Source: a virus (taxonomy: Duplodnaviria > Caudoviricetes). From it: 64,000 nt of DNA. The position numbers and the translations under genes were made by a program. Positions 1-64,000 of this stretch are shown here, piece by piece (positions within the stretch are counted from its first letter, which is position 1; each line of letters starts with the position of its first letter). Location: IMG/VR virus record IMGVR_UViG_3300025392_000002; one strand, 5' to 3'. The notes below the pieces were generated by a model. It was not told where the DNA came from, searched no databases, and was given only the letters and a program-made list of their open reading frames with translations.

Positions 1-23
1 ACAAGCACGTAAGGATAAAAACA

Positions 24-896
24 ATGACAATACTATATAATGTTTGGTTGGACCGTGTTAAATTTACCTACAGATTGGAGGAACATCGTGTGGCCCGTGT
101 GTGGGCTGACATTATGAAGCCTTTAAGTGTGACCAGCTTGTACAAAGGTGCTGATCCGTGGCACGGCAGACCCGAAGATCTAAAAAAACGCAGTACCGAG
201 CTTAACTTTTTGATAGATGCAATCAACACATGGATTCCTGAAAAAATTCCTGGTCATTTTGATGCAAGTGATGCACAGGCCAGTTTGAATCTTCTACATA
301 TAAATTTTCCACAGCAACACTATAAAGAAACTGATCCTGAAAAACTTTCTCAGTTGAGATACTACAATCACTTGCTACATCAACTTGAACAGTGCTTGTC
401 CAGTATCAACAATCCTGTGGAAGATATTTCAATCATAGCAAGTCCTGATATTCCATCACGGTTAGTGCCGTTAGAAGAGGAGGATTATAAATTGTTTAAA
501 AAGACATTTTTGTTTGGCGACTTGCTGTTGCACTATCCGCATGTGGGCCGACATCCTTATGAATTAGCCAGTCGCAAAGACGTGGATTGTCCTGCTGATC
601 AAATTATATGTCAAGACACTATTACAGAAAGTCACAGTATGCGATTTGGTCCCAGTCATATGAGTGATGAAGAATTTAACGAATTTTATCGTACCAGCGG
701 TATCACTTGGCCCTACAGCATTGATGATCCAAGACTGGCTGTGGGCTATATCAAATTAGGCACTCTATTGGCAGTGAACTATGAACGGCCACTCAAACAA
801 CAGGTTAGACAAATAGTCAAGGCATCAACAAAAATTACAAATTGGCAAATATTTGACCAAAACCAAGAGGCAGAGGACCAGACAAACACTAACTAG
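24..896 (+). CDS. hypothetical phage protein
   Basis: 290-aa ORF with AAGGA SD upstream; no family recognised. Confidence 0.7.
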   Translation: MTILYNVWLDRVKFTYRLEEHRVARVWADIMKPLSVTSLYKGADPWHGRPEDLKKRSTELNFLIDAINTWIPEKIPGHFDASDAQASLNLLHINFPQQHYKETDPEKLSQLRYYNHLLHQLEQCLSSINNPVEDISIIASPDIPSRLVPLEEEDYKLFKKTFLFGDLLLHYPHVGRHPYELASRKDVDCPADQIICQDTITESHSMRFGPSHMSDEEFNEFYRTSGITWPYSIDDPRLAVGYIKLGTLLAVNYERPLKQQVRQIVKASTKITNWQIFDQNQEAEDQTNTN

Positions 897-899
897 TGT

Positions 900-1325
900 A
901 TGTCTTGGTACTATGAAAATCAATTAATAGAAGAATTGCCCGAGGATTGTGTTGGATTTGTTTATCTAATTACAAATACAATTACAGGGCGTATGTACAT
1001 AGGCAAAAAACTAGCTAAATTTTCTAAAACTACCTACAAAGTAGTCAAGTTAAAAAACGGCACAAAGAAAAAAAAGAAAATCCGTGGTAAAATTGACTCA
1101 GACTGGCGTACCTATTATGGTAGCTCACCAGAACTGACCAAGGATATCACGCAGTTAGGTCAAGAAAACTTTCGCAGGGAAATACTTTTTTACTGTAAAT
1201 CCAAGGCAGAAACGTCATATATAGAGGCTCGTGAACAATTCAGCCGTCGTGTGCTGGAATCAAATGACTATTATAATGGTCATATTCAAGTGCGTGTACA
1301 CGGTTCACATATACTCAAATCATAA
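900..1325 (+). CDS. GIY-YIG endonuclease (T4 endonuclease II/DenA-like)
   Basis: GFVYLITN...MYIGKK motif, YYGSS, conserved E and C-terminal YYN. Confidence 0.85.
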   Translation: MSWYYENQLIEELPEDCVGFVYLITNTITGRMYIGKKLAKFSKTTYKVVKLKNGTKKKKKIRGKIDSDWRTYYGSSPELTKDITQLGQENFRREILFYCKSKAETSYIEAREQFSRRVLESNDYYNGHIQVRVHGSHILKS

Positions 1326-1329
1326 TAAT

Positions 1330-1795
1330 TTAGGCAGATAAAACACCAAATAAGCCTGCACTGGCGTTGTTAAAGTGCCCTTAAAGCTGGACCACGGGTC
1401 GCAGTCAATGGAATTCCTGCTTGGTGTCAGGGTTGTCAACTACTATCCTTAACAGGACGATGATGGAATATGCCTATAGAATCCGTTTAATTGACAAGGA
1501 AACTAATTTTTCAAGGCTAAAAGAGGGGTTGTAGCCCCACGTTTGTACTAATGTTAGCGTATTAGTGCAAGCCGCCGTCATATAAAGACAGCATGAGCAG
1601 GTACCGGATGACCGCCTGTGTTCTAGTGCTAACGCTAAGTGATATTGTTCGACTCAGATAATGTCCAAAATACTTTGCCCGCCAGGGCAAAGTGTGACTG
1701 AACGATCTAGATAATATATCTTAACGCTTCGCGTTTTATAATAACTACTAAAGTTCGAGCGAAAGCGATGAACAGAAGAACGCTAGTTCTTCTTT
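1330..1795 (+). ncRNA. candidate large structured non-coding RNA (or structured cis element)
   Basis: No ORF in the track over ~500 nt; >10 stems incl. 1541-1552/1561-1572 with G-U pairs, TACTTTGCCC-GCCA-GGGCAAAGTG, AGAAGAAC-GCTA-GTTCTTCT; two 7-nt long-range complementarities. Confidence 0.55.
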
Positions 1796-1835
1796 AAGTA
1801 CTAGATAAATATCATATCATGAGTAAACCACAAAT

Positions 1836-3293
1836 ATGAAAGTCGTAGAAATTATTAGTCTAAATGAATCTGATCCTAAAAAAGCTGTAGGTCTAGGTGA
1901 TAAAATAGCTAACTGGGCTCTTAGAAAAATTACGGGTGCAGGTACAGGTGCCGCCGCGGCAGAATTTATAAAAGCTAAAGATAAAGCTGTTTCGGCTCTT
2001 GTAAAAGCCATGGAAGAAAAAGCGGCCGCAGTAAAGCCTACAAATAAAATTATTGGAAAAGATGCCCATGAATTAACTGATACCGAAATAAACAATATTG
2101 TAGGCGAGGCTCTTGGAGATCTAGTTAGACTACCTGGTGATGTTTTTGTAAAAAAAGGTAGCCCTGATCATCTAGTACCTGTAGAATTTACTGTAAACGT
2201 GCCGAACAAGACACCGAGAAAAGTTCGTCGCCCTGGTGATCCTCCTCCGCCTCCTTCCACAACAACTAAAACTGAAGTACGTATGGTTCCTTGGACTGAA
2301 GCGCCAGCTGATGTGCAAGCAAAAATACGTCAAGAAATGGAATCTAGTAATTGGGTTACACAGAATCCTGCCGAGTATGAAAAAGTAAAAAAACAAGCAC
2401 TTGCTCAAGCAGAGGAACAGTACGATAAAGCAAATTTAGCTACTACTACTGGAGAAGCTGAAAGAAGATTTGACAAGATCAAAGACAAAGCATTAATGAC
2501 AAAAAGTTTTGGAGATTTTGTTGCCAAGTGGGGATTTGATGGATATGTATTATGGAATTGTTTTTGGCCTCCGTATTCACGTTTTCAAGATAAACTTGAA
2601 CAACTAAGAAATGATTTAAGTCAAAATAAGGCTAATGGACAAACTGTTTCAAAAGACATAGCAGAAAAATATTATCTAAATGCCTATGAAGCAGAAAAGA
2701 AAGTAATGATTGCAGAAGTAATACAGCTACTAGTAGTACAATTTGCAACAAAAATTCCTGCATCTGAAAAAGGCACATTTGGAGTTAGTCCTCTCAATGG
2801 AGCCACATGGACAACAATTACTCATTTATTTTTACCGTTCCTACGATTGGCTGAAGCCGATACTAAACAAAAAACAAATATAATTATAAAAGCAATTAAT
2901 AATCCTGTTACACGAGTAGCAATGATCAGTCTAGTGAATTGGTTACAAGTTTCGGAAGGCCTTGGGGCGGCAATGGTTAATTATGTTTTGTTTACTATTC
3001 CTTTACCTCCGGGAGTTCCTAATATAGAAGTTAAACCTGGAAATTGGGTCACTTCTAAGATTAGTAGTATGATACCAGATCTAGACAGCAAGGCTAAAGA
3101 GCTTCTAGCAAAAGAAGAAGCAGATAAAAAGAAGAAAGATGCAGAAACACCTGCACCGCAATCTGAACAGCCTCCGGTACAACAGCCAGTACAACAGCCA
3201 GAGCAACCAGTACAACAACCTAATAGTACTCCATCTACAACTACCCAACCGGGTAGTCGAATCGACAGACTAGACAGCAAGTACGGAAGTTAA
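1836..3293 (+). CDS. hypothetical late protein, possibly virion-internal
   Basis: 485-aa ORF, late box TAAATA at 1806-1811, N-terminal MKVVEII, Pro/Gln-rich C-tail. Confidence 0.65.
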   Translation: MKVVEIISLNESDPKKAVGLGDKIANWALRKITGAGTGAAAAEFIKAKDKAVSALVKAMEEKAAAVKPTNKIIGKDAHELTDTEINNIVGEALGDLVRLPGDVFVKKGSPDHLVPVEFTVNVPNKTPRKVRRPGDPPPPPSTTTKTEVRMVPWTEAPADVQAKIRQEMESSNWVTQNPAEYEKVKKQALAQAEEQYDKANLATTTGEAERRFDKIKDKALMTKSFGDFVAKWGFDGYVLWNCFWPPYSRFQDKLEQLRNDLSQNKANGQTVSKDIAEKYYLNAYEAEKKVMIAEVIQLLVVQFATKIPASEKGTFGVSPLNGATWTTITHLFLPFLRLAEADTKQKTNIIIKAINNPVTRVAMISLVNWLQVSEGLGAAMVNYVLFTIPLPPGVPNIEVKPGNWVTSKISSMIPDLDSKAKELLAKEEADKKKKDAETPAPQSEQPPVQQPVQQPEQPVQQPNSTPSTTTQPGSRIDRLDSKYGS

Positions 3294-3523
3294 AGTAGTG
3301 GTAGTTGGGTGTTTTTAGTAGTTTCAATATTTTCTTTAATAATCTGAAAGAAAATTTCTCGATCCTCATAGCTATAACGATCTAGTAAATCGTTAATCGA
3401 TACACCTCCACGCATGTACCAGCCAATTTTGTAAAGTTCTAATTTAAATTCTTTGCTTTCTTCTTCTAGCCTAATTAGATCCTGTTGGATATCCTCGGAG
3501 CTTTTTCCAATTAGGCTTAGACG
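3290..3523 (-). CDS. gp51-like tail/baseplate assembly segment, probably expressed as a -1 frameshift extension of the upstream gene (absent from ORF track)
   Basis: Open 77-codon -1 frame RLSLIGKSSEDIQQDLIRLEEESKEFKLELYKIGWYMRGGVSINDLL...ENIETTKNTQLPLL; only ATG is internal (3415). Confidence 0.7.
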   Translation of the reverse strand, partial: RLSLIGKSSEDIQQDLIRLEEESKEFKLELYKIGWYMRGGVSINDLLDRYSYEDREIFFQIIKENIETTKNTQLPLL

Positions 3524-4335
3524 AAAAAATTAGACTGATCCAAATCTATCGATAATTCTGCTTTATGCTGGCAAGCCCCGCAAGTTACCGGATATAATGG
3601 AGCTCTCCACTTTAATAAATTTTCTTCAATCTTTTTATTGATTTTTTCAAATATAATTCTATCGCAATTATCTAACCATTCGTTAATATATTGTTTTTCG
3701 GTAACTACTTGTCCGCTTACTTCAACACTGTCGACACAACTATGATAAACTTCAAGTTGTATTTCGCTAAGTTCTTTCCATAACAAATTCATCTGTTGGT
3801 TTTTTTCGTCGCCGTCGTCCATTTTTTCAATTTGAAAAAGTTTTTGTTGAATTTGAAAATTCTTCAGTGCAAAATCTGTTTTCTTTTTGTAATTTAAAGG
3901 CTGTATTTTAACAGACAATTCGTCTAATACTATATTAGTATCAAATTCTAAATTTGTAAAATGATTAATTAGTATACCTAAATCAACATCATATTTGTTA
4001 GGTTCATCGCACTCTGTACATGTATGTTCTATTTCTATAGTGTTGCCGTAAGTTGCTATTCTTATTGCGGCAAAAATTATTTCAGAATCTAACGATGATA
4101 AATCCCATGCATTTTTAATATTAGGACAGCAACTTTCGATAATTTTAACACTACTTTCACCACTTAATAGTGCATCAGGAGTTTTTGCCATAAGTTCATC
4201 CATACCAGTCATGCCATATACTGCAATTTTACTAGGATCTCCTTGTATAGTTCCGGTCTGACAATAAGCACCTTTACTGGGCAAACTAATATAAATTTTG
4301 GGTTGTCTGAAAAACTGTTGTAGAGGATTTGCCAT
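3517..4335 (-). CDS. baseplate hub/tail assembly chaperone (T4 gp26-like)
   Basis: MANPL..FRQPKIYI.LPS N-terminus, two CxxC pairs, ends NFFV; next to tape measure gene. Confidence 0.75.
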   Translation of the reverse strand: MANPLQQFFRQPKIYISLPSKGAYCQTGTIQGDPSKIAVYGMTGMDELMAKTPDALLSGESSVKIIESCCPNIKNAWDLSSLDSEIIFAAIRIATYGNTIEIEHTCTECDEPNKYDVDLGILINHFTNLEFDTNIVLDELSVKIQPLNYKKKTDFALKNFQIQQKLFQIEKMDDGDEKNQQMNLLWKELSEIQLEVYHSCVDSVEVSGQVVTEKQYINEWLDNCDRIIFEKINKKIEENLLKWRAPLYPVTCGACQHKAELSIDLDQSNFFV

Positions 4336-4348
4336 ATTTTACTCCTGA

Positions 4349-4373
4349 TAAATATATGTAGTGTGTATTTATA
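4349..4373. promoter_or_regulatory. face-to-face pair of T4-type late promoters
   Basis: TAAATA + strand 4349-4354 (tape measure) and TATAAATA - strand 4366-4373 (gp26-like). Confidence 0.65.
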
Positions 4374-4398
4374 TACGCATATTTCTTAGGATTTTTAA

Positions 4399-6369
4399 AT
4401 GGCTAGTGAAAATGTAACCGTTACGATAGATTCTGTAGTAATCGGTAAACAAATTGCCGAAGCATTAACAAGCTGGCTTGGAAAACAATCGGGTACTTTA
4501 AAAGCGGGTGGCACAGATGTTGCAGGTCTTACCGCGGCAGCAATTCCCGCGGCTACAGCCATAGGCGGTATGAAAGATCAAAGTAATGCGGCAACTGCAT
4601 CTTTGACAAGATTTGCAGGTGTAATTCCTTACGCAGGCACAGCATTTGCTGGCCTTATTCAAGATATAGATACTGCAAGAGCGCAAACTAATAAAAATTT
4701 CCAACAAGGTATCGGCGGTTTAAGTTTATTTGACACAGCAGAAAAAGCTGCCAAGGCTGGATTTAACAGCCAGGAACAATATAGAGAAGCACTGACAAGA
4801 TCAGGCGGAGCACTAGGTGGCATAAACAATGCAATAGGTCAAACTAGTAACGATATTTTAAGATTTGGAGAAAAGGTAAGAAATAACGATCTAGATCAGA
4901 ACCAAAAGAGCTTGCTAAAAAGCAATGCCATGCTGGGAGATGAGTTGGGTAGAGTTGCAGTTTTAAGCCAATACGGACGTAGAGACAAATTATCAGAAGG
5001 CGACGCAACTAATCGTGCAGTGGAAGCTACTGACAAATTAAGTAGAGAAATTTTAAGACAAGCTGGAGTAACTGGTAAAAGTACCACAGCTATAGAAGCA
5101 GAATTAGAAGAACGTCTACAGCAACCAGCGGTATTAGCCAATATGCGCCAAATGACAGAGAAACAACGTGAAAGTTTCATGTCAAATCAAGTAGCGTTAA
5201 GTGGTATGGGTAAGAATGTTTCTGATTTAAGTGCCACACTCGGTATAAATGGTCGTCTAAGTGAAACACAACGTTATCAGTTACTAGCCATGGGTCCAGC
5301 CGCAAGTGAATTTCAACGTGCAAGTCGTATGGCTGCCTTGGCAAAAACTGATGAACAAAAACAAATGGCTGCAGATGCCATGGCAAGAGCACAGGCCAAA
5401 GCCAATGATTATCAAAATAGTCCTCAGTTTGCCAATGCATTGAAAAATCTAGCTGAAGGTGATCCACGTAGACAGGCCATGGAAGCACAAATGAGGCAAA
5501 ATTTAACTGCGGCTCCACAAGCAGCCGCACAGAGAGACACTGGATTGTCAGGAGTAAGTGCTAATAAACTTGCCAGAGATGAAATTGATAGAACAATAGC
5601 TGGTAAAAAACTAGTGGGCGGCAAAGAAGTAGAAGATACTGGGCAAACTATGGCACGTATGTCCGCAGAAGGCAATTTAAGAGCGCAGGCAAATACACAA
5701 GGTATGATTGGAGCACTAAATGACCTTGGTAAACAAATGGATAAGAACGGTGCATTTGCTAAAAAATATGGAGAAATGTTAGATTTCTTATACGGTAAAG
5801 AAACAACTGCCGCGGCTGCACAAGAAAGAAATGCAAAATTTATACAAGATGTTGCTAAAGCAGTTAATACTGTTGCTAACACTGCCAGTGGTAATAACAG
5901 TAATACTCCTAATGGTCAACGAGAAACTCCAGGAGTTCCTCCATATGTGCCGGGACAAACTCGTCCTCGTGTCGAAGGAGGTTCTCACGCAAGTGGAACT
6001 AAAGAATCTTTTGGTGATTGGTTTGGCAAAGACTTTGGCGGCGGTATGCTAGCAGAATTACACGGTCCTGAAGCAGTAGTTCCACAAGCTAAAATTGGCG
6101 AGTTTATGAAAGACATGATGTCTGGTATTAGTAAATCAAAAGCACAAGGCGCACAAACTGATTTACCCAATATGACAAACATGGGCAATACCGGTACTAG
6201 CGGTAGTGGAAATAGCGATAATGTAACTCTAAAAGACGTGTTAGCCAGTCTACAACAGTTAAATAAGACTATGGGACAAGTAGCTTCGCATTCAGAGTCA
6301 ACTGCTGAAGCAAGTCATAAAACAGCTAGATTAGCTGGCAAGGCTACTGGTAATAGAGTAGCGGTTTAA
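4399..6369 (+). CDS. tail tape measure / baseplate hub protein
   Basis: Ala/Gln-rich helical 656 aa with C-terminal ELHGPEAVVP motif; directly upstream of portal. Confidence 0.7.
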   Translation: MASENVTVTIDSVVIGKQIAEALTSWLGKQSGTLKAGGTDVAGLTAAAIPAATAIGGMKDQSNAATASLTRFAGVIPYAGTAFAGLIQDIDTARAQTNKNFQQGIGGLSLFDTAEKAAKAGFNSQEQYREALTRSGGALGGINNAIGQTSNDILRFGEKVRNNDLDQNQKSLLKSNAMLGDELGRVAVLSQYGRRDKLSEGDATNRAVEATDKLSREILRQAGVTGKSTTAIEAELEERLQQPAVLANMRQMTEKQRESFMSNQVALSGMGKNVSDLSATLGINGRLSETQRYQLLAMGPAASEFQRASRMAALAKTDEQKQMAADAMARAQAKANDYQNSPQFANALKNLAEGDPRRQAMEAQMRQNLTAAPQAAAQRDTGLSGVSANKLARDEIDRTIAGKKLVGGKEVEDTGQTMARMSAEGNLRAQANTQGMIGALNDLGKQMDKNGAFAKKYGEMLDFLYGKETTAAAAQERNAKFIQDVAKAVNTVANTASGNNSNTPNGQRETPGVPPYVPGQTRPRVEGGSHASGTKESFGDWFGKDFGGGMLAELHGPEAVVPQAKIGEFMKDMMSGISKSKAQGAQTDLPNMTNMGNTGTSGSGNSDNVTLKDVLASLQQLNKTMGQVASHSESTAEASHKTARLAGKATGNRVAV

Positions 6370-6380
6370 GGATAAAACGA

Positions 6381-8123
6381 ATGAGTTGGAAAAAATATTT
6401 CACACCTGTGCCGGTTAATGGCGAAGTCTTAAGCCCAATCAGCGGAATGAATTCCGGAAATCGCCCAGGCCCAGCTCGTACAAACTACAGTAGTTACTTG
6501 CCAGATGTTTATACTGGTAGTCCAAATCGTGTAGAACGTTATCAGCAGTATGAAGTTATGGACAGCGATCCAGAAGTTAATGCGGCATTAGATATTCTAG
6601 CAGAGTTCTGCACACAAAAACTAAAAGACAATAACAATCCGTTTGCAGTCAAATGGCGCCACAAGGCAACTAATAGCGAAATCCGTATTCTCAGTGAGTA
6701 CTTACAGCAGTGGAACAAGTTACAAAACTTTGATATTCGTATTTTCCGTATTGTTCGCAATACATTCAAGTATGGCGATAGCTTTTTCATCCGTGATCCA
6801 GAAAATCAAAAGTGGAGTTATGTAGATCCTAGTAATTTAGTCAAGGTTATTGTAAACGAAAGCGAAGGCAAAAAGCCTGAACAGTACATTCTTAAAGATC
6901 TAGCACCTAATTTTGAAAATTTAGTTGCTACAATGATTACTCCTAACATTAATCCTAAGCAAACTGGTGGTGGTCCACTACCTGCCAGCGGATATTTAGG
7001 TAGCAGTGGCAGTCGCGGTAGTACAAGTAGCGGCGGCGGAAGTGGTAGCGGTAGTCGCTTTGGTATGCAACACAAAGAAAATGCTATCGATGCCAAGCAT
7101 ATTGTACACTTATCCTTGTCAGAAGGATTGGATAATAACTATCCGTTTGGCAATAGCTTGCTAGAAAATGTTTATAAAGTGTATAAACAGAAAGAATTAT
7201 TAGAAGATGCTATCTTAATCTATCGTATACAACGTGCTCCAGAGCGCAGAGTATTCCATATTGACGTAGGAAACATGCCAAGTCACTTGGCTATGGCATT
7301 CGTAGAGCGTGTTAAGAATGAAATCCATCAAAGACGTATACCAAGTCAAACTGGTGGTGGACAAAACGTTATTGATAGTGCATACAATCCACTATCAATT
7401 AACGAAGATTACTTCTTTCCTAAAACAGCAGACGGTAAAGGTTCAGATGTTACCATGCTTGAAGGCGGTAAGAACATTGGTGAAATTGACGACTTAAAGT
7501 ATTTTACTAATAAATTATTCCGTGGTTTACGTATTCCTAGTAGCTATTTGCCTACAGGACAAGATGATAGCCAGTCAAACTTCAACGACGGCCGTGTCGG
7601 AACTGCTTATATTCAAGAATTACGCTTTAACAAGTACTGCGAACGCTTACAAAGTCTAATGACTGCGGTGTTTGATGCTGAGTTTAAGATGTTTATGCAC
7701 AGCAAAGGCATGAATATTGACAGCAACTTGTTTGAATTATCCTTTAATCCACCATTAAACTTCGCCAGTAGCAAGCAAGCGGCTATCGATGCCGAGCGTA
7801 TCAACACATTTAATACCATTCAAGCAATACCTTTTGTGTCAAAACGCTTTGCTCTCAAGCGTTTCTTAGGTCTAACAGCAGAAGAGATTGCAGAAAATGA
7901 ACGCATGTGGGCAGACGAAAATGGTAAAGGTGAGCCAACTGCTACTGATGCCGCTGGAGAATTACGTAGTGCAGGCTTATCTGCTAGCGGAATTGAAGGC
8001 GACCTAGGCGCAGCCGCTGATATGACTGCACCAGAAGACATGCAAGAGCCAGGATCAGAAGGCATGAGTCCTACTGGCGCTCCTACACAACCTGGGGCAC
8101 CTCCTCCGCCCCCTGCCGCATAA
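6381..8123 (+). CDS. gp20: portal vertex protein (T4 gp20-like)
   Basis: LEDAILIYRIQRAPERRVFHIDVGNMP, EDYFFP, YFTNKLFRGLRIPSS motifs. Confidence 0.95.
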   Translation: MSWKKYFTPVPVNGEVLSPISGMNSGNRPGPARTNYSSYLPDVYTGSPNRVERYQQYEVMDSDPEVNAALDILAEFCTQKLKDNNNPFAVKWRHKATNSEIRILSEYLQQWNKLQNFDIRIFRIVRNTFKYGDSFFIRDPENQKWSYVDPSNLVKVIVNESEGKKPEQYILKDLAPNFENLVATMITPNINPKQTGGGPLPASGYLGSSGSRGSTSSGGGSGSGSRFGMQHKENAIDAKHIVHLSLSEGLDNNYPFGNSLLENVYKVYKQKELLEDAILIYRIQRAPERRVFHIDVGNMPSHLAMAFVERVKNEIHQRRIPSQTGGGQNVIDSAYNPLSINEDYFFPKTADGKGSDVTMLEGGKNIGEIDDLKYFTNKLFRGLRIPSSYLPTGQDDSQSNFNDGRVGTAYIQELRFNKYCERLQSLMTAVFDAEFKMFMHSKGMNIDSNLFELSFNPPLNFASSKQAAIDAERINTFNTIQAIPFVSKRFALKRFLGLTAEEIAENERMWADENGKGEPTATDAAGELRSAGLSASGIEGDLGAAADMTAPEDMQEPGSEGMSPTGAPTQPGAPPPPPAA

Positions 8124-8130
8124 ATATAAT

Positions 8131-8373
8131 ATGATCCTAAGAGAATTGTTTTACATTGATCCTGATACTAGGCATATAGCCAACGATTTGCGCTATGAGC
8201 CCAAGCGTGACGATACAATCATGCATAGAGATGACACACGTAAGACAAGATTAACTCTTAGACAACTGAACGAACTTAGAAAAAGCAGTGAAGCACACAT
8301 ACTAGAACAGGAAAGTGAATTAGAATTTATTCATTCAATGTATGCCGCACCGCCAGCCGCACCAGCCGCTTAA
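8131..8373 (+). CDS. small head-region protein
   Basis: 80-aa ORF between portal and prohead core, DTRKTRLTL motif, late box directly upstream. Confidence 0.75.
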   Translation: MILRELFYIDPDTRHIANDLRYEPKRDDTIMHRDDTRKTRLTLRQLNELRKSSEAHILEQESELEFIHSMYAAPPAAPAA

Positions 8374-8376
8374 TAA

Positions 8377-8400
8377 AAATCAGTCAAAACTGACTGATTT
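8377..8400 (+). terminator. stem-loop, possible terminator or processing site
   Basis: AAATCAGTCA-AAAC-TGACTGATTT perfect 10-bp stem after stop codon. Confidence 0.5.
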
Positions 8401-8481
8401 CCACCTATATCTATACACTTTTTGTAATAAAGTGTAAATATATTACAGCCTTGTATCAATACAACCACAGGAGAATTTAAC

Positions 8482-9444
8482 ATGACTGACCGCGCTCAAT
8501 TTGAAGCCATGCTTGAAGCTTTGATCAATGACGATCAACAAGCAGCCAAAGAAATATTTCACAACATCGTAGTAGGTAAATCACGTGAGATTTACGAAGA
8601 ACTACTAGCAGAAGATTTTAGCCGTGACACTGGTAATCCATACTCAGCACAATCTGAAAGTATGGAAGAAGAAGGTGTAGAGGAAGACATGGAAGAAGAA
8701 GAATCCATGGAAGAAGAAGGCGCTGAAGAAGAAGAAGGCGCTGAAGAAGAAGAAGAAAAAGACAGCGAAGAAGATGATGCTGAAGATGAGCCAGAAGATG
8801 ATGGCGAAGAAGATCCATTTGCTAGCGACGAAGAAGGTGATGAAGCTGATGGCGACATCGAAGATCGTGTAATGGATTTAGAAGATGCTTTAGAAGATCT
8901 AAAAGCAGAATTTGAACAATTATTGTCACAAGAAGACGAAGAAGGTCATCACGATATGGATGCAATCCATGGTGCAGGCGATGACATGGGAATGGATGCA
9001 GAAGTAGACGAATTTAGTTTACCAGGTGCCGACACAAATTCAGCAATGTTTGAATATGTTGACAAAGTAAGTCCACCAAAGCATGGTGACAACGGAGTTC
9101 AAACACGTTCAACTGTAGCTGGCAAGAACAATATGGGTGGTACAGCCGCTAATATTGCTCAGAACCATGTAGAAGTACACGGTGATGCTGGAACTAAAGC
9201 TGGTGGAACTAAAGGCGGTTTGCTAAAGCCAACAACAGCTGACTTAACAGCAGGACTAGGAGAAATCCATAATCGTCCAGGTAAGACAGATGCTGGTAAG
9301 AAAGGTTTTAAGAAAACAGTAGCTGGCGGTGGAATTGATCGTCAAGCTGGTTTCAACAAGCCAGGCAAGCAAGTTGGTGCAACAGACTCAAGCGGTAAAG
9401 GCGAAAGCAATACCCAGAGTACATTGCGTCCACTAAAGAAGTAA
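8482..9444 (+). CDS. acidic prohead core protein (gp67/68-like position)
   Basis: Extremely Glu/Asp-rich, AGGAGA SD, late box 8435-8440, between portal and protease. Confidence 0.65.
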   Translation: MTDRAQFEAMLEALINDDQQAAKEIFHNIVVGKSREIYEELLAEDFSRDTGNPYSAQSESMEEEGVEEDMEEEESMEEEGAEEEEGAEEEEEKDSEEDDAEDEPEDDGEEDPFASDEEGDEADGDIEDRVMDLEDALEDLKAEFEQLLSQEDEEGHHDMDAIHGAGDDMGMDAEVDEFSLPGADTNSAMFEYVDKVSPPKHGDNGVQTRSTVAGKNNMGGTAANIAQNHVEVHGDAGTKAGGTKGGLLKPTTADLTAGLGEIHNRPGKTDAGKKGFKKTVAGGGIDRQAGFNKPGKQVGATDSSGKGESNTQSTLRPLKK

Positions 9445-9466
9445 TATAAAGAGTACATACTAATAT

Positions 9467-10096
9467 ATGTCACTATACCTCCGAGAGAATCTCAGTTTCA
9501 ACGAAGCAAAGATGGTCGTTGAATCTGATGACAAAGAAGGAAAAAACTTATACATGTCCGGGATTTGCATCCAGGGCGGTATAAAAAACGCTAACCAGCG
9601 TGTTTATCCTGTAAATGAGATTGGCAAGGCTGTCAAAACCTTAAACGATCAGATTCAAAACGGCTATTCAGTTCTCGGAGAAGTAGATCATCCAGATGAT
9701 CTAAAAATTAACCTGGATCGTGTAAGTCACATGATTGTAAATATGTGGATGGACGGTCCAAATGGTTACGGGAAGTTGAAAATACTTCCAACACCAATGG
9801 GACAACTAATCAAGACAATGCTGGAAAGCGGAGTCAAGTTAGGTGTTTCAAGTCGCGGATCCGGAAACGTCAAAGATGACGGATCCGGTGAAGTATCGGA
9901 TTTTGAGATTATCACAGTAGATATGGTAGCTCAACCTAGTGCTCCGGGAGCATACCCAACACCAATTTATGAACACTTGATGAATAATCGAGGCGGATTA
10001 AATGCCTTGCGTATAGCGCAAGAGGTGAAAGGTGACCCTAAAGCACAGAAATATCTCAAAGAGAGTTTATTAGCAATAATAAACAAACTCCAATAA
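9467..10096 (+). CDS. gp21: prohead protease (T4 gp21-like)
   Basis: NANQRVYP, LGEVDHP, GVSSRGSG, DMVAQPSAP motifs. Confidence 0.95.
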   Translation: MSLYLRENLSFNEAKMVVESDDKEGKNLYMSGICIQGGIKNANQRVYPVNEIGKAVKTLNDQIQNGYSVLGEVDHPDDLKINLDRVSHMIVNMWMDGPNGYGKLKILPTPMGQLIKTMLESGVKLGVSSRGSGNVKDDGSGEVSDFEIITVDMVAQPSAPGAYPTPIYEHLMNNRGGLNALRIAQEVKGDPKAQKYLKESLLAIINKLQ

Positions 10097-10109
10097 TAAG
10101 GAGAATCAC

Positions 10110-11204
10110 ATGTTGGATGCGCTAAAAAGTTTATTTGAAAACAATGTGATTTCTGCGGAGATCAAAGAGTCTATTGAGGCTGCTTTCGAAGCTCGTATCA
10201 ACGAAGCTAAGGAAACTGCTACTCAACAGCTACGCGAAGAGTTTGCACAAAAATATGAACATGACAAGAACACAATGATTGACGCAGTAGATCGTATGAT
10301 CTCTGAGCAGTTAAGTGCTGAGATTGTTGAATTTGCAGATGATCGTAACCAACTAGCAGAGATGAAAATCAAGCTAGCGAAAGAAAAACAGAAGACAGCT
10401 AAGGTAATGAAGGAATTTGTTACACGTCAGTTGGCCGCTGAAGTTCGTGAGTTACATGAAGATCAAGTTGCAATGGCAAGTAAGTTTGGTAAATTAGAAC
10501 AATTCGTTGTAGAAGCTCTAGCTCAAGAAATTACAGAGTTTTACAAAGACAAACAGGACCTAGCAGAAACTAAAGTTCGCTTGGTTCGTGAAGGTCGTAA
10601 AGAAATCAAGAAGGTAAAAGAAGCATTTGTACAACGTGCCGCTAAGATGGTTGAAGGTGTTGTAAGTCAAGGCCTACGTGCTGAGATGAAGACATTGAAA
10701 GAAGACATTGAAGCCGCTCGCCGTGCAGACTTTGGTCGCAAGTTATTCGAAGCTTTTGCTCACGAATATCAAGCGTCTTATCTAAATGAAAAATCGGAAA
10801 CTGCAAAATTACTCAAAGTCATAGACTTGAAAGATCAAGCAATGCAAGAGGCCGCTAAGGCCGTTGTACAAGCTGAACAAATCCTAGAAAGTAAAGAACA
10901 GACAATCCGTGCTTTGAAAGAAGCTCAAGAAAGAAAAGCAATCATGGACGAACTTTTGTCTCCTCTAAACAAGGAACAAAAAGAGATCATGGGCGAATTG
11001 ATGGAGAGTGTAAAGACTACTCGTCTAAACGAAAGTTTTGAAAAGTATCTTCCAGCAGTGTTAGCTGGAAACGCTCCGCAGAAGAAACAGGCACTAGTAG
11101 AGGCTAAAGAAATAACCGGAAATAAGATTTCCAACAACCAAAATAGAAGTGAGACCGATAACAATATCATTGATATTCGTAAGCTCGCTGGACTAAAATT
11201 CTAA
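10110..11204 (+). CDS. gp22: prohead core scaffold (T4 gp22-like)
   Basis: Coiled-coil, Glu/Lys-rich, between protease and capsid genes. Confidence 0.8.
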   Translation: MLDALKSLFENNVISAEIKESIEAAFEARINEAKETATQQLREEFAQKYEHDKNTMIDAVDRMISEQLSAEIVEFADDRNQLAEMKIKLAKEKQKTAKVMKEFVTRQLAAEVRELHEDQVAMASKFGKLEQFVVEALAQEITEFYKDKQDLAETKVRLVREGRKEIKKVKEAFVQRAAKMVEGVVSQGLRAEMKTLKEDIEAARRADFGRKLFEAFAHEYQASYLNEKSETAKLLKVIDLKDQAMQEAAKAVVQAEQILESKEQTIRALKEAQERKAIMDELLSPLNKEQKEIMGELMESVKTTRLNESFEKYLPAVLAGNAPQKKQALVEAKEITGNKISNNQNRSETDNNIIDIRKLAGLKF

Positions 11205-11216
11205 GGAGAAATTTAA

Positions 11217-12392
11217 ATGTCAGAACTATTAAACGGACGTTGGGCAGAAACAAAGGAAGCCCTATTAGAAGGCTTATCAGGCACTAAAAAATCAGTGATG
11301 GGAGTTACTCTAGAAAATACTCGTAAGTATTTGATGGAATCTCCAACAGCTGGTGCCACTTCTGCTGGTAACGTTGCAACATTAAACCGCGTGATTCTTC
11401 CAGTAATCCGCCGTGTCATGCCAACAGTCATTGCTAATGAACTAGTTGGTGTACAACCAATGACTGGCCCAGTTGGTCAAATTCACACATTGCGTGTACG
11501 CTACAGCGATACATCAGCAGGTGCGAACGTTCTAGCTGGTGAAGAGGCATTGAGCCCATTCAAGATTGCCGCTAGCTACTCTGGTAACGCTAACGATGCT
11601 GCCGCTAAAGCAACATCAACAGCAACACTAGAAGGTGTAGCAGGTAACAGAATGAGCATCCAAATCTTGAAACAAACTGTTGAAGCGAAGACACGTAAAT
11701 TGTCAGCTCGTTGGACATTTGAATCAGCTCAGGATGCACAAGCACAGCAAGGTATCGACGTTGAAGCAGAAGTAATGGCTGCTTTAGCACAAGAAATCAC
11801 AGCTGAAATCGACCAAGAGATCATTGCATCATTGATCAGCTTGGCAGGTACTGCAACACAGACTTATGACCAGTCAGCAGTTTCAGGTACAGCTACATTC
11901 GTTGGTGACGAGCATGCCGCTTTGGCAGTTCAGATCAATCGTGTTAGCAACTTGATCGCCCAGCGTACACGTCGTGGTGCTGGTAACTACGCTGTTGTAT
12001 CACCATTTGCATTGACAATCCTACAATCTGCTACTACAAGCGCATTTGCTCGTACAACAGAAGGTACATTCGAAGCTCCTACAAACACTAAGTTTGTTGG
12101 TACATTGAACAATGCTATGAAGATTTATGTAAACAGCTATGCAACTGATTCAACTGATATTCTTATCGGTTACAAAGGTGCTAGCGAGTCTGATGCTCCT
12201 GCATTCTATTGCCCATACATTCCATTGATGAGCAGTGGTGTAGTACTTGACCCATCAACATTCGAACCAGTCGTTTCATTCATGACACGTTATGGCTATG
12301 TTGAATTGTCTAACACAGCATCTAGCTTAGGTAATGCGGCTGACTATTTAGGTCGTGTTGCTATCACTTCAGCTAACGTTAAGTTCAGCTAA
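11217..12392 (+). CDS. gp23: major capsid protein (T4 gp23-like)
   Basis: GVQPMTGPVGQI, AKTRKLSARWTFE.AQD, EITAEIDQEI, FYCPYIPL, FMTRYG. Confidence 0.97.
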   Translation: MSELLNGRWAETKEALLEGLSGTKKSVMGVTLENTRKYLMESPTAGATSAGNVATLNRVILPVIRRVMPTVIANELVGVQPMTGPVGQIHTLRVRYSDTSAGANVLAGEEALSPFKIAASYSGNANDAAAKATSTATLEGVAGNRMSIQILKQTVEAKTRKLSARWTFESAQDAQAQQGIDVEAEVMAALAQEITAEIDQEIIASLISLAGTATQTYDQSAVSGTATFVGDEHAALAVQINRVSNLIAQRTRRGAGNYAVVSPFALTILQSATTSAFARTTEGTFEAPTNTKFVGTLNNAMKIYVNSYATDSTDILIGYKGASESDAPAFYCPYIPLMSSGVVLDPSTFEPVVSFMTRYGYVELSNTASSLGNAADYLGRVAITSANVKFS

Positions 12393-12424
12393 TTCAAACC
12401 TAAACAGTTTGTTAGTAATAAAAC

Positions 12425-12449
12425 AAAAGGGATCTTCGGATCCCTTTTT
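12425..12449 (+). terminator. rho-independent terminator after capsid gene
   Basis: AAAAGGGATC-TTCG-GATCCCTTTTT. Confidence 0.9.
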
Positions 12450-12466
12450 GTTTGGGTAAATATATG

Positions 12467-13060
12467 ATGACCACTACTGCCTTTTTAAATCCAACAAATT
12501 TATCTAATCTGAATATACCTAATACTGTTACTGGGTATCCAAGTATTGACTGGATTACAAAAAATAATACTATTTTAGAAAACAATTACGCAACTAGTAG
12601 TAAACCTTTACATACTATTAGTGGATTATGGATGGAAAAGTTTCTTAGTAATACCAGCGAATTATACTGCACAGGATATAAATTTGCCGATACAGGACTA
12701 ATAGTTGCCGGCATTGAACTAGCTCTTAATGTACAACGTGCCAGTAGAATTCAAGATTTAAAAATTAAATTAGTGTTAAATGGTGCAGAGATTGCCAACG
12801 GTAATAATCTTGCCAGCACTGTAAATCCTGTACAAAGCAATATGTATGTAGGAACAGGTCCTACAGATGTGTATCCTGTACCAGTAGGCGATTATAATGT
12901 CTATGGCGGCGATTTGAGTCTATGGGGAGTTACACTAACAAGCACACAGATAGCAGATCCTACGTTTGGTGTTGTGATTAGTTTCCACAGTAATCAAATA
13001 TATCCGCATACTGATCTAGTTTATCTGGATCAAGCGGCATTAAGAGTTACCTACGCATAA
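12467..13060 (+). CDS. hypothetical structural protein
   Basis: ORF track begins at TTG 12452; ATGs at 12464 and 12467 follow late box 12457-12462. Confidence 0.6.
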   Translation: MTTTAFLNPTNLSNLNIPNTVTGYPSIDWITKNNTILENNYATSSKPLHTISGLWMEKFLSNTSELYCTGYKFADTGLIVAGIELALNVQRASRIQDLKIKLVLNGAEIANGNNLASTVNPVQSNMYVGTGPTDVYPVPVGDYNVYGGDLSLWGVTLTSTQIADPTFGVVISFHSNQIYPHTDLVYLDQAALRVTYA

Positions 13061-13066
13061 ATACAT

Positions 13067-13118
13067 TGTCACGCTTGCATGGTGCAAGTTTATGCGGATA
13101 ACCCAACCGCGTATGACA
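13067..13118 (+). promoter_or_regulatory. structured 5' leader (three-way junction)
   Basis: TGTCA/TGACA closes GCTTGCA/TGCAAGT and TATGCGG/CCGCGTA stems, just after late box 13058-13063. Confidence 0.5.
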
Positions 13119-13146
13119 TAGAACGTCAAATTTAAGGAGAAACAAA

Positions 13147-14898
13147 ATGGGACGTCCATTAAATAAAAAATATTTCGGTAAGAGAAATACAGGTGCCGCA
13201 GGCACATTTGGTAATACAAACTTATTACCAACAGACTATGACCTAGGTGGTCTTAAAACAAGCGGTGTTACCGTTGGTACAGCAGGTTCTTATACACCTA
13301 CACAAGCTAACACATTAACTGTAACATTTCCAAAACCAGCACTAGCTTCCGAAGGCGGTGTAACAGCAGTTGGTACTCCTTCATTCACTTATGTAAGTGG
13401 TGGTTCATTAAGTGGTACACAAACTCAAGCCTATTTAGGTGGCGCTGGTAACCCAGTAACAGCTACAGTTGGTACTAACGTAGTTACATTTACTCCAACA
13501 CTAACAGCAAGCACAACTGGTATTTCAGTTACTAGTGTTAGCTCATCTGGTGTTGCAGTAGTAGCAAGTGGTACATACGTAAAAGGCCAAGACTTTGTAT
13601 TATCAGGTGCTTCAGCTGGTAACGGAACATATTATGTTCAAACTGGTGGTACATCAGTAACAAGCATTACAATCACAACAAGTTATGCATTGGCTATTGG
13701 ATCAACAACTCCAGTAGTAACAGCATCAACTGGTGGTACAGCAGTACTAGGCGCAACTTATAATACAATCGCTAGTATTGCTCTAGCAAGTGGTGGTACA
13801 TTTACAGCCGCACAAACTACAGCATGGAACGCCGCAAGTGCTCCATCATTAGTACAAGCAACAAGTTCAGGCCTAGGCGCAACATTGACAGTTTCAAGTT
13901 CAGCATTTGGTGTTGGCGCAGTTGCATTAACTACTCCTGGTAACGGTTATATCAATGCTGTTTCAGTTACTCCAAGTATCACAAGTTCAACATTGACAAC
14001 AATTACAACATATACATCAACTGGTTTAAGTGCAACTACAGTTGGTGGTGTATTTGCAATGACACCAGCACAATCAGCTGGTACATTCTATGTTGGGCAA
14101 GTTGTTACATTAACCGGTACAGCAGGCGGCGCGGGTTCAATTGGTAGTTATTCAACTGGTAACAGTTACCTTGTTAAAGCAACTGATGGTATCAGTACAC
14201 TTACTTTAACTAACATTGATGGTTCAGCAATAACAACAGTAGTTGGTGCAATCAGCGGTTTATCAATCGTTCTTTACAAAGAAACAGTTACATCAACAGA
14301 CCAATTAGTTCCAGGGTTGAAAGTAGTTACAACTGGTACAGGCGGTAGTTTAACAGCCGGTACATATTATATCATTGCAGTTAACGGCTCAACTGAAATT
14401 GTTCTAAGTAGCTCAGCAGGTGGTAATGCAGTAGCAGTTACAACAGCAACTTCAACAGCAACTTGCGTATTCAGTGGTAACATTGCCGCAACGTTTAGTT
14501 CAGGTGCCGCTACTGCTAACTTGACATTTGCCGCACAAGTAACAACTGGTTATACTGGTAACTATGCCGCTATCCAGGCACAGTCATTAGCTACAACTGG
14601 TGGTGTTGTTCGTCAAGATACAGACATTATCAAACAAGAAAACACACAACGTTTCCGTGTTGAAAGTGCTGATGGTGTATTCTATGCTAAGTTAGTTAAT
14701 GCTTTTCCAACAGTCGGTGGAACAATAGCTATCAATGCTACTGATTCTGCTGGTGGTACATACTGGGTAACTAAGATCACTAATCGTCGTTGCCGTGTAA
14801 CTCGTAACACAGGTACACAGTTTACAGACGGATCACAAGTTAACTGGACATTTGGCTCAGCAGTAGCTAACGTTTCAGTTAAGATCGATAACGCTTAA
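13147..14898 (+). CDS. virion structural protein (head decoration/fibre-like)
   Basis: Thr/Gly/Ser-rich beta modules, strong SD, own promoter and terminator, codon usage like the capsid gene. Confidence 0.65.
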   Translation: MGRPLNKKYFGKRNTGAAGTFGNTNLLPTDYDLGGLKTSGVTVGTAGSYTPTQANTLTVTFPKPALASEGGVTAVGTPSFTYVSGGSLSGTQTQAYLGGAGNPVTATVGTNVVTFTPTLTASTTGISVTSVSSSGVAVVASGTYVKGQDFVLSGASAGNGTYYVQTGGTSVTSITITTSYALAIGSTTPVVTASTGGTAVLGATYNTIASIALASGGTFTAAQTTAWNAASAPSLVQATSSGLGATLTVSSSAFGVGAVALTTPGNGYINAVSVTPSITSSTLTTITTYTSTGLSATTVGGVFAMTPAQSAGTFYVGQVVTLTGTAGGAGSIGSYSTGNSYLVKATDGISTLTLTNIDGSAITTVVGAISGLSIVLYKETVTSTDQLVPGLKVVTTGTGGSLTAGTYYIIAVNGSTEIVLSSSAGGNAVAVTTATSTATCVFSGNIAATFSSGAATANLTFAAQVTTGYTGNYAAIQAQSLATTGGVVRQDTDIIKQENTQRFRVESADGVFYAKLVNAFPTVGGTIAINATDSAGGTYWVTKITNRRCRVTRNTGTQFTDGSQVNWTFGSAVANVSVKIDNA

Positions 14899-14907
14899 TA
14901 AACTAAT

Positions 14908-14926
14908 AGGGCCCTTCGGGGCCCTT
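14908..14926 (+). terminator. UUCG hairpin terminator with short U tract
   Basis: AGGGCCC-TTCG-GGGCCCT-T. Confidence 0.7.
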
Positions 14927-14939
14927 ACAGGATTCTAGA

Positions 14940-15926
14940 ATGTCAAGAATATTAAAAGTCAGTAACGGCGACTACAGATTACAAGTTGTATCCGGTGGAA
15001 ATATCATATTTGATCCGGGTTCAACAGGTACGGTTACAGTTACAGGCAATCTTGATGTTAAGGGTATAACAACCCAAATTGAAAGTATCAATACCACAAT
15101 TCAAGACAACATCATACAATTAAACCAAGGCCAGCAAGGCAATGGTATTAGTAGTGCTAATAATTATGTTGCAGGTATTGAAGTAGAACGCGGTAATTAC
15201 AGTGCCGCACAATTAATTTTTAATGAACAAGTAAGTCATTACGACAGTCAAAGTTCAACTACTGTTACAGGTACCTGGAGTTTAAAAACAGCCGACGGTA
15301 AGCTGAGTGGCATGCAGTTGAGAACTATTACAACAGATGGACTTGCTGATTTGATATTTGACATGCAAGGTCAAAATCCAGTTATACGTGTTGCTAATAG
15401 TACAAATTATTATCTACGTTGTACAGATGTAAATGATATTCCAAACGTAGATTATGTACAGCATTTTGTAGCCAGTAACTATAATGGTTCAGGGCAGGGT
15501 TATGCGATTGTAAGTAGTCTCCAGTATCCAATTACTGGATCAGTTGCCGCTGCCAATGCTAGTATTCAAGCTAGTGCAACAAATATTATATTTCAAATAG
15601 CACAAAACACTATTGCTACAGTTAGTAGCACAGGTGTACAACTAGGTAACATTCAAGTAGGCGGTACAAGTACTCCTAATACAATCAGTAATACTACACT
15701 GAATCCATTAATTTTAACTAGTAATAACGGAGTAGTCGAAGTTAATGCAGTTATGACACTAGATGATCAAAGTGCTCCAACATACACATCTGGCAAGTCA
15801 AAAGTGTATTCAAGCGCCACAGCAGGCCCAGGACGTACTGGAATATATTTTACAAATAATACAAGTCAAACGCCAGATGAACTGATAAGTAGAAATAGAG
15901 CGGTGCTGTTAAGCATCTTATTATAA
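14940..15926 (+). CDS. virion structural protein
   Basis: VTGNLDVKG.T...DNII.LN...AGIEVERG fibre-type motif. Confidence 0.65.
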   Translation: MSRILKVSNGDYRLQVVSGGNIIFDPGSTGTVTVTGNLDVKGITTQIESINTTIQDNIIQLNQGQQGNGISSANNYVAGIEVERGNYSAAQLIFNEQVSHYDSQSSTTVTGTWSLKTADGKLSGMQLRTITTDGLADLIFDMQGQNPVIRVANSTNYYLRCTDVNDIPNVDYVQHFVASNYNGSGQGYAIVSSLQYPITGSVAAANASIQASATNIIFQIAQNTIATVSSTGVQLGNIQVGGTSTPNTISNTTLNPLILTSNNGVVEVNAVMTLDDQSAPTYTSGKSKVYSSATAGPGRTGIYFTNNTSQTPDELISRNRAVLLSILL

Positions 15927-15935
15927 GGAATAAAC

Positions 15936-16262
15936 ATGGCGATTTCATCAACATTAGTAGCAAATACAAACACAACAATCTATACTAGCACAGTTAGCGG
16001 TAGTCAGATTGGCAATGCAATCACTTGTTTAATGTTTTGCAATTATACTCCTAGTACAACTGCTACAGTTACAGTTTATGTTGTTCCTAATGGCGGGTCC
16101 GCAACTAATACTACCATGATAGTTAATGCATTGAGTATTCCGGGCGGAGAAACTGTAAGTTTAGATCAAGAAAAATTAGTGTTAGGTAGCGGAGATTTTA
16201 TTGTAGCCGTTGCTAGTGTAAACACAGTAATAACATCAACAATTAGCACATTGCCAGTATAA
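15936..16262 (+). CDS. small structural protein (paralogue family with 20065 and 41033)
   Basis: 108 aa, N...IPGGET...KLVL pattern. Confidence 0.65.
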   Translation: MAISSTLVANTNTTIYTSTVSGSQIGNAITCLMFCNYTPSTTATVTVYVVPNGGSATNTTMIVNALSIPGGETVSLDQEKLVLGSGDFIVAVASVNTVITSTISTLPV

Positions 16263-17293
16263 TGAGATATTTAAAACGTCAAAATGTCAATAGAAGAATA
16301 GCTAACGATACCACGTTATATTCTGATGCGGCTGGTCAAAACGTATATGTTCAGCCTAATTTAGCTGGTAGTGTAAGTGTTCCTGTTGGAACAAATGCAC
16401 AACGCCCAGGTACTCCTTCAAATGGAATGATGCGTTTCAATACAGACGGTGTTACTAACGGACAGATGGAAGTTTATTCCGCAGGACGTTGGAGAGCATT
16501 GAAGTATGTTGAGCAAGGCACAATTACACAACAGAATTTAGGAGCTGGAGACGGAGCTAATACTTATTTTGGTCCTTTAAACAGCACTTGGTACAATCCG
16601 GCTAACAATGCCAATAACACAACAGTTGGCGCACAAAATATTTTAGTAATTGTTGAAAACGTAATTCAAGTTAGTGCAATCAACTATACAGTAGTACAGA
16701 ATCCAACACTTCCAACAGAAGTTTATGCGCCAAAATTAAGTTTGGCAGCAGGTGTCGGAGCAACGACATTATATTTTAATAGCAGTTTGTTTATTACAGG
16801 TGCAAGCGGCAACGGTGCTACAGCAACCATAACATTTGCTACCCAACCACAAGTTCCATTTGCAACCGGTGCAAGTATTGTAATTACTGGGGTAAATGCA
16901 ACAGGTACTGGTTCCTATAACGGTAACTTTACAGTAACTGGTAGTACTGTTAGTAGTGTAAGTTTTGCCAGTGCAACTACAGCAACTTATCAAAATGGCG
17001 GCGAAGTTGATGCAGTTGGAGCAGTATACCCAACAGTAAACTTAACTGGTTCAACTATAACTGGTACAAACTTGCCAGGCGGCACAACTATTGTTAGTTA
17101 TGTGACAGATCCAAATACAGATGCACTACTCAGCGTAGTTATTAGCAATGCAATTACTACTAGTACAGTTGCAGTTAATACTGCATATACTATTACAAAA
17201 ACTGGTGGAGCAGGATCTGGCTACTATTTGAATTTTAGTACACCAGTGCCATACGGAAAGGTTGTCATAGCACTACTCGGCTTTGACAGTTAA
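16262..17293 (+). CDS. virion fibre-associated protein
   Basis: VPVGTNAQRP...GMMRFNTD...EVY motif plus beta module. Confidence 0.65.
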   Translation: MRYLKRQNVNRRIANDTTLYSDAAGQNVYVQPNLAGSVSVPVGTNAQRPGTPSNGMMRFNTDGVTNGQMEVYSAGRWRALKYVEQGTITQQNLGAGDGANTYFGPLNSTWYNPANNANNTTVGAQNILVIVENVIQVSAINYTVVQNPTLPTEVYAPKLSLAAGVGATTLYFNSSLFITGASGNGATATITFATQPQVPFATGASIVITGVNATGTGSYNGNFTVTGSTVSSVSFASATTATYQNGGEVDAVGAVYPTVNLTGSTITGTNLPGGTTIVSYVTDPNTDALLSVVISNAITTSTVAVNTAYTITKTGGAGSGYYLNFSTPVPYGKVVIALLGFDS

Positions 17294-17307
17294 GCTAGGA
17301 GCTGACC

Positions 17308-18441
17308 ATGGGGCGAGAACTTGGTAGAATAAGCGGCCCGTTACTAGCAGATAATTTACTACGTAACGGTTCAAATCTTGCCTTTGACACACAAGTATTA
17401 TACTTAGACGTTGTTAACGGTCGAGTTGGATTTAATACTCTAGCACCAACGGTTGAACTTACAGTTCCAAACCAAGCTAATACTACAAATTTAGTTGTTG
17501 ACACACAAGCTAATTTTGGCGATTTTACTGTCACTACTAATAATATTCAGCATGTAACCGGTGGCATAACAATCCAGCCTAATCAAGCAAGTAATCCTAC
17601 AGTAGTGACTCCAGGATTGAGTACTGCTAATTTATACTTTAGCGGAAATACATTATTAGATACTGTTACTAACGATAATATAAACATTAATCCTAGTGGA
17701 ACAGGACAAATTAAACTAAACAATAATGTATTAGTTACAGGTGGACTACATGCTACTGGAAATGTTACATTTGATGGTAACATTCAATTAGGTAATGAAA
17801 CTACAGATAGGATTACATTTGTTGCAGAAGTTACTAGTAACATTTTACCTGCTCCTGCAACCACAGCTTCCAAACTTTTAACTCAAAGTGGCCCTTTGTT
17901 CATTGGTATAGATGACGAATTCTTATTGTTAAACAAACAGTATTTGTATAATTTAGGTAGTCCTAGCCTACAATGGAATACACTGTATGCTAAGAGTCTT
18001 ATCAGTCCGGGAGCAAATGCTGTTACGATTACTACTTCATCAACTACTGCTGGTGGTATAACTTTTGGTTCAAACACTATCAACACAACTAGTACTGATA
18101 TTATTCTTAGCACTAGTGGAACAGGACAAGTTAAACTAAATGGAGTTCCTTGGATAAATGGTAGTAATATACAAAACACTACTAATGGCGGAGTAAATTT
18201 AGCTGGCACCAATAACGGTTATATAAAATTTACAGGTACAAGCGGTCTAGTACTTCCTGTAGGTAATTCAAATAATAGACCTAAAAGTCCTCAACAAGGT
18301 GCTATGCGATATAATACTGATTTAGGATATGCTGAAGTCTACAACGGAGCCGGTTGGTCTACAGTTGGTGGGTCCGGAGCAGTCTTAACACAAAGCCAAG
18401 TTAATGATACACTGTGGGCCTGGGACTTAATTCTAGGGTAA
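17308..18441 (+). CDS. virion fibre protein (paralogue of 18586)
   Basis: GRISGPLL..NLLRNG.NLAF N-terminus, LPVG...RP...GAMRYNTD C-terminus. Confidence 0.7.
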   Translation: MGRELGRISGPLLADNLLRNGSNLAFDTQVLYLDVVNGRVGFNTLAPTVELTVPNQANTTNLVVDTQANFGDFTVTTNNIQHVTGGITIQPNQASNPTVVTPGLSTANLYFSGNTLLDTVTNDNININPSGTGQIKLNNNVLVTGGLHATGNVTFDGNIQLGNETTDRITFVAEVTSNILPAPATTASKLLTQSGPLFIGIDDEFLLLNKQYLYNLGSPSLQWNTLYAKSLISPGANAVTITTSSTTAGGITFGSNTINTTSTDIILSTSGTGQVKLNGVPWINGSNIQNTTNGGVNLAGTNNGYIKFTGTSGLVLPVGNSNNRPKSPQQGAMRYNTDLGYAEVYNGAGWSTVGGSGAVLTQSQVNDTLWAWDLILG

Positions 18442-18465
18442 TCAACCCGTAAAAAACAAAACAGC

Positions 18466-18585
18466 TAAATACTATGATTAGAAAAAATGACCAATTTTTT
18501 CTATGATTAAACAGTGGTAAACCCGCTAAGAGCGTCCAGCTGAAAAAGTGGTTAACCGTGAAACACGGGGTAAACGGGAGCTCTG
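18466..18585 (+). promoter_or_regulatory. late promoter plus structured leader
   Basis: TAAATA 18466-18471 followed by four stems, the last overlapping the GGGAG SD. Confidence 0.5.
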
Positions 18586-20061
18586 ATGGCTGTTGGTCGA
18601 ATTTCGGGTCCGCTCTTAAAAGATAATTTGCTTCGTAACGGGGTAAATTTAGCTTTTGAGACAAACCTACTTTTCTTGGATGTTGTAAACAGCCGCGTTG
18701 GCATTAAAACAGCATCGCCCGCTTACGACTTAGATGTAAATGGAACAACACGTTCTACAAATTTAACAGTAACTACACAAACCAATCTAGCAACATTTAC
18801 CTTTAATGGTAATACTTTAAGTAGTAGTAGTAACACAATTAATTTAACACCAAACGGTGTAAACCCTACTGTTTTTTCAGCAAATATCAATGTAGGTAGT
18901 CTAACTCTTAACAGTAATACAATTCAAGCCACTGGAACAAATACCGATGTAAATGTTACTGCTAGTGGTACAGGATCAATTAATTTAAATTCAAATACAT
19001 TAGTTACTGGGAACTTACACGCTACTGGAAATATTACAGCTGATGGTAATATCCAATTAGGAGCCGCAACTAATGATACTATTAGTTTCACAGGCGAAGT
19101 TAGTAGTAATATTTTACCAGCAGTTACTAACACATATAATTTAGGTAGCTCAAGTTTACAATGGAATAATGTTTATGCACAAAATGCTTCTATCGGCAAT
19201 TTAAGTGTAACTAATTTTTCAACTCCATCGCTGACTACTGCTAATCTTACAATTAGTAATAGTACTATTACGGCAACTCCAGCAAATACCGATATTAATT
19301 TTATCACTAGCGGTACTGGCGGAGTAAGTTTAGGTAATTTTAAATTCTATCAAAATACTATTACTAATACAGTATCAAATGCTGTTAGCCAGTTTTCTCC
19401 AACAACATTTACATTTGTTGGCGGAATTTCATCAGGTACAGCTATAACGCTTGTAGGCGCAAGTATTAGCGGAACAACACTAACATTTACTTCAGTTTCA
19501 GGTGGTACCGTTGCTGTAGGACAAATATTAAGCGGTGGATCAGTTACAGCAAACACTTATATTGTCAGTGGTTCAGGCTTAACTTGGACTGTAAATATTA
19601 GTCAAAATACAACTTGTACAACTAGTACTCCTGTGATACTTACAGTATCATCTACTACTGGTATATTAACACCGGGTGTGTATATTACATCAGGTGCGAC
19701 TACAAATACATTAATTACTGCAACTACTAACGAAAACGTTTCTCTTACCGGTAATGGCGGAGTAGGAACTTATTTGGTAAGCATTAGTCAAACAGTTAGT
19801 ACAAATACTACAATGTCTGCACTAGGAGCAGGTTATTTTAAAATTGCCGGTACATACGGATTTGTTATTCCTGTAGGATCAAATGCTCAACGTCCTGCAT
19901 TACAATATGAAGAAGTTGGTATGGTACGATTTAATACCGATTTACAATTAGTTGAAATATACAATGGATCAATATGGGGAAGCGTAGCAGGTAGTAGTGT
20001 AGGTGTAACAAGTTCAACTGCACAAGATATCGGTGTACAAACTGCACTGACTTTAGGATAA
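18586..20061 (+). CDS. virion fibre protein
   Basis: MAVGRISGPLL N-terminus, Asn/Thr-rich repeats, GMVRFNTD...EIY motif. Confidence 0.7.
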   Translation: MAVGRISGPLLKDNLLRNGVNLAFETNLLFLDVVNSRVGIKTASPAYDLDVNGTTRSTNLTVTTQTNLATFTFNGNTLSSSSNTINLTPNGVNPTVFSANINVGSLTLNSNTIQATGTNTDVNVTASGTGSINLNSNTLVTGNLHATGNITADGNIQLGAATNDTISFTGEVSSNILPAVTNTYNLGSSSLQWNNVYAQNASIGNLSVTNFSTPSLTTANLTISNSTITATPANTDINFITSGTGGVSLGNFKFYQNTITNTVSNAVSQFSPTTFTFVGGISSGTAITLVGASISGTTLTFTSVSGGTVAVGQILSGGSVTANTYIVSGSGLTWTVNISQNTTCTTSTPVILTVSSTTGILTPGVYITSGATTNTLITATTNENVSLTGNGGVGTYLVSISQTVSTNTTMSALGAGYFKIAGTYGFVIPVGSNAQRPALQYEEVGMVRFNTDLQLVEIYNGSIWGSVAGSSVGVTSSTAQDIGVQTALTLG

Positions 20062-20064
20062 TAA

Positions 20065-20397
20065 ATGACTACACTATTTAAAAATAAATTAGCAAGCGGA
20101 GTAGGCACTACCCCAACTACAATATTAACCAGTAGCGGAAGTGCTACTACTACAGTTGTTGGCCTTAGTATGACTAATACCACAGGAACTATATTGTTAG
20201 CTAGTGTTCAAATAAATGATACATTAGCCAGTACATCTGCATATTTTGTGCAAAACGTAGTAATACCTCCTAACACCACCGCCAGGATAATCAATGGCGG
20301 AGAACGATTAGTTTTAGGAGCAAGCAATACATTGATAATTACTTCAAATACTGCTAGCAGTCTAGACGTTGTATTAAGTTACGTTGAGATTAGTTAA
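20065..20397 (+). CDS. small structural protein
   Basis: 110 aa, IPPNTT...GGERLVL, LDVVLSYVEI. Confidence 0.7.
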   Translation: MTTLFKNKLASGVGTTPTTILTSSGSATTTVVGLSMTNTTGTILLASVQINDTLASTSAYFVQNVVIPPNTTARIINGGERLVLGASNTLIITSNTASSLDVVLSYVEIS

Positions 20398-20406
20398 GGA
20401 TAGATT

Positions 20407-20787
20407 ATGACATATTATGTTGGTAATGAATATAGTTTAAACGATTTATTGGGAGAAGGTAATCCTAGATATTTTTACGGATTACGTCGCCAAGATGATG
20501 GCACTTTGTTATTCAACAAAGTAGATCAGTTAAGTTCTACAGCAAGTATAAACATTAATGTTCCAGGGCCTAACAGCGGTAACTTTGAAAACTTTGAATA
20601 TGGCGTAGATTTTTTTGATGGAAGATTAGCAACCGATCATAGCAGACCTTACCCTAACTTATACTTTGATCAATATCGTTGGGATAGTAAAAATTGTTAT
20701 TATTATATTGATTCGCAAGGACAACTAGTTGTTCGTGTTAATCAGGCGTATACATACTCTGCCGCTCAAATCGTTAGTGCAAATTAA
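20407..20787 (+). CDS. conserved-looking structural-region protein
   Basis: 126 aa, YFYGLRR..DG.L and YYIDSQGQLVVRVN motifs; AAGGA SD. Confidence 0.7.
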   Translation: MTYYVGNEYSLNDLLGEGNPRYFYGLRRQDDGTLLFNKVDQLSSTASININVPGPNSGNFENFEYGVDFFDGRLATDHSRPYPNLYFDQYRWDSKNCYYYIDSQGQLVVRVNQAYTYSAAQIVSAN

Positions 20788-20799
20788 TAGGATATAAAA

Positions 20800-23700
20800 A
20801 TGGCATCAGAATTTAAAATTGGAAGATTAAGATTTACATGGAAAGGTGTGTGGACACCAAATACTGTTTACGCTCGAGATGACGTAGTTAGCTACCAAGG
20901 TAAAACATACGCATGTGTTCTTCCAAATACCTCAAGTTCAACAAATTTTTATAATGACTTGTATTATGTAACTCAAACAGGTGCAAGCACACCTTATTGG
21001 AGTTTAATTGTTGACGGAAAAACATTTGTTAGTTCGAATAATGGACAGTGGCAAACTGGCCAGGCATATAGCTTAGGTAATATTATTATCTTTGGCGGTG
21101 TGGTGTATTATTGTAGTACAGCTCATACTAGTACAGCATTTGCATCTGATATCGCAAACTGGACTGAGTATACAGAATTCAATGCTTGGAGATCGGTAGG
21201 TTGGGTTCCAAATTATGCGTATGGTAAAAACGATGTTGTAAAATACGGTGGTATAGTTTATAAGTGTATCGCTAATCATACTAGTGCCGCTACAGCCGCA
21301 TTAGGTTTAGAAGCCAATCAAAGTGCGTGGACCATTGTCGATAGCGGAATAGAATACAAAGGAACTTGGACTACAAGTACTAGATATAAAACAAATGATA
21401 TTGTAAAGTATGGCCCAGATATTTGGATTTCAAATAGCGGCCACACAAGTTCTATATCTGTAGGACTTAGCACAGTCTCAATTACTAATACAACAGGTCA
21501 GTTTTCTTATTCAGGTCCTGCATTAACAGTAGGACAATCTATTACAGTTACAGGGCAATTATCGGCAACTGCATCCGGATCAATTTCTTTATATAGCGGA
21601 AGCACAGCAATATATTATGTTAGCGCAACTAACGGATCGAATACATTTGTTTTGTCAGATACATACGCACATGCTCTTGCTGGAACAAATCAATTAACAA
21701 CCGTTGCTGGAACAACAACTGGTTTAATTTTTAGTATAAGCGGTTTTGATCAAGGTAAATGGTCAATTTGGATGCCAGGTTTAGAATATCTTGGAGCATG
21801 GAATGCCGCTACAACTTATCAAACTGGCGATACTACAATGTATGGTGGTTATACATACATAAGTAAAACTGCAAACAACATTGGTAACACTCCATCTGTA
21901 GATTCAACAGACTGGGCAGTTGAAACACAAGGATTTAATTTTAGGGGTGAATGGGGCCAGACAACTCCTTACAAAGTTGGTGATGTTATACGTCGCCACG
22001 GTATGTTGTTTGATGCTATTGCTGATAACCTTGGACAAGACCCAAACTCATACAGCGTAACAAAAACTTATTCTTCAACAGGTAGCTCTGGTACTATATT
22101 AAAACTTAATTCTGTAACAGGTATAACGGTTGGTATGAATATTATTGGTGCTGGTTTTACAGCCGGCCAAACTGTAATTGCTATCGATACAACTGCAATC
22201 ACTGTTACAATAAGTAGTGTCAATGATACTCCTTTAGTTGATGCACAGCTTCTTTATTTTGTAGGTATTAATTATATCTATTGGAAGGCAGTTATTCCTG
22301 GAAGATTATGGACTAAGTCATGGGTTACTGCAACAACATATACAATTGGTGACCTAGTAGTTTGGCAAAATGGTACTTATGTTTGTGTACAAACACACTT
22401 GTCAGGATATTCAACTAGTCGACCAGATCTCGACACTACAAATACATACTGGATTTTTTACATCCCACATGCTAGAAAAAATGCTATGAATACTGTAGGG
22501 GATCTTGAATACTATTCAAGCACTACTAGTTCATACACTGCATTACCTATTGGAACAAATCAGTATACATTAAAAGCAGTTTCTACAACAGGTGCTAACG
22601 GAGTTATAACAACATCTCCTAGTTGGAATAAAATTAATCAAGTAGGTGCTGTTTATTATGTTTCAACAAAAACTGGTATAGATCGTCCAGACTATGGTAC
22701 AACTTGGGATCAACCTTGGAAATCTATTGCCTATGCTTGTAACTATATTGGTCAAGGTACATTATATCAAGGAGCAGTTGCTAATCTTGTAGCAAACAAA
22801 ACTTGGATGACTACTGAAATGTACTACTGGATGGTTTATCAAAAATCAATCAGTGCAAATGGGTTCACTTCAAGCTCTGTATTTGATCAGACAAAGACTA
22901 TAAGGGATGCTGGTTATATTATTGATGCACTTGTATATGATATGGCACGAGGCGGAAATAGTCAAATTGTTGCGGCAACTCTAGCTTATTTTGCATTTGG
23001 TAGCACTAACACAATTATCAATAGTACAGTATTAGCCGAGTTACCTTATTTTATTGCCGCATTAAATCAACTAGCATCGCTTATACAAAATGTATTAACC
23101 AATACTGTTCCTGCGCTAACTGTCGGATCCAACAATTATACAGGATCGATTTATCAAACATTAAATTCAATTGTTCCAGTTGTGTATCAAAGTTTTGGAA
23201 CTACAGATTCTACTTCGCCTGCCTATGCGGCATCGTTGTTGACTATTGTTACAACAGCATTGACTAATCAAAATACTTCGTCAGTACCGACACCAAATAC
23301 TGGTACTACTGCAAGTATTTTTATTAAAACTGGAAGTTATTATGAAACACTGCCAATTACAGTTCCAGAAAACACATCTATAATTGGTGACGAGCTACGT
23401 AGTGTAACAGTAGCACCTGCAATAAGTTTAACTTTACAATGTACTGCCGCAACCGGATCAAGTAATTTATTCACAGTAAATTCTACAAATCAGTTTACAG
23501 ATCAAATGGCTTTACAATTTGCCAACCCATCTACTCCAGCAGTTATTGGAACTAATCCTTACTATGGGTTTGGTGGTATTACTCCCGGAACAACTTATTA
23601 TGTAATAGGATCTAGTATTTCATCGACTCAGTTTAAAGTTACAGCATCTACTGGTACATATTATGGAGTTAGCGGAACAAATATTGCATCTTCTGGAATA

Positions 23701-26700
23701 AATGCAACATTTAACGTATCTCCAAATCAAAATGGAACTTATACTGTAGCTGTTGTTTATCCAGGTAGTGGATATGCTCAAGGAGATACTATAAGAATAT
23801 CTGGAAGTAGTGTAGGTATTCCTACAACTACCGCAGGATTATTTGTTACAGGTTTCCAATATGCTATTACATCATTGGGCACAACAGATTTTACAGCAAT
23901 TGGTGCAAGTGCAAATACAATTGGTGGAAGATTTGTAGCAACAGGTCCTGGATCTGGTACTGGTACTGCTACAAATACCTACAATGATATTACTGTAACT
24001 GTGCTTACAGTATCTTCTGGAGGTATTGCTACTATTAATACAACTAGCACTTCAGTATTTCCATTGGTTACTGGTTCTGGAACTGTTGCTACAGGAACCC
24101 ATATGGTAATATATGCCGGTGACTGTGTTAAAGATATGTTCCGTTTGAGAAACGGTACAGGTCTACGTAACATGACTTTCACTGGATTGTTAGGTTCGTT
24201 AACTACCGCCGATCAATTTTATATACAGCGTCCAACAGCAGGCAGTTATGCTTGCCTAGATCCAGGTACAGGACCAAACGACACTACTGCTTGGATCTTC
24301 CGACGTAGTCCTTATGTACAAAACGTTACAGCATTTGGTAATGGTTGTACTGGATTGAAGATTGATGGAACCTTGCATAACGGTGGAAATAAATCGATCG
24401 TTTGTAATGACTTTACACACATTATTAGTGATGGTATTGGTATTTGGTGTACTGGCCCAAGTGCATTAACAGAAGCTGTTTCAGTATTCTCATACTATGG
24501 ATATACTGGTTACTTTGCAGAAGCTGGTGGAAGAATTCGTGCTACCAACGGTAACACTTCATATGGTACATACGGAGTTATTGCTGAAGGGTATGACTCT
24601 ACCGAAACCCCAGCAACTGGTATTGTTTTTAATCAAAGTGCTCAAGTACAGGCATCGGTACAACAAGCATTTGGTTCTCAAGCACAGTTAGTAAGATTAA
24701 ATTTCTCTAATGCAGGATCTGCATATAATACAACAACTACTAACTTATTAAATTATAGTAATAACTTTTTAGGTGCTAATTGGTTTACAGATACTAACGT
24801 AACATTTAATAAAAATACCATTGCGTTAACTGGACTAACTGAAGCATGGAGTATGACTGGCGGAACCACTGGCCCAGATGGTAGCTATGTTTATCAAAAT
24901 ATCAGTGTGCCAGCACCAGGATTTACATATTCTGGTTTAAGCGGCGTAAACATTTCTGGTAGCGGTGGTACCGGAGCTAATAGTCCAGCAACATTTAATA
25001 TTACTGTTACTGCAACATCATATGTTGTTACCGTTGCTAGCGGTGGCGGCGGTTATGTTTCTGGAAATCAAATATCTATTTCTGGAAGTCAATTAGGCGG
25101 TGTTAATAGTGTTAACGATTGCGTTATCACTGTAGCTAGTACCGCAGGTAGTGCAGTATATACAATCACTAGTTCAGGAACTGTTCCAACTAATAGTGCT
25201 TTAGGTTATACACTGAGTGTATATGTTAAACAAGGCACGTCTGCGATTGTTGACTTGTACGCATTATTTTCCGGATCTTCTAGTCCAGCATTGACTAGTG
25301 GTATCAGTTATAACTTTAATACAGGTGTAGTAACACCTACAAGTTCCAACGGCGGTTTAACTCCTAGTAGATACGGAGCAATTAATCAACAATTATCGTC
25401 CACCGATAATACAGCTGGCTGGGTAAGATTATGGTTCTCAGTATATGATACTTCTGGGTTGAATACAACTTTACAATATAGATTGTATCCAAGAGGTTAT
25501 AGCGGATTCACTGGACAATACACATATATCTATGGATCACAAGTAGAATTATCAAAATCTAATTACACACCAAGTTTCTATTTAGAAGTTGCTAACGTTT
25601 CTAAATTTACTGCTTATGCTAACTTTAACGTTAGCGGTGCGGGTACGGGCGTTGTTACTATTGGCGATGAACTTAGAACTCAAGCAGTATTTCAAGCTCG
25701 TGTTGTAACTGATAGTAATGGTGTTACAGGCGGCTCAGGATACTTAACTGCAAGTAATAATGCACAGGGTGGAACAAATCAATATTTACAACTAGCACAG
25801 TCTGATACAAATACTAACGGAAACTATACAGGTATGCGTGCCTTTGTACAATCTGGTACAGGTGCAGGACAATATGGTTATATTTCATACTATAACGCTT
25901 CAACTAAGACAGCTTGGATTTTAAAAGAATCATTTGCAACTTTACCAGTGACTGCTACAACTGCGTCTAGTAGTTTGTTTTCATTGACTGGCGCTACAAC
26001 TGCAACTTTATATTTGAATCAACCAGTACAGTTTATTCCAACATACTATACAACATCAGTAAGTTCTACTTCTCTTGGAACAACCACAGTTACAACTTCA
26101 ATCGGCGGCACAACAAACACGTTCTCTGTTTCCAGTACTGTTGGTCTGTATTATAATCAAGCAGTTACATTTACTGGATCAACTTTTAGTACTGTAACTT
26201 CGGGCAACACTTACTATATATTTGCAATTATTGATGCAACAACTATTCAAATAACTAATCAACCTTATGGTACTGTTTGGCAGTTGACAAATTCAGTTGG
26301 TACAATGACCATGAATTTTAACTCCAATACTAGCTATTTGTCAGGATCTACAACTAACATGGTTGTTAACTATCCAATACAGTTTACTGGATCAGCACTA
26401 GGTGGATTATCTGTTGGTACAGTATATTATATTAATGATATTATTAGTACTAGTAACTTTACAGTTTCAGCATTATTAATTACATCAACTGTGACTGCAA
26501 CTACAGCTGGAACAGTTAACGGTGCAACAAATTCATACTGGGGCTCTAACTTACCTGTTCTCACTGTAGCTTCTACCGCAGGACTAATAAGTTTAAATCC
26601 AATTGTGTTTACAAGTCCAATGATTGGCGGCCTTGTTGACTCTCAAAAATATTATATTGCTAAAATTGTAGACTCATATACTTTTGCAGTAGCAACAACT

Positions 26701-29610
26701 TTAATTAGTGTAACTGCTACAAAATTTGAAGCAGGAACAAACTTGATTACTGTAACTAGTACCACTGGGTTCCAACAAGATTATCCAATCAAATTTACCG
26801 GCTTGGCAATGAATACTATCAGCCCAGACGTTGTTTATTATATTCAGGCGGTTAACGATACTACAACATTTACAATTACAACGTATCCAGGACAAGCATC
26901 TTTACAATGTACAGCAACTACTAGTGGATTTATGACAGCCAGTACATGTCCGTATGCACAAGCAGTGACCACAGTTGCTAGTGGTGGCACTATGACACTA
27001 ACTACAACATCTGCTAAGACAACAGTATCTGTTGGTGTTGGATCTATGAATGCAACTTTCTCTACATTATTGTTTGGTAATCCTAGCCTAGGACAAACAT
27101 ATTATGTACAGTCAATTCCTAGTACATCTCAATTTGCAGTTTCTCTTGCAAGAGGAACTGTATCGGGAACTAGTACATCGGCAAGTCCAATTGCTCTTCT
27201 TGATAAAACTGGTGCTATGAGTGTTGCCGCAGTTGGTTGGGATCATATAAACCCAGGAACACAAATTTTATCAACACTAGATAGTTCAAGCGTTTATTAT
27301 ATTGAACCAAGAACAATATTTTCTGGGCCAGGATTTAGTCAATCAGTTGCAACTTCTGTAATTTCTCTATCAGTAGGAACAACATATAGTTCAATAGCTT
27401 ATGGAAACAATTATTGGATTGCACTGCCATCATCAAACACCGCGGCTGCTGGATCTAACGATGGGTCGACATGGACCAGTATCACACTTCCAGCAAATTA
27501 TCCTTGGACAGGAATTGCCTACGGTAACGGCTATTGGATTGCAATCAGTTCAGGCGGATTAACTAATTCAGTATTTGCAATTTCTAAATCTAACGGCCAA
27601 GGCTGGAGAACTACAAACGTTTCATCTAATACATGGTCTAACATTGCATATGGTAATGCAGTATTTGTAGTACTTACTAATAACTCAACTTCTGCGTTGT
27701 ATAGTACTAACTATGGAACTAGTTTTAGTTCATCTACTTTACCAACAACAGCCGCATGGTCTGGTGTAACATGGGGTGGAAGTGTTCTTACTAGTGGATA
27801 TCCTGGAAGATTTGTAGCAGTTGCAAATGGATTATTATACACTGTTGCCGCTACAGGCGGTACTGGCAGCAATGCCACTTTCTTAGTAAAAGTACAACCA
27901 ACTGGATATAGTGTAACATTGACTAGCATTGCCGGATCAGGCTATACTGCTAACGATTCTCTTACAATCGCAGGTACTAGTTTAGGCGGAACATCTGCTA
28001 ATAATATTACTATTACGGTAACGGCAGTAAGCGGTTCGCTAACTGGTAACGCAGTTTCAACATTTACTTCATCGGGAACTGCACCATTAAATACATCAAC
28101 TGTTGCCGCATATAGTAATACTGGCCAAACATGGTTTAGTACAACTTTACCATCAAGTGCTACATGGAATTCTGTTGCATTTGGTAACGGACTATTTGTA
28201 GCAGTATCAAACACATCTGCACCGCCTGCATATTCAACAGACGGTACTAACTGGTATAGTGCAAATAACAAATTCTCAGCAGATAAGGTATCATACGGAC
28301 AAGGTGTATTCCTTGCAGTTTCTGCATCTAGCGGATTAGCCTATACTAGCGAGAACGGTGCAGATTGGAAACCACAAACAATTACTAATGACGGATATAG
28401 TGCAATGGCATTTGGGTTCATTGGTGCATCTGGGCCAACACAATACACTGGTGTGTTTGCAACACTGGCCGGAAGAAATACTGGAAGTGTTATCAGTGCA
28501 GGATGCCAAACAAAAGGTCGTCCAAGCATTACATCTAATGTTATCTCAAGCATTGTATTATTTGAACCTGGTTCAAATTATTCTTCACCTCCAACTGTAA
28601 CATTTACAGATCCTAACGTTACTACATTGGCATTAATTAGTTCAAGAACATCTAACGGTGTATTGAGTAGTCCTACTTTTGTATCAAGAGGTTCAGGATA
28701 TAACACAAACTCTACTGCTGTTATTACTTCTGGTAATGGTTACTCCGACCAGTATCAAACAGGATTGACTGTAATTTTAAATAATTTAACAAGATTACCT
28801 AGCCCAGGCGATAACTTAACTATCACAGGTGTAAGTCAGATCTATAAAGTTACCAGTGCATATAGTGTTTATAACACAGTGGTACCTTACTTAGAAGCTA
28901 ACGTGAGTGTTAGCCCATCTATTTCAACTGCTAATGCAACTGCTAACGGTACTACTGTTAGTATTAGAAGTAAGTACAGTCAAGCTCGATTAACCAACCA
29001 TGACTTCTTAAATATTGGTTACGGAGATTTTATATTAAGTAACTATCCAGGTTTCCCAATAGGGGCTTATGTAGCAACTTCTAATAATCAAACTGTTGAG
29101 GTTAACTATGGACGAGTATTCTACACGTCAACTGACCAAGACGGTAACTTTAAAGTTGGTAACTTGTTTGGAGTTCAACAGGCGACAGGTATTGTTACAT
29201 TAAGTGCTAGTCAATTTGGACTATCTGGATTGAATAGTTTGAGTATTGGTGGTATTGCTGTCGGTGGATCAGGAACTGTTATTAGTCAGTTTAGCACTGA
29301 CGGTACATTTACGGCTAACAGCGACAACATTGTTCCTACACAAAAAGCTATTAAGAAATACTTAACTGATAGATTGTCAGCAGGTGGATCAAATACATTT
29401 ACAGGACAATTAACCGCAGGTACAGTTGTTGTGGGCGGTCCAAACTTTATAAGATCAAGTATTCCAAGCGGAACTGGTTCAAGTGTGAAATTTACTGCTA
29501 AGGCAAATATTGCCGGATCTACCGCAGGTGTTGACGGTAACTTGGCAGCATTGGATTTCTTCCACAGACATAGTAATAAACGAAACTGGGGCGGTGGTTT
29601 TACAGGTTAA
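20800..29610 (+). CDS. giant virion structural/fibre protein A (2936 aa)
   Basis: N-terminal CBM-like W..Y..xD.V.YGG..Y.C repeats, beta-helix-like core, YGNG.F/WVA propeller-like repeats, HDFL.IG and STDQDGNF C-terminal motifs. Confidence 0.8.
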   Translation: MASEFKIGRLRFTWKGVWTPNTVYARDDVVSYQGKTYACVLPNTSSSTNFYNDLYYVTQTGASTPYWSLIVDGKTFVSSNNGQWQTGQAYSLGNIIIFGGVVYYCSTAHTSTAFASDIANWTEYTEFNAWRSVGWVPNYAYGKNDVVKYGGIVYKCIANHTSAATAALGLEANQSAWTIVDSGIEYKGTWTTSTRYKTNDIVKYGPDIWISNSGHTSSISVGLSTVSITNTTGQFSYSGPALTVGQSITVTGQLSATASGSISLYSGSTAIYYVSATNGSNTFVLSDTYAHALAGTNQLTTVAGTTTGLIFSISGFDQGKWSIWMPGLEYLGAWNAATTYQTGDTTMYGGYTYISKTANNIGNTPSVDSTDWAVETQGFNFRGEWGQTTPYKVGDVIRRHGMLFDAIADNLGQDPNSYSVTKTYSSTGSSGTILKLNSVTGITVGMNIIGAGFTAGQTVIAIDTTAITVTISSVNDTPLVDAQLLYFVGINYIYWKAVIPGRLWTKSWVTATTYTIGDLVVWQNGTYVCVQTHLSGYSTSRPDLDTTNTYWIFYIPHARKNAMNTVGDLEYYSSTTSSYTALPIGTNQYTLKAVSTTGANGVITTSPSWNKINQVGAVYYVSTKTGIDRPDYGTTWDQPWKSIAYACNYIGQGTLYQGAVANLVANKTWMTTEMYYWMVYQKSISANGFTSSSVFDQTKTIRDAGYIIDALVYDMARGGNSQIVAATLAYFAFGSTNTIINSTVLAELPYFIAALNQLASLIQNVLTNTVPALTVGSNNYTGSIYQTLNSIVPVVYQSFGTTDSTSPAYAASLLTIVTTALTNQNTSSVPTPNTGTTASIFIKTGSYYETLPITVPENTSIIGDELRSVTVAPAISLTLQCTAATGSSNLFTVNSTNQFTDQMALQFANPSTPAVIGTNPYYGFGGITPGTTYYVIGSSISSTQFKVTASTGTYYGVSGTNIASSGINATFNVSPNQNGTYTVAVVYPGSGYAQGDTIRISGSSVGIPTTTAGLFVTGFQYAITSLGTTDFTAIGASANTIGGRFVATGPGSGTGTATNTYNDITVTVLTVSSGGIATINTTSTSVFPLVTGSGTVATGTHMVIYAGDCVKDMFRLRNGTGLRNMTFTGLLGSLTTADQFYIQRPTAGSYACLDPGTGPNDTTAWIFRRSPYVQNVTAFGNGCTGLKIDGTLHNGGNKSIVCNDFTHIISDGIGIWCTGPSALTEAVSVFSYYGYTGYFAEAGGRIRATNGNTSYGTYGVIAEGYDSTETPATGIVFNQSAQVQASVQQAFGSQAQLVRLNFSNAGSAYNTTTTNLLNYSNNFLGANWFTDTNVTFNKNTIALTGLTEAWSMTGGTTGPDGSYVYQNISVPAPGFTYSGLSGVNISGSGGTGANSPATFNITVTATSYVVTVASGGGGYVSGNQISISGSQLGGVNSVNDCVITVASTAGSAVYTITSSGTVPTNSALGYTLSVYVKQGTSAIVDLYALFSGSSSPALTSGISYNFNTGVVTPTSSNGGLTPSRYGAINQQLSSTDNTAGWVRLWFSVYDTSGLNTTLQYRLYPRGYSGFTGQYTYIYGSQVELSKSNYTPSFYLEVANVSKFTAYANFNVSGAGTGVVTIGDELRTQAVFQARVVTDSNGVTGGSGYLTASNNAQGGTNQYLQLAQSDTNTNGNYTGMRAFVQSGTGAGQYGYISYYNASTKTAWILKESFATLPVTATTASSSLFSLTGATTATLYLNQPVQFIPTYYTTSVSSTSLGTTTVTTSIGGTTNTFSVSSTVGLYYNQAVTFTGSTFSTVTSGNTYYIFAIIDATTIQITNQPYGTVWQLTNSVGTMTMNFNSNTSYLSGSTTNMVVNYPIQFTGSALGGLSVGTVYYINDIISTSNFTVSALLITSTVTATTAGTVNGATNSYWGSNLPVLTVASTAGLISLNPIVFTSPMIGGLVDSQKYYIAKIVDSYTFAVATTLISVTATKFEAGTNLITVTSTTGFQQDYPIKFTGLAMNTISPDVVYYIQAVNDTTTFTITTYPGQASLQCTATTSGFMTASTCPYAQAVTTVASGGTMTLTTTSAKTTVSVGVGSMNATFSTLLFGNPSLGQTYYVQSIPSTSQFAVSLARGTVSGTSTSASPIALLDKTGAMSVAAVGWDHINPGTQILSTLDSSSVYYIEPRTIFSGPGFSQSVATSVISLSVGTTYSSIAYGNNYWIALPSSNTAAAGSNDGSTWTSITLPANYPWTGIAYGNGYWIAISSGGLTNSVFAISKSNGQGWRTTNVSSNTWSNIAYGNAVFVVLTNNSTSALYSTNYGTSFSSSTLPTTAAWSGVTWGGSVLTSGYPGRFVAVANGLLYTVAATGGTGSNATFLVKVQPTGYSVTLTSIAGSGYTANDSLTIAGTSLGGTSANNITITVTAVSGSLTGNAVSTFTSSGTAPLNTSTVAAYSNTGQTWFSTTLPSSATWNSVAFGNGLFVAVSNTSAPPAYSTDGTNWYSANNKFSADKVSYGQGVFLAVSASSGLAYTSENGADWKPQTITNDGYSAMAFGFIGASGPTQYTGVFATLAGRNTGSVISAGCQTKGRPSITSNVISSIVLFEPGSNYSSPPTVTFTDPNVTTLALISSRTSNGVLSSPTFVSRGSGYNTNSTAVITSGNGYSDQYQTGLTVILNNLTRLPSPGDNLTITGVSQIYKVTSAYSVYNTVVPYLEANVSVSPSISTANATANGTTVSIRSKYSQARLTNHDFLNIGYGDFILSNYPGFPIGAYVATSNNQTVEVNYGRVFYTSTDQDGNFKVGNLFGVQQATGIVTLSASQFGLSGLNSLSIGGIAVGGSGTVISQFSTDGTFTANSDNIVPTQKAIKKYLTDRLSAGGSNTFTGQLTAGTVVVGGPNFIRSSIPSGTGSSVKFTAKANIAGSTAGVDGNLAALDFFHRHSNKRNWGGGFTG

Positions 29611-29657
29611 TCCCCATAAATCAACTTAAGATAAATATATTAGAGGAATAAAATAAA

Positions 29658-32600
29658 ATGGCAGAATTTAAATTAGGTAGAATTAAGTTTGTGTACCAAG
29701 GTGTATGGGCACAAAACTATGCATACGTTGTAGACGACGTAGTAACAGTCGGTGGAAAGACTTACATTTGTGTACAAAGTCATACTTCTACAAATTCAAC
29801 AACTGGATTTGCTACAGACTTAGCCGCTAATCCTACCAACTGGAATATAGTTGCTGATGGATCAAAATGGATTGGTAACTGGAATAACGGTACTTACTAT
29901 AACGTCGGCGACCAAGTTGCATACGGCGGTATTGTATACCAATGTTTAACATCACACACTAGTATTGCATCTAACGCTTCCATAACTGCTACAGGATTTA
30001 CAGTAAGTGCAGGAACTGCCACCTTAACTTACGCATCGCAAGTAGTACAACCATTTTTAGTAGGATCAACTATTACCCTAGCAGGATTTAGTCCTGCACA
30101 AACTACAGGAACAGTTAATAACGTTAATGCTTCTTTTACAGTATTAACTTGTACAACTACTCAAATTACATTTGCCCTAACAGGTACTTATACTGTTTCA
30201 GTATTAGGTACAGTTTCAGGAACAACTCAACTTGGTTTAGAAAATGACCAGACTAAATGGGTTGCATTTGCCAGTAATTTTAACTGGGCACAAGGTTGGA
30301 CTACTAACTATCGTTACAAAGTTCGAGACTTAGTTACAAACGGTGGTTATACTTATGTTTGTAATACTGCACACGTTAGTGCTAACACAATCGCACTTGG
30401 ATTAGAAAATGATTTACCAAAGTGGGATATATTTAATGCTGGTATCATTTATAGAAATGCGTGGAGCGGAAGTAGTGTAACATATCGTGCAAACGATATC
30501 GTAACTTATGGTGCAGATCTTTGGATTTGTACAACAGCACATACTTCGACTGGTTCGACATTAGACATTACAAAATTTAGTTTGTTTGTTAGTGGATTTG
30601 AATTTTCAAATAGCTGGAGTGCTACATCAAATTATGTTATCGGCGACATGGTAACTTATGGTGGTTATACTTATACTGCAATTCAAAACGGTATTAATCA
30701 AATCCCTAGTACTGCTACCGGTTACTGGCAACCATTTACTACTGGATTTAATTTCCGTGGAGATTGGTCTAGTGCAAATAGTTATAAAGTTGGAGATGTT
30801 GCTCGCGTTGGAGGATACACTTATTCTGCCGCGTTAGATAATAGTGTTCAGTCAATACAAGCAATTGCCACCACTGTTTCAAGCGATATTACTCGCCCTA
30901 ATCAAATTACACTAGCAGGTCCTATAACACTTACTGCGGCAAGCGCAAGTACTGGCACTGCTACATTAACATTTGCATCACAAACACAAATCCCGTTTGC
31001 AGTTGGACAGACTATTGTTGTGTCTGGCGTAACACCTTCCGCATTTAATGGAACTTTTGTTGTTACAGGAACACCTAGTACAACTCAAGTACAGTATGCT
31101 TTAACTGGATCATTAACTGGAACAGCATTTGGTACAGTATCGGCAACTACAACGATACTAGCAGTTGGATTACCAATTACATTTGGTAGCGCATTAGGTA
31201 ATTTATTAACTACTCAACAATATTATGTAAACACTATTCCTGACAGTACACATTTTACTGTTACTACTACTCAGAATAGCGGCACTCCATTTGCATTAAT
31301 AAGTGCAACAGGCGTGAGTCTTGGTACTACAAATCCAAAACCTCCTTACACTACCTATTGGAATCAGTTAAACGCTGGATTTAGATGGAATCCAACTAAT
31401 AATACCTATTCAGCAGTTGCACAATCTAGTACAAGTGGTTCTGGTACAACAGCTACTTGGAATATTGTTGCAAAAAATACAGTTTATACTGTAACAAATA
31501 ACGCAACTGGTACTGGTTATAGTAATAACGATACAATTAGAATTTTAGGATCATCTCTAGGCGGCATAAGTCCAGCTAACGATTTAGTTATTACAGTCAC
31601 TGGTACAATCAGTGGTGCAATATCTACATATACATTTACTGGAATCTCATCTAGTTGGAGTACTGGGGTAACTTATGTAGCAGGTGATACTGTACTTTGG
31701 GGTGTAAGTAGCTACACTTGTGTACTGTCACATGTGAGTGCAACAGGCAACAGACCAGATAACGATGCAACTGGAACATATTGGAATTTACTTGCCAGTG
31801 GCGCAGAGTCAAGTGTACTAACTACACAAGGTGACATGTTCTACTATAGTGGTAACGGTCCAACTCGTTTGCCTATCGGTACAGATGGTCAAGTTTTACG
31901 TGTAAACAATACTAGCCCAGCATGGCAATATTATGGACAGATTAATAACATTGTATATGTTAGTCCAGCCGGTGTTGATACTTTGGCAAACGGCCAAGGA
32001 ACTACTATTGATAAGCCATGGGCCACTATTAGATACGCCTGCTATCAACTTGAAAATGGATATTTAAATCCTAATTCAAGTTTATTAATTGCAATTAACA
32101 AACAGTTCTTACAAAAAGAAGTGTATAACTACGTTACTTACACATATCAAGCAAGTGTAACCGGTACTGCCGCAGGCTCCTTTACCACAGCCAGCACTGC
32201 TGGGTTAACTGTAGGCATGCCTATTACATTCTCAGGACAAACAGGAAGTTTAACTTTAGCAACTTTGGCCATTTCTAATAATACTGTTTATTATGTTCAG
32301 GCTATTGTTGCAAATACAAGTTTCACTGTTGCAAGTAGTTACGGCGGAAGCGCATTAACTGCCGCAGGAACTGGTACTGCTACTGTAAAATACTATACAT
32401 CATTACCAACTGAAATTGAACGTGACACAGGTTACACTATTGATGGATTGGTATTTGATTTAGGTCACGGTGGAACATATAAAACAACTGTTAATACACA
32501 GGCATTTTTTAACTCTGCCGGTACTGACTATGTTAATAACTATGTAAAATATGAAATTCAACAGTTTATTGGCGCACAAAAATATTTACTAACACTACTT

Positions 32601-35600
32601 GGAAATATTTTAAGCAATACTGCACCTACTAACAACTACCAAGCATTAAATGGTATTAGTGCAGGTAGTCGTGCAATTCAAAACATAACAGGCGTTGCAA
32701 CTTCAAGTGTAGAGTCTTCTGCACTAACTACGATTACATCATTAAGCAACATAATTACTAACGCAATGACTTTAGGTAATACAAGCCAATTGCCAGCAGT
32801 AATTACTCCTGCAAATACTGTTAGTGTTAAAACAGGAACATACAACGAAATATTACCAATCGTTGTTCCATCTTACACTGCTATTGTCGGTGATGAACTA
32901 CGTAGTACTATTGTTCAACCAGCAGGCCCGATTAATAATTTAATAGTTGATAAACCTAAATCAGTTGCGGCACTTGTGCGTATGCAATCAATATTGCCAA
33001 ACTTATTAACTAATGCGACCGTAACAGCAAGTACTGGTAATACTCAAACACAGATTACTAATTTACCTTCCGGTGATACAGGAAGTCAGTCGGCAGTTAA
33101 TAGTGTTATGACTGGTATTGCTACTGTTCAGGACATGATTAATAACGGTTATCAAGCCGCGCCAGCATTTAGCTTTACACAACCAACTAACTATAACACA
33201 AGTTATCTTGTTGGATTTGGCGACGGTGCAACACAAATTAAAAATAACTACACATTCATCAAGTATGAAATTGCCAACTTTTTAATCTCGTATAACGTGC
33301 CGGCATGGAGTACTTACGGTACTACTAACCAAGTAGAGACTCTACGTGATATTGGATTTGTACTAGATGGATTGCAGTATGATATGACTTACGGTTGTAA
33401 TAATCAAAGTGTTATCAACGGTAGTTCATACTACTCATTAAACATTAATCAGATTGTTACAACATATCTACCAGCAACTATTGCCGCATTACAACGTGTA
33501 GCCGCAATTATCAGTCAGATTGTAACAGCAACTAGTGTAACAGCTACCGCGCAAAATGCTCCGTATACTGCAACACAGTCTACTAGCGGTACAGCAGGAT
33601 CGGCAGCCGCGGCCGCATTTGCGGCAGCTCGTGTGCAAGACGTTATCTATTGGTTACAAAACGGTTATGCTAATACAAGTACTGGTGTCACTACTGGTAG
33701 TATTTCAACAACTAACGGCGGAACATTGACAGTAACAGCAGTTACTAGCGGTACGTTAATACCAGGAATGCTACTTACTGGTACTGGTGTAAGCACTCCA
33801 ACATATATCGTAAATCAATCTACTGGAGTAACTGCAATCGCTAGCCCGACATTGGCAAGTGGTGGTAGTTCAGGAACCAATACATTTGTTGTATCAAGTG
33901 CAACTGGTATTGTTGCTGGCCAACTAGTAACTGGTAATAACATTCCAAACGGTTCGTATGTTATTTCATCATATACTCCAGGTACTACAACAATTACACT
34001 AGTTAACTACTGGGGATATCCAAGTAACTTTATTAGCCCAGGTAGTGGTACATACAATTTCTACACACCAGGTGGTACAGGTACTTACCTAGTAAGCACA
34101 AGTCAAACAGTAACAAGCACAACTATTACTGGCAATTCAACAATTACTCCTGTCTCAAGCGGTGCTTATGCATTGGCTCCGGCCGCATTGCAAACAGCCT
34201 ATACTATTGCAAATGCAAGAAATAGTGAAATTGCAAGTGATGCTCAAGTATGGGTACAGAAATATTATCAAGCATACTCAATTAGTACATCATTGACTAA
34301 CAGAGATGCTGGCTTAGTTGCCGCAGGGCTTTCTTGGGATTTATTATTACAAACAAACTTTAATAGCATTGCAATTGGCCGTGCTTACAACCGTTTGAAT
34401 ACTAGTGCTCTAGCGTTGTTAGCTAATGCCAATAACGAATTAGTTGCTACACTGGGTGCTTTAAACTTTGTCGGTTATAAGATGAAACAGATTGTGTCTA
34501 GTGGTTCTGTAATTAGAGCGCAAACAACAATCGATGACATGATTCAGTCAATTTACGGAACTGTATCAACAACATTGTCAGTAGCAACAACAAGCACAAA
34601 CGTATTAACAGTAGGAACTACAGCTACCGTTCAACCAGGTATGCAAATTTCGTTTACTGGACTACCAGCAAATATTACAACTACTGCAACCGGTACAACA
34701 ACTAGTACAAACGTAATTACATTATCTGCTACTGTAGCAAGTTTAGGCATTGCGGCTGGACAACAAGTTTACTTTACAGGCGCAGTTGTTGGAAATTTAG
34801 TTCCTAACCAAATGTACTATATAATCAATCCAACTGGTAGTACTATTCAAGTTAGTAATACATTTGGTGGTTCAGCAATAGTATTGAATACTGCTACACC
34901 CGCTACCGCTATGAACGTAATTGTTAACAATGCTGGCGGATTATGGAACAACTACATTTACTATGTGAACACAGTTATTAGCGGAACTACACTAACAATT
35001 ACTTCAAGTTATAAGAGTGGTACAGCTCTTGTAATTACAAATACTGTTAGCGCCATGACTGCTGTGGCAACTATTAATGCAAGTAGTCAACTTGCAGGTG
35101 CAGTGGCAGGTGCAGAGCGCAATGGTACACTAACTTATGATAACACACTAACTACTATTCAAGGTGCAGAAATATTACGTGCTAATATTAACTTCCTAGC
35201 ATACGAAGGTAGTGCATATACAGCCGCAACTTATGGTGGAACTGTAACTACTACAGCAAGTACTAGCGGAACAATTACAACTAGTTCTGCTCATAACTTA
35301 ACCATCGGCGATCCTGTAAACTTTACAGCAACAACAGTTGTAAGTACAGTTACAGCAACAAATACTAACGGAAATATTACAGTTCTTAATACTACTGGCA
35401 TGGTAGTTAATATGCCAGTGACTTTCTCGGGATCTATGTTTGGCGGATTAAGTAGTAGTACAACATACTATCTCAGAAGTGTTAGTGGTAATACTATTAC
35501 ATTGAGTACAGCATATCCAGCAAGCGGAAGTTTATATACTCCTTCAAGCACTTCAACTGGATCTGCAACTATAACTGTTGGTGGACTATTTGGTGGACTA

Positions 35601-38600
35601 AGTGCTACTACAATAACTGGTGCAACACAAGTTTATTGGGTATTGAGTACTCCAACACCAACAACATTTACAGTTTCTACAACACAGTCTGGTTATGGAA
35701 CACAAAGTACCTCAAGTTGGCAAGCTGCCAACGGTGTTGCTACAGTAACTTACTATTATAGTACAGCTAAATGTATTCGTGACACAACAAATATTGTTAA
35801 TGCTTTAGTATATGATTTGCAATTCCCAGGGAATTATAAATCGATGAGAGCGGTAGAGTTGTATAACAATGCTATTAGCGGTTCTGCTACTAAGAATATG
35901 TTCTTAGTTCGCAATGCAACTGGTCTTCGCAATATGACCATGAACGGTTTAACTGGCGCATTAAGTGCGGCCAACGCTAACTTTACAAAACGTCCAACTG
36001 CCGGTGCGTATGCAAGTTTAGACCCAGGCTTTGGGCCAAACGATGCTAACAGCTGGATCTATGCTCGTTCATGCTATACACAAAACTGTACAATGTTTGG
36101 ATATGCTTGCATAGGCGCTAAGGTGGACGGTGCATTACACGCTGGCGGCAATCGTTCTATGGTTGCTAACGACTATACAACTATTATTGGTGACGGTATT
36201 GGATACTGGGTAACTGGTAGTAACGCAGTAGCTGAATTGGTTTCAGTGTTCAACTACTACGGTTATTCTGGATACCTAGCAGAATTAGGCGGTAAGATTC
36301 GTGCTACTAACGGTAACAGTTCATACGGTACATACGGTGTACTAGCTGAAGGTGTTGATACATTTGAAACTCCTATCTATGGAACATTGAACAATAGAAA
36401 TTTCCAAGCACAAATTACAAGTGTTGTAACAAACGCCGCAGACTTCTTGTGGAGACTTGAATTTGCCAATGCTGGTAATAACTACACAAATACAACGCAC
36501 ACACTAAGTTCTCCAGGTTACGGTACTGTAATCGTAGCAGACGAATTTAGAGATGCCGGCGTATTTGAAACACGATTAATTGATAACGGTGATGGTACTA
36601 CAACCAGTGTTGGTGGTACCAGTTATGTATCAGCTGTTAACACAGCACAATTACCGCAAGGTACTTCAACTGGTTTATTAGTACTAGCCGCTACCGATAC
36701 AGCATTAACAAATGCTTATAATGGTATGCGTGTTCAAATTGTAACAGGTACTGCTGTAGGTCAATATGCCAACATTTTAGCGTATTCAAATGGTAGTAAA
36801 AATGCTTTAATTGTTAAAGACAGTTTTGCTCCATTAATTATAACTGCTGCCGCAACAACAAATAACTTGTTTACGGTCACAAGTACTGCCGGTATGTATG
36901 CTGGTATGCCAGTATATGTTGCTAGTCCATTTAGTTCATTATTAGCAACACAAACTGTTTACTATGTAAACTCAGCTAACTTTTCTGCAACTCAGTTTCA
37001 GTTAAGTTTAACTTCTGGAGGTTCAGGAACTGCGGTTACTGTTGGTAGTAACGTATCAGCTTCGACTGTTTCAATTACAGCAACAACTATTACAAATAAC
37101 TTATTGACTGTCACTCCTATAACAGTAACAGTTAATTCAAGTAGCGGTACTACAATTACATTAAGTTCAAGTGCTACTTTAACTGTTGGCGCTCCAATTG
37201 TATTCTCAAGTGCAGTTGGTAGTGTTATAACTTCAGGAACAACTTATTATGTACAAGCAAGTTCGGGTACAAGTTTAAGTATTGCAACTTCTGCAGGAGG
37301 TTCAGCAGTTAGTGTTGGTACAACTACTGGTCTAAGCGTTACAGCAACAGTTGATCCTGTAGCGGCAGGTCAAGCTATTACATTTAGTGCTAGCTTTAAT
37401 GGTATTGATGCTAACACAACATACTTTGTTTCATCAGTAAACCTTAGTACCAGTGCATTTGCACTAGCAAGAGATCCATGGACAAGTACTACCGTAACTA
37501 TTACAGCAACTGGTAGTGTAACTCAAACAGGAACAATAGGATCAGCAATGTATGCCGCTGGTTGGGATCATGTATTACCTGGTTACACTATTAACAATGC
37601 TCCAGATTTAACTTCAGGATATATTGTTGAGCCAAGAATAAACTACTCTGCTCCAGGTTACACAGCCACAGCAAGAACATTAACAAATGCTGTTACAGGC
37701 GGAGCATTAGCCTACGGTAACGGTCGTTATGTTACTGTTGGAACTGGTACTACTACTAATATTTCAACAGATGGTAAATCTTGGTCGAACGGTGGTACTT
37801 TAACTAGCTCAACTTGGAATAGCGTTGTATATGGCGGTGGTTCAGGTGCTACAGCTACAGCAGTAGTTGGCGGCCTAGGCGGCACTGGTGCAGTATTGCA
37901 AGCAGTTGTTGGTACTGGTGCATTTAACCAACAGATTGTTGGTATAACTATTGTTAACGGTGGATACAATTATCTAACTCCTCCAAATATTACTATTGTT
38001 GGCGGTGGTGGCGCAGGTGCATCTGCTATTTGTACAGTATTAAACGGTGCAATCCAAACTGTAACTATTAGTATTAGCGGTTCTGGATACACAAGCGCAC
38101 CTACTGTGACAGCAGTAACTAGTATTGTTTCAAGTATTACTGCAAACAGCTGGGGTAAGAACTACTTTGTAAACCCAACGGTTACAATTAGTCAACCGCA
38201 AGGACTAAGCCCAACTGCATATCCAACAAATACTTTAATCACTCAAGGAACATACTATCAAACAGCCGTAGGAAGAATTTATCTTTGCGTAACTGGTGGT
38301 ACAACTAGTGCAACTGTTCCATCATTTGATTATTTGACTGCTAGTGGATATACTAATATTCAAAACGGTAGTGCATATCTTACATACATTGCAACACAAG
38401 CACAAGTATCTACACCAACATTGACTAATGCAGGTGTAAGTGCTTTACCGTTAAGTGTTTCTGGTTATGGATATACATCAACACCAACAGTTACTATTGT
38501 TGACGGTGTAGCAAAATTCATTGCAATCAGTAATAGTGCAAGTACTAGTACCAATACAGCTTATAGTTCAAATAATGGTACCACTTGGACCAATACTACA

Positions 38601-41012
38601 ACTACTGTTCTAAACTTAAGATCTTTAGCTTATGGTAACGGTTTATACATTGCTGTTGGAGGTGCCTCTGGTTCAGCATCAGCAGTATCAACAACAGATA
38701 TTACAACTGGTTGGAGTAATAAATCAAGTAATATTACAGCTCTTGTATCAGGCTACTATTCAGCTATTGTATACGGTGGATCATATTTTGTTGCCGTACA
38801 AAACGGTGCATTAATTACTAGTGTTACACAAAACGGTAACACTTGGGTACAAGGCGCTAATTTACCATCAGGATTTACTACAGCAGTAAGTATGGCATAT
38901 GGTAATAATCGTTATGTAGTACTAGGTTCAGACGGTAAAGTTGCTTATAGTATCAACAACGGTGGTACACAAACAGTTGCAGGTTGGACCTTAGCTCCAG
39001 CATGTACCGGTACAACAACAAGTGTATTGTCATCAAGCTATACTTGGACTTCTATCACTTATGGTGAAGGCCAGTTCGTCGCAGTATCGCAAGGTACCGT
39101 AGCGGCAACCAGCTGGGACGGTATCAACTGGACAGTAAGAACATTACCAACAAGTACAAACTGGGGCAGTGTTGCATTTGGTAACCCAATCAGTACTACA
39201 TTAGGACCACAGCCATTGTTTGTTGCAGTGACTAGTAGCGGTACAACAGCAGCCGCAAGTATTAGAACAGGCGCTCAGCCGATAGGTCGTATGAAGGCAG
39301 CCAGCGGTTCTATTACTGAAATTCGTATGATAGAGCCAGGAAGTGGTTTCCCTAAAGGTAACGTTACTTCAACAGTTGCATCTACTACAGTAACAGTTAA
39401 TTCTAGTAGTACTACAACTATCACATTAAGTGCTAGTGCTACACTAACTGTTGGTGCACCAGTCACATTTGCTAGTGCTGTTGGAACATTGACTGCTGGT
39501 ACTGTATATTATGTACAAGCAAGTTCAGGTACAAGTTTAAGCGTAGCGGCAACTCCAACTGGTTCAGCAATTAGCGTTGGTACAACTACTGGTCTAAGTG
39601 TAGTTGCTACAATTCAAGCAGTACTGGTTGTAGACGATACAACAAACTTATCAACAAGTATTGCTAATAATCAACCAGTTGAATTTAGCGTAGCCAGTGG
39701 AACATTAACAACTAATACTACTTACTATGTAATTGGTTCAAGTGTTGGAACATCAACATTCCAAGTAACTACAACTGCGGGTAGCATTACACCAGTATCA
39801 TTAACATCTAGTACACCAACTAGTATGATTTATACTGCTGGACCGTTTGTTCAACAGTTCGATACTAACAGAGTTAAAACAGCGGCTACTCGTGTACGCA
39901 CAAGCTATGGAATCCTGGCAAACCCAAGTATTACTAACAAGGGTCTTGGAAACAGTACTGCAACTGTGTCTACATTAGGCGATGGATATGCAGATTTGTT
40001 CCAAAATAGTGCTTACATACAAGTATCTGGTTTATACAGTATGCCTAGTGCAGGTGCTAACGTACAATTTGGTACAACATACACTGGTGTTCCTTGGACT
40101 CCAAGTACTGTGGTTAGAACTGGCGTACAATTAATTGCAACTAACGCGGTAACTGTTGGTAGTACAACAACATTCTACTATAACGTATATACGGTTACCA
40201 ACGGTGGAACAACTGGTACAAGTGCTCCGACAAGTACAGCGGCAAGTGTATCAGATGGTACTGCAACATTAAGCTATGTTGGACAAAATCCAAATGCATG
40301 GTATAAGCTAGTTGCTATTACTAACCAGTTAGGTATTGCCGGAGCATATACAGCACAGTTCCAAGTTAACCCTGCGTTAACTACTCTTACTGCGCCTGTA
40401 CATGGTGTGTTAATTACAACACGTTTGAAGTACAGCCAGGTTCGTTTAACTGGACATGACTTCTTGTATATCGGTACTGGTAACCAAACACAGACTAACT
40501 ATCCATATGTTAATGCGGCAAATGCAATACAGGCAAATCAGCAGTATCCTGTAGCTGGCGGGCGTGTGTTCTTTACAAGTACTGACCAAGACGGTAACTT
40601 TAACGTTGGTAACTTGTTTGGAGTTCAACAGTCAACTGGTACTGCTACATTGAACGCTAGTGCGTTTAACTTAGCTGGATTGCAGAGTTTGACCTTGGGT
40701 GCTATTAACTTAGGTGTTGGATCTGCTACAGTTACACAATTTAGTACAGATCCGTACTTTACAGCTAACAGCGACAACATCGTTCCAACACAAAAAGCAA
40801 TTAAGAGCTATATTACAGCTCAAATTGGTGGCGGATCGAGTAGTTTGAACGTAAATACACTAACCGCTGGACAGATATATATTGCTAATAACAGTATTGG
40901 TTTGGCAGCTACCGTTACTGGTACCACAACAATTAACGTTACTAGTAAATTGAACTTTACAGGTGGTATCGATGGTGCACCAGTATCATTAGCATACTTT
41001 ATGCAAAAATAA
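29658..41012 (+). CDS. giant virion structural/fibre protein B (3784 aa), paralogue of A
   Basis: MAEFKLGR start, same domain order as 20800..29610; late box 29632-29637. Confidence 0.8.
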   Translation: MAEFKLGRIKFVYQGVWAQNYAYVVDDVVTVGGKTYICVQSHTSTNSTTGFATDLAANPTNWNIVADGSKWIGNWNNGTYYNVGDQVAYGGIVYQCLTSHTSIASNASITATGFTVSAGTATLTYASQVVQPFLVGSTITLAGFSPAQTTGTVNNVNASFTVLTCTTTQITFALTGTYTVSVLGTVSGTTQLGLENDQTKWVAFASNFNWAQGWTTNYRYKVRDLVTNGGYTYVCNTAHVSANTIALGLENDLPKWDIFNAGIIYRNAWSGSSVTYRANDIVTYGADLWICTTAHTSTGSTLDITKFSLFVSGFEFSNSWSATSNYVIGDMVTYGGYTYTAIQNGINQIPSTATGYWQPFTTGFNFRGDWSSANSYKVGDVARVGGYTYSAALDNSVQSIQAIATTVSSDITRPNQITLAGPITLTAASASTGTATLTFASQTQIPFAVGQTIVVSGVTPSAFNGTFVVTGTPSTTQVQYALTGSLTGTAFGTVSATTTILAVGLPITFGSALGNLLTTQQYYVNTIPDSTHFTVTTTQNSGTPFALISATGVSLGTTNPKPPYTTYWNQLNAGFRWNPTNNTYSAVAQSSTSGSGTTATWNIVAKNTVYTVTNNATGTGYSNNDTIRILGSSLGGISPANDLVITVTGTISGAISTYTFTGISSSWSTGVTYVAGDTVLWGVSSYTCVLSHVSATGNRPDNDATGTYWNLLASGAESSVLTTQGDMFYYSGNGPTRLPIGTDGQVLRVNNTSPAWQYYGQINNIVYVSPAGVDTLANGQGTTIDKPWATIRYACYQLENGYLNPNSSLLIAINKQFLQKEVYNYVTYTYQASVTGTAAGSFTTASTAGLTVGMPITFSGQTGSLTLATLAISNNTVYYVQAIVANTSFTVASSYGGSALTAAGTGTATVKYYTSLPTEIERDTGYTIDGLVFDLGHGGTYKTTVNTQAFFNSAGTDYVNNYVKYEIQQFIGAQKYLLTLLGNILSNTAPTNNYQALNGISAGSRAIQNITGVATSSVESSALTTITSLSNIITNAMTLGNTSQLPAVITPANTVSVKTGTYNEILPIVVPSYTAIVGDELRSTIVQPAGPINNLIVDKPKSVAALVRMQSILPNLLTNATVTASTGNTQTQITNLPSGDTGSQSAVNSVMTGIATVQDMINNGYQAAPAFSFTQPTNYNTSYLVGFGDGATQIKNNYTFIKYEIANFLISYNVPAWSTYGTTNQVETLRDIGFVLDGLQYDMTYGCNNQSVINGSSYYSLNINQIVTTYLPATIAALQRVAAIISQIVTATSVTATAQNAPYTATQSTSGTAGSAAAAAFAAARVQDVIYWLQNGYANTSTGVTTGSISTTNGGTLTVTAVTSGTLIPGMLLTGTGVSTPTYIVNQSTGVTAIASPTLASGGSSGTNTFVVSSATGIVAGQLVTGNNIPNGSYVISSYTPGTTTITLVNYWGYPSNFISPGSGTYNFYTPGGTGTYLVSTSQTVTSTTITGNSTITPVSSGAYALAPAALQTAYTIANARNSEIASDAQVWVQKYYQAYSISTSLTNRDAGLVAAGLSWDLLLQTNFNSIAIGRAYNRLNTSALALLANANNELVATLGALNFVGYKMKQIVSSGSVIRAQTTIDDMIQSIYGTVSTTLSVATTSTNVLTVGTTATVQPGMQISFTGLPANITTTATGTTTSTNVITLSATVASLGIAAGQQVYFTGAVVGNLVPNQMYYIINPTGSTIQVSNTFGGSAIVLNTATPATAMNVIVNNAGGLWNNYIYYVNTVISGTTLTITSSYKSGTALVITNTVSAMTAVATINASSQLAGAVAGAERNGTLTYDNTLTTIQGAEILRANINFLAYEGSAYTAATYGGTVTTTASTSGTITTSSAHNLTIGDPVNFTATTVVSTVTATNTNGNITVLNTTGMVVNMPVTFSGSMFGGLSSSTTYYLRSVSGNTITLSTAYPASGSLYTPSSTSTGSATITVGGLFGGLSATTITGATQVYWVLSTPTPTTFTVSTTQSGYGTQSTSSWQAANGVATVTYYYSTAKCIRDTTNIVNALVYDLQFPGNYKSMRAVELYNNAISGSATKNMFLVRNATGLRNMTMNGLTGALSAANANFTKRPTAGAYASLDPGFGPNDANSWIYARSCYTQNCTMFGYACIGAKVDGALHAGGNRSMVANDYTTIIGDGIGYWVTGSNAVAELVSVFNYYGYSGYLAELGGKIRATNGNSSYGTYGVLAEGVDTFETPIYGTLNNRNFQAQITSVVTNAADFLWRLEFANAGNNYTNTTHTLSSPGYGTVIVADEFRDAGVFETRLIDNGDGTTTSVGGTSYVSAVNTAQLPQGTSTGLLVLAATDTALTNAYNGMRVQIVTGTAVGQYANILAYSNGSKNALIVKDSFAPLIITAAATTNNLFTVTSTAGMYAGMPVYVASPFSSLLATQTVYYVNSANFSATQFQLSLTSGGSGTAVTVGSNVSASTVSITATTITNNLLTVTPITVTVNSSSGTTITLSSSATLTVGAPIVFSSAVGSVITSGTTYYVQASSGTSLSIATSAGGSAVSVGTTTGLSVTATVDPVAAGQAITFSASFNGIDANTTYFVSSVNLSTSAFALARDPWTSTTVTITATGSVTQTGTIGSAMYAAGWDHVLPGYTINNAPDLTSGYIVEPRINYSAPGYTATARTLTNAVTGGALAYGNGRYVTVGTGTTTNISTDGKSWSNGGTLTSSTWNSVVYGGGSGATATAVVGGLGGTGAVLQAVVGTGAFNQQIVGITIVNGGYNYLTPPNITIVGGGGAGASAICTVLNGAIQTVTISISGSGYTSAPTVTAVTSIVSSITANSWGKNYFVNPTVTISQPQGLSPTAYPTNTLITQGTYYQTAVGRIYLCVTGGTTSATVPSFDYLTASGYTNIQNGSAYLTYIATQAQVSTPTLTNAGVSALPLSVSGYGYTSTPTVTIVDGVAKFIAISNSASTSTNTAYSSNNGTTWTNTTTTVLNLRSLAYGNGLYIAVGGASGSASAVSTTDITTGWSNKSSNITALVSGYYSAIVYGGSYFVAVQNGALITSVTQNGNTWVQGANLPSGFTTAVSMAYGNNRYVVLGSDGKVAYSINNGGTQTVAGWTLAPACTGTTTSVLSSSYTWTSITYGEGQFVAVSQGTVAATSWDGINWTVRTLPTSTNWGSVAFGNPISTTLGPQPLFVAVTSSGTTAAASIRTGAQPIGRMKAASGSITEIRMIEPGSGFPKGNVTSTVASTTVTVNSSSTTTITLSASATLTVGAPVTFASAVGTLTAGTVYYVQASSGTSLSVAATPTGSAISVGTTTGLSVVATIQAVLVVDDTTNLSTSIANNQPVEFSVASGTLTTNTTYYVIGSSVGTSTFQVTTTAGSITPVSLTSSTPTSMIYTAGPFVQQFDTNRVKTAATRVRTSYGILANPSITNKGLGNSTATVSTLGDGYADLFQNSAYIQVSGLYSMPSAGANVQFGTTYTGVPWTPSTVVRTGVQLIATNAVTVGSTTTFYYNVYTVTNGGTTGTSAPTSTAASVSDGTATLSYVGQNPNAWYKLVAITNQLGIAGAYTAQFQVNPALTTLTAPVHGVLITTRLKYSQVRLTGHDFLYIGTGNQTQTNYPYVNAANAIQANQQYPVAGGRVFFTSTDQDGNFNVGNLFGVQQSTGTATLNASAFNLAGLQSLTLGAINLGVGSATVTQFSTDPYFTANSDNIVPTQKAIKSYITAQIGGGSSSLNVNTLTAGQIYIANNSIGLAATVTGTTTINVTSKLNFTGGIDGAPVSLAYFMQK
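37122..37345 (+). repeat. duplicated ~75-aa module, second copy ~39387-39610
   Basis: TVTVNSSS.TTITLS.SATLTVGAP..F.SAVG...YYVQASSGTSLS...VGTTTGLSV in both copies. Confidence 0.85.
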
Positions 41013-41032
41013 AAATTTTGGAGAAATAAAAA

Positions 41033-41395
41033 ATGGCGTCAGGAATAGTAAAAACACTACAATTAACAAACGGAAACATTGCCACCCTGGTGGCTGGATA
41101 TACATGTCCAGCTAACACTTATGGTGTTTATAATATTTCGTTTACAAATACAGCTAGTGTATCACAAACAATTAGATTATATATCGGTTCAGGTACTGCG
41201 GCAGCTCCAGTAGCTAGTGAAATATTTGAATATAGCACTACTATTGTAGCAAACGGTGTGTTTGAAAGAACTGGTTTAGTATTATCTGCTAACCAAAACA
41301 TATATGTAGGTAGTAGCGGCGGTTCAGGCGGTGCAGGTACAACAACCGGATATGTGGCATTGAACATATACGGCATTGAAACTAGCACAAGTTAA
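41033..41395 (+). CDS. small structural protein
   Basis: 120 aa, FEY..TI.ANGVFERTGLVL...YGIE motif. Confidence 0.7.
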   Translation: MASGIVKTLQLTNGNIATLVAGYTCPANTYGVYNISFTNTASVSQTIRLYIGSGTAAAPVASEIFEYSTTIVANGVFERTGLVLSANQNIYVGSSGGSGGAGTTTGYVALNIYGIETSTS

Positions 41396-41416
41396 TAATT
41401 AAAGAGAGATTAAAAT

Positions 41417-42181
41417 ATGGCACGTTACAATACCCAACTGGCGCAAGGCACACAAAGTTCTGGTACCAACCCTATTACAACACCTGCGTCAGGTCAGCTA
41501 ACAGAGTTTACTGGCGCCGCGCCATATACTATCACTATTCCTGATCCAACAATTTATCAAGGCGTAACACAAAGTTTTTATAACAATACTAGCAATGCTG
41601 GTAGTGTTACACTACAAACACCTACTGGACAATTTATTGGGCCAGGCGGAACTGCAAGTAACCAGTATGTATTACCCACACAAACTACTGTTACACTAGC
41701 ATCCGATGGTGCTAACTATATTCTTCAATCGCAAAACGGTGGAAACTTAGTTGCAACTACAAGTACATTTGGCGGTCTAGCAACATTTACTAACAGTATA
41801 CAAGTTAACGGTACGTATGTAAGAGCTAGTATCGCATTTACACCAAGTGCTACATACGACTTAACAACATTAACTTATATTCAAACAGTTTACGGACAAA
41901 CTTGGAGTGTACAAGGTTCTAGTTTTACAGCAACAGCTGGCGGACGTTATTTCTGCTCAGGCGGTATTACTGTAACATTACCAGCAAGTCCAAACGTAGG
42001 CGATATGGTTCAAATTGTCGACTATAACGGAAACTTTAACTCAAGTAACGTAACTGTTAATCCGCAAAGTAATAAAATTATGCGTCAAGCGACGACCATG
42101 ACTGTCTCAACAGCAGGTGCCGCATTTACGCTTGTATATTCTGGCTCAACAAACGGCTGGTTAATGGCTAACGGTATTTAA
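41417..42181 (+). CDS. tail fibre-associated protein
   Basis: ITVTLPASPNVGD.VQIVD...LVY.G...GW motif, resembling repeat units of T4 proximal tail fibres. Confidence 0.7.
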   Translation: MARYNTQLAQGTQSSGTNPITTPASGQLTEFTGAAPYTITIPDPTIYQGVTQSFYNNTSNAGSVTLQTPTGQFIGPGGTASNQYVLPTQTTVTLASDGANYILQSQNGGNLVATTSTFGGLATFTNSIQVNGTYVRASIAFTPSATYDLTTLTYIQTVYGQTWSVQGSSFTATAGGRYFCSGGITVTLPASPNVGDMVQIVDYNGNFNSSNVTVNPQSNKIMRQATTMTVSTAGAAFTLVYSGSTNGWLMANGI

Positions 42182-42193
42182 TAAAGGGATACA

Positions 42194-43033
42194 ATGGCTT
42201 TTACATACGAATCGCTTAAACAAGTTTCTGGTAGTGAGATTATACCAGGTACCATTGTCACAGGCAACATTGCAAGCAACACTATTACTGCTACTGAAAT
42301 TGCATCGGGTAACGTTACCAGTGCAGTACTGGCAGCAGGATCTGTTGATTTACAAGGATCAGCAGTAACTAGTTATTTAGGTATAGGTAATGGTGGAACA
42401 GCTAATACTGGTCTTGGCGGTGCTTATACTGCTTTTAGAGGTGATGCATCGTTTCGTAACTATGGTTTATACGGAATTGCGGTCTACACAGGAAGTAGTA
42501 CTTGGAGCAGACCAACTGATGTTCGTTTTATTAAAGTAACTTGCCAGGGCGGTGGTGGAGGTGGTTCTGGACATGGAGAATCTGGCGGTGCTGGTGGATA
42601 TTGTGAACTTGTATTAGATGTACGCGGCATTGGTTCAGTATCAGTTTCAATCGGTGGCGACGTAGGTGGCAGTTTTTATTCTGGTGCAGGCGGTAACGGC
42701 AATGGTGTAAGTTTTGGTCCATACTGTTCAGCAGGTGGCGGTTATGGTGCAAATCAAAATAATCAACATTCTGGTGGCCTTGGCGGAGTAGGCAGCGGCG
42801 GCAATTTAAATATTTACGGTGGCGGTGGCGCAAACCATCACCAAGAAAGTGGTATCGGCGGTGCAAGTTTCTGGGGAGGATCAGTAGCCGGAGGTCATCC
42901 ACAGGGTGGAAACTTTAGCCATAACCACCAAAGTCATTCAGCACCTGGCTCAGGCGGCGCAGGTGCATACTTTCATGGACATTATGGTTCAAATGGAAAA
43001 TCTGGAATGATTGTAGTTTACATGTATTATTAA
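42194..43033 (+). CDS. glycine-rich tail fibre tip/adhesin, paralogue 1
   Basis: W.RP...GGGGGGSGHGESGGAGGY...G.SG.IVV glycine-rich domain. Confidence 0.75.
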   Translation: MAFTYESLKQVSGSEIIPGTIVTGNIASNTITATEIASGNVTSAVLAAGSVDLQGSAVTSYLGIGNGGTANTGLGGAYTAFRGDASFRNYGLYGIAVYTGSSTWSRPTDVRFIKVTCQGGGGGGSGHGESGGAGGYCELVLDVRGIGSVSVSIGGDVGGSFYSGAGGNGNGVSFGPYCSAGGGYGANQNNQHSGGLGGVGSGGNLNIYGGGGANHHQESGIGGASFWGGSVAGGHPQGGNFSHNHQSHSAPGSGGAGAYFHGHYGSNGKSGMIVVYMYY

Positions 43034-43042
43034 AGGTTAAAA

Positions 43043-43900
43043 ATGGCATTCGATTATCAATCACTTAGAAATATTACAGATCCTCAGTTTATCAGACAGA
43101 CGCTAGTTACTGGCGATTTTGCCAGTGCCGCAGTAACAACAGCAACTATTGTCAATAATACAGTTACATCAACACAACTAGGTACAAGTTCGGTTGTAAT
43201 GAGTTCAAACGTTGTGACTAACACACTACAATATGGTCGTGGAGGAACAGGTCTTACTAGTCTAGGTAGCGGATATTATACATTGGCAGTCAATAGCTCA
43301 GGTAACGGATATAACTGGGTACCTTACGGAGTTTATGGCATTCAAGTATTCACAAGCAGTACCACTTGGACTCGTCCTAGCTATGTTAGATATGTCAAAG
43401 TTCAATTAGTAGGAGCTGGTGGTGGCGGTTCAGGACACGGGGAATCCGGTGGTGCAGGCGGGTACAGTGAAAGAATTTTAAACGTCACTGGTATTAGTTC
43501 GGTATCAGTCTCGGTAGCTGGCGGAGATAGCGGCAGTAGCTTCTATTCAGGAGCAGGCTCACAAGGTGGTGGAACAAGTTTTGGGCCATACCTAAGTGCT
43601 AGCGGTGGATATGGAGCAAATCAAAACAACCAACATTCAGGCGGATTAGCTGGTACAGGTTCTGGTGGTGATATTAACGTATATGGTGGCGGTGGTCAAA
43701 CACACCATACTAGAAGTGCAGTAGGCGGAGATTGTTATTTTGGTGGAGCCGTAGCTGCCGGGCATCCACAAGGCGGCAATTTTAGTCATAATCACCAAGG
43801 TCATGCAACACCGGGTTCAGGCGGAACAGGTGGATATTTCGGCGGACACTATGGTTCTCAAGGTAAAAACGGAATCATCATAGTCACAATGTACTATTGA
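43043..43900 (+). CDS. glycine-rich tail fibre tip/adhesin, paralogue 2
   Basis: Same architecture, HPQGGNFSHNHQGH. Confidence 0.75.
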   Translation: MAFDYQSLRNITDPQFIRQTLVTGDFASAAVTTATIVNNTVTSTQLGTSSVVMSSNVVTNTLQYGRGGTGLTSLGSGYYTLAVNSSGNGYNWVPYGVYGIQVFTSSTTWTRPSYVRYVKVQLVGAGGGGSGHGESGGAGGYSERILNVTGISSVSVSVAGGDSGSSFYSGAGSQGGGTSFGPYLSASGGYGANQNNQHSGGLAGTGSGGDINVYGGGGQTHHTRSAVGGDCYFGGAVAAGHPQGGNFSHNHQGHATPGSGGTGGYFGGHYGSQGKNGIIIVTMYY

Positions 43901-43926
43901 TAAGTAAATGATCGAGGAAAACATTA

Positions 43927-44799
43927 ATGGCATTTGATTATCAAACACTTAAAAATATTAACGCTCAATTAGCAGTTACAGCCGCAAACGTTATCGGCGG
44001 CGCCGGTAGTGGCTCAATAGCCGCAGGTAATGTGACTACATCAGTTTTGGCTGCTAGTTCTGTCACCGGTGCTAAACTAGCAAATGCCTCAGTTAGTTTA
44101 CAGTCAAGTACTATTACAGGTGTATTGCCATATACTAGTGGCGGAACAGGATTAAATAGCTATCCTAACGATTATAACTCCTTGTTAAGAACAAACTCGG
44201 GTGGTAGTGGCATGGAATATGCCAACCACGGATTACAAAGTATGCAGGTTTTTACAAGCGGTGGCACTTGGAACTGCCCAGCTAACGTTCGCTATATAAG
44301 AGTTCAATGTGTTGGCGGTGGCGGTGGTGGTTCAGGCCATGGAGAATCTGGCGGTGCTGGCGGATATTGTGAAAGAATTTTAAACGTCACTAGCATCAGT
44401 TCGGTAAGTGTATCAATTGGTGGTGACGTAGGCGGTAGTTTTTATGCTGGCGCAGGATCAAACGGCAATGGTGTAAGTTTTGGTCCTTACTGTTCAGCAA
44501 ATCCTGGATATGGAGCTAATCAACAAAATCAACATAGCGGCGGAGTCAGCGGAACTGGATCTGGCGGAGACGTAAACATGTATGGTAGCGGTGGTGGTAG
44601 TCATCACCACAGTTTTGGCCCGGGAGGCAGAACATATTTTGGTGGAAGTGTTGCTGGCGGACATCCACAAGGCGGAAATTTTAGTCACAATCATCAAAGT
44701 CACTCAGTTCCAGGTAGCGGTGGTCGTGGAGCATACTTCCACGGACACTACGGATCAAACGGAAAATCCGGAATGATCATCATAACACATTATTATTAA
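43927..44799 (+). CDS. glycine-rich tail fibre tip/adhesin, paralogue 3
   Basis: Same architecture, HPQGGNFSHNHQSH; TAAGTA box 43901-43906. Confidence 0.75.
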   Translation: MAFDYQTLKNINAQLAVTAANVIGGAGSGSIAAGNVTTSVLAASSVTGAKLANASVSLQSSTITGVLPYTSGGTGLNSYPNDYNSLLRTNSGGSGMEYANHGLQSMQVFTSGGTWNCPANVRYIRVQCVGGGGGGSGHGESGGAGGYCERILNVTSISSVSVSIGGDVGGSFYAGAGSNGNGVSFGPYCSANPGYGANQQNQHSGGVSGTGSGGDVNMYGSGGGSHHHSFGPGGRTYFGGSVAGGHPQGGNFSHNHQSHSVPGSGGRGAYFHGHYGSNGKSGMIIITHYY

Positions 44800-44812
44800 T
44801 ACGGAGTTTAGA

Positions 44813-45355
44813 ATGAAGAAAGCACTAATGGGGTTTCAAGGTTATATACATGAAATTAAAGATCCCGGAGAAGATTATCAAATTTATGAAGGACCAGATG
44901 CTACAATGATGTGGGTCGATGCTCCTGACGATATTACCATCAACTGGACATTAGAATATAGTCCACGATACGCATGTATGGTATGGGTAGAACGTCCTAG
45001 ACCGTTTACCAACTTAGAAGTTGCTAGAAAAGTGGGCTATGGTGATGTTGGCGAACAATTAGGTATGTTGTTCGACGATTTAAAAGCAAACGGTACACTC
45101 AGCGCAGAAACTAGTTCATGGTTTGAACACGTATCTTATATTAAAAGTGTAATTCCTAAGCCACCACTAGTAGAAGAACCTAAACATTTAGAAGAGTTAT
45201 TAGTAGAATGGGCCACTAGAGAACCGACTATTTCTAAAGAATGCAAAATGTCTACACCTGAGCAACAAAGTTGGCTACGTTATCCTGGCTGGAAGAACTA
45301 TAATCCAGAAGCAGGTATGCCACCAAAAGATAGCATTATTAGAATTACAGAGTAA
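44813..45355 (+). CDS. tail fibre assembly chaperone-like protein
   Basis: RK..Y..V.EQL.ML......W......IK..IPKP motif typical of genes after phage fibres. Confidence 0.6.
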   Translation: MKKALMGFQGYIHEIKDPGEDYQIYEGPDATMMWVDAPDDITINWTLEYSPRYACMVWVERPRPFTNLEVARKVGYGDVGEQLGMLFDDLKANGTLSAETSSWFEHVSYIKSVIPKPPLVEEPKHLEELLVEWATREPTISKECKMSTPEQQSWLRYPGWKNYNPEAGMPPKDSIIRITE

Positions 45356-45369
45356 TTTTATCTAATAAT

Positions 45370-45393
45370 AAACCGGCCATCTAGGCCGGTTTT
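45370..45393 (+). terminator. rho-independent terminator ending the fibre operon
   Basis: AAACCGGCC-ATCTA-GGCCGGTTTT. Confidence 0.85.
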
Positions 45394-45447
45394 CACGACT
45401 AACGTATCTATTGACGGCTAAGTACTACTACAAATCTCAGAGGTAAT

Positions 45448-47085
45448 ATGGATAATTTTGAATACAAAAAAGTAGTAATAGTCGGTGGTGGAAGTTCAGG
45501 TTGGATGACGGCAGCCGCTCTATCTAAACTATGCCCACACTTGGAAATCACCTTAATTGAATCTAAAAAAATTGGAACTGTAGGTGTCGGCGAGTCTACA
45601 CTAGGCCATATCAATCGGTATTTAAACTTATTAGGTTTAAAAGATGAAGATTGGATGAAAGCCTGCAATGCTACGTATAAAAATTCAATCAGATTTACCA
45701 ACTTTAGAGAAAACAAAGGCGAATCCTTTGAATATCCATTTATTAACGGATATGATTTAACAGATAAACATAATGGATTGCAATCATGGGGTGAAGTTGC
45801 AACTATGTACCCAGACGATTATCCACCTGAAACTTTTTCAGAATTTTATGCGCCAGTTAATACACTACTAGCAAAGTATAATAAAGAAACTAAAAATGAA
45901 AACGGAGAATTCCGCCATTATGATTTCCCTACAAATACTGCTTATCACATGGATGCGGGTTTGTTTGGAGAATGGTTAAAAAATAATATAGCACTACCTA
46001 ATGGTGTAAAACAAGAATTCGGTGAATTGCATTCTTTTAGAAAAGATCCTAAAGGGAATCTTTCTCAAGTACTAACAACAGATGGAAGAACTTTCAATGG
46101 AGATCTATGGATTGACTGTACTGGCTTTAGAAGTTTGTTACTAGAAGAATGGATGGGATCATTTTTTATTCCGTTTGAAAATCAATTAGCCAATGATATG
46201 GCATGGGCATGTAGAATTCCTTACATTGATAGAGATAAGGAAATGCACAATGTTACAGATTGCCATGCATTAAACAATGGCTGGGTTTGGAATATTCCTT
46301 TATGGAATCGTATTGGTACTGGATATGTGTTTTCTTCAAGATTCTGTACACCACAAGAAGCTCAGAAAGAGTTCAGAGCTCATCTAGCTAAGAGCGATCC
46401 TAAACGTGCCGAAGAAGCAGAAATGTTCCAAGTTAAAATTAGACACGGTTATAGACATCGTGCTTGGAAAATGAATGTAGTAGGTGTTGGGTTAAGTTAT
46501 GGGTTTGTTGAACCATTAGAATCTACTGGATTACTAACAACACATGAAAATATTATAAGACTAGTTGATGTATTAAATCGTCGCAATGGATATGTTACTA
46601 GTGTGGAAAAAGAAGCATATAATCTAGCCGCACAATTAGAAGTTACCGGTTTCAGGGACTTTGTAGCATGTCATTATGCATTATCAAAGAGAACTGATAC
46701 TCCTTACTGGCGTTGGTATACACAAATTAATGATTTGTTTCCTTTGCAGTTTAACGATTTTATCCCAGCAATGCATACTGCATCAAATGCAATAGCGGCA
46801 TTAGCTAGTAATCATTATAACGAAAGTACTCAAGGGTTGTCATTTATCATGGCCGGCATGGGTATTAAAAATATATCAACACCCGCACTAGTGACAAGTA
46901 CAATCAGCAGTACTGGTACATCTGCACCAATAAGATTAACTGTAGATAAAATGGATGCAATTAATGATACTAAACGTAAACACGAACAATATATAGAGTG
47001 GCTTACAGAACGTATTAAAGAATTACCAAGTCACTATGAATATTTGAGAGACAATATTTACGGCGGTACAGATGAACATCTGTAA
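45448..47085 (+). CDS. flavin-dependent (tryptophan-halogenase family) halogenase 1
   Basis: GGGSSG FAD motif, GVGEST, ATYK catalytic Lys, WVWNIP, FVEPLESTG. Confidence 0.92.
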   Translation: MDNFEYKKVVIVGGGSSGWMTAAALSKLCPHLEITLIESKKIGTVGVGESTLGHINRYLNLLGLKDEDWMKACNATYKNSIRFTNFRENKGESFEYPFINGYDLTDKHNGLQSWGEVATMYPDDYPPETFSEFYAPVNTLLAKYNKETKNENGEFRHYDFPTNTAYHMDAGLFGEWLKNNIALPNGVKQEFGELHSFRKDPKGNLSQVLTTDGRTFNGDLWIDCTGFRSLLLEEWMGSFFIPFENQLANDMAWACRIPYIDRDKEMHNVTDCHALNNGWVWNIPLWNRIGTGYVFSSRFCTPQEAQKEFRAHLAKSDPKRAEEAEMFQVKIRHGYRHRAWKMNVVGVGLSYGFVEPLESTGLLTTHENIIRLVDVLNRRNGYVTSVEKEAYNLAAQLEVTGFRDFVACHYALSKRTDTPYWRWYTQINDLFPLQFNDFIPAMHTASNAIAALASNHYNESTQGLSFIMAGMGIKNISTPALVTSTISSTGTSAPIRLTVDKMDAINDTKRKHEQYIEWLTERIKELPSHYEYLRDNIYGGTDEHL

Positions 47086-47848
47086 ATGGTTGTTTGGTAA
47101 AAAAGAAAAAAGCTGGATTAGGTTCTACAGTATGGAGCCTGGTGTTCCAGAAATTTTCCCTATACGACCTTCTTCTGAAATAAAACGAAATTGGATGGAT
47201 GTACAACAAGATCCAGATCCTGATAACGGGCCAATGTATACAAAAAATTGTCCTGGCATTAAGAAATTAGTAAATTCAGGGTGGGTACTTACTGCTCCTG
47301 CTGATTTTATAATTGCCACTAATGGAGATAAAACTACATTTCGTTGGAGAGAATCAAGGAAGTTTAATAGAGGAACGCCAGGTTGGGAAAACTATGTAGG
47401 ATTTCATAATCAGCATCAAACAGAGTTAACTTTAGATGATCCTGAAAAAAGTTTAAAGACTGTAGTTAAGTTGGATACTCCATGGCGCATCGCCGCCTCA
47501 GACGACATGATGTTATTACAACTGCCTGTCAGCTATAATAACGAGTCAAGATTTACTGCGGCTACCGGAGTGTTTGATCCACGGTTTGGCCATGTAGTAA
47601 ATGTACAACTGTATTGGCATGTATTTGAAGGTGAAACTTTAATTAAAGCAGGAACTCCTTTAGTACAGTATTTGCCAATACGCAGGGATTATTTAAATAT
47701 TAGCAATCATATTGTTACTATTGACACTGCTACCGAACAAGATTTGCTAACTGAACGTAAGTTTAATTATGCAACAAATTGTACTTTTATAACACATGAT
47801 AATATTGGCTCACGACTACGTAGAGCAGTAAAATCTTTAGCTAAGTAA
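47072..47848 (+). CDS. hypothetical protein, possibly dUTPase-like beta fold
   Basis: KNCPG...GWVL.APADF, IKAGTPLVQY.P motifs. Confidence 0.45.
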   Translation: MNICKWLFGKKEKSWIRFYSMEPGVPEIFPIRPSSEIKRNWMDVQQDPDPDNGPMYTKNCPGIKKLVNSGWVLTAPADFIIATNGDKTTFRWRESRKFNRGTPGWENYVGFHNQHQTELTLDDPEKSLKTVVKLDTPWRIAASDDMMLLQLPVSYNNESRFTAATGVFDPRFGHVVNVQLYWHVFEGETLIKAGTPLVQYLPIRRDYLNISNHIVTIDTATEQDLLTERKFNYATNCTFITHDNIGSRLRRAVKSLAK

Positions 47849-47864
47849 TTCACAGGAGAATTAA

Positions 47865-48122
47865 ATGGAATATATCGACCACCTAAATCAATCTATTGAG
47901 AATGTTCAATCAGAATTGACTCGAGTTAAAGAAGAACTAGCAGTCCTAGAAAAAGATTTTGGCGATGTTAAACTTAATCCGTACGGAGTAACTAACATTG
48001 ATTTCAGCAAAAGACAAGAACTTATGAGCGATGCCTTAAAAATGGAAGGCGCAATAATGGGCCTAAATTTAGCTAAGGAAGCGTTTACCGGAGTAGCACC
48101 GGATGCAGTGGCCACACCTTAA
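47865..48122 (+). CDS. small coiled-coil hypothetical protein
   Basis: 85 aa, strong AGGAGA SD. Confidence 0.7.
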   Translation: MEYIDHLNQSIENVQSELTRVKEELAVLEKDFGDVKLNPYGVTNIDFSKRQELMSDALKMEGAIMGLNLAKEAFTGVAPDAVATP

Positions 48123-48705
48123 TGTAGTGCGTGATGGGCAGATGGCTGACCCATTTCCAAATTTAATTTGGAAATATCATTACGAGTTTGATTGGGATAA
48201 ACTAAAAGATAAAGTTTATAATCACATACAAAGCACTTCATGCTCGACATCGTTAGAGTTAGGCGATTCTCAATCTTCTATAGGTGCCGCTTATGAAGAC
48301 AGAGTTATCAATTGGCCAGAAATGCAGGATTTTCTCAAGTGGTTAGAACCTGTTTTTGAATTTCAGTGGCGTCATCACGGATATGTATACCAAGAAAAAC
48401 GTATTGGAGAAGTATGGTTTAATCGTCACGGCTTTGGAGGCCAAACACTTGAACACCATCACAACGGTATAGGACTAGTTCTTACTGCATACTTACAATT
48501 ACCTCCCGGGAGTGGATTCATCGAATTCCGAGATCCTTTAGAATATCACAAAGCCAACAGTCCTATTATTCCTGAAAATTTGTTATGGAAGTCTGTAGAA
48601 TGTGAGACAAATGATATTCTTATTTTTCCTGGATGGTTAAAACATCGAACACAGCCTAGTAACTCTAATGAAGACCGTGTTGTTATGACTATGAATATAA
48701 GATGA
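48103..48705 (+). CDS. 2OG-Fe(II) oxygenase (TIGR02466-like)
   Basis: WFN...EHHH, F.DP, IFPGWLKH.T, RVVMTMN; true start may be slightly downstream. Confidence 0.85.
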   Translation: MQWPHLNVVRDGQMADPFPNLIWKYHYEFDWDKLKDKVYNHIQSTSCSTSLELGDSQSSIGAAYEDRVINWPEMQDFLKWLEPVFEFQWRHHGYVYQEKRIGEVWFNRHGFGGQTLEHHHNGIGLVLTAYLQLPPGSGFIEFRDPLEYHKANSPIIPENLLWKSVECETNDILIFPGWLKHRTQPSNSNEDRVVMTMNIR

Positions 48706-49478
48706 ACTTTGTAACATGCTATCCAGATGCAAACTCGTTTAAAGATATTATACATGTCAAATCATTAGAAGATTGGCATGTTGAATATGTACCTTTAACA
48801 GATACTACAGGTTATTGGGTTGGAGATAATCCATTTTACGATAACGGATTTGACTTGTATAGAGATCTAGTTGCTATGTTTCCTATAGTATCTTCTAACA
48901 ATGACAAATATTGCTGGGATGCAAATCCTTTTGCTACAATACATCTACCAAGTTGGGCAAGCGAGTCTATTGCTGTACTAATAAAAGAATTTTATTTAAA
49001 AAATATTAGCCCGTACGGCAGTAATAGTCAAATAAACGAATGGGGAAATTTATATCGCAATGATGCCAAGCCGTTAAAAGCCTATCAGATTCCGCATATA
49101 GATTATCAAGCAGGTTTTATTGGAAATTTATGGTTCAGTAGCCACGAACCAGGTACTACTGGTACTAACATTTATGAATACACTGGAAAATATATAGATT
49201 CAGCTTATGATTTCCAAGTAGATACTAACCACCCGTTGCATGAAGAATATAAGTCTAGTCTTTATAGATTGGATAAATGGGAAAATTTTTCTGAAGAAGA
49301 CGCAGAGCACTGGGGATTTAAAAAACTTGGATTTGCTCCGTGCGTTGAAGGCAAGATGACCATGTATAAAGCTAACCAACCACATTGCCCTTGGCTTGAT
49401 AATAGTGTAAAATTTAGATGGTCTCACTCATATGCATTTCATTATGAGCCAATTAGAATGAGCAATTTAATAAAATGA
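48702..49478 (+). CDS. putative 2OG-Fe(II) oxygenase
   Basis: PHID, TGT.IY, distal QPH and R. Confidence 0.6.
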   Translation: MNFVTCYPDANSFKDIIHVKSLEDWHVEYVPLTDTTGYWVGDNPFYDNGFDLYRDLVAMFPIVSSNNDKYCWDANPFATIHLPSWASESIAVLIKEFYLKNISPYGSNSQINEWGNLYRNDAKPLKAYQIPHIDYQAGFIGNLWFSSHEPGTTGTNIYEYTGKYIDSAYDFQVDTNHPLHEEYKSSLYRLDKWENFSEEDAEHWGFKKLGFAPCVEGKMTMYKANQPHCPWLDNSVKFRWSHSYAFHYEPIRMSNLIK

Positions 49479-50068
49479 ACTTAGATGTATATTTTCCAAC
49501 TCCAGTTTGGTGGGAAGATCTCACCATTAACAACACTGAAATTTTAGATTTCTGCCATGAAATGCAGATCAAAAATCCTACTGGTCGACGTATTAGCAAT
49601 GTCGGCGGCTGGCAATCTGACGATATTGGGCCAGACGAATACCCTGAACTAAAATCTTTAGTAGATGCCATTTATGAAAAAACTAAATTTTGTTTAGAGA
49701 CTTACGGATTTGCACCAGAGTCGGTTAATATGACTATTGGAAATTTATGGATTAATATTAATAAAGAGTCAGATAGTAATGCTGTGCATACACATACCAG
49801 TGCTTTTTTATCCGGAGTCTACTACGTAAAGGCTAGTCGAAATAGTGCTCCTATTGTATTTTATAAAAATTTTGCAGAAGATGCAATAATTACATCAATT
49901 GCGCCAGTTGCAACATTTACACAGCTAAGTGGTTCTACTGCAAAGTATCCGCCTCGAGCTGGCCGCCTAGTTATGTTCCCAGCATGGTTACCGCATAGTG
50001 TATTGCCTAATCCAGTAGACGAAGAACGTATATCTATTGCATTCAATATAAAGATGAAACAATGTTAG
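49475..50068 (+). CDS. 2OG-Fe(II) oxygenase (TIGR02466-like)
   Basis: FPTP, SNVGGWQS, WININ, HTH..LSGVYY, FPAWLPHSV, RISIAFN. Confidence 0.92.
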   Translation: MNLDVYFPTPVWWEDLTINNTEILDFCHEMQIKNPTGRRISNVGGWQSDDIGPDEYPELKSLVDAIYEKTKFCLETYGFAPESVNMTIGNLWININKESDSNAVHTHTSAFLSGVYYVKASRNSAPIVFYKNFAEDAIITSIAPVATFTQLSGSTAKYPPRAGRLVMFPAWLPHSVLPNPVDEERISIAFNIKMKQC

Positions 50069-50781
50069 AAACTCTTGGCCAACAATTACTGAATGGTATA
50101 AATTTTGACTACGATGATCGTGCTGGATTTTTTCCAGGTTTAATTGCTAATCCTGAAAAATTCTTAACATGGAAAGATGTCGAAGAATGTGTTAACCGTC
50201 CAGAGTTATGGGAATTTGAAATAATTGATAGCAATAATAATAAAATTGATATTCCAGTTAGTACAAAAATGTGGAAGTATTCTGGAACTGTACAAGACAA
50301 ATCTTTATTAGCTAGGTATATTAATCAAGGTTGCACAGCAGTAATTACTAATTACGGATTTAAGAATGAATGGACCAATGAACTATTAAAAGTATTTGAA
50401 AATATTTTTAATGTTCATGCGGCTATACACGTATACTGCGGTTTACAAGGTAGTAAAAGTTTTACTATACACGACGACTATCCTGCAAACTTTATTATAC
50501 AAGTTGAAGGGGAAACACGATGGAAAATATTTAAAAATCGTATATCCTATTTGTATAAAACCGGAAGAATGAATGGTAAGTTAACTGATGATATGTTAGA
50601 TGTAGATATTGATGTAGTGCTTAAACCTGGAGATGTGTTGTATATTCCAGCAAGAGCATATCATGTAGCATATCCTGATCAAAAAAGATTATCTATGAGT
50701 ATTCCTTGTTGGAACAAACTGTCTACAGATGTACCGTCATTAGCTATTGATAGAAATACCTACAGGATTAATTATGAATGA
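50062..50781 (+). CDS. JmjC/cupin-4 oxygenase (ROXA/YcfD-like)
   Basis: SFTIHDD...FIIQVEG..RW, LKPGDVLYIP..YH. Confidence 0.85.
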   Translation: MLETLGQQLLNGINFDYDDRAGFFPGLIANPEKFLTWKDVEECVNRPELWEFEIIDSNNNKIDIPVSTKMWKYSGTVQDKSLLARYINQGCTAVITNYGFKNEWTNELLKVFENIFNVHAAIHVYCGLQGSKSFTIHDDYPANFIIQVEGETRWKIFKNRISYLYKTGRMNGKLTDDMLDVDIDVVLKPGDVLYIPARAYHVAYPDQKRLSMSIPCWNKLSTDVPSLAIDRNTYRINYE

Positions 50782-51361
50782 AACGTATATAGTTTTACGT
50801 AATGCAATTAATCCTGATCTTTGCAAGTTTATAAAAACAGAAGTTACCCTTATTGAAAATGTTATAAATTATCAGGGTAGAAATACTCGCATAGAAAAAG
50901 GTCAAGAAGAATCTTTTGGAGTATATGGATTATTTTGCTTTGAATCCTTGTCTTTACATTTAAAATCTTTAGTAGAGGAAAGTACAGGTAAACAATTATT
51001 CCCAACATATACATACGGACGGGTGTATAGAACTGGTGCAAAATTAGAAAAGCACATTGATAGACGAAGTAGCGAATACACAGTTTCTTGTTGTATAGAA
51101 AAAGACCCAGTTGATTGGCTATTAGCTGTAGAAGATAGTACAGGAGTAGTATCCAAAATTTTATTAGAACAGGGCGATATATTAATATATAAAGGTAGTA
51201 CACATTATCATTGGCGAGAAGGTGCATTTTCTGGTAAAGAACAACTACAAATATTCTTGCAGTATGTAGATGTTCATGGTAGCAACACAGATTTAAAATA
51301 CGATAAACGACCAATGTTAGGTTTACCCGTATCACAGGAGTTTTTAAATGAAGCCAATTGA
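50774..51361 (+). CDS. 2OG-Fe(II) oxygenase
   Basis: RVY..G..L.KHIDR..EY, GD..IY.G...HWRE, Q.FLQYV; ATG at 50774 preferred. Confidence 0.85.
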   Translation: MNETYIVLRNAINPDLCKFIKTEVTLIENVINYQGRNTRIEKGQEESFGVYGLFCFESLSLHLKSLVEESTGKQLFPTYTYGRVYRTGAKLEKHIDRRSSEYTVSCCIEKDPVDWLLAVEDSTGVVSKILLEQGDILIYKGSTHYHWREGAFSGKEQLQIFLQYVDVHGSNTDLKYDKRPMLGLPVSQEFLNEAN

Positions 51362-51920
51362 AATAGAAAATGTTATTGATAAAGAATATCAACAAAAAAT
51401 ATATGACACTGTAACTAGTATAGACTTCCCATGGCATTATATGGAAGATACTACATTTGAAGTTAAACAAACAAAATACGACACTACGCCGGCCTTTGGT
51501 CATCTATTATTTTCTAATCAAACAAAAAGCGAATATCTCGATGTGTTTACACCATTGATGCTAACGGCTATTGAAAAATGTGGATTAAAACTTATTAGTC
51601 CGTTAAGATTACGTCTTGGGTTTTTATTGAACACAATATATCCGTTACCAAGTATTGGATACAAACATAATACACCGCATGTAGACGCTTCGGTAGATCA
51701 TTATACTATATGCTACTATGTTAACTCATCTGATGGCGCCACAATGATTTTTAATCAACAGGAAGAGTCAGAAAAATATACATTATTACACAAAGTTGAA
51801 CCTCGACAGGGTAAAATTGTATGTTTTGATGGTAAGAATTATCATGCAAGTACTTGTCCTAAAATGCATTCTAGCCGAATAGTGCTTACTATTAATTTTA
51901 CTGCTGAAAAAAATGCATAA
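51348..51920 (+). CDS. 2OG-Fe(II) oxygenase (prolyl-hydroxylase-like)
   Basis: FPW, PHVD, YYVN.SDG.T, FDG..YHAS..P, R..IN. Confidence 0.88.
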   Translation: MKPIEIENVIDKEYQQKIYDTVTSIDFPWHYMEDTTFEVKQTKYDTTPAFGHLLFSNQTKSEYLDVFTPLMLTAIEKCGLKLISPLRLRLGFLLNTIYPLPSIGYKHNTPHVDASVDHYTICYYVNSSDGATMIFNQQEESEKYTLLHKVEPRQGKIVCFDGKNYHASTCPKMHSSRIVLTINFTAEKNA

Positions 51921-52554
51921 TAGAAAAAACAGATTGTATTATCCATTCATCCCTACAATCGTAGTTGATGATTTTTTTGAAACTCCAGAGATGATCAGGA
52001 GTTTTGCACTGTCTCAGGATTTTTTTAAAGGGGATCGTGGATATTGGCCTGGAGTTCGAAGTAAGATGCTAGATGAAACTAGTACAGAATTGTTTAATTT
52101 GATGCAATATAATATATTAAATTGTTTGCCACAATTTAAAAAATTTGAAAAGTTTGAAAGTACCTTTCATCTTTGTAATGAGAGCTATGTAAGAGGCTGG
52201 GTACATGATGATGCACCCGATGTTAATGTTGCAGGGTTTGTATATCTATCTCCTAATCCTCCATTAAATACTGGAACTACATTTTTTGAAGATTCTATTG
52301 AACAAATGATGTCGCAGTATTTAGAGCCTTTTATGGACGATGTTTCAAGGATGCCCGATGAACCTCCTAGATTAGAATACAGCAAGTATAGAGATGAACA
52401 AATAAGCTGGTTTAAAAAATCGTTAAGTATTGACAATATGTTTAATCGTGCTATAATATTTGATCCGCGTACTTGGCATGCCGCAGATAATTTTTTTGGA
52501 ACTACTAAAGAAGATTCCAGATTAACTATTGTATTTTTTGGGAGAGCAGTATGA
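51913..52554 (+). CDS. 2OG-Fe(II) oxygenase (DUF6445-like)
   Basis: VVDDFF..P, WPGVRS, GWVHDD, YL.P...GT, FNR...WH, RL..VFF. Confidence 0.82.
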   Translation: MHNRKNRLYYPFIPTIVVDDFFETPEMIRSFALSQDFFKGDRGYWPGVRSKMLDETSTELFNLMQYNILNCLPQFKKFEKFESTFHLCNESYVRGWVHDDAPDVNVAGFVYLSPNPPLNTGTTFFEDSIEQMMSQYLEPFMDDVSRMPDEPPRLEYSKYRDEQISWFKKSLSIDNMFNRAIIFDPRTWHAADNFFGTTKEDSRLTIVFFGRAV

Positions 52555-53261
52555 CAACTTTATCAGATATAAAAGACATTGATCAACGTGCTCAAGTAAG
52601 TGCTGGCTTAATTAAAAACCATGACCTTAAAAACAGGAAAAAATTTCCATTTATTCCAACAAGAATAGTTGATAATTTTTTTGAAGCTCCTATGGGTTGG
52701 CGGGCATTTGCCTTAGACCAGTCCTACGAAAGAAGCGATACTGGTACTTGGCCGGGTGTTAGATCGAAGTCGTTAGATCAACTTGATCCTGATATGTTTG
52801 AAATATTTGCTAAAAAACTATTACAAGTTCTTCCAGAATTTGTCGGTTTTCGAGAATTAGGAATTAATTTTCATCTTATAGACGAAACTTTTGATAAAGG
52901 ATGGGTTCATGACGATGATCCTACATTGAATGTCGTAGGAGTTGTTTACTTGAATAAAAATGCACCTCCAGATTCAGGCACGACATTGTATTGTGACCAG
53001 TACGATTTAGACGCCGATCGTTATAGATCTTTATTTAAACAAGATGTACTCAGTATTGATCCCGAAGAAAGAAAAAAACTAACGTATGCAAGAGACGATC
53101 AGAGAAGCAAATACAGACCAAGTATGGTGGTTGAAAATGTTTTTAATCGATGCGTAATTTATGACCCACGTACTTGGCATAGCCCTAATAAATTTTTTGG
53201 TAAAACAAAAGAAGATTCGCGTCTTAATATTGTATTTTTTGCACAAGGTGTACGTAAATGA
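52551..53261 (+). CDS. 2OG-Fe(II) oxygenase (DUF6445-like), paralogue of previous gene
   Basis: Same motifs incl. DPRTWH...FFG.TKEDSRL. Confidence 0.82.
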   Translation: MTTLSDIKDIDQRAQVSAGLIKNHDLKNRKKFPFIPTRIVDNFFEAPMGWRAFALDQSYERSDTGTWPGVRSKSLDQLDPDMFEIFAKKLLQVLPEFVGFRELGINFHLIDETFDKGWVHDDDPTLNVVGVVYLNKNAPPDSGTTLYCDQYDLDADRYRSLFKQDVLSIDPEERKKLTYARDDQRSKYRPSMVVENVFNRCVIYDPRTWHSPNKFFGKTKEDSRLNIVFFAQGVRK

Positions 53262-53875
53262 ATTTAAGATTTGCTAATTTTTCTAACTTCGGATTTGTTA
53301 GAGATACAGTTCCTAGCGATGTACTTTTATCTTTAAAATCAGAAATTGACTGCATCGATTTAGATAAAACTAATACTATTTCAGGACAATTAGCAGGAAA
53401 TATTGAAAAACAATTTGAACTATCAAGTAGTAATGCGGCACTAGAACCTTATGTATTATATCTTTGCCGAGAATATCTCAATACATTTAATCCTGCACAT
53501 ACGTTTCAATTTTCTCAAATAAAAAACTTAAAATTAAATGCATCATGGGTAAATTTTCAAAAGAAGAATGAATTCAATCCTATACATACACATGACGGCA
53601 TGTTTAGTTTTGTAATATGGATTAAAATTCCTTATTCTATAGATTCAGAAATATCTCAACCCCATGTTGTTAATTCTAATATGCGACGTGCAGGTATGTT
53701 TTCTTTTATGTATACAAATGTATTCGGAGAAATTAGAGAATCTGTGCAGGCAATTGATAGTTCATTTGAAGGTGAAATATTTTTATTTCCTGCATCTTTT
53801 ATGCATCAAGTATATCCGTTCACTACTTCAGACGACTACAGAATTTCTATATCAGGAAATATTATAAATGGATGA
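53258..53875 (+). CDS. 2OG-Fe(II) oxygenase
   Basis: LAGNI, WVNFQ..EFNP.HTH.G.FSFV, FP...HQVYPF, RISISGN. Confidence 0.88.
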   Translation: MNLRFANFSNFGFVRDTVPSDVLLSLKSEIDCIDLDKTNTISGQLAGNIEKQFELSSSNAALEPYVLYLCREYLNTFNPAHTFQFSQIKNLKLNASWVNFQKKNEFNPIHTHDGMFSFVIWIKIPYSIDSEISQPHVVNSNMRRAGMFSFMYTNVFGEIRESVQAIDSSFEGEIFLFPASFMHQVYPFTTSDDYRISISGNIING

Positions 53876-54467
53876 TATCATCATAATTGAAAATGTAATT
53901 TCTAAAGATTACCAGAATCATATATTGTCACATGCATCAAGTTTAAAGTTTCCATGGTATTTCAATCCCAACATGGTTAGTGAGCATGATCCAGTTGCAA
54001 ACGATCCTAAAAATGTTATGGGATTTAATCATTTTTTATACGAAGAAGGCAAACCAGTTAGTCCATTCTTTGACTCGGTATATCCTTTAATACTATCTAT
54101 TACTGGAAAAACAAATGTACAATTTCAACAGTTAGAGCGTATGCGATTTAATTTAACTTTTAAGAATACATCGAGCACAGAAAACTGGCACTTGCCACAT
54201 ATTGACACCGCTCATCCGCATTTGGTTGCAATTTATTACGTGAACGATAGTGATGGCGATACTGTTATTTTTAATGAAACTAACGACTCATACAAACCAA
54301 AAGATTTTGATAAAATGAAATCTGAGGACTTCACAGTCAAGGCACGGATAACTCCTAAACAAGGAAAAATGGTAATTTTTCCAGGACAATATTATCATGC
54401 ATCATCATATCCAAGAAATTCTAAATACAGAATGGTGATTAATTCAAATTTAGGAAACATTCTCTAA
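53868..54467 (+). CDS. 2OG-Fe(II) oxygenase (prolyl-hydroxylase-like)
   Basis: FPW, PHID, YYVNDSDGDT, YHASS.P, R.VIN. Confidence 0.88.
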   Translation: MDDIIIIENVISKDYQNHILSHASSLKFPWYFNPNMVSEHDPVANDPKNVMGFNHFLYEEGKPVSPFFDSVYPLILSITGKTNVQFQQLERMRFNLTFKNTSSTENWHLPHIDTAHPHLVAIYYVNDSDGDTVIFNETNDSYKPKDFDKMKSEDFTVKARITPKQGKMVIFPGQYYHASSYPRNSKYRMVINSNLGNIL

Positions 54468-54991
54468 TGCAAGATTACATGGTTTATAAATCTCAATTGA
54501 TTATAGATAATCAACCACAAATTATCTATGAGCTAGAACGAGCACATTATCACTTTACAAAAAACTTTCATAAAATGGATCCTACTTGGGGCTATGCATT
54601 TTATAACATATTTGCTATTACTAGTCCTAGTCCGTTGTTTTATGATATACTGCAAGAAATGAAACAACAAGTTCGTGAATTCACGGGCATCAAAGGTCCT
54701 ATGTGGTTTCAGTCATGGCTTAACTATCATAAACCTGACGAAGTTTTAGACTGGCACGATCATCAATGGCCGTGGCACGGTTATTTTAGTATTGATCCTA
54801 AAAATACAAAAACAGTATTTGAAGGTTATGAAATTCTTAATGAAGTGGGTAATGTATATATTGGCCCAGGATTTAGAAAGCATAAGGTTGAGGTACTAGA
54901 ATCGTACGAAACCCCAAGAATTACCCTGGGGTTTGATATTGAAACACGCCCTAATTTATGCTATGAGCAGTTTTCGTTAATACCGTTTTAA
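54467..54991 (+). CDS. putative 2OG-Fe(II) oxygenase
   Basis: SWLN...WHDH, distal HKV, RITLGFD. Confidence 0.7.
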   Translation: MQDYMVYKSQLIIDNQPQIIYELERAHYHFTKNFHKMDPTWGYAFYNIFAITSPSPLFYDILQEMKQQVREFTGIKGPMWFQSWLNYHKPDEVLDWHDHQWPWHGYFSIDPKNTKTVFEGYEILNEVGNVYIGPGFRKHKVEVLESYETPRITLGFDIETRPNLCYEQFSLIPF

Positions 54992-55281
54992 TAAGGTACA
55001 TCGATTGGTGGAATTGTACCAGCTGGATGTGCCGCAAATCTAGGATCTTGATAGTACGGCGGAGGTAAAACTGGCTCCCAATCTGTAGTATTTTCTTCCT
55101 CATTAGTCTGCATGGCCCATATAGTAGCTTTTTTCTTAGCTTGTGCAAGGCTATCAATATGTGGGCGATTATGATAATTAGGATGTGCTGGATCTTCAGC
55201 ATGTTCTGGGTGTGCATGTGGTAGCTCCCAGTCCCTAATTTCTTCGGTTTTAGTGTTTTTTATTTGAACATGAAATGGCAT
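54988..55281 (-). CDS. His/Pro-rich small hypothetical protein
   Basis: 97 aa, AGGAG SD, own late box at 55308-55313. Confidence 0.7.
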   Translation of the reverse strand: MPFHVQIKNTKTEEIRDWELPHAHPEHAEDPAHPNYHNRPHIDSLAQAKKKATIWAMQTNEEENTTDWEPVLPPPYYQDPRFAAHPAGTIPPIDVPY

Positions 55282-55313
55282 TTTTTACTCCTAACGGATT
55301 GATACGTTATTTA

Positions 55314-55979
55314 TCAATGATATTGCTTAGATCTTGGAACTGGAGTGTACTGGGCGATTACATTTTTAATGAAAAATACTTGCGATAATCTAAACCCTTC
55401 CCCTGTTTCAAAATTATCTGCTTTGTGATACGATTCTCCATCGTACGCAATCATACGATTATACTTGTTGGTGAACCTTATAGTTTCTGAGAATTTGCTA
55501 TTGTGGTTAGAAATTGTCTGATCGTATAAGTCTGGATCTACAGTTTCTCCCTTAAAAAACGCATGTTTAACGCTACTAACGTCTTCTAAAATAGCATCCT
55601 TTTTTAACTCATAAATCGAAGTTCCGCTTGATGGATCAGGATTGTCATTTAAATAAATTATACCAGCAAATACTGTGTTATCGTCGGCATGAATCCACCC
55701 TGTATTTCTATACTTGGCAGTACCAGGCATTGGATAAATCTTTTGAAAATACGACGATACTTCCCATGTGATTGGCGCATTTGTCAAGTCATAAAACATA
55801 GAGAACAAGCGTTTGCAAGTCATCGATAACATTTTTACGTTTGTAGTATGTATAGCCGCACGTAGTCCAGGGTAGCTACCTTCAGGACAAGCTACATAAT
55901 CCAATTGAGATGCATACTTTTGCATTTGATCTGGATCATCGTAAAAGTTATCTACACAAATTGCTGGAAAATTTATCAT
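55314..55979 (-). CDS. 2OG-Fe(II) oxygenase (DUF6445-like)
   Basis: VDNFY.DP, YPGLR, GWIHAD, AGIIYL, YNR..Y...YH, RLSQVFF. Confidence 0.85.
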   Translation of the reverse strand: MINFPAICVDNFYDDPDQMQKYASQLDYVACPEGSYPGLRAAIHTTNVKMLSMTCKRLFSMFYDLTNAPITWEVSSYFQKIYPMPGTAKYRNTGWIHADDNTVFAGIIYLNDNPDPSSGTSIYELKKDAILEDVSSVKHAFFKGETVDPDLYDQTISNHNSKFSETIRFTNKYNRMIAYDGESYHKADNFETGEGFRLSQVFFIKNVIAQYTPVPRSKQYH

Positions 55980-56004
55980 AAGTTTGTATCCTCTGTAGTA
56001 GTTA

Positions 56005-56661
56005 TCATATTTCTAAAGACTGTAGAAAATAATTAGATATTGGTCCTTTGATAAAAGTATTAAAAGATAGCGAAATTCTGTTTGTATTACTGTTATTCTT
56101 TGATACTTTGTGTTCTAAACTACTTGGAAATAGAAGTAGGCTATGCTGTTTTGGAATTAATATCCAATGCTTTGAATTATAAATGTTACTGTTTACAGTA
56201 GTATATTCTATCTGCTGATATTGGCTATTTGAAAATATAAGATTTCCCGAGTCAGCATCAACATTGAAATAGTATACTCCGCTGATTATAGAGTTTGCAT
56301 GACGATGCCTGTGATGCTCCTGCCCCGGCTCGGTTTTGTTTAACCAACTTTCTGTAATATATATTTCAATATCAGGCTCAGCCTGCATTACTCCATAAAA
56401 ATATTGTTTTAATTCTGCTTGTATCAAAGAATAGAACCGAGTTTCTTTGACAGAATCTAACCAACGATTATCTTTACTTACATTATTATTATGATTGCTA
56501 GCCCATTCGACATTATCTCCGGACACCATAGTATCTAACGACATCAATTCTTCTGCTGTTTGTTGTACACCAAGATTATTAACATATACCGGAGAGCTAA
56601 AAAGTGGAATAATTTCGTGGCCAAAATTTATGTTCATTTTATTTCCATTCTTTGGGTGCAT
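56005..56661 (-). CDS. 2OG-Fe(II) oxygenase (TIGR02466-like)
   Basis: SWLN...HRHANS.ISGVYY, FPSSLEH.V, RISLSFN; start may be the second Met. Confidence 0.9.
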   Translation of the reverse strand: MHPKNGNKMNINFGHEIIPLFSSPVYVNNLGVQQTAEELMSLDTMVSGDNVEWASNHNNNVSKDNRWLDSVKETRFYSLIQAELKQYFYGVMQAEPDIEIYITESWLNKTEPGQEHHRHRHANSIISGVYYFNVDADSGNLIFSNSQYQQIEYTTVNSNIYNSKHWILIPKQHSLLLFPSSLEHKVSKNNSNTNRISLSFNTFIKGPISNYFLQSLEI

Positions 56662-58123
56662 TTATCATCACATTCAATGCTTCTCTGTGGGTTACAGTAT
56701 CATCAATATTTTTATAATAGCCTTCATCAAATGCTAGATCTTGTATAGATTTTTGTGTCAGATGATTGAAATTTTCTTGATATAGTGCTTTGATTTTTTC
56801 TGTGTTGAACATTTGTAAACCGTGCATAACCTGTGCAAAATTTAATCCTCTAAACATTAATAATGGAGACGATGAAAAATAAGTGTCATTAACAAAATTA
56901 TTTTTAAAGACGTCTATATATTCTTTGTTAAAATCTGTCATTTTAATATTATGTTTACACCACTTCCAAAATTCTGTATCTTCTCGAGTAGTGAAATAGT
57001 GAAGTTGTATAAAATCTATAATATTTGTTACAATAAGATTTGCAGACTCGTTATACTTTTTGACAGTAGTTTGATTTTCTCTACTCCATAACCCTAAAAA
57101 CGGTCCTAGCATTCTCACTAATTGTATAGTACTACCAATACTAGATGCTTCCAATGGCTCAACAAACATACTAGCTAGACCAACAGTTACACAATTTTTG
57201 ATCCAGCATTTATCTACATACCCTGCCGAGAATTTAATTTTCTTTCCTATACTAATCGTTTCTTCAAACTCTGATTGTACTTCATCGAAAGCTTCTGTTT
57301 CATTGATAAATGCATCACAGAATACATAACCGTTTCCAAATCTTTCTTGAGTAGGAATACGCCATCTCCATCCAGAACTCATAGCTTTTGCCAATGTATA
57401 TAATGGTAGAGACTCTTGGTATCCTGTAGGAAATGCTATAGCACTATTCATAGGTAGTTGTTCAGAACAATCTATCCACTTGGCTCCAAGTTTTGAAATA
57501 ATAATTCTATTAAATCCTGTAGAATCTATATAAAAATCATGTTCATAGACATTACCAGTAGCTCCAGTCAAACTTGATACAAACCCGTGGTCATCTAAAT
57601 TAACATCTATTATCTCGTCATCTATAATAGTGATATTTCTTTCTTTGCACAGTTTGTGGAAATAGTTGTTAAGTTTATTTGTATCAAAATGATACTGGCT
57701 AAAAGTTTCTAATATAGGATCTCTTAGTATCGATTTGATCCATGTGGGCCATAGTGTTTCTAAAGGATCAGCATTTTCTGATATTAATCTCATCATAGTA
57801 TACGGTATTGCAGTATACGGATCGTGTATACTGTATTTTTCAGATAGACTATGGAAATAAGTTTTACCGTCACTGCGCCATCCGTCAAACTTGATACCAG
57901 ATTTAAGTGTAGCACCGCATTCTCTTATTAGATCAAATCTTGAGATACCTACAGCTTGCATAAAGGTTGCCCAATGTTCTGTTGAACCTTCGCCGACTCC
58001 GATAATACCTATTTTACTTGATTCAATTATTGTTATTTCAGTATTTGGATGTGCTTTTTGTAAGTATAATGCAGATATTAATCCTGCTGTGCCTCCTCCG
58101 GCAATACATAATTTTTTTATCAT
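56639..58123 (-). CDS. flavin-dependent (tryptophan-halogenase family) halogenase 2
   Basis: GGGTAG, GVGEGS, ATLK, WRWRIP, FVEPLEAS. Confidence 0.92.
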   Translation of the reverse strand: MIKKLCIAGGGTAGLISALYLQKAHPNTEITIIESSKIGIIGVGEGSTEHWATFMQAVGISRFDLIRECGATLKSGIKFDGWRSDGKTYFHSLSEKYSIHDPYTAIPYTMMRLISENADPLETLWPTWIKSILRDPILETFSQYHFDTNKLNNYFHKLCKERNITIIDDEIIDVNLDDHGFVSSLTGATGNVYEHDFYIDSTGFNRIIISKLGAKWIDCSEQLPMNSAIAFPTGYQESLPLYTLAKAMSSGWRWRIPTQERFGNGYVFCDAFINETEAFDEVQSEFEETISIGKKIKFSAGYVDKCWIKNCVTVGLASMFVEPLEASSIGSTIQLVRMLGPFLGLWSRENQTTVKKYNESANLIVTNIIDFIQLHYFTTREDTEFWKWCKHNIKMTDFNKEYIDVFKNNFVNDTYFSSSPLLMFRGLNFAQVMHGLQMFNTEKIKALYQENFNHLTQKSIQDLAFDEGYYKNIDDTVTHREALNVMINAPKEWK

Positions 58124-58569
58124 ATTAAATCTACTAAATCAAATACGGTCTGGAGTTTTGTGCGGATAGTTTTTGAGCTAAAACTATTACGTAAACCTTG
58201 ATGTAACGGTTTAGGAGCACGATCTATAGTGGACCATGCCCAACCCATATGTTCGTCGCTTAAGACTGGAACAAATTCTGTGTCTATTACACACAAGTAT
58301 GTGTGGAAATTAAACACTTTGTCGTTGGACACAAATGTTTCCAAGGGAATTGTTTTTATAATATTGGGTAAACTACCAATTTCTTCAGTAATTTCACGTT
58401 GCAAACCCTGCCAAGGAGTTTCGCCTACTATGTTAGTACCGCCAACTAGACCCCATGTACCTTCATGCTTGCCTTGTGTTTTTTGTAATAGCAGGAAACG
58501 TCGCGTAGATTTAGCGTAGAACAATGCTCCGCTACATACAATACGATCTGTTACAAGTCTATTCTCCAT
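58120..58569 (-). CDS. NUDIX hydrolase
   Basis: Nudix box GTNIVGETPWQGLQREITEEIG. Confidence 0.9.
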   Translation of the reverse strand: MENRLVTDRIVCSGALFYAKSTRRFLLLQKTQGKHEGTWGLVGGTNIVGETPWQGLQREITEEIGSLPNIIKTIPLETFVSNDKVFNFHTYLCVIDTEFVPVLSDEHMGWAWSTIDRAPKPLHQGLRNSFSSKTIRTKLQTVFDLVDLI

Positions 58570-60050
58570 TGGCCCACGTCATAAAAACCTTCGAAGCTCT
58601 TGTTCCATGAAACACCGTTCCACAAATACTGAACTCCTGTATATATATTCGTTTGCCATACCATAGAGCTTGAATGTTGGCTAGCTGTAAACACTATTCT
58701 CCAAGCAGTACCACTCCACTCTATAATATCATTTGCATGGGCTACAAAATCTGTACCGGTAGTACTTTGCCATGCTTTTGCACCTGCACTTGCACTATTA
58801 GTTGTGCTACCTATATCTTCTATGATTAGTAGTCGTGTACCTACTGCAACAGGTTGGTCAGATTGTTCTTTACCTGTTGGACGTTTTGGATTATAAGTTG
58901 CAGGATCTACAATAGCATCGAATGTTCCTGGACTATTTGGTCTACTGCTAGTACCAGCATTATATCCGTAGTCTGAATCTAGTTTTCCAGTACTGTCAAT
59001 GCCTGTGTTTGTAACTAGTGTATCTGGATTCCAGTTAACACGCAATATCGTAGGATCGAATGAATCTAATGCAATAGTTCCAATAACTATTGCCCCGTTT
59101 GATTGTGTTAGATATATTTGACTTGATCCTGCAATATATTTTCCAGGATATGCATCAAACACTATATTCCAATCAATTGGCGTTCCTATCCGTGTGGGTG
59201 AAATATCTAGTGTAGGCTCTCGAGGATTCGTAGTGCCACCGGGCCCTAGTAGGTATGCCTTACCACCGTATACTTCTATCTTATAATTAGTAATTGTTGT
59301 TACATCAGTACTAACAAGGTCACTCATTGTCGTAGTTCCGGCAATAGGGTCCATGCCTAAACCTTCTATATAAGTTCCGCTAGTAGTATTAGCACCATAA
59401 AGACTAGTAATAATTTTTGTAATAACACCCAAGTGTTTGACTTTAACCGGAGGGTTAATCCAAATTGGAGTTTCTACTTCTAAAGTAGCAATGTCAATTG
59501 GAGTATCGTTACCTACAGGAACTTGTTTACTACTCCAAGTAATGTTTGATAAATTCAATACAGTTAAACTGGTCCAGTCTAAGTAATTGTCAGATGTTTG
59601 TAATTCTAATGTTGGATTAAACAATACTAAAATTTGTTCAAGTATTTGCAATTTTTGTTCGCTACTGCTAGACCAAATATCCACTTTCATTTTTAACTGA
59701 AAAGGTGTTGGCATCAGTCTTTCAACCATGTAGTTTTTACCTTGCCCAGTAGTATAAGTTCCAGAATCGATATCGCGTTCACGGATTTGTACTTTATCAA
59801 CAAATGTTTGATCGGCTAGACGATCTTTGTCCATACTCAAACCGTTGACATACACACTGATACGTGGCACACTATTAACTTTGTTTTCACTATTGTTACG
59901 TATGATGCTAGCAACTTGACGATCTGCATCTCCATACATGACAGGTACGCGAACTAGTGTTCCATCACCGTACTTGACTGCAAAGTTACTAAACACACGA
60001 ATAGTTTGTATGATGTAACGTCTTATTTGTCCGTCGTAAAAAAATTGCAT
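58551..60050 (-). CDS. tail completion/sheath stabiliser (T4 gp15-like)
   Basis: FFYD.QIRRY, VPVMYGD, QILEQIL.LFNP motifs. Confidence 0.75.
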   Translation of the reverse strand: MQFFYDGQIRRYIIQTIRVFSNFAVKYGDGTLVRVPVMYGDADRQVASIIRNNSENKVNSVPRISVYVNGLSMDKDRLADQTFVDKVQIRERDIDSGTYTTGQGKNYMVERLMPTPFQLKMKVDIWSSSSEQKLQILEQILVLFNPTLELQTSDNYLDWTSLTVLNLSNITWSSKQVPVGNDTPIDIATLEVETPIWINPPVKVKHLGVITKIITSLYGANTTSGTYIEGLGMDPIAGTTTMSDLVSTDVTTITNYKIEVYGGKAYLLGPGGTTNPREPTLDISPTRIGTPIDWNIVFDAYPGKYIAGSSQIYLTQSNGAIVIGTIALDSFDPTILRVNWNPDTLVTNTGIDSTGKLDSDYGYNAGTSSRPNSPGTFDAIVDPATYNPKRPTGKEQSDQPVAVGTRLLIIEDIGSTTNSASAGAKAWQSTTGTDFVAHANDIIEWSGTAWRIVFTASQHSSSMVWQTNIYTGVQYLWNGVSWNKSFEGFYDVGQWRIDL

Positions 60051-61573
60051 TAGAAATCTGCCTTAGGTTTAAGAACTTTGCTGATTGATTGACGTTGTTC
60101 TTCTCTACTACCATACAATGTCACAGCCCAACTGCCAGTAAAAGGTATAGATTGTTGTGGACTATCGTCTAGTATGCCATCAAATCCAGTAGTAGATCCA
60201 GATCTACCGCCATCATCTACCACACTTGGCGGATATGTTTGCGCCGCACTACCACCATCTGCAACGTCTGTTGGTGCGATCGTCGGTAGTGTAATTCTTA
60301 AACAATTAGATGCTGTTCCAGTTAACGGATTAGTATAGCTGTAACTGGAGTACATTGTCTTATAAGTTACATAATCAAATTCTAGTGTAGTAGTTTCAGA
60401 CTTGATAACAACATATGGTGCTGTAGCAACAGTTGTGTTATACGGAATTCTTGTATTAATTACATAAGTTCCAGATGTTAAATTGATCACATCACTAGCA
60501 ATAGAAGATGTATATGTGTAATAATTGTTATTGATAAATCCAGTCTTCAATGTGTTACGTGTATCGTTATTGGTCATGTTCATTCTTACACTATCTTCAA
60601 TGGCTACCCAGCTCTTACCACTAAATTTAAAAAGTCTATTAGGTAAAAAATCTGTACGTAAAAAGAAATCGTCTGCTTGTGCATTAGCCGGAAATTGAAT
60701 TCCAAAACCAAAATCATACCCGTTAGCTGGATAACCGTCACCTAGCAAGTAACCAGTGTAACCGCTACGCTCTGGGACACCAGGTGTTACTGTACCGTTG
60801 GTTGTATTTAGAACTGGTTTACCTGTTTGAGGATCTGCGGCCAGTGTATAAAATTGTCTTGTTTCGTATCCGCTCTTGGGTGCATCGGCTTCAGCCTGCG
60901 CAACCAGCTGATTGTTAATTTCAATTTCTTTATTGTACATACTCAACAAGTCACGTAGACTTGTATCAGAAGGATTACCATTTGCATCATTGACCTTTTG
61001 ATTAAAGATCTGTGCAAATTTCTGGTTATCAGTCACTCGTTTAATTTTAAGTCTATAAAGATGCGGATACCAAGTAACACTAAATCCTTCGCTAGCGCGA
61101 CCTACATCTTCAATAACATAATATCTAGGCAAGCTAATGTCAAAATCATTAAGTGCAAAATCATCTTTCAAGTGCGGTAGTTCTATTACATCACCGCTGA
61201 TAGGTTTACGGCCTACATACTTGATAAAATCGTTAATATGTACAGTCATGTACAATGTGTCATTATCAATAAACAAACCAAATGCGCTTAGGTTAAAGTC
61301 AATATTTTGTACATTATAGATTCCACGCAATCTATAAATTTCAGTATCATATGCACTGTCTCGATTTTCTAAAAATAGCAAATCTTGAATGTTTGTTACA
61401 GCAGTTGATCCATAAGATGGTTGATCAGCAGTAGCAGACGCATTAGCACCTACACCTAAATATTTGTGTAGATAAACGTCAGTTCCGCCCACTTGAAACA
61501 TCTCGCTGGCTTGTCGGTCTATAAATTTATAGTCTGAACCTCGTTCTGGTTTGTATAAGGATAATCGTGGCAT
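60050..61573 (-). CDS. neck protein (T4 gp14-like) with C-terminal extension
   Basis: GG.DVY.HKY, DLLFLENRD, LS.FGLF, GDVIELPH; synteny with gp13 and gp15. Confidence 0.65.
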   Translation of the reverse strand: MPRLSLYKPERGSDYKFIDRQASEMFQVGGTDVYLHKYLGVGANASATADQPSYGSTAVTNIQDLLFLENRDSAYDTEIYRLRGIYNVQNIDFNLSAFGLFIDNDTLYMTVHINDFIKYVGRKPISGDVIELPHLKDDFALNDFDISLPRYYVIEDVGRASEGFSVTWYPHLYRLKIKRVTDNQKFAQIFNQKVNDANGNPSDTSLRDLLSMYNKEIEINNQLVAQAEADAPKSGYETRQFYTLAADPQTGKPVLNTTNGTVTPGVPERSGYTGYLLGDGYPANGYDFGFGIQFPANAQADDFFLRTDFLPNRLFKFSGKSWVAIEDSVRMNMTNNDTRNTLKTGFINNNYYTYTSSIASDVINLTSGTYVINTRIPYNTTVATAPYVVIKSETTTLEFDYVTYKTMYSSYSYTNPLTGTASNCLRITLPTIAPTDVADGGSAAQTYPPSVVDDGGRSGSTTGFDGILDDSPQQSIPFTGSWAVTLYGSREEQRQSISKVLKPKADF

Positions 61574-61578
61574 AATGA

Positions 61579-61598
61579 TATTTATCGTTAGCTAAATA
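61579..61598. promoter_or_regulatory. back-to-back late promoters
   Basis: TAAATA on - strand 61579-61584 and + strand 61593-61598 between divergent neck genes. Confidence 0.65.
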
Positions 61599-61616
61599 TG
61601 TAAGGAGAACAAAAAC

Positions 61617-62405
61617 ATGGTAGATTCACCGTCAACAACCCAGTCTAATTCAGTCACAGAGCGCAACGCAGTTTTTAGCTATGTTAAAAATATGCTAGGC
61701 GACGGTATGATTGAAGTAGAATTAGATCCGATACATTACGAAACAGCATTAGATCGCGCATTAAATCGCTATCGTCAAAAAAGCCCAAATGCTGTAGAAG
61801 AAAGTTACCTGTTTTTAGAACTTATCCAGGATCAAAACGAGTACAGATTGCCCGATGAAGTTATCACAGTACGTCAGGTATTTCGTCGTGCAATCGGTTC
61901 AAGAAGCGGTATAGGTGCAGGTGGAACATTGTTCGAACCATTCAACTTGGCGTACACTAACACTTACTTGATGTCAGGCAGTATGATGGGCGGCTTGGCA
62001 ACTTATGATGCCTTTGCTGGATATCAAAAACTAGTTGGACGTATGTTTGGTAGTTATATTGAATTTTTATGGAAACCTACTAGCCATTTACTAGACATTC
62101 TCCAGCGGCCTTTTGCTCAAGGCGAGCAAATTTTAATTCAAAGTTATAATTTCCGTCCAGACTGGGTCTTGCTACAGGATATCTATGCCAAGCAATGGCT
62201 ACGTGATTATACTTTAGCAGTTTGTAAAAGTATGCTAGGCGAAGCACGTAGTAAGTTTGCCAGTATCGCTGGGCCAGGATCGGGCGGTATGCAATTGAAT
62301 GGTACTGCACTCAAAGGCGAAGCTGAAAAAGAATTTGAGCGTCTGGACAAAGAATTAATGGACTATACCGCAGGCGGTTCGGGCTATTATTTCATAACTG
62401 GCTAA
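61617..62405 (+). CDS. neck protein (T4 gp13-like)
   Basis: LG...IEVEL, W.RDY.LA.CK..LG..RSKF...GP.GG..LNG motif. Confidence 0.85.
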   Translation: MVDSPSTTQSNSVTERNAVFSYVKNMLGDGMIEVELDPIHYETALDRALNRYRQKSPNAVEESYLFLELIQDQNEYRLPDEVITVRQVFRRAIGSRSGIGAGGTLFEPFNLAYTNTYLMSGSMMGGLATYDAFAGYQKLVGRMFGSYIEFLWKPTSHLLDILQRPFAQGEQILIQSYNFRPDWVLLQDIYAKQWLRDYTLAVCKSMLGEARSKFASIAGPGSGGMQLNGTALKGEAEKEFERLDKELMDYTAGGSGYYFITG

Positions 62406-62413
62406 CAAATATA

Positions 62414-62442
62414 TTGACCTTGTAACAAAACTGTTATATACT
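62414..62442 (+). promoter_or_regulatory. sigma70-type early/middle promoter
   Basis: TTGACC-17 nt-TATACT. Confidence 0.7.
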
Positions 62443-62463
62443 AGAGCTAACTTAGGGGGCTCT

Positions 62464-63168
62464 ATGATTATAGGTGTGTGCGGTTTTATTGGTTCTGGCA
62501 AAGATACTGTTGCCGATTATCTTACTAACTTTCACGGTTTTCGACGAGAATCGTTCGCAAATAGCCTTAAAGATGCAGTAGCACAAGTGTTTGGTTGGGA
62601 CCGAACTATGCTAGAAGGTCGCACAACACAAGCCCGTGAATGGCGTGAACAAGTAGATCCATGGTGGGCTGAACGTTTAGATATGCCCGATCTAACACCA
62701 CGCTGGATCCTACAATACTGGGGAACTGAAGTTTGTCGCAAAGCATTTCACGATGATATTTGGATTGCTAGCTTGGAAAATAAATTACGCAATTCAAAAG
62801 ACAACATAGTTATTAGTGACTGTCGTTTTCCAAATGAAATTAAATCAATTAAAGATGCGGGTGGTATTGTTATTCGTGTAAAACGTGGTCAAGAGCCCGA
62901 ATGGTATCGAGATGCCGCAGATGTAAATGCCGGCGATAAATGTACAAATTATGCCATAGCTAAAAGTCGTATGGAAAAATTAGGCATACATGCATCGGAA
63001 ACTGCATGGGTTGGCACTAAATTTGATGCAGTCATGGATAATAACGGTACAATTGATGAGTTGTATGCTCAGGTAAAAGCACTTATAGATCTGGAACAAG
63101 ATCCCCTTGACGCCATGTCACGCCTTCTCGCTGAAGAATCCGTTGACAGTTTGAACACACTGTTTTAA
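62464..63168 (+). CDS. deoxynucleoside monophosphate kinase (T4 gp1-like)
   Basis: GFIGSGKDT P-loop, SFA..LKD, TPR.ILQ.WGTE, ISDCRFPNE, HASE. Confidence 0.92.
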   Translation: MIIGVCGFIGSGKDTVADYLTNFHGFRRESFANSLKDAVAQVFGWDRTMLEGRTTQAREWREQVDPWWAERLDMPDLTPRWILQYWGTEVCRKAFHDDIWIASLENKLRNSKDNIVISDCRFPNEIKSIKDAGGIVIRVKRGQEPEWYRDAADVNAGDKCTNYAIAKSRMEKLGIHASETAWVGTKFDAVMDNNGTIDELYAQVKALIDLEQDPLDAMSRLLAEESVDSLNTLF

Positions 63169-63409
63169 GATTTGTATGACGGCAGTTGTCTAAATTGCCG
63201 TCAACGTGAAATACATTAAACACCGCAGTATGCGGGCTTTTAAACCCGCATTTATCACAAGTGTTTTTCATTTTGTATCCAGCACTAGCCCATCGAGGTA
63301 ATTTTACACCTCGAATACACGCACCGCATTGGCTTCTATAATACGGTTTTTTGTTTTTATAATAATTAATTGCTACTGGATGTAGCCCGCATGTACAAAG
63401 TGGTCTCAT
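63083..63409 (-). CDS. Zn-finger/HNH-like protein
   Basis: CxC, CxxC, CDKCG...HVDGN..N....NL..VCSNC. Confidence 0.75.
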   Translation of the reverse strand: MRPLCTCGLHPVAINYYKNKKPYYRSQCGACIRGVKLPRWASAGYKMKNTCDKCGFKSPHTAVFNVFHVDGNLDNCRHTNLKTVCSNCQRILQREGVTWRQGDLVPDL

Positions 63410-63513
63410 ATTTTATTTAAGCCTTTTCAAAGCCTTTTCTTGGCTGTATAACAGCTACAATTATCCAAAATACCATAAATACATTAAGAACATGTACTCA
63501 TGGAGATAACACA

Positions 63514-64000
63514 ATGGCTCAATTAAGTTCACCAGGAATTAGCGTAACAGTAGTAGACGAATCTTTCTACACTCCTGCCGCTCCCGGAACCGTACCCCTA
63601 ATTATTGTTGCAAGTCAACAAGACAAAATGAATTCAGCTGGAACAGGAATTGCTCCAGGAACACTAGCGGCAAATGCAGGTAAAGTATACCTGTTAACAA
63701 GCCAAGCAGATCTTGGTGCTACTTTTGGTATTCCTTTCTTCCAAACTGATGCAAGCAATAACCCTGTACACGCAGGCGAATTAAACGAATATGGATTAGA
63801 GGCTGCCTATAGCTTCTTAGGCGTGAGTAATCGTGCTTATGTTGTACGTGCGGATGTAAACACTACCCAACTAATTGGCACCACTACAATCCCAACAAGT
63901 CCTCCCTCAGATGGCACTTATTGGTGGGATATTGCTGACACACACTTTGGTATTTTCCAATGGAATAGTCAACCAGCAACAACAAACGGTGGCCAGTTGT
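63514..64000 (+). CDS. gp18: tail sheath protein (T4 gp18-like), 5' part, truncated by window end
   Basis: MAQLSSPGISVTVVDESFY...ELNEYGL.AAYSFLGVSNRAYVVRAD; late box 63476-63481, GGAG SD; absent from ORF track. Confidence 0.88.
   Translation, partial: MAQLSSPGISVTVVDESFYTPAAPGTVPLIIVASQQDKMNSAGTGIAPGTLAANAGKVYLLTSQADLGATFGIPFFQTDASNNPVHAGELNEYGLEAAYSFLGVSNRAYVVRADVNTTQLIGTTTIPTSPPSDGTYWWDIADTHFGIFQWNSQPATTNGGQL

What the first reader, a model, noticed from the sequence alone, without database searches (positions are those of the whole stretch)
1330..1795. ~470-nt multi-domain structured element with putative kissing loops after a GIY-YIG nuclease
Seen: by far the longest non-coding gap in a tightly packed window, and densely paired. 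Stems include TAGGC/GCCTG (1331-1358), GCACT/AGTGC, CCTG/CAGG (1416-1431), TCCT-TAAC-AGGA, GGGGT-TGTA-GCCCC, GTTTGTACTAAT/ATTAGTGCAAGC (two G-U pairs, favouring + strand RNA), GCAGG/CCTGT around CGG-ATGA-CCG, ATTGTTC/GAACGAT enclosing TACTTTGCCC-GCCA-GGGCAAAGTG, GC-GAAA-GC and AGAAGAAC/GTTCTTCT. Loop ACACCAA (1343-1349) matches loop TTGGTGT (1421-1427), and loop TTAGCGT (1554-1560) matches ACGCTAA (1632-1638). Known: large phage-associated RNAs (GOLLD, ROOL) and nuclease-linked RNAs (HEARO, omegaRNA) have this kind of size and tertiary contacts. Inference: a large ncRNA I cannot assign to a family, co-transcribed with and possibly partnered to the Lys-rich GIY-YIG protein. A replication origin or packaging element is an alternative.
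Basis: partly seen in the sequence, partly recalled or inferred. Interest (0 to 1): 0.8.

Follow-up and report, generated by a model that had tools for sequence, protein, structure and literature searches.

The report
Full-length Polynucleobacter-1 twin-box phage RNA
The gene-free gap behind a small nuclease gene of this uncultured T4-like phage encodes a real, multiply knotted RNA of about 465 bases whose first third is a catalogued but unexplained RNA motif, and whose uncatalogued part carries the same 7-letter word twice for a reader that is still unknown.

Summary
Window 1330-1796 (+) is a conserved, densely paired non-coding element found in more than 120 viral contigs. Both proposed loop-loop contacts are backed by compensatory changes.

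The element can be assigned to a family. Positions 1353-1497 match Rfam RF01718 (Polynucleobacter-1) at 84.9 bits. Weinberg's 2010 supplementary alignment already shows a "tail", the 1554/1632 pseudoknot, and the position behind this nuclease gene family.

Still uncatalogued are the 3' 160 nt and a striking feature. Two direct 7-mers (1656-1662 and 1709-1715, AGATAAT) are identical to each other in 86 of 86 loci, across 11 variants. Divergent subfamilies carry quite different words, still duplicated. I found no complementary partner.

The nuclease-partner idea is not supported:
- The GIY-YIG family occurs in 494 cultured phage records. Five of those phages were checked and none has the RNA.
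- The RNA occurs without the nuclease in Polynucleobacter chromosomes, next to a DUF6641 gene and a short tyrosine recombinase.
- Nuclease residues do not track the word.

The function is unknown. My best guess is low-confidence: an RNA that re-pairs with its own template DNA, of the replication or copy-control type.

This scan has found the same RNA many times on other DNA, and earlier follow-ups reached the same reading.

The parts
900..1325 (+). SegE-like GIY-YIG gene (141 aa). It is the usual upstream neighbour of the RNA, not a demonstrated partner.
   Evidence: PF19835, E 1.8e-33. A homologue lies directly 5' of the RNA in 102 of 120 viral loci. The family is in 494 cultured phage records; five checked lack the RNA.
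1330..1796 (+). Full-length structured RNA: the 5' domain, the tail and the 3' extension.
   Evidence: Conservation profile. Covariation counts. Fold z-score -4.3.
1353..1497 (+). 5' domain, equal to the Rfam Polynucleobacter-1 motif (RF01718).
   Evidence: 84.9 bits against a gathering score of 37, covering model positions 1-141. 89% of cells paired, covariation 0.428 against 0.05-0.10 for slid controls.
1343..1349 (+). 5' strand of loop-loop contact PK1. It lies outside the Rfam model.
   Evidence: Pairs with 1421-1427. For 1344-1348 with 1422-1426: 86% paired, 5 of 5 pairs with changes on both sides, e.g. GC 26 / AU 17 / CG 9.
1421..1427 (+). 3' strand of PK1, in the loop of hairpin 1416-1431.
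1525..1538 (+). Hairpin GGGG/CCCC.
   Evidence: 4 of 4 pairs with changes on both sides.
1542..1571 (+). Long hairpin whose loop carries the PK2 5' strand. Its many G-U pairs point to a + strand RNA.
   Evidence: 10 of 10 pairs with changes on both sides, 90.5% paired, with frequent GU/UG cells.
1554..1560 (+). PK2 5' strand (TTAGCGT).
   Evidence: Pairs with 1632-1638, 97.5% paired. Variants include ATAGCAG/CTGCTGT and TTAGTGT/ACACTAA. The pseudoknot is drawn in Weinberg's SS_cons_1 line.
1632..1638 (+). PK2 3' strand (ACGCTAA).
1577..1581 (+). PK3 5' strand (GTCAT).
   Evidence: Pairs with 1608-1612, 96.7% paired; UA 33 / CG 28 and GC 37 / AU 23.
1608..1612 (+). PK3 3' strand (ATGAC), inside the loop of helix 1597-1601/1615-1619.
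1590..1630 (+). Helix 1590-1593/1627-1630, which encloses helix 1597-1601/1615-1619.
   Evidence: 95% paired; GC 29 / CG 17 / UA 12 at the best-scoring pair.
1652..1662 (+). Twin box 1: ACTC followed by the word AGATAAT (1656-1662).
   Evidence: The word is identical to box 2 in 86 of 86 loci, across 11 variants. Identity covariation is 1.00 at 1656/1709, 1657/1710, 1660/1713 and 1662/1715.
1672..1693 (+). Hairpin between the boxes (ACTTTGCCC-GCCA-GGGCAAAGT), followed by the conserved GTGTGACTGA.
   Evidence: A hairpin of at least 8 bp lies between the boxes in 86 of 86 loci, with 74 distinct sequences.
1705..1715 (+). Twin box 2: ATCT followed by the word AGATAAT (1709-1715).
1723..1735 (+). 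Hairpin AACGC-TTC-GCGTT.
   Evidence: 84% paired, 5 of 5 pairs with changes on both sides.
1753..1773 (+). Helix GTTC/GAAC with a GA/GA internal loop and a GC-GAAA-GC tip.
   Evidence: Partial covariation: UA 22 / CG 20 at one pair.
1774..1793 (+). Terminal 8-bp hairpin, the 3' boundary of the conserved element. It has no U tract.
   Evidence: 97% paired, 7 of 8 pairs with changes on both sides. No intrinsic-terminator match.
1802..1811 (+). T4 late-promoter-like TAGATAAATA, 25 nt before the next gene. It marks the end of the RNA unit.
   Evidence: Exact site. Many homologues carry ATAAATA just after the terminal hairpin (alignment). The T4 late-promoter consensus TATAAATA is quoted from general knowledge.

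Best explanation
**Shown.** This is the full-length form of the Polynucleobacter-1 RNA. It is a single-copy gene for a + strand non-coding RNA of about 465 nt, in three parts:
- a 5' domain, which is Rfam RF01718;
- a doubly pseudoknotted tail;
- an uncatalogued 3' extension that carries two identical single-stranded words ("twin boxes") on either side of a conserved hairpin.

**Well supported.** The RNA is an autonomous module and not the guide or cofactor of the neighbouring GIY-YIG nuclease. T4-like freshwater phages carry it once per genome. Small integrase-bearing islands in Polynucleobacter chromosomes carry it without the nuclease.

**Inferred, low confidence.** The two boxes must be read by one and the same nucleic-acid partner. 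The word changes often, the two copies always change together, and no third site changes with them. The most economical partner is therefore the complementary strand of the RNA's own gene. Box 1 in the nascent RNA would re-pair with the template DNA, or with an antisense transcript, at box 2, and the hairpin would loop out. That would make it an R-loop, primer or copy-control RNA for replication of whichever element carries it. ColE1 RNA II works in a comparable way: an upstream RNA segment must grip a like-sequenced downstream template stretch.

**How likely.** Identity of the RNA about 0.95; independence from the nuclease about 0.8; the proposed mechanism about 0.2.
For: **Identity.**
- RF01718 scores 84.9 bits here and 62-121 bits in 17 of 17 homologous loci tested.
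- The original alignment has the tail and the pseudoknot, and notes that the motif lies downstream of GOS11034/PSSM2_218-like genes.

**It is an RNA.**
- 34 tail pairs are 90% paired, with covariation 0.538 against 0.08-0.12 for slid controls, and 0 of 500 shuffles reach it.
- The 5' domain is 89% paired with covariation 0.428.
- There are three crossing helices and frequent G-U cells on the + strand.

**Twin boxes.**
- The two words are identical in 86 of 86 loci, under a search that let them vary independently, across 11 variants.
- Divergent subfamilies and the bacterial copies carry unrelated words, still duplicated: AGTCAAG, AGCAGAAG, AGCGAAAG, AGAGAAAG, ACTTAAAGAG.
- No co-varying complement lies within +-700 nt (G-U allowed) or +-3 kb (exact).

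**Autonomy.**
- GIY-YIG homologues are in 494 cultured phage records. The RNA is absent from all 5 phages checked.
- About 20 bacterial loci have the RNA with no GIY-YIG.
- Mutual information between box positions and protein columns is 0.30-0.53, against a control median of 0.44.

**Element-specific role.**
- There is one copy in each of 5 phage contigs, including a 99%-complete 345-kb genome.
- The islands carry a tyrosine recombinase.
- One Polynucleobacter genome holds two islands with two different words.
Against: - No transcript, R-loop or origin data exist.
- An RNA is already complementary to its own template, so a second copy of the word is not obviously needed for R-loop formation.
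- T4-type origins, as I know them, do not use large structured RNAs.
- The element is not at a gene-strand switch in this window.
- An unlinked partner elsewhere in the genome cannot be excluded with 7-nt words.
- In phages the RNA starts within about 10-30 nt of the nuclease stop codon, with no promoter-like site above chance. It may simply be the 3' part of that mRNA.
Confidence: 0.3

Rival explanations
1. A trans-acting regulatory or sponge RNA. The two exposed boxes each bind a copy of an unlinked partner encoded elsewhere in the phage, island or host. The partner could be an mRNA, a small RNA, single-stranded DNA, or a dimeric sequence-reading protein. The ornate fold only presents the boxes.
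For: - The boxes sit in stretches with no covarying intramolecular partner.
- The words are purine-rich and change quickly.
- The RNA is independent of its neighbours.
- YAGATAAT is about twice as frequent in the window as expected: 16 sites against 7.8 +- 2.9.
Against: - Every change of word would need three coordinated changes, yet 86 of 86 box pairs are identical and no intermediates were seen.
- No enrichment of a locus's own word or its complement was found in about 0.8 Mb of flanks compared with permuted words.
- No extra sites were found in three bacterial genomes beyond control counts.
Confidence: 0.3
2. The RNA is the guide or cofactor of the adjacent Lys-rich GIY-YIG nuclease, as the omega RNA or HEARO is for TnpB or IscB. 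A variant of this idea has it serve whichever enzyme is encoded beside it.
For: - The RNA lies directly 3' of the nuclease gene in 102 of 120 viral loci.
- It carries variable, programmable-looking words.
- In the bacterial islands a catalytic-domain-only tyrosine recombinase follows the RNA on the same strand in 10 of about 20 loci.
Against: - The nuclease family is in 494 cultured phage records, and the RNA is absent from the 5 phages checked.
- The RNA occurs without the nuclease in 9 viral loci and about 20 bacterial loci.
- No association between nuclease residues and the word beyond background.
- No recombinase or reverse transcriptase in 5 phage contigs.
- No target site carrying the word was found.
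Confidence: 0.05
3. A cis-regulatory or stabilising untranslated region: either the 3' UTR of the GIY-YIG mRNA or a leader for the downstream gene. The 2010 paper tentatively classed the motif as cis-regulatory.
For: - There is no room for a promoter between the stop codon and the RNA, and no terminator-like site.
- The 2010 table marks the motif as probably cis-regulatory, 'y'.
Against: - The downstream genes are unrelated among loci: none of the 120 has a homologue of the window's flanking proteins.
- A late-promoter-like site separates the RNA from the next gene.
- In the bacterial islands the upstream gene is divergent, so the RNA stands alone there.
- About 465 nt with three pseudoknots is far more than known UTR elements need.
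Confidence: 0.1
4. A self-processing or processed RNA. The twin boxes are two identical cleavage or ligation sites that release a unit of about 53 nt containing the hairpin, either by a ribozyme or as a type III antitoxin-like unit.
For: - Identical words bracket a conserved hairpin at a spacing of 47-59 nt.
- The large knotted fold is ribozyme-sized.
Against: - No match to any Rfam ribozyme.
- No cognate endoribonuclease gene was seen.
- A fixed enzyme would not tolerate wholly different words.
Confidence: 0.08
5. A purely DNA-level element, with no function for the transcript. Examples are an origin, a packaging signal, or a slipped-strand structure made of direct repeat, palindrome and direct repeat.
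For: - Direct repeats flanking a palindrome are a classic slipped-strand substrate.
- The element is single-copy per genome.
Against: - Helices tolerate G-U on the + strand only. For example, one pair of the long stem reads AU 24 / GU 19.
- Three long-range pseudoknots covary.
- The spacing of the repeats is not helically phased.
Confidence: 0.05

Closest known systems
Polynucleobacter-1 RNA motif (Rfam RF01718; Weinberg et al. 2010, Genome Biol 11:R31, PMC2864571)
   Same: - Positions 1353-1497 match the whole 141-position model at 84.9 bits.
- The unpublished-in-Rfam "tail" and its 7-bp pseudoknot in the authors' Stockholm file correspond to 1500-1640.
- The position downstream of GOS11034/PSSM2_218-like genes is the same.
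- One GOS scaffold in that file is a near twin of this locus.
   Different: - The Rfam model covers only the first third.
- The 5' loop contact (1343-1349), PK3, the 3' 160 nt and the twin boxes are not described there.
- The authors found it in no purified phage. Here it sits in a T4-like phage contig and in more than 120 IMG/VR contigs.
ColE1 RNA II (plasmid primer RNA)
   Same: It is a structured RNA of several hundred nt. As I recall from Masukata and Tomizawa, not tested here, its upstream segment must pair with template DNA at a like-sequenced downstream site to form a persistent hybrid. That is a relation of identity between two RNA segments, as in the twin boxes.
   Different: - No sequence or Rfam relationship.
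- No evidence here for a hybrid, for RNase H processing or for an origin.
- This is a resemblance in logic only.
HEARO / omega RNA of IscB and TnpB
   Same: A large structured RNA encoded right beside a small nuclease gene.
   Different: - A different nuclease fold (GIY-YIG, not RuvC/HNH).
- The adjacency is not obligatory.
- There is no terminal guide next to a transposon end.
- No Rfam match.
IS110 bridge RNA
   Same: One RNA carries two short programmable segments.
   Different: - In a bridge RNA the two loops hold different guides, complementary to target and donor, and the RNA works with a DEDD recombinase.
- Here the two words are identical direct copies, no complement was found, and the phages have no recombinase.
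GOLLD and ROOL large phage-associated RNAs
   Same: Ornate RNAs of several hundred nt, of unknown function, common in phages.
   Different: No match to their Rfam models, and a different architecture.
cow-rumen-2 RNA (RF02947)
   Same: Positions 1541-1638 share the UUAGC hairpin loop and the GCCGCC and GGAUGACC blocks with its consensus.
   Different: The score is only 16 bits (E 3.4, gathering score 66), and the match did not appear in 18 other loci. It remains an untested lead.

Membership tests
Polynucleobacter-1 RNA (RF01718) | Score at or above the curated gathering threshold over the full model. | tested here: met
   84.9 bits against 37, covering model positions 1-141. 17 homologous loci score 62-121 bits.
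Polynucleobacter-1 RNA (RF01718) | The consensus helices of the 5' domain are kept by compensatory changes. | tested here: met
   38 pairs, 89% of cells paired, 30 pairs with changes on both sides.
Polynucleobacter-1 RNA (RF01718) | The optional "tail" with its pseudoknot, as in the authors' original alignment. | tested here: met
   The SS_cons and SS_cons_1 lines correspond to 1525-1638. The pseudoknot is 97.5% paired.
Polynucleobacter-1 RNA (RF01718) | Located downstream of a GOS11034/PSSM2_218-like gene. | tested here: met
   The GOS twin scaffold encodes the same protein C-terminus. 102 of 120 loci have this arrangement.
Nuclease-guide RNAs (HEARO/omega RNA type) | The RNA and the nuclease always occur together. 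| tested here: not met
   The nuclease family is in 494 cultured phage records, and five checked have no RNA. The RNA occurs without the nuclease in bacterial loci.
Nuclease-guide RNAs (HEARO/omega RNA type) | A variable guide segment that matches a target. | tested here: inconclusive
   Variable words exist, but no target or complement was found. A 7-nt word is too short for a genome-wide test.
Nuclease-guide RNAs (HEARO/omega RNA type) | The RNA binds the nuclease and directs its cleavage. | not testable with these tools
   This needs biochemistry. No association between nuclease residues and the word was seen.
GOLLD / ROOL / other Rfam large RNAs | A match to the family covariance model. 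| tested here: not met
   The only hits at E up to 10 were RF01718, cow-rumen-2 (16 bits) and a chance snoRNA.
Primer or R-loop RNA of a replication origin (ColE1 RNA II-like) | A persistent RNA:DNA hybrid, with DNA synthesis starting at the RNA's 3' end. | not testable with these tools
   No read data were available.
Primer or R-loop RNA of a replication origin (ColE1 RNA II-like) | One copy per replicon, with a specificity that differs between co-resident replicons. | tested here: met
   One copy in each of 5 phage contigs. Two islands in one Polynucleobacter genome carry different words. This fits the family but is not specific to it.
IS110-type bridge RNA | Two loops with different guides complementary to donor and target, plus a DEDD recombinase gene. 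| tested here: not met
   The words are identical direct copies. The neighbours are a GIY-YIG gene, or DUF6641 and a tyrosine recombinase.

The most novel reading that the evidence does not exclude
The twin boxes are two copies of one programmable word, through which the RNA holds two identical nucleic-acid sites at once. It would serve as an RNA scaffold for whichever DNA enzyme is encoded beside it: the domain-poor GIY-YIG nuclease in phages, or the 188-aa catalytic-domain-only tyrosine recombinase in Polynucleobacter islands. That would be a new kind of RNA-directed DNA cutting or recombination.
Probability: 0.04. Interest if true: 0.95.

Novelty: new variant of a known kind. Interest (0 to 1): 0.55.

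Why it matters
For sixteen years Polynucleobacter-1 has been an orphan 141-nt motif with a single classified host.

- **What it really is.** It is the head of a triple-pseudoknotted RNA of about 465 nt. That RNA is a single-copy core feature of a large clade of uncultured freshwater T4-like, often giant, phages. Mobile islands in the genus Polynucleobacter share it.
- **Why the twin boxes stand out.** Two direct copies of a word that always change together show covariation by identity rather than by complementarity. Standard RNA covariation tools do not look for this. It implies a matching requirement, such as re-pairing, template switching or a shared reader, that no known bacterial or phage RNA class explains.
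- **A way to test it.** Isolated Polynucleobacter strains carry the RNA, so there is a culturable system for experiments.
- **Practical consequence.** The Rfam model should be extended, and the "NAD synthetase" label on the neighbouring gene family appears to be an annotation error.

Tried and rejected
1. **Close relatives among cultured phages.** blastn of window 1-6400 against 50,697 phage records found nothing.
2. **Homologous loci through the flanking proteins.** 24-896 and 1836-3293 gave one distant locus and none. A DNA pattern from the RNA core worked instead.
3. **A complementary partner for the boxes.**
   - An exact reverse complement within +-3 kb, and pairing with G-U allowed within +-700 nt, were no better than permuted words.
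   - ATTATCT sites in the window share no common context.
   - The 12-mer in three Polynucleobacter genomes and a 10-mer in one MAG occur at about control frequency.
4. **A third direct copy of the word.** None was found. The AGCGAAA near ACCGCC in the bacterial copies does not change when the boxes do.
5. **Reverse-transcriptase template jumping, as in DRT2.** No RT in 5 phage contigs.
6. **Tyrosine-recombinase overlap sites.** No recombinase in the phage contigs, and a 47-59 bp spacing is implausible for excision.
7. **Translational hopping or a mini-ORF between the boxes.** The spacing does not preserve the reading frame, and AUG and stop codons are not conserved.
8. **tRNA anticodon-loop pairing, a -10 promoter element, box C/D, a palindromic dimer site.** I inspected each against the variant list and none fits all variants.
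9. **DUF6641 as a common protein partner.** It is absent from the window and from the viral flanks.
10. **RNAalifold on MAFFT alignments of the 3' region.** It recovered only the terminal hairpin. I used mutual information and explicit pair counts instead.
12. **Homology of the tail to cow-rumen-2.** The match is not significant and was not reproduced.
Full report
**What is at the coordinates.** The stop codon of a 141-aa gene lies at 1323-1325 and the next start at 1836. The 510 nt between them hold no ORF above 42 aa. The upstream protein is a SegE-type GIY-YIG domain (PF19835, E 1.8e-33). The + strand folds to -147.4 kcal/mol (z -4.3, 0 of 100 shuffles as good), and the - strand gives z -2.5. 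The window is a T4-like phage: it has a baseplate hub gene, long runs of + strand structural genes and no tRNAs. No cultured phage is close at the DNA level.

**It belongs to a known family.** Rfam places Polynucleobacter-1 (RF01718) at 1353-1497 on the + strand. The score is 84.9 bits against a gathering score of 37, and the full model is covered. The only paper in the library that names this motif is Weinberg et al. 2010. Its supplement says three things:
- the 3' half is not always detected;
- most examples lie downstream of GOS11034 genes, which may be related to PSSM2_218 of cyanophage P-SSM2;
- none was found in a purified phage.

The authors' Stockholm file holds more than Rfam does. 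It includes a "tail" subfamily with further helices and a 7-bp pseudoknot line. It also includes a GOS scaffold that is a near twin of this locus, with the same protein C-terminus and the same downstream blocks.

**Homologues.** All 17 matching loci that I scanned with Rfam score 62-121 bits for RF01718.
- In 102 of 120 loci a homologue of the GIY-YIG protein (53-92% identity) ends just before the RNA on the same strand.
- In 7 more it lies about 900 nt upstream.
- Neither of the window's other two neighbours has a homologue in any locus.
- Among 85 sequences less than 90% identical to one another, conservation runs from about 1330 to about 1800 and then collapses.
- Many homologues carry an ATAAATA-type late-promoter-like motif right after the terminal hairpin. 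The window has TAGATAAATA at 1802-1811.

**Structure.** I aligned three sub-regions (A3, A1, A2), ranked column pairs by mutual information and counted pairs on explicit structures.
- *Tail, 1495-1650:* 34 pairs, 90% of cells paired, covariation 0.538 against 0.08-0.12 for partners slid by 1-3 columns, and 0 of 500 shuffles as high.
- *5' domain:* 38 pairs, 89% paired, covariation 0.428 against 0.05-0.10.
- *3' extension:* the terminal hairpin is 97% paired, with 7 of 8 pairs changed on both sides. AACGC/GCGTT is 84% paired.
- *Between the boxes:* every one of 86 loci has a hairpin of at least 8 bp.

The contact 1344-1348 with 1422-1426 has GC 26 / AU 17 / CG 9 at one pair. The contact 1554-1560 with 1632-1638 is 97.5% paired, with variants such as ATAGCAG/CTGCTGT.

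- The ATGA "loop" pairs with TCAT upstream, forming a third pseudoknot (1577-1581 with 1608-1612).
- ATTGTTC/GAACGAT is only 64% paired.

Frequent G-U cells in the helices place the RNA on the + strand.

**The unusual feature.** In the mutual-information ranking, four variable columns pair by identity rather than by complementarity, all at an offset of +53: 1656/1709, 1657/1710, 1660/1713 and 1662/1715. Each is 100% identical across 56 sequences.

A search that let the two 7-mers vary independently found both in 86 loci. They were identical in all 86, across 11 variants: AGATAAT 30, GGATAAT 19, GGATGAA 9, and others.

Divergent subfamilies carry unrelated words, still duplicated, behind the same ACTC and ATCT flanks. 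Examples are AGTCAAG, CATCGTCAAG, AGCAGAAG and ACAGAAA.

The word differs in about half of sequence pairs that are 60-80% identical overall. One contig (L002) is a natural deletion that lacks box 1 and the hairpin.

I found no partner:
- no complement in cis;
- no third copy;
- no consistent site in the window;
- nothing in whole bacterial genomes above control counts.

**Is it the nuclease's RNA?** The evidence argues against it.
- The GIY-YIG family is a widespread gene of T4-like phages. It is in 494 cultured records, often mislabelled "NAD synthetase".
- In Melnitz, ACP17, BUCT-ZZ01, phiN3 and P-HM1 the gene is followed directly by other genes. None of those genomes has RF01718.
- Mutual information between box positions and nuclease columns is 0.30-0.53, within the range of ordinary RNA columns (median 0.44, 90th percentile 0.56).

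**A second habitat.** The same core pattern occurs in bacterial assemblies, chiefly Polynucleobacter isolates (Latsch14-2, MWH-HuK1 twice, JS-Fieb-80-E5, P. rarus) and related MAGs.
- There the RNA has no GIY-YIG neighbour.
- It is preceded by a divergently oriented DUF6641 gene in about 19 of 20 loci.
- In 10 loci it is followed on the same strand by a 188-aa tyrosine recombinase consisting of the catalytic domain only.
- The twin boxes are kept, with words such as AGCGAAAG, AGAGAAAG, ATCAAAAG and, in a MAG, the 10-mer ACTTAAAGAG.
- The two islands of strain MWH-HuK1 carry different words.

The phage contigs, including a 99%-complete 345-kb genome, have exactly one RNA copy, no reverse transcriptase and no tyrosine recombinase. 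No DUF6641 was found in the window or in the viral flanks.

**Reading.**
- *Shown:* a single-copy, autonomous, + strand RNA of about 465 nt with three pseudoknots. It is the full-length form of a known orphan motif, shared by T4-like freshwater phages and by mobile islands of a likely host genus.
- *Inferred:* the twin boxes must be read by one partner. Because the word changes often and only the two boxes change together, the cheapest partner is the opposite strand of the RNA's own gene. That would mean re-pairing of RNA with template DNA, or with an antisense transcript. It points to an R-loop, primer or copy-control role for the replicon that carries the RNA, and it fits the different words in co-resident islands.

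I hold this mechanism at about 0.2. An unlinked partner is about as likely.

**Relation to earlier notes of this scan.** I consulted the notes after I had found the Rfam hit, the homologues and the twin boxes (notes). They show that the same RNA has been reported many times on other genomes, with the same reading. One note mentioned the Polynucleobacter islands and a possible replication role. I confirmed the islands independently and added their gene context.

Noticed in passing
window 13073-13149 (+): A second catalogued orphan RNA: freshwater-2 (RF02980), 64.6 bits against a gathering score of 49.9. It lies directly upstream of the 583-aa gene that starts at 13147.
   Followed up: no
window 20800-29610 and 29658-41012 (+): Two adjacent giant ORFs of 2936 and 3784 aa in the structural region.
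   Followed up: no
window 48103-54991 (+): A run of about twelve consecutive, overlapping or abutting ORFs of 174-258 aa on one strand. It looks like a tandem paralogue array.
   Followed up: no
window 900-1325 and 494 phage records: The small GIY-YIG family (T4-like gene cluster 213 in P-HM1) is widely annotated as "NAD synthetase" in cultured T4-like phages. Pfam calls it a SegE-type GIY-YIG domain, so the label is probably a propagated error.
   Followed up: partly
L157:2287-2853 (-), L146:1518-2084 (-) and relatives: A family of 188-aa tyrosine recombinases made of the catalytic domain only, 84-94% identical among Polynucleobacter strains. Each lies 250-400 nt downstream of the island copy of the RNA.
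   Followed up: partly
L132 and L157 (both in one 2.15-Mb contig of Polynucleobacter sp. MWH-HuK1): Two copies of the RNA in one genome, each with a DUF6641 neighbour. Their twin-box words differ: AGCGAAAG and AGAGAAAG.
   Followed up: partly
L002:8234-8778: A natural deletion variant of the RNA. It lacks the 3' strand of pseudoknot 2, box 1 and the inter-box hairpin, but keeps box 2 and an intact GIY-YIG gene.
   Followed up: no
window 1541-1638 (+): A weak look-alike of cow-rumen-2 RNA (RF02947, 16 bits, E 3.4). It shares the UUAGC loop and the GCCGCC and GGAUGACC blocks, so the tail might be a distant relative. The match was not reproduced in 18 other loci.
   Followed up: partly

Follow-up and report, generated by a model that had tools for sequence, protein, structure and literature searches.

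Our data indicate, with near certainty, that a fibre-tip domain, the small protein gp40, a VirX1-type halogenase, gp43, gp44 and approximately 10 distinct oxygenases, including a JmjC enzyme, form a laterally mobile, late-transcribed gene block. We analyzed this block in the window, a 64,000-nucleotide stretch of DNA from a virus of the Caudoviricetes (IMG/VR record IMGVR_UViG_3300025392_000002); the source phage is large, uncultured and built on a jumbo-type backbone distant from Syn9. The best-supported reading is that the enzymes modify the fibre tip, a candidate role with a putative substrate and mechanism to which we assign a probability of roughly 0.4.

The preliminary description had proposed an island of two halogenases and approximately 13 oxygenases, and we confirmed this content, with Pfam matches and orthology to S-CREM1 together giving a total of 13 oxygenases (Table 1). 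Ten ORFs matched 2OG-type Pfam families (four PF13759, three DUF6445, two PF13640-like and one JmjC_2), and the three without a Pfam match are orthologous to S-CREM1 ORFs annotated as 2OG oxygenases, with the HxD...H motif seen in two of the three. The island also encodes two small proteins and one with a dUTPase fold. As had been described, the genes are packed along both arms, with stop/start overlaps or near-contacts, and the island lies between tip and neck genes, with three Gly_rich_2 tips upstream and a T4-gp15-like protein, a NUDIX protein, a virion structural protein and a head-tail adaptor on its 3' flank. NRPS and PKS genes are indeed absent from the window, and two giant upstream ORFs contain solely CBM_5_12 repeats.

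Table 1. Coordinates of the enzyme island, its flanking genes and its regulatory features in the window.
Feature	Position	Strand	Match or basis
Fibre-tip protein A, 279 aa	42194..43033	+	PF21722 Gly_rich_2; phrog_863
Fibre-tip protein B, 285 aa	43043..43900	+	PF21722
Fibre-tip protein C, 290 aa	43927..44799	+	PF21722
gp40-like small protein, 180 aa	44813..45355	+	phrog_1787
Terminator-like hairpin CCGGCC-ATCTA-GGCCGG-TTTT	45373..45393	+	read from sequence, 3' of tip/gp40 operon
Degenerate late-promoter box CTAAGTA	45418..45424	+	23 nt 5' of halogenase 1 ATG
Enzyme island: 2 flavin-dependent halogenases, 13 Fe(II)/2OG-type oxygenases	45448..58123	plus arm and minus arm	
Halogenase 1, VirX1 orthologue, 545 aa	45448..47085	+	PF04820 E 4e-104
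gp43-like dUTPase-fold protein, 258 aa	47072..47848	+	phrog_7084; invariant Cys60
gp44-like small helical protein, 85 aa	47865..48122	+	motif KLNPYG(I/V)T..IDF conserved
2OG oxygenase, Syn9 gp45 orthologue	48103..48705	+	PF13759
Probable 2OG oxygenase, Syn9 gp46 / S-CREM1 ORF73 orthologue	48702..49478	+	phrog_1644, no Pfam
2OG oxygenase, Syn9 gp48 orthologue	49475..50068	+	PF13759 E 1.5e-23
JmjC oxygenase, MINA/NO66 clade, Syn9 gp49 orthologue, 239 aa	50062..50781	+	PF08007 E 1e-18
Probable 2OG oxygenase, Syn9 gp54 orthologue	50747..51361	+	phrog_2954; H103xD...H177
2OG oxygenase, S-CREM1 ORF77 orthologue	51348..51920	+	PF13640-like
Tandem DUF6445 oxygenases, Syn9 gp52 family	51913..53261 (51913-52554, 52551-53261)	+	PF20043 E 1e-16, 1.5e-10
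2OG oxygenase, no Syn9 orthologue	53258..53875	+	PF13759
2OG oxygenase, Syn9 gp53 orthologue	53868..54467	+	ortholog comparison
Probable 2OG oxygenase, Syn9 gp47 orthologue, end of plus arm	54467..54991	+	phrog_2696, weak phrog_81
Orphan His/Pro-rich ORF, 97 aa	54988..55281	-	own ATAAATA late promoter, box 55314-55308
DUF6445 oxygenase	55314..55979	-	PF20043 E 1.4e-15
2OG oxygenase	56005..56661	-	PF13759 E 1.3e-22
Halogenase 2, 494 aa	56639..58123	-	PF04820 E 2e-101; GGGTAG, WRWRIP
Backbone late operon running into halogenase 2	58120..61585	-	ATAAATA box 61585-61579
NUDIX protein	58120..58569	-	backbone late operon
T4-gp15-like protein	58551..60050	-	backbone late operon
Virion structural protein	60050..61573	-	backbone late operon

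We found that the plus arm is syntenic gene for gene with Syn9 gp38-gp54 and S-CREM1 ORF67-80, at 40-68% identity. Halogenase 1 matches VirX1 (PDB 6qgm) over its full length (E 9e-179), is 61% identical to S-CREM1 ORF69 and carries GGGSSG, WVWNIP and K78. The gp40-like protein is 49-55% identical to Syn9 gp40 and S-CREM1 ORF68, and the gp44-like protein 46-49% identical to Syn9 gp44 and S-CREM1 ORF71 (alignment of 34 sequences, 33 homologues and the window's own); in one related locus, L043, the gp44 frame runs open into the following oxygenase. Among the Pfam-less oxygenases, the gp46 orthologue contains H132xD and is 45% identical to its S-CREM1 counterpart, the gp54 orthologue is 41-42% identical to Syn9 gp54 and S-CREM1 ORF80, and the gp47 orthologue is 38% identical to S-CREM1 ORF74. 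The tandem DUF6445 oxygenases contain HDD...H, and the PF13759 oxygenase that lacks a Syn9 orthologue recurs in numerous loci of the window's lineage. The minus arm (halogenase 2 and two oxygenases) is an own-lineage addition to the Syn9-type block. Halogenase 2 shares only 25-26% identity with the Syn9 and S-CREM1 halogenases, is 49-55% identical to its counterparts in loci of the window's lineage, and has 9luq and Thal as best PDB matches, with VirX1 only at E 6e-37; by sequence it belongs to a flavin-dependent halogenase clade separate from VirX1. Both halogenases contain GxGxxG, WxWxIP and a Lys in a K-x-[GS]-I-[RK]-F context.

The portal of the window is 34% identical to that of Syn9, compared with 65-73% among cassette-bearing Kyanoviridae. 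The window's halogenase, gp40 and JmjC proteins are 49-61% identical to the Syn9 and S-CREM1 versions, close to the 60% that separates these two phages from each other in identity, while the same proteins of the window, Syn9 and S-CREM1 share only 30-44% identity with those of P-TIM40, S-WAM1 and P-RSM6. Since a distant backbone here carries a cassette that matches Syn9 and S-CREM1 as closely as they match each other, we conclude that the block moved laterally, taking the C-terminal domain of the tip with it. Tip A consists of a lineage-specific N-terminus and a Gly/His-rich C-terminal domain, with 67% identity to Syn9 gp38 and S-CREM1 ORF67 across approximately 185 aa; the difference in tip N-termini places the left breakpoint inside the tip gene.

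The tip, gp40 and the VirX1-type halogenase are strictly linked, whichever of them is taken as the starting point. Among 50,697 isolate phage records gp40 occurs in 20, and these are precisely the ones encoding a VirX1-type halogenase (39.7% identity or above); all 20 have the tip as well, and gp40 adjoins the halogenase in every isolate record with coordinates compared. Both gp40 and the halogenase are present in 53 of 53 tip-centred IMG/VR loci having at least 3 kb downstream, and wherever a gp43-centred locus has a VirX1-type halogenase and extends far enough upstream, it carries the tip and gp40, in at least four architectures. Because these metagenomic loci cluster phylogenetically, their counts do not represent independent events. 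The portal of S-B64 is 90% identical to that of Syn9, yet S-B64 is missing the entire block: it has no gp40, and its halogenase is distant and located elsewhere. Its tip homologue is weak (71 bits vs 340-408 bits) and differs at five of the six non-Gly residues that are invariant among 53 cassette-linked tips (T108, E134, Y168, F180, H198 and H221 in tip-B numbering). These sequence comparisons support an all-or-none distribution of the block in close relatives.

Late expression had been proposed from promoter-like hexamers. Bare hexamers are not significant, since the window contains TAAGTA 43 times and TAACTA 80 times. The genuine late core of the source phage is ATAAATA. All nine copies lie 12-90 nt 5' of a gene start, and the only one in the island precedes the 97-aa ORF. 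The proposed box at 55308 is this core, and that at 45419 aligns with the relatives' TATAAATA or CTAAATA, at the same position. Furthermore, of 51 distinct long spacers from related loci, 50 have a TATAAATA-type late promoter 20-43 nt 5' of the halogenase ATG, and 42 contain a hairpin similar to the one lying between the window's tip operon and halogenase arm. In Kyanoviridae, the same late box precedes the tip or gp40, and the genes downstream are tightly coupled. The minus arm continues the ATAAATA-driven neck operon, as had been suggested: gene overlaps of -1, -19 and -4 nt join the backbone operon (matches to PF16724, PF00293 and phrog_11591) to halogenase 2. Comparison thus supports predicted late transcription of the cassette from a T4-type late promoter.

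The adjacent tips had been proposed as substrates. Strict co-occurrence, joint transfer and all-or-none presence make the cassette-tip link non-random, and the tip is a concrete candidate target because the array is always inherited with one Gly/His-rich tip; the tips remain candidate substrates. Among PDB entries, the AlphaFold model of tip B (pLDDT 80.5; residues 70-285 mostly above 90) most closely matches the cyanophage Pam3 fibre 7ypx (cryo-EM; Foldseek E 1.7e-8, 28% identity); the Bxb1 tail tip and the ALK/LTK glycine-rich domain rank next. The gp40-like protein, for which ESM-Atlas gave weak leads (0.84-0.86) to XkdW and Caudo_TAP_N, is probably a tip helper or assembly factor. The JmjC enzyme, a catalytic core only (H137xD...H201), has NO66 (E 2e-7), YxbC, MINA53 and YcfD as closest PDB entries, these being protein His/Arg hydroxylases. 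The VirX1 trimer has an unusually open active site, and a review table assigns it no natural product or cluster (PMC8407142). Several observations weigh against tip modification. The linkage may arise if the conserved tip is a recombination anchor for a mobile block, the window's halogenase arm has a degenerate promoter box of its own and is insulated from the tip operon by the hairpin, and some cyanophage halogenases lie far from fibre genes. Protein-modifying relatives are found for JmjC only; PF13759, DUF6445 and the others have no characterised member. A check of enzyme repertoire against tip residues gave no clear co-variation. The suggested analogy to RiPPs fails because a precursor peptide is absent: gp44 is conserved and helical, and tblastn of the 97-aa ORF found no relative at E <= 1e-5 among 158 IMG/VR loci, and none at E <= 1e-4 in the Syn9, S-CREM1, P-TIM40, S-WAM1, S-B64, S-MbCM6 and P-RSM6 stretches.

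It is possible, though rather unlikely, that the halogenases and oxygenases act serially on a host-derived free amino acid, short peptide, pigment or lipid, yielding a halogenated, hydroxylated metabolite (e.g., an antibiotic, signal or siderophore-like compound), with the fibre link reflecting the landing site of mobile DNA. Iyer et al. (2010; PMC2938197) proposed such secondary-metabolite synthesis for the Syn9 array by analogy to cephamycin and halogenase clusters, and TonB receptors, NRPS genes and sulfotransferases neighbour kindred bacterial dioxygenases and halogenases (PMC2938197). In vitro, VirX1 accepts many small aromatic compounds as halogenation substrates (PMC8407142), most structure-solved flavin-dependent halogenases act on free tryptophan or small molecules, and the closest PF13759 structures are uncharacterised bacterial proteins (3bvc and 2rg4 for the gp48 orthologue). 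However, the window and the Syn9 and S-CREM1 stretches yielded neither a scaffold synthase nor a carrier protein; this, together with the lack of a conserved precursor peptide within or beside the block, argues for the tip as target. Late structural-type promoters would leave a metabolite little time to help the phage, and the obligate link to one tip subfamily and gp40, with the block starting inside the tip gene, would go unexplained.

We consider it improbable that the enzymes modify other proteins, such as the giant CBM-bearing fibres, neck or sheath parts, or host ribosomal proteins or translation factors (cf. YcfD, NO66 and MINA53). The JmjC enzyme does belong to the ribosomal-oxygenase clade (PMC2938197), the minus arm connects through gene overlaps with gp15/neck genes rather than with tips, and virions of cyanophage S-SCSM2R include a 2OG oxygenase in their detected proteome (PMC12801897). 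However, ribosomal oxygenases have dimerisation and winged-helix domains, whereas the phage JmjC has neither; the window shares its cassette with Syn9 and S-CREM1 but neither its giant fibres nor its neck genes, and no structural genes other than the tip and gp40 accompany the enzymes.

The gp43-like protein, whose Syn9 counterpart was described previously (PMC2938197), neighbours a halogenase every time in relatives. The 11 best VIA matches to its model (pLDDT 87.6) are all dUTPases (Z 9.4-7.3; Foldseek E 1.6e-4), and it contains motif-like stretches (APADF, TPWR, G..DPR(Y/F)GH and NVQL); this modelled fold hints at a nucleotide-like ligand, a further point against the tip. It has no Pfam dUTPase/Dcd match even at E <= 1, helices replace the C-terminal motif-5 arm, and Arg replaces the second Asp of what we take, unaligned, to be canonical motif 3. 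That gp43 binds a nucleotide while the halogenase and oxygenases modify a base or the nucleotide pool, with NUDIX in the same pathway, is very improbable: 6-azaindole, a deazapurine-like ring, is a VirX1 substrate with tabulated kinetic constants (PMC8407142) and the NUDIX gene abuts halogenase 2, but dUTPase folds are often co-opted non-enzymatically (e.g., herpesvirus ORF10 and pp71), AlkB and TET/JBP types are absent among the oxygenases, and NUDIX is a backbone gene that adjoins gp15 in PA5oct-like phages, in which no cassette was found.

Under tip modification, the enzymes would be made alongside virion proteins late in infection and would act on a phage protein in the cytoplasm, most likely the tip domain inherited with them, either ahead of its gp40-assisted folding or while that proceeds. 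In loops between polyglycine strands, the oxygenases would add hydroxyl groups to side chains such as His, Asn, Asp, Pro or Arg, the halogenases, with host-reduced FADH2, would halogenate exposed Tyr, Trp or His, and the modified residues may tune the receptor or metal binding of the adhesin. Since the Syn9 enzyme array was first described in 2010 (Iyer et al.; PMC2938197), the array itself is not new; our analysis adds its occurrence on a jumbo-type backbone, its lateral transfer as a block, the strict linkage of tip, gp40 and halogenase, and the predicted late promoter.

We found that the halogenase and oxygenase genes of the window lie in two converging arms, whose coordinates are tabulated below with those of the neighboring features. 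The preliminary description had counted two halogenases and about 13 oxygenases in this island, and its inventory matches our ORF listing and Pfam/PHROG scans. In order, the plus arm encodes a flavin-dependent halogenase, gp43 (numbering of the cyanophage Syn9; phrog_7084, with no Pfam match even at E ≤ 1), gp44, and eleven small oxygenase-type genes. The eleven place several distinct dioxygenase families in tandem, namely PF13759 (three genes), DUF6445 (two), PF13640-like (two), JmjC_2 (one), and three genes that match no Pfam family but have S-CREM1 orthologues with a 2OG oxygenase annotation. On the minus arm lie another halogenase, one gene each of the PF13759 and DUF6445 families, and an orphan ORF of 97 aa; throughout both arms genes overlap or almost touch. 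Both halogenases match PF04820 and retain GxGxxG, WxWxIP, and the catalytic-type Lys. Most oxygenases have either the HxD...H motif or the form H-x-H...H, the latter being that of all four PF13759 genes of the window. PDB sequence searches with the DUF6445 and gp53-like oxygenases returned nothing informative. The orphan ORF, situated where the arms converge, is rich in His, Pro, and Trp and has the sole perfect ATAAATA late box in the island along with a strong AGGAG ribosome-binding site; tblastn (E ≤ 1e-5) found no relative in 158 related IMG/VR loci or in the fetched isolate-phage stretches.

Coordinates of the island and of neighboring features in the window
Feature	Position (nt)	Strand	Length
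Gene left of divergent spacer	3517-4335	-	
Divergent spacer	4336-4398		63 nt
Gene right of divergent spacer	4399-6369	+	
GC hairpin	12393-12451		
GC hairpin	14899-14939		
Giant ORF	20800-29610	+	2936 aa
Giant ORF	29658-41012	+	3784 aa
Fibre tips A, B, and C	42194-44799	+	about 280 aa each
gp40-like protein	44813-45355	+	180 aa
Terminator-like hairpin	45373		
Plus arm	45448-54991	+	
Halogenase 1	45448-47085	+	
gp43	47072-47848	+	258 aa
gp44	47865-48122	+	85 aa
JmjC oxygenase	50062-50781	+	239 aa
Minus arm	58123-54988	-	
Orphan ORF	54988-55281	-	97 aa
Late box of orphan ORF	55314-55308	-	
Halogenase 2	56639-58123	-	

Megablast of the island against isolate phages gave no match, and its relatives were found at the protein level. 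One-directional BLAST of the window against the annotated regions of Syn9 and S-CREM1, both Kyanoviridae cyanophages (here kyanoviruses), gave best matches in conserved order at 40-68% identity, running from the tip (gp38) through gp40, gp42, gp43, gp44, and the oxygenases to gp54. The same gene order recurs in well over 100 IMG/VR loci. The window and Syn9 gp38-gp54 have in common, in the same order, the tip, gp40, a VirX1-type halogenase, a dUTPase-fold protein with a conserved Cys, and gp44, and both contain about ten distinct 2OG oxygenases including a JmjC enzyme of the MINA/NO66 type. The window differs from Syn9 in that its tips, three in number, have an unlike N-terminal attachment part and that it has one halogenase in the plus arm where Syn9 has two, relocated gp47 and gp54, a duplicated DUF6445 gene, an extra PF13759 gene, and a terminator and separate late promoter between gp40 and the halogenase. 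Furthermore, it has a convergent second arm, consisting of halogenase 2 and two oxygenases, that is fused to the neck operon.

We found that the backbone of the window has other affinities. Downstream of the island, the minus strand encodes a NUDIX protein, a T4-gp15-like protein, a virion structural protein, and a head-tail adaptor, and the gp15-like protein is nearest to those of the jumbo phages Phosso, PA5oct, and Atu_ph07 (31-37% identity). The portal shares 68% identity with that of a 278-kb IMG/VR contig, but just a part of it aligns with the Syn9 and S-CREM1 portals, and this part at no more than 33-34% identity; neither phage gave a match to the 507-aa virion protein. These comparisons indicate that the backbone is that of a distant jumbo-type phage and not of a kyanovirus. 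As a clue to the host, psbA and hli are absent from five related large contigs, which are 36-75% complete. Cassette-bearing kyanoviruses have portals 65-73% identical to that of Syn9. The halogenase, gp40, and JmjC of the window, however, share 49-61% identity with their Syn9 and S-CREM1 counterparts, about as much as the latter two share with each other (60%), whereas the cassette genes of all three are only 30-44% identical to those of P-TIM40, S-WAM1, and P-RSM6. Since the cassette identities run against the portal identities, the cassette tree conflicts with the backbone tree, and our data indicate that the block moved as one unit. The tips of the window and of the kyanoviruses have a common C-terminal domain (about 67% identity) while their N-termini are unlike (MAFDYQ... 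and MSTLKV..., respectively), which places the left breakpoint of the shared block inside the tip gene.

The three paralogous tip proteins upstream of the island match PF21722. In an AlphaFold model based on 53 homologues the C-terminal 215 residues are confident, and the structure that the model matches best is the fibre of cyanophage Pam3 as solved by cryo-EM (7ypx/7yfw; E 1.7e-8, 28% identity); the Bxb1 tail tip and then the polyglycine-II ALK/LTK domain rank next. The model thus indicates that the tips are real virion fibre domains. The weak look-alikes of the gp40-like protein downstream of them are tail-fibre assembly proteins. The only domain found in the two giant ORFs, which lie before the tips, is the carbohydrate-binding module CBM_5_12, repeated over 4 and 3 matched stretches. 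Counterparts of these ORFs are lacking from Syn9 and S-CREM1, and the ORFs are presumably fibre shafts.

We found that tip, gp40, and halogenase are inherited together. Among 50,697 isolate records, gp40 is present in 20, exactly the 20 that contain a halogenase at least 39.7% identical to halogenase 1, and it adjoins the halogenase in all records with coordinates that were compared. The tip subfamily is present in every examined genome of this set. More distant cyanophage halogenases occur at other positions without gp40, as in S-MbCM6, where one lies beside psbA, and in S-B64, where one lies among recombination genes. S-B64 (MH107246.1) and Syn9 form a natural with/without pair: their portals are 90% identical, yet S-B64 is without the whole tip-gp40-halogenase-oxygenase block and keeps a divergent, weakly matching Gly-rich tip homologue, after which no oxygenase is annotated. 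Six residues other than Gly never vary among cassette-linked tips, and in this single-phage comparison the homologue departs at five of them. An IMG/VR sample of 80 gp43-centred loci and 78 further tip-centred loci has the same gene order over at least four architectures, and every one of the 53 tip-centred loci that extend far enough downstream contains gp40 and halogenase; because the loci cluster phylogenetically, there were fewer independent events than these counts suggest. The suggestion that enzyme content might vary with tip type was not borne out, as no tip column separates JmjC-bearing or other enzyme groups, the exception being three positions specific to the P-TIM40-like group.

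Late expression of the cassette, as claimed in the preliminary description, is a prediction that comparison supports well, by promoters conserved in related spacers and by coupling of the minus arm to the neck operon. The window contains nine copies of ATAAATA, each 12-90 nt before a gene start; among the genes so preceded are the giant fibre and those of the neck operon, from which it appears that this phage uses late promoters of the T4 type. The minus arm is coupled through gene overlaps to the neck operon, which has one of these ATAAATA boxes. In the plus arm, a terminator-like hairpin is followed by CTAAGTA 23 nt before the halogenase ATG, with no TATAAATA at that place in the window, and by itself this CTAAGTA is weak promoter evidence. 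The homologous site is TAAATA at 20-43 nt in 50 of 51 distinct long gp40-halogenase spacers of related loci, the full TATAAATA occurs in 27 of these 50, and a hairpin in 42 of the 51. In kyanoviruses the halogenase begins 3-56 nt after gp40, and TATAAATA precedes gp40 or the tip. Sites from a sigma-70 promoter scan were not in excess of those in shuffled sequence. The hairpin before halogenase 1, with a T-run of only four T, for this reason escaped the terminator scan. Elsewhere in the window, the divergent spacer has two opposed ATAAATA boxes in a near-palindrome and looks like a bidirectional late promoter. After two structural genes come strong GC hairpins whose loops are of the UUCG type (GGGATCTTCGGATCCC with a T-run, and GGGCCCTTCGGGGCCC); they resemble elements that terminate or stabilise strongly expressed late transcripts.

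VirX1 of cyanophage Syn10 was reportedly characterised in 2019 by Gkotsi et al. and is said to have been in use as a biocatalyst since. Halogenase 1 matches VirX1 (PDB 6qgm) over its full length with all motifs present (E 9e-179), and scores 599 bits in the PDB search compared to 262 bits or fewer for every other match. This identifies it as a VirX1 orthologue with predicted halogenating activity, while halogenase 2 falls in a different clade. VirX1 is a trimeric flavin-dependent halogenase whose active site is open and which prefers iodide; a review table gives no natural product or gene cluster for it (PMC8407142). Full-length likeness and motifs are common to both enzymes; the iodide preference is that of VirX1. 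The JmjC oxygenase (PF08007) has an intact HxD...H (H137-D139...H201), and its nearest solved relatives are the ribosomal oxygenases NO66, MINA53, and YcfD, which are protein His/Arg hydroxylases. The JmjC core is common to these, with the NO66 match confined to residues 107-203, and the phage protein is a catalytic core only, without their C-terminal dimerisation and winged-helix domains.

A model of a gp43 homologue (pLDDT 87.6) has dUTPases as its top structural matches (VIA Z 9.4, rmsd 2.7 over 117 residues), which reproduces the call of Iyer et al. and indicates an all-beta dUTPase fold for gp43. Cys C60 is invariant in 20 homologues, and the C-terminus is helical in the model. The motif-3 stretch reads G..DPR(Y/F)GH, in which we take the Arg to occupy the position of the catalytic Asp of canonical dUTPases. 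Where gp43 occurs apart from tips, it is a paralogue that adjoins the second halogenase, in the minus arm of phages of the same lineage as the window; gp43 thus always neighbors a halogenase. Such a paralogue occurs in the IMG/VR loci L049, L051, L052, L057-L060, L077, and L082, in most of them also near the NUDIX gene, and is lacking from the minus arm of the window itself; the dUTPase-fold protein thus tracks halogenases and not oxygenases. In the IMG/VR search a single gp43 sequence found nothing, while a three-sequence alignment query worked. Cellular genomes gave only four matches, on MAG, single-cell, or suspiciously phage-sized contigs, which give no bacterial context. Two of these, a 188,235-bp contig of a Nonlabens xiamenensis assembly (L170), the size of a cyanomyovirus genome, and one from the Prochlorococcus single amplified cell AG-418-C09 (L171), are probably contaminating or infecting phage. 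In one kyanovirus-type contig (L043:10765-11589), the frame of the gp44 match continues stop-free into the following PF13759 oxygenase; this single contig, in which a sequencing error is possible, hints that gp44 may be a partner of that enzyme.

The observed facts fit an adhesin-plus-enzymes module, and we rank first, at a probability of roughly 0.4, the reading that the cassette modifies the co-inherited tip. We rank it first because the JmjC relatives are protein hydroxylases, VirX1 is an open trimer without an assigned product, and neither a scaffold synthase nor a precursor peptide was found. Slightly more tentative is its full form, a dedicated post-translational tailoring system in which VirX1-type halogenases and about ten oxygenases would add halogens and hydroxyl groups to the Gly/His-rich tip. 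The main weakness of tip modification is that the tip-enzyme linkage may only mark a conserved tip sequence as a recombination anchor. In 2010, Iyer, Abhiman, de Souza, and Aravind analysed the Syn9 array and proposed that it synthesizes organohalogen secondary metabolites, with no mention of the fibre genes beside it (PMC2938197). This published reading, small-molecule tailoring, seems to us unlikely. In line with the earlier claim that the window holds no NRPS, PKS, or other scaffold synthase, such domains were found in neither the island nor the giant ORFs, and the annotations of the Syn9 and S-CREM1 stretches list no such synthase or carrier protein. The analogy with RiPPs that had also been drawn fails, as no precursor peptide was found: gp44 (helical, conserved, and without a variable core) and the orphan ORF (no relative in the 158 loci) were both rejected as candidates, and no protease or transporter families were detected among the ORFs scanned by Pfam/PHROG. 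Peptide-modifying flavin-dependent halogenases such as ChlH are known from RiPP systems (bioRxiv 10.1101/2025.01.12.632611), and the likeness is that such a halogenase would act on a ribosomally made polypeptide. The window differs from them in lacking a leader/core precursor, recognition element, protease, and exporter, and its proposed substrate is a folded 280-aa structural protein. Some bacterial operons, in which 2OG dioxygenases adjoin collagen-like or phage tail-collar proteins as their predicted substrates (PMC2938197), resemble the window in having oxygenases beside a glycine-rich, surface-exposed, fibre-type protein as proposed substrate. Unlike the window, these operons contain beta-hydroxylase and PhyH types with sulfotransferases and no halogenase, and the pairing is predicted there too. 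We hold it slightly less likely than small-molecule tailoring that the enzymes act on proteins other than the tip, despite the protein hydroxylases among the JmjC relatives. Nucleotide chemistry, to which the dUTPase fold of gp43 points, is very improbable.

The tandem dioxygenase and tryptophan-halogenase array of cyanophages is reportedly known from Weigele et al. 2007, and cyanophage 'prnA' halogenases and large 2OG oxygenase sets have been listed as auxiliary metabolic genes (AMGs) since 2007. The enzyme array (2007/2010) and the characterisation of VirX1 (2019) are thus already known, while the jumbo-type backbone, the evidence for block transfer, the lineage-conserved promoter, and the second arm fused to the neck operon are new here. 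In the literature searched we found no link of the halogenase/oxygenase array to fibre proteins. Our comparisons indicate that the array travels as a single mobile unit together with one kind of fibre-tip domain and a helper, passes between very different phage lineages, and is probably driven by late promoters, which turns the vague AMG label into a specific question about the gp38-type protein of Syn9/Syn10. If tip modification is false, the secondary-metabolite reading gains weight. If it is true, the long-sought natural substrate of viral halogenases would be named, and a virion protein would for the first time be known to undergo enzymatic halogenation, by an adhesin-plus-enzymes module moving between unrelated phage lineages; the host range of abundant marine phages would then have a further chemical layer, not seen before.
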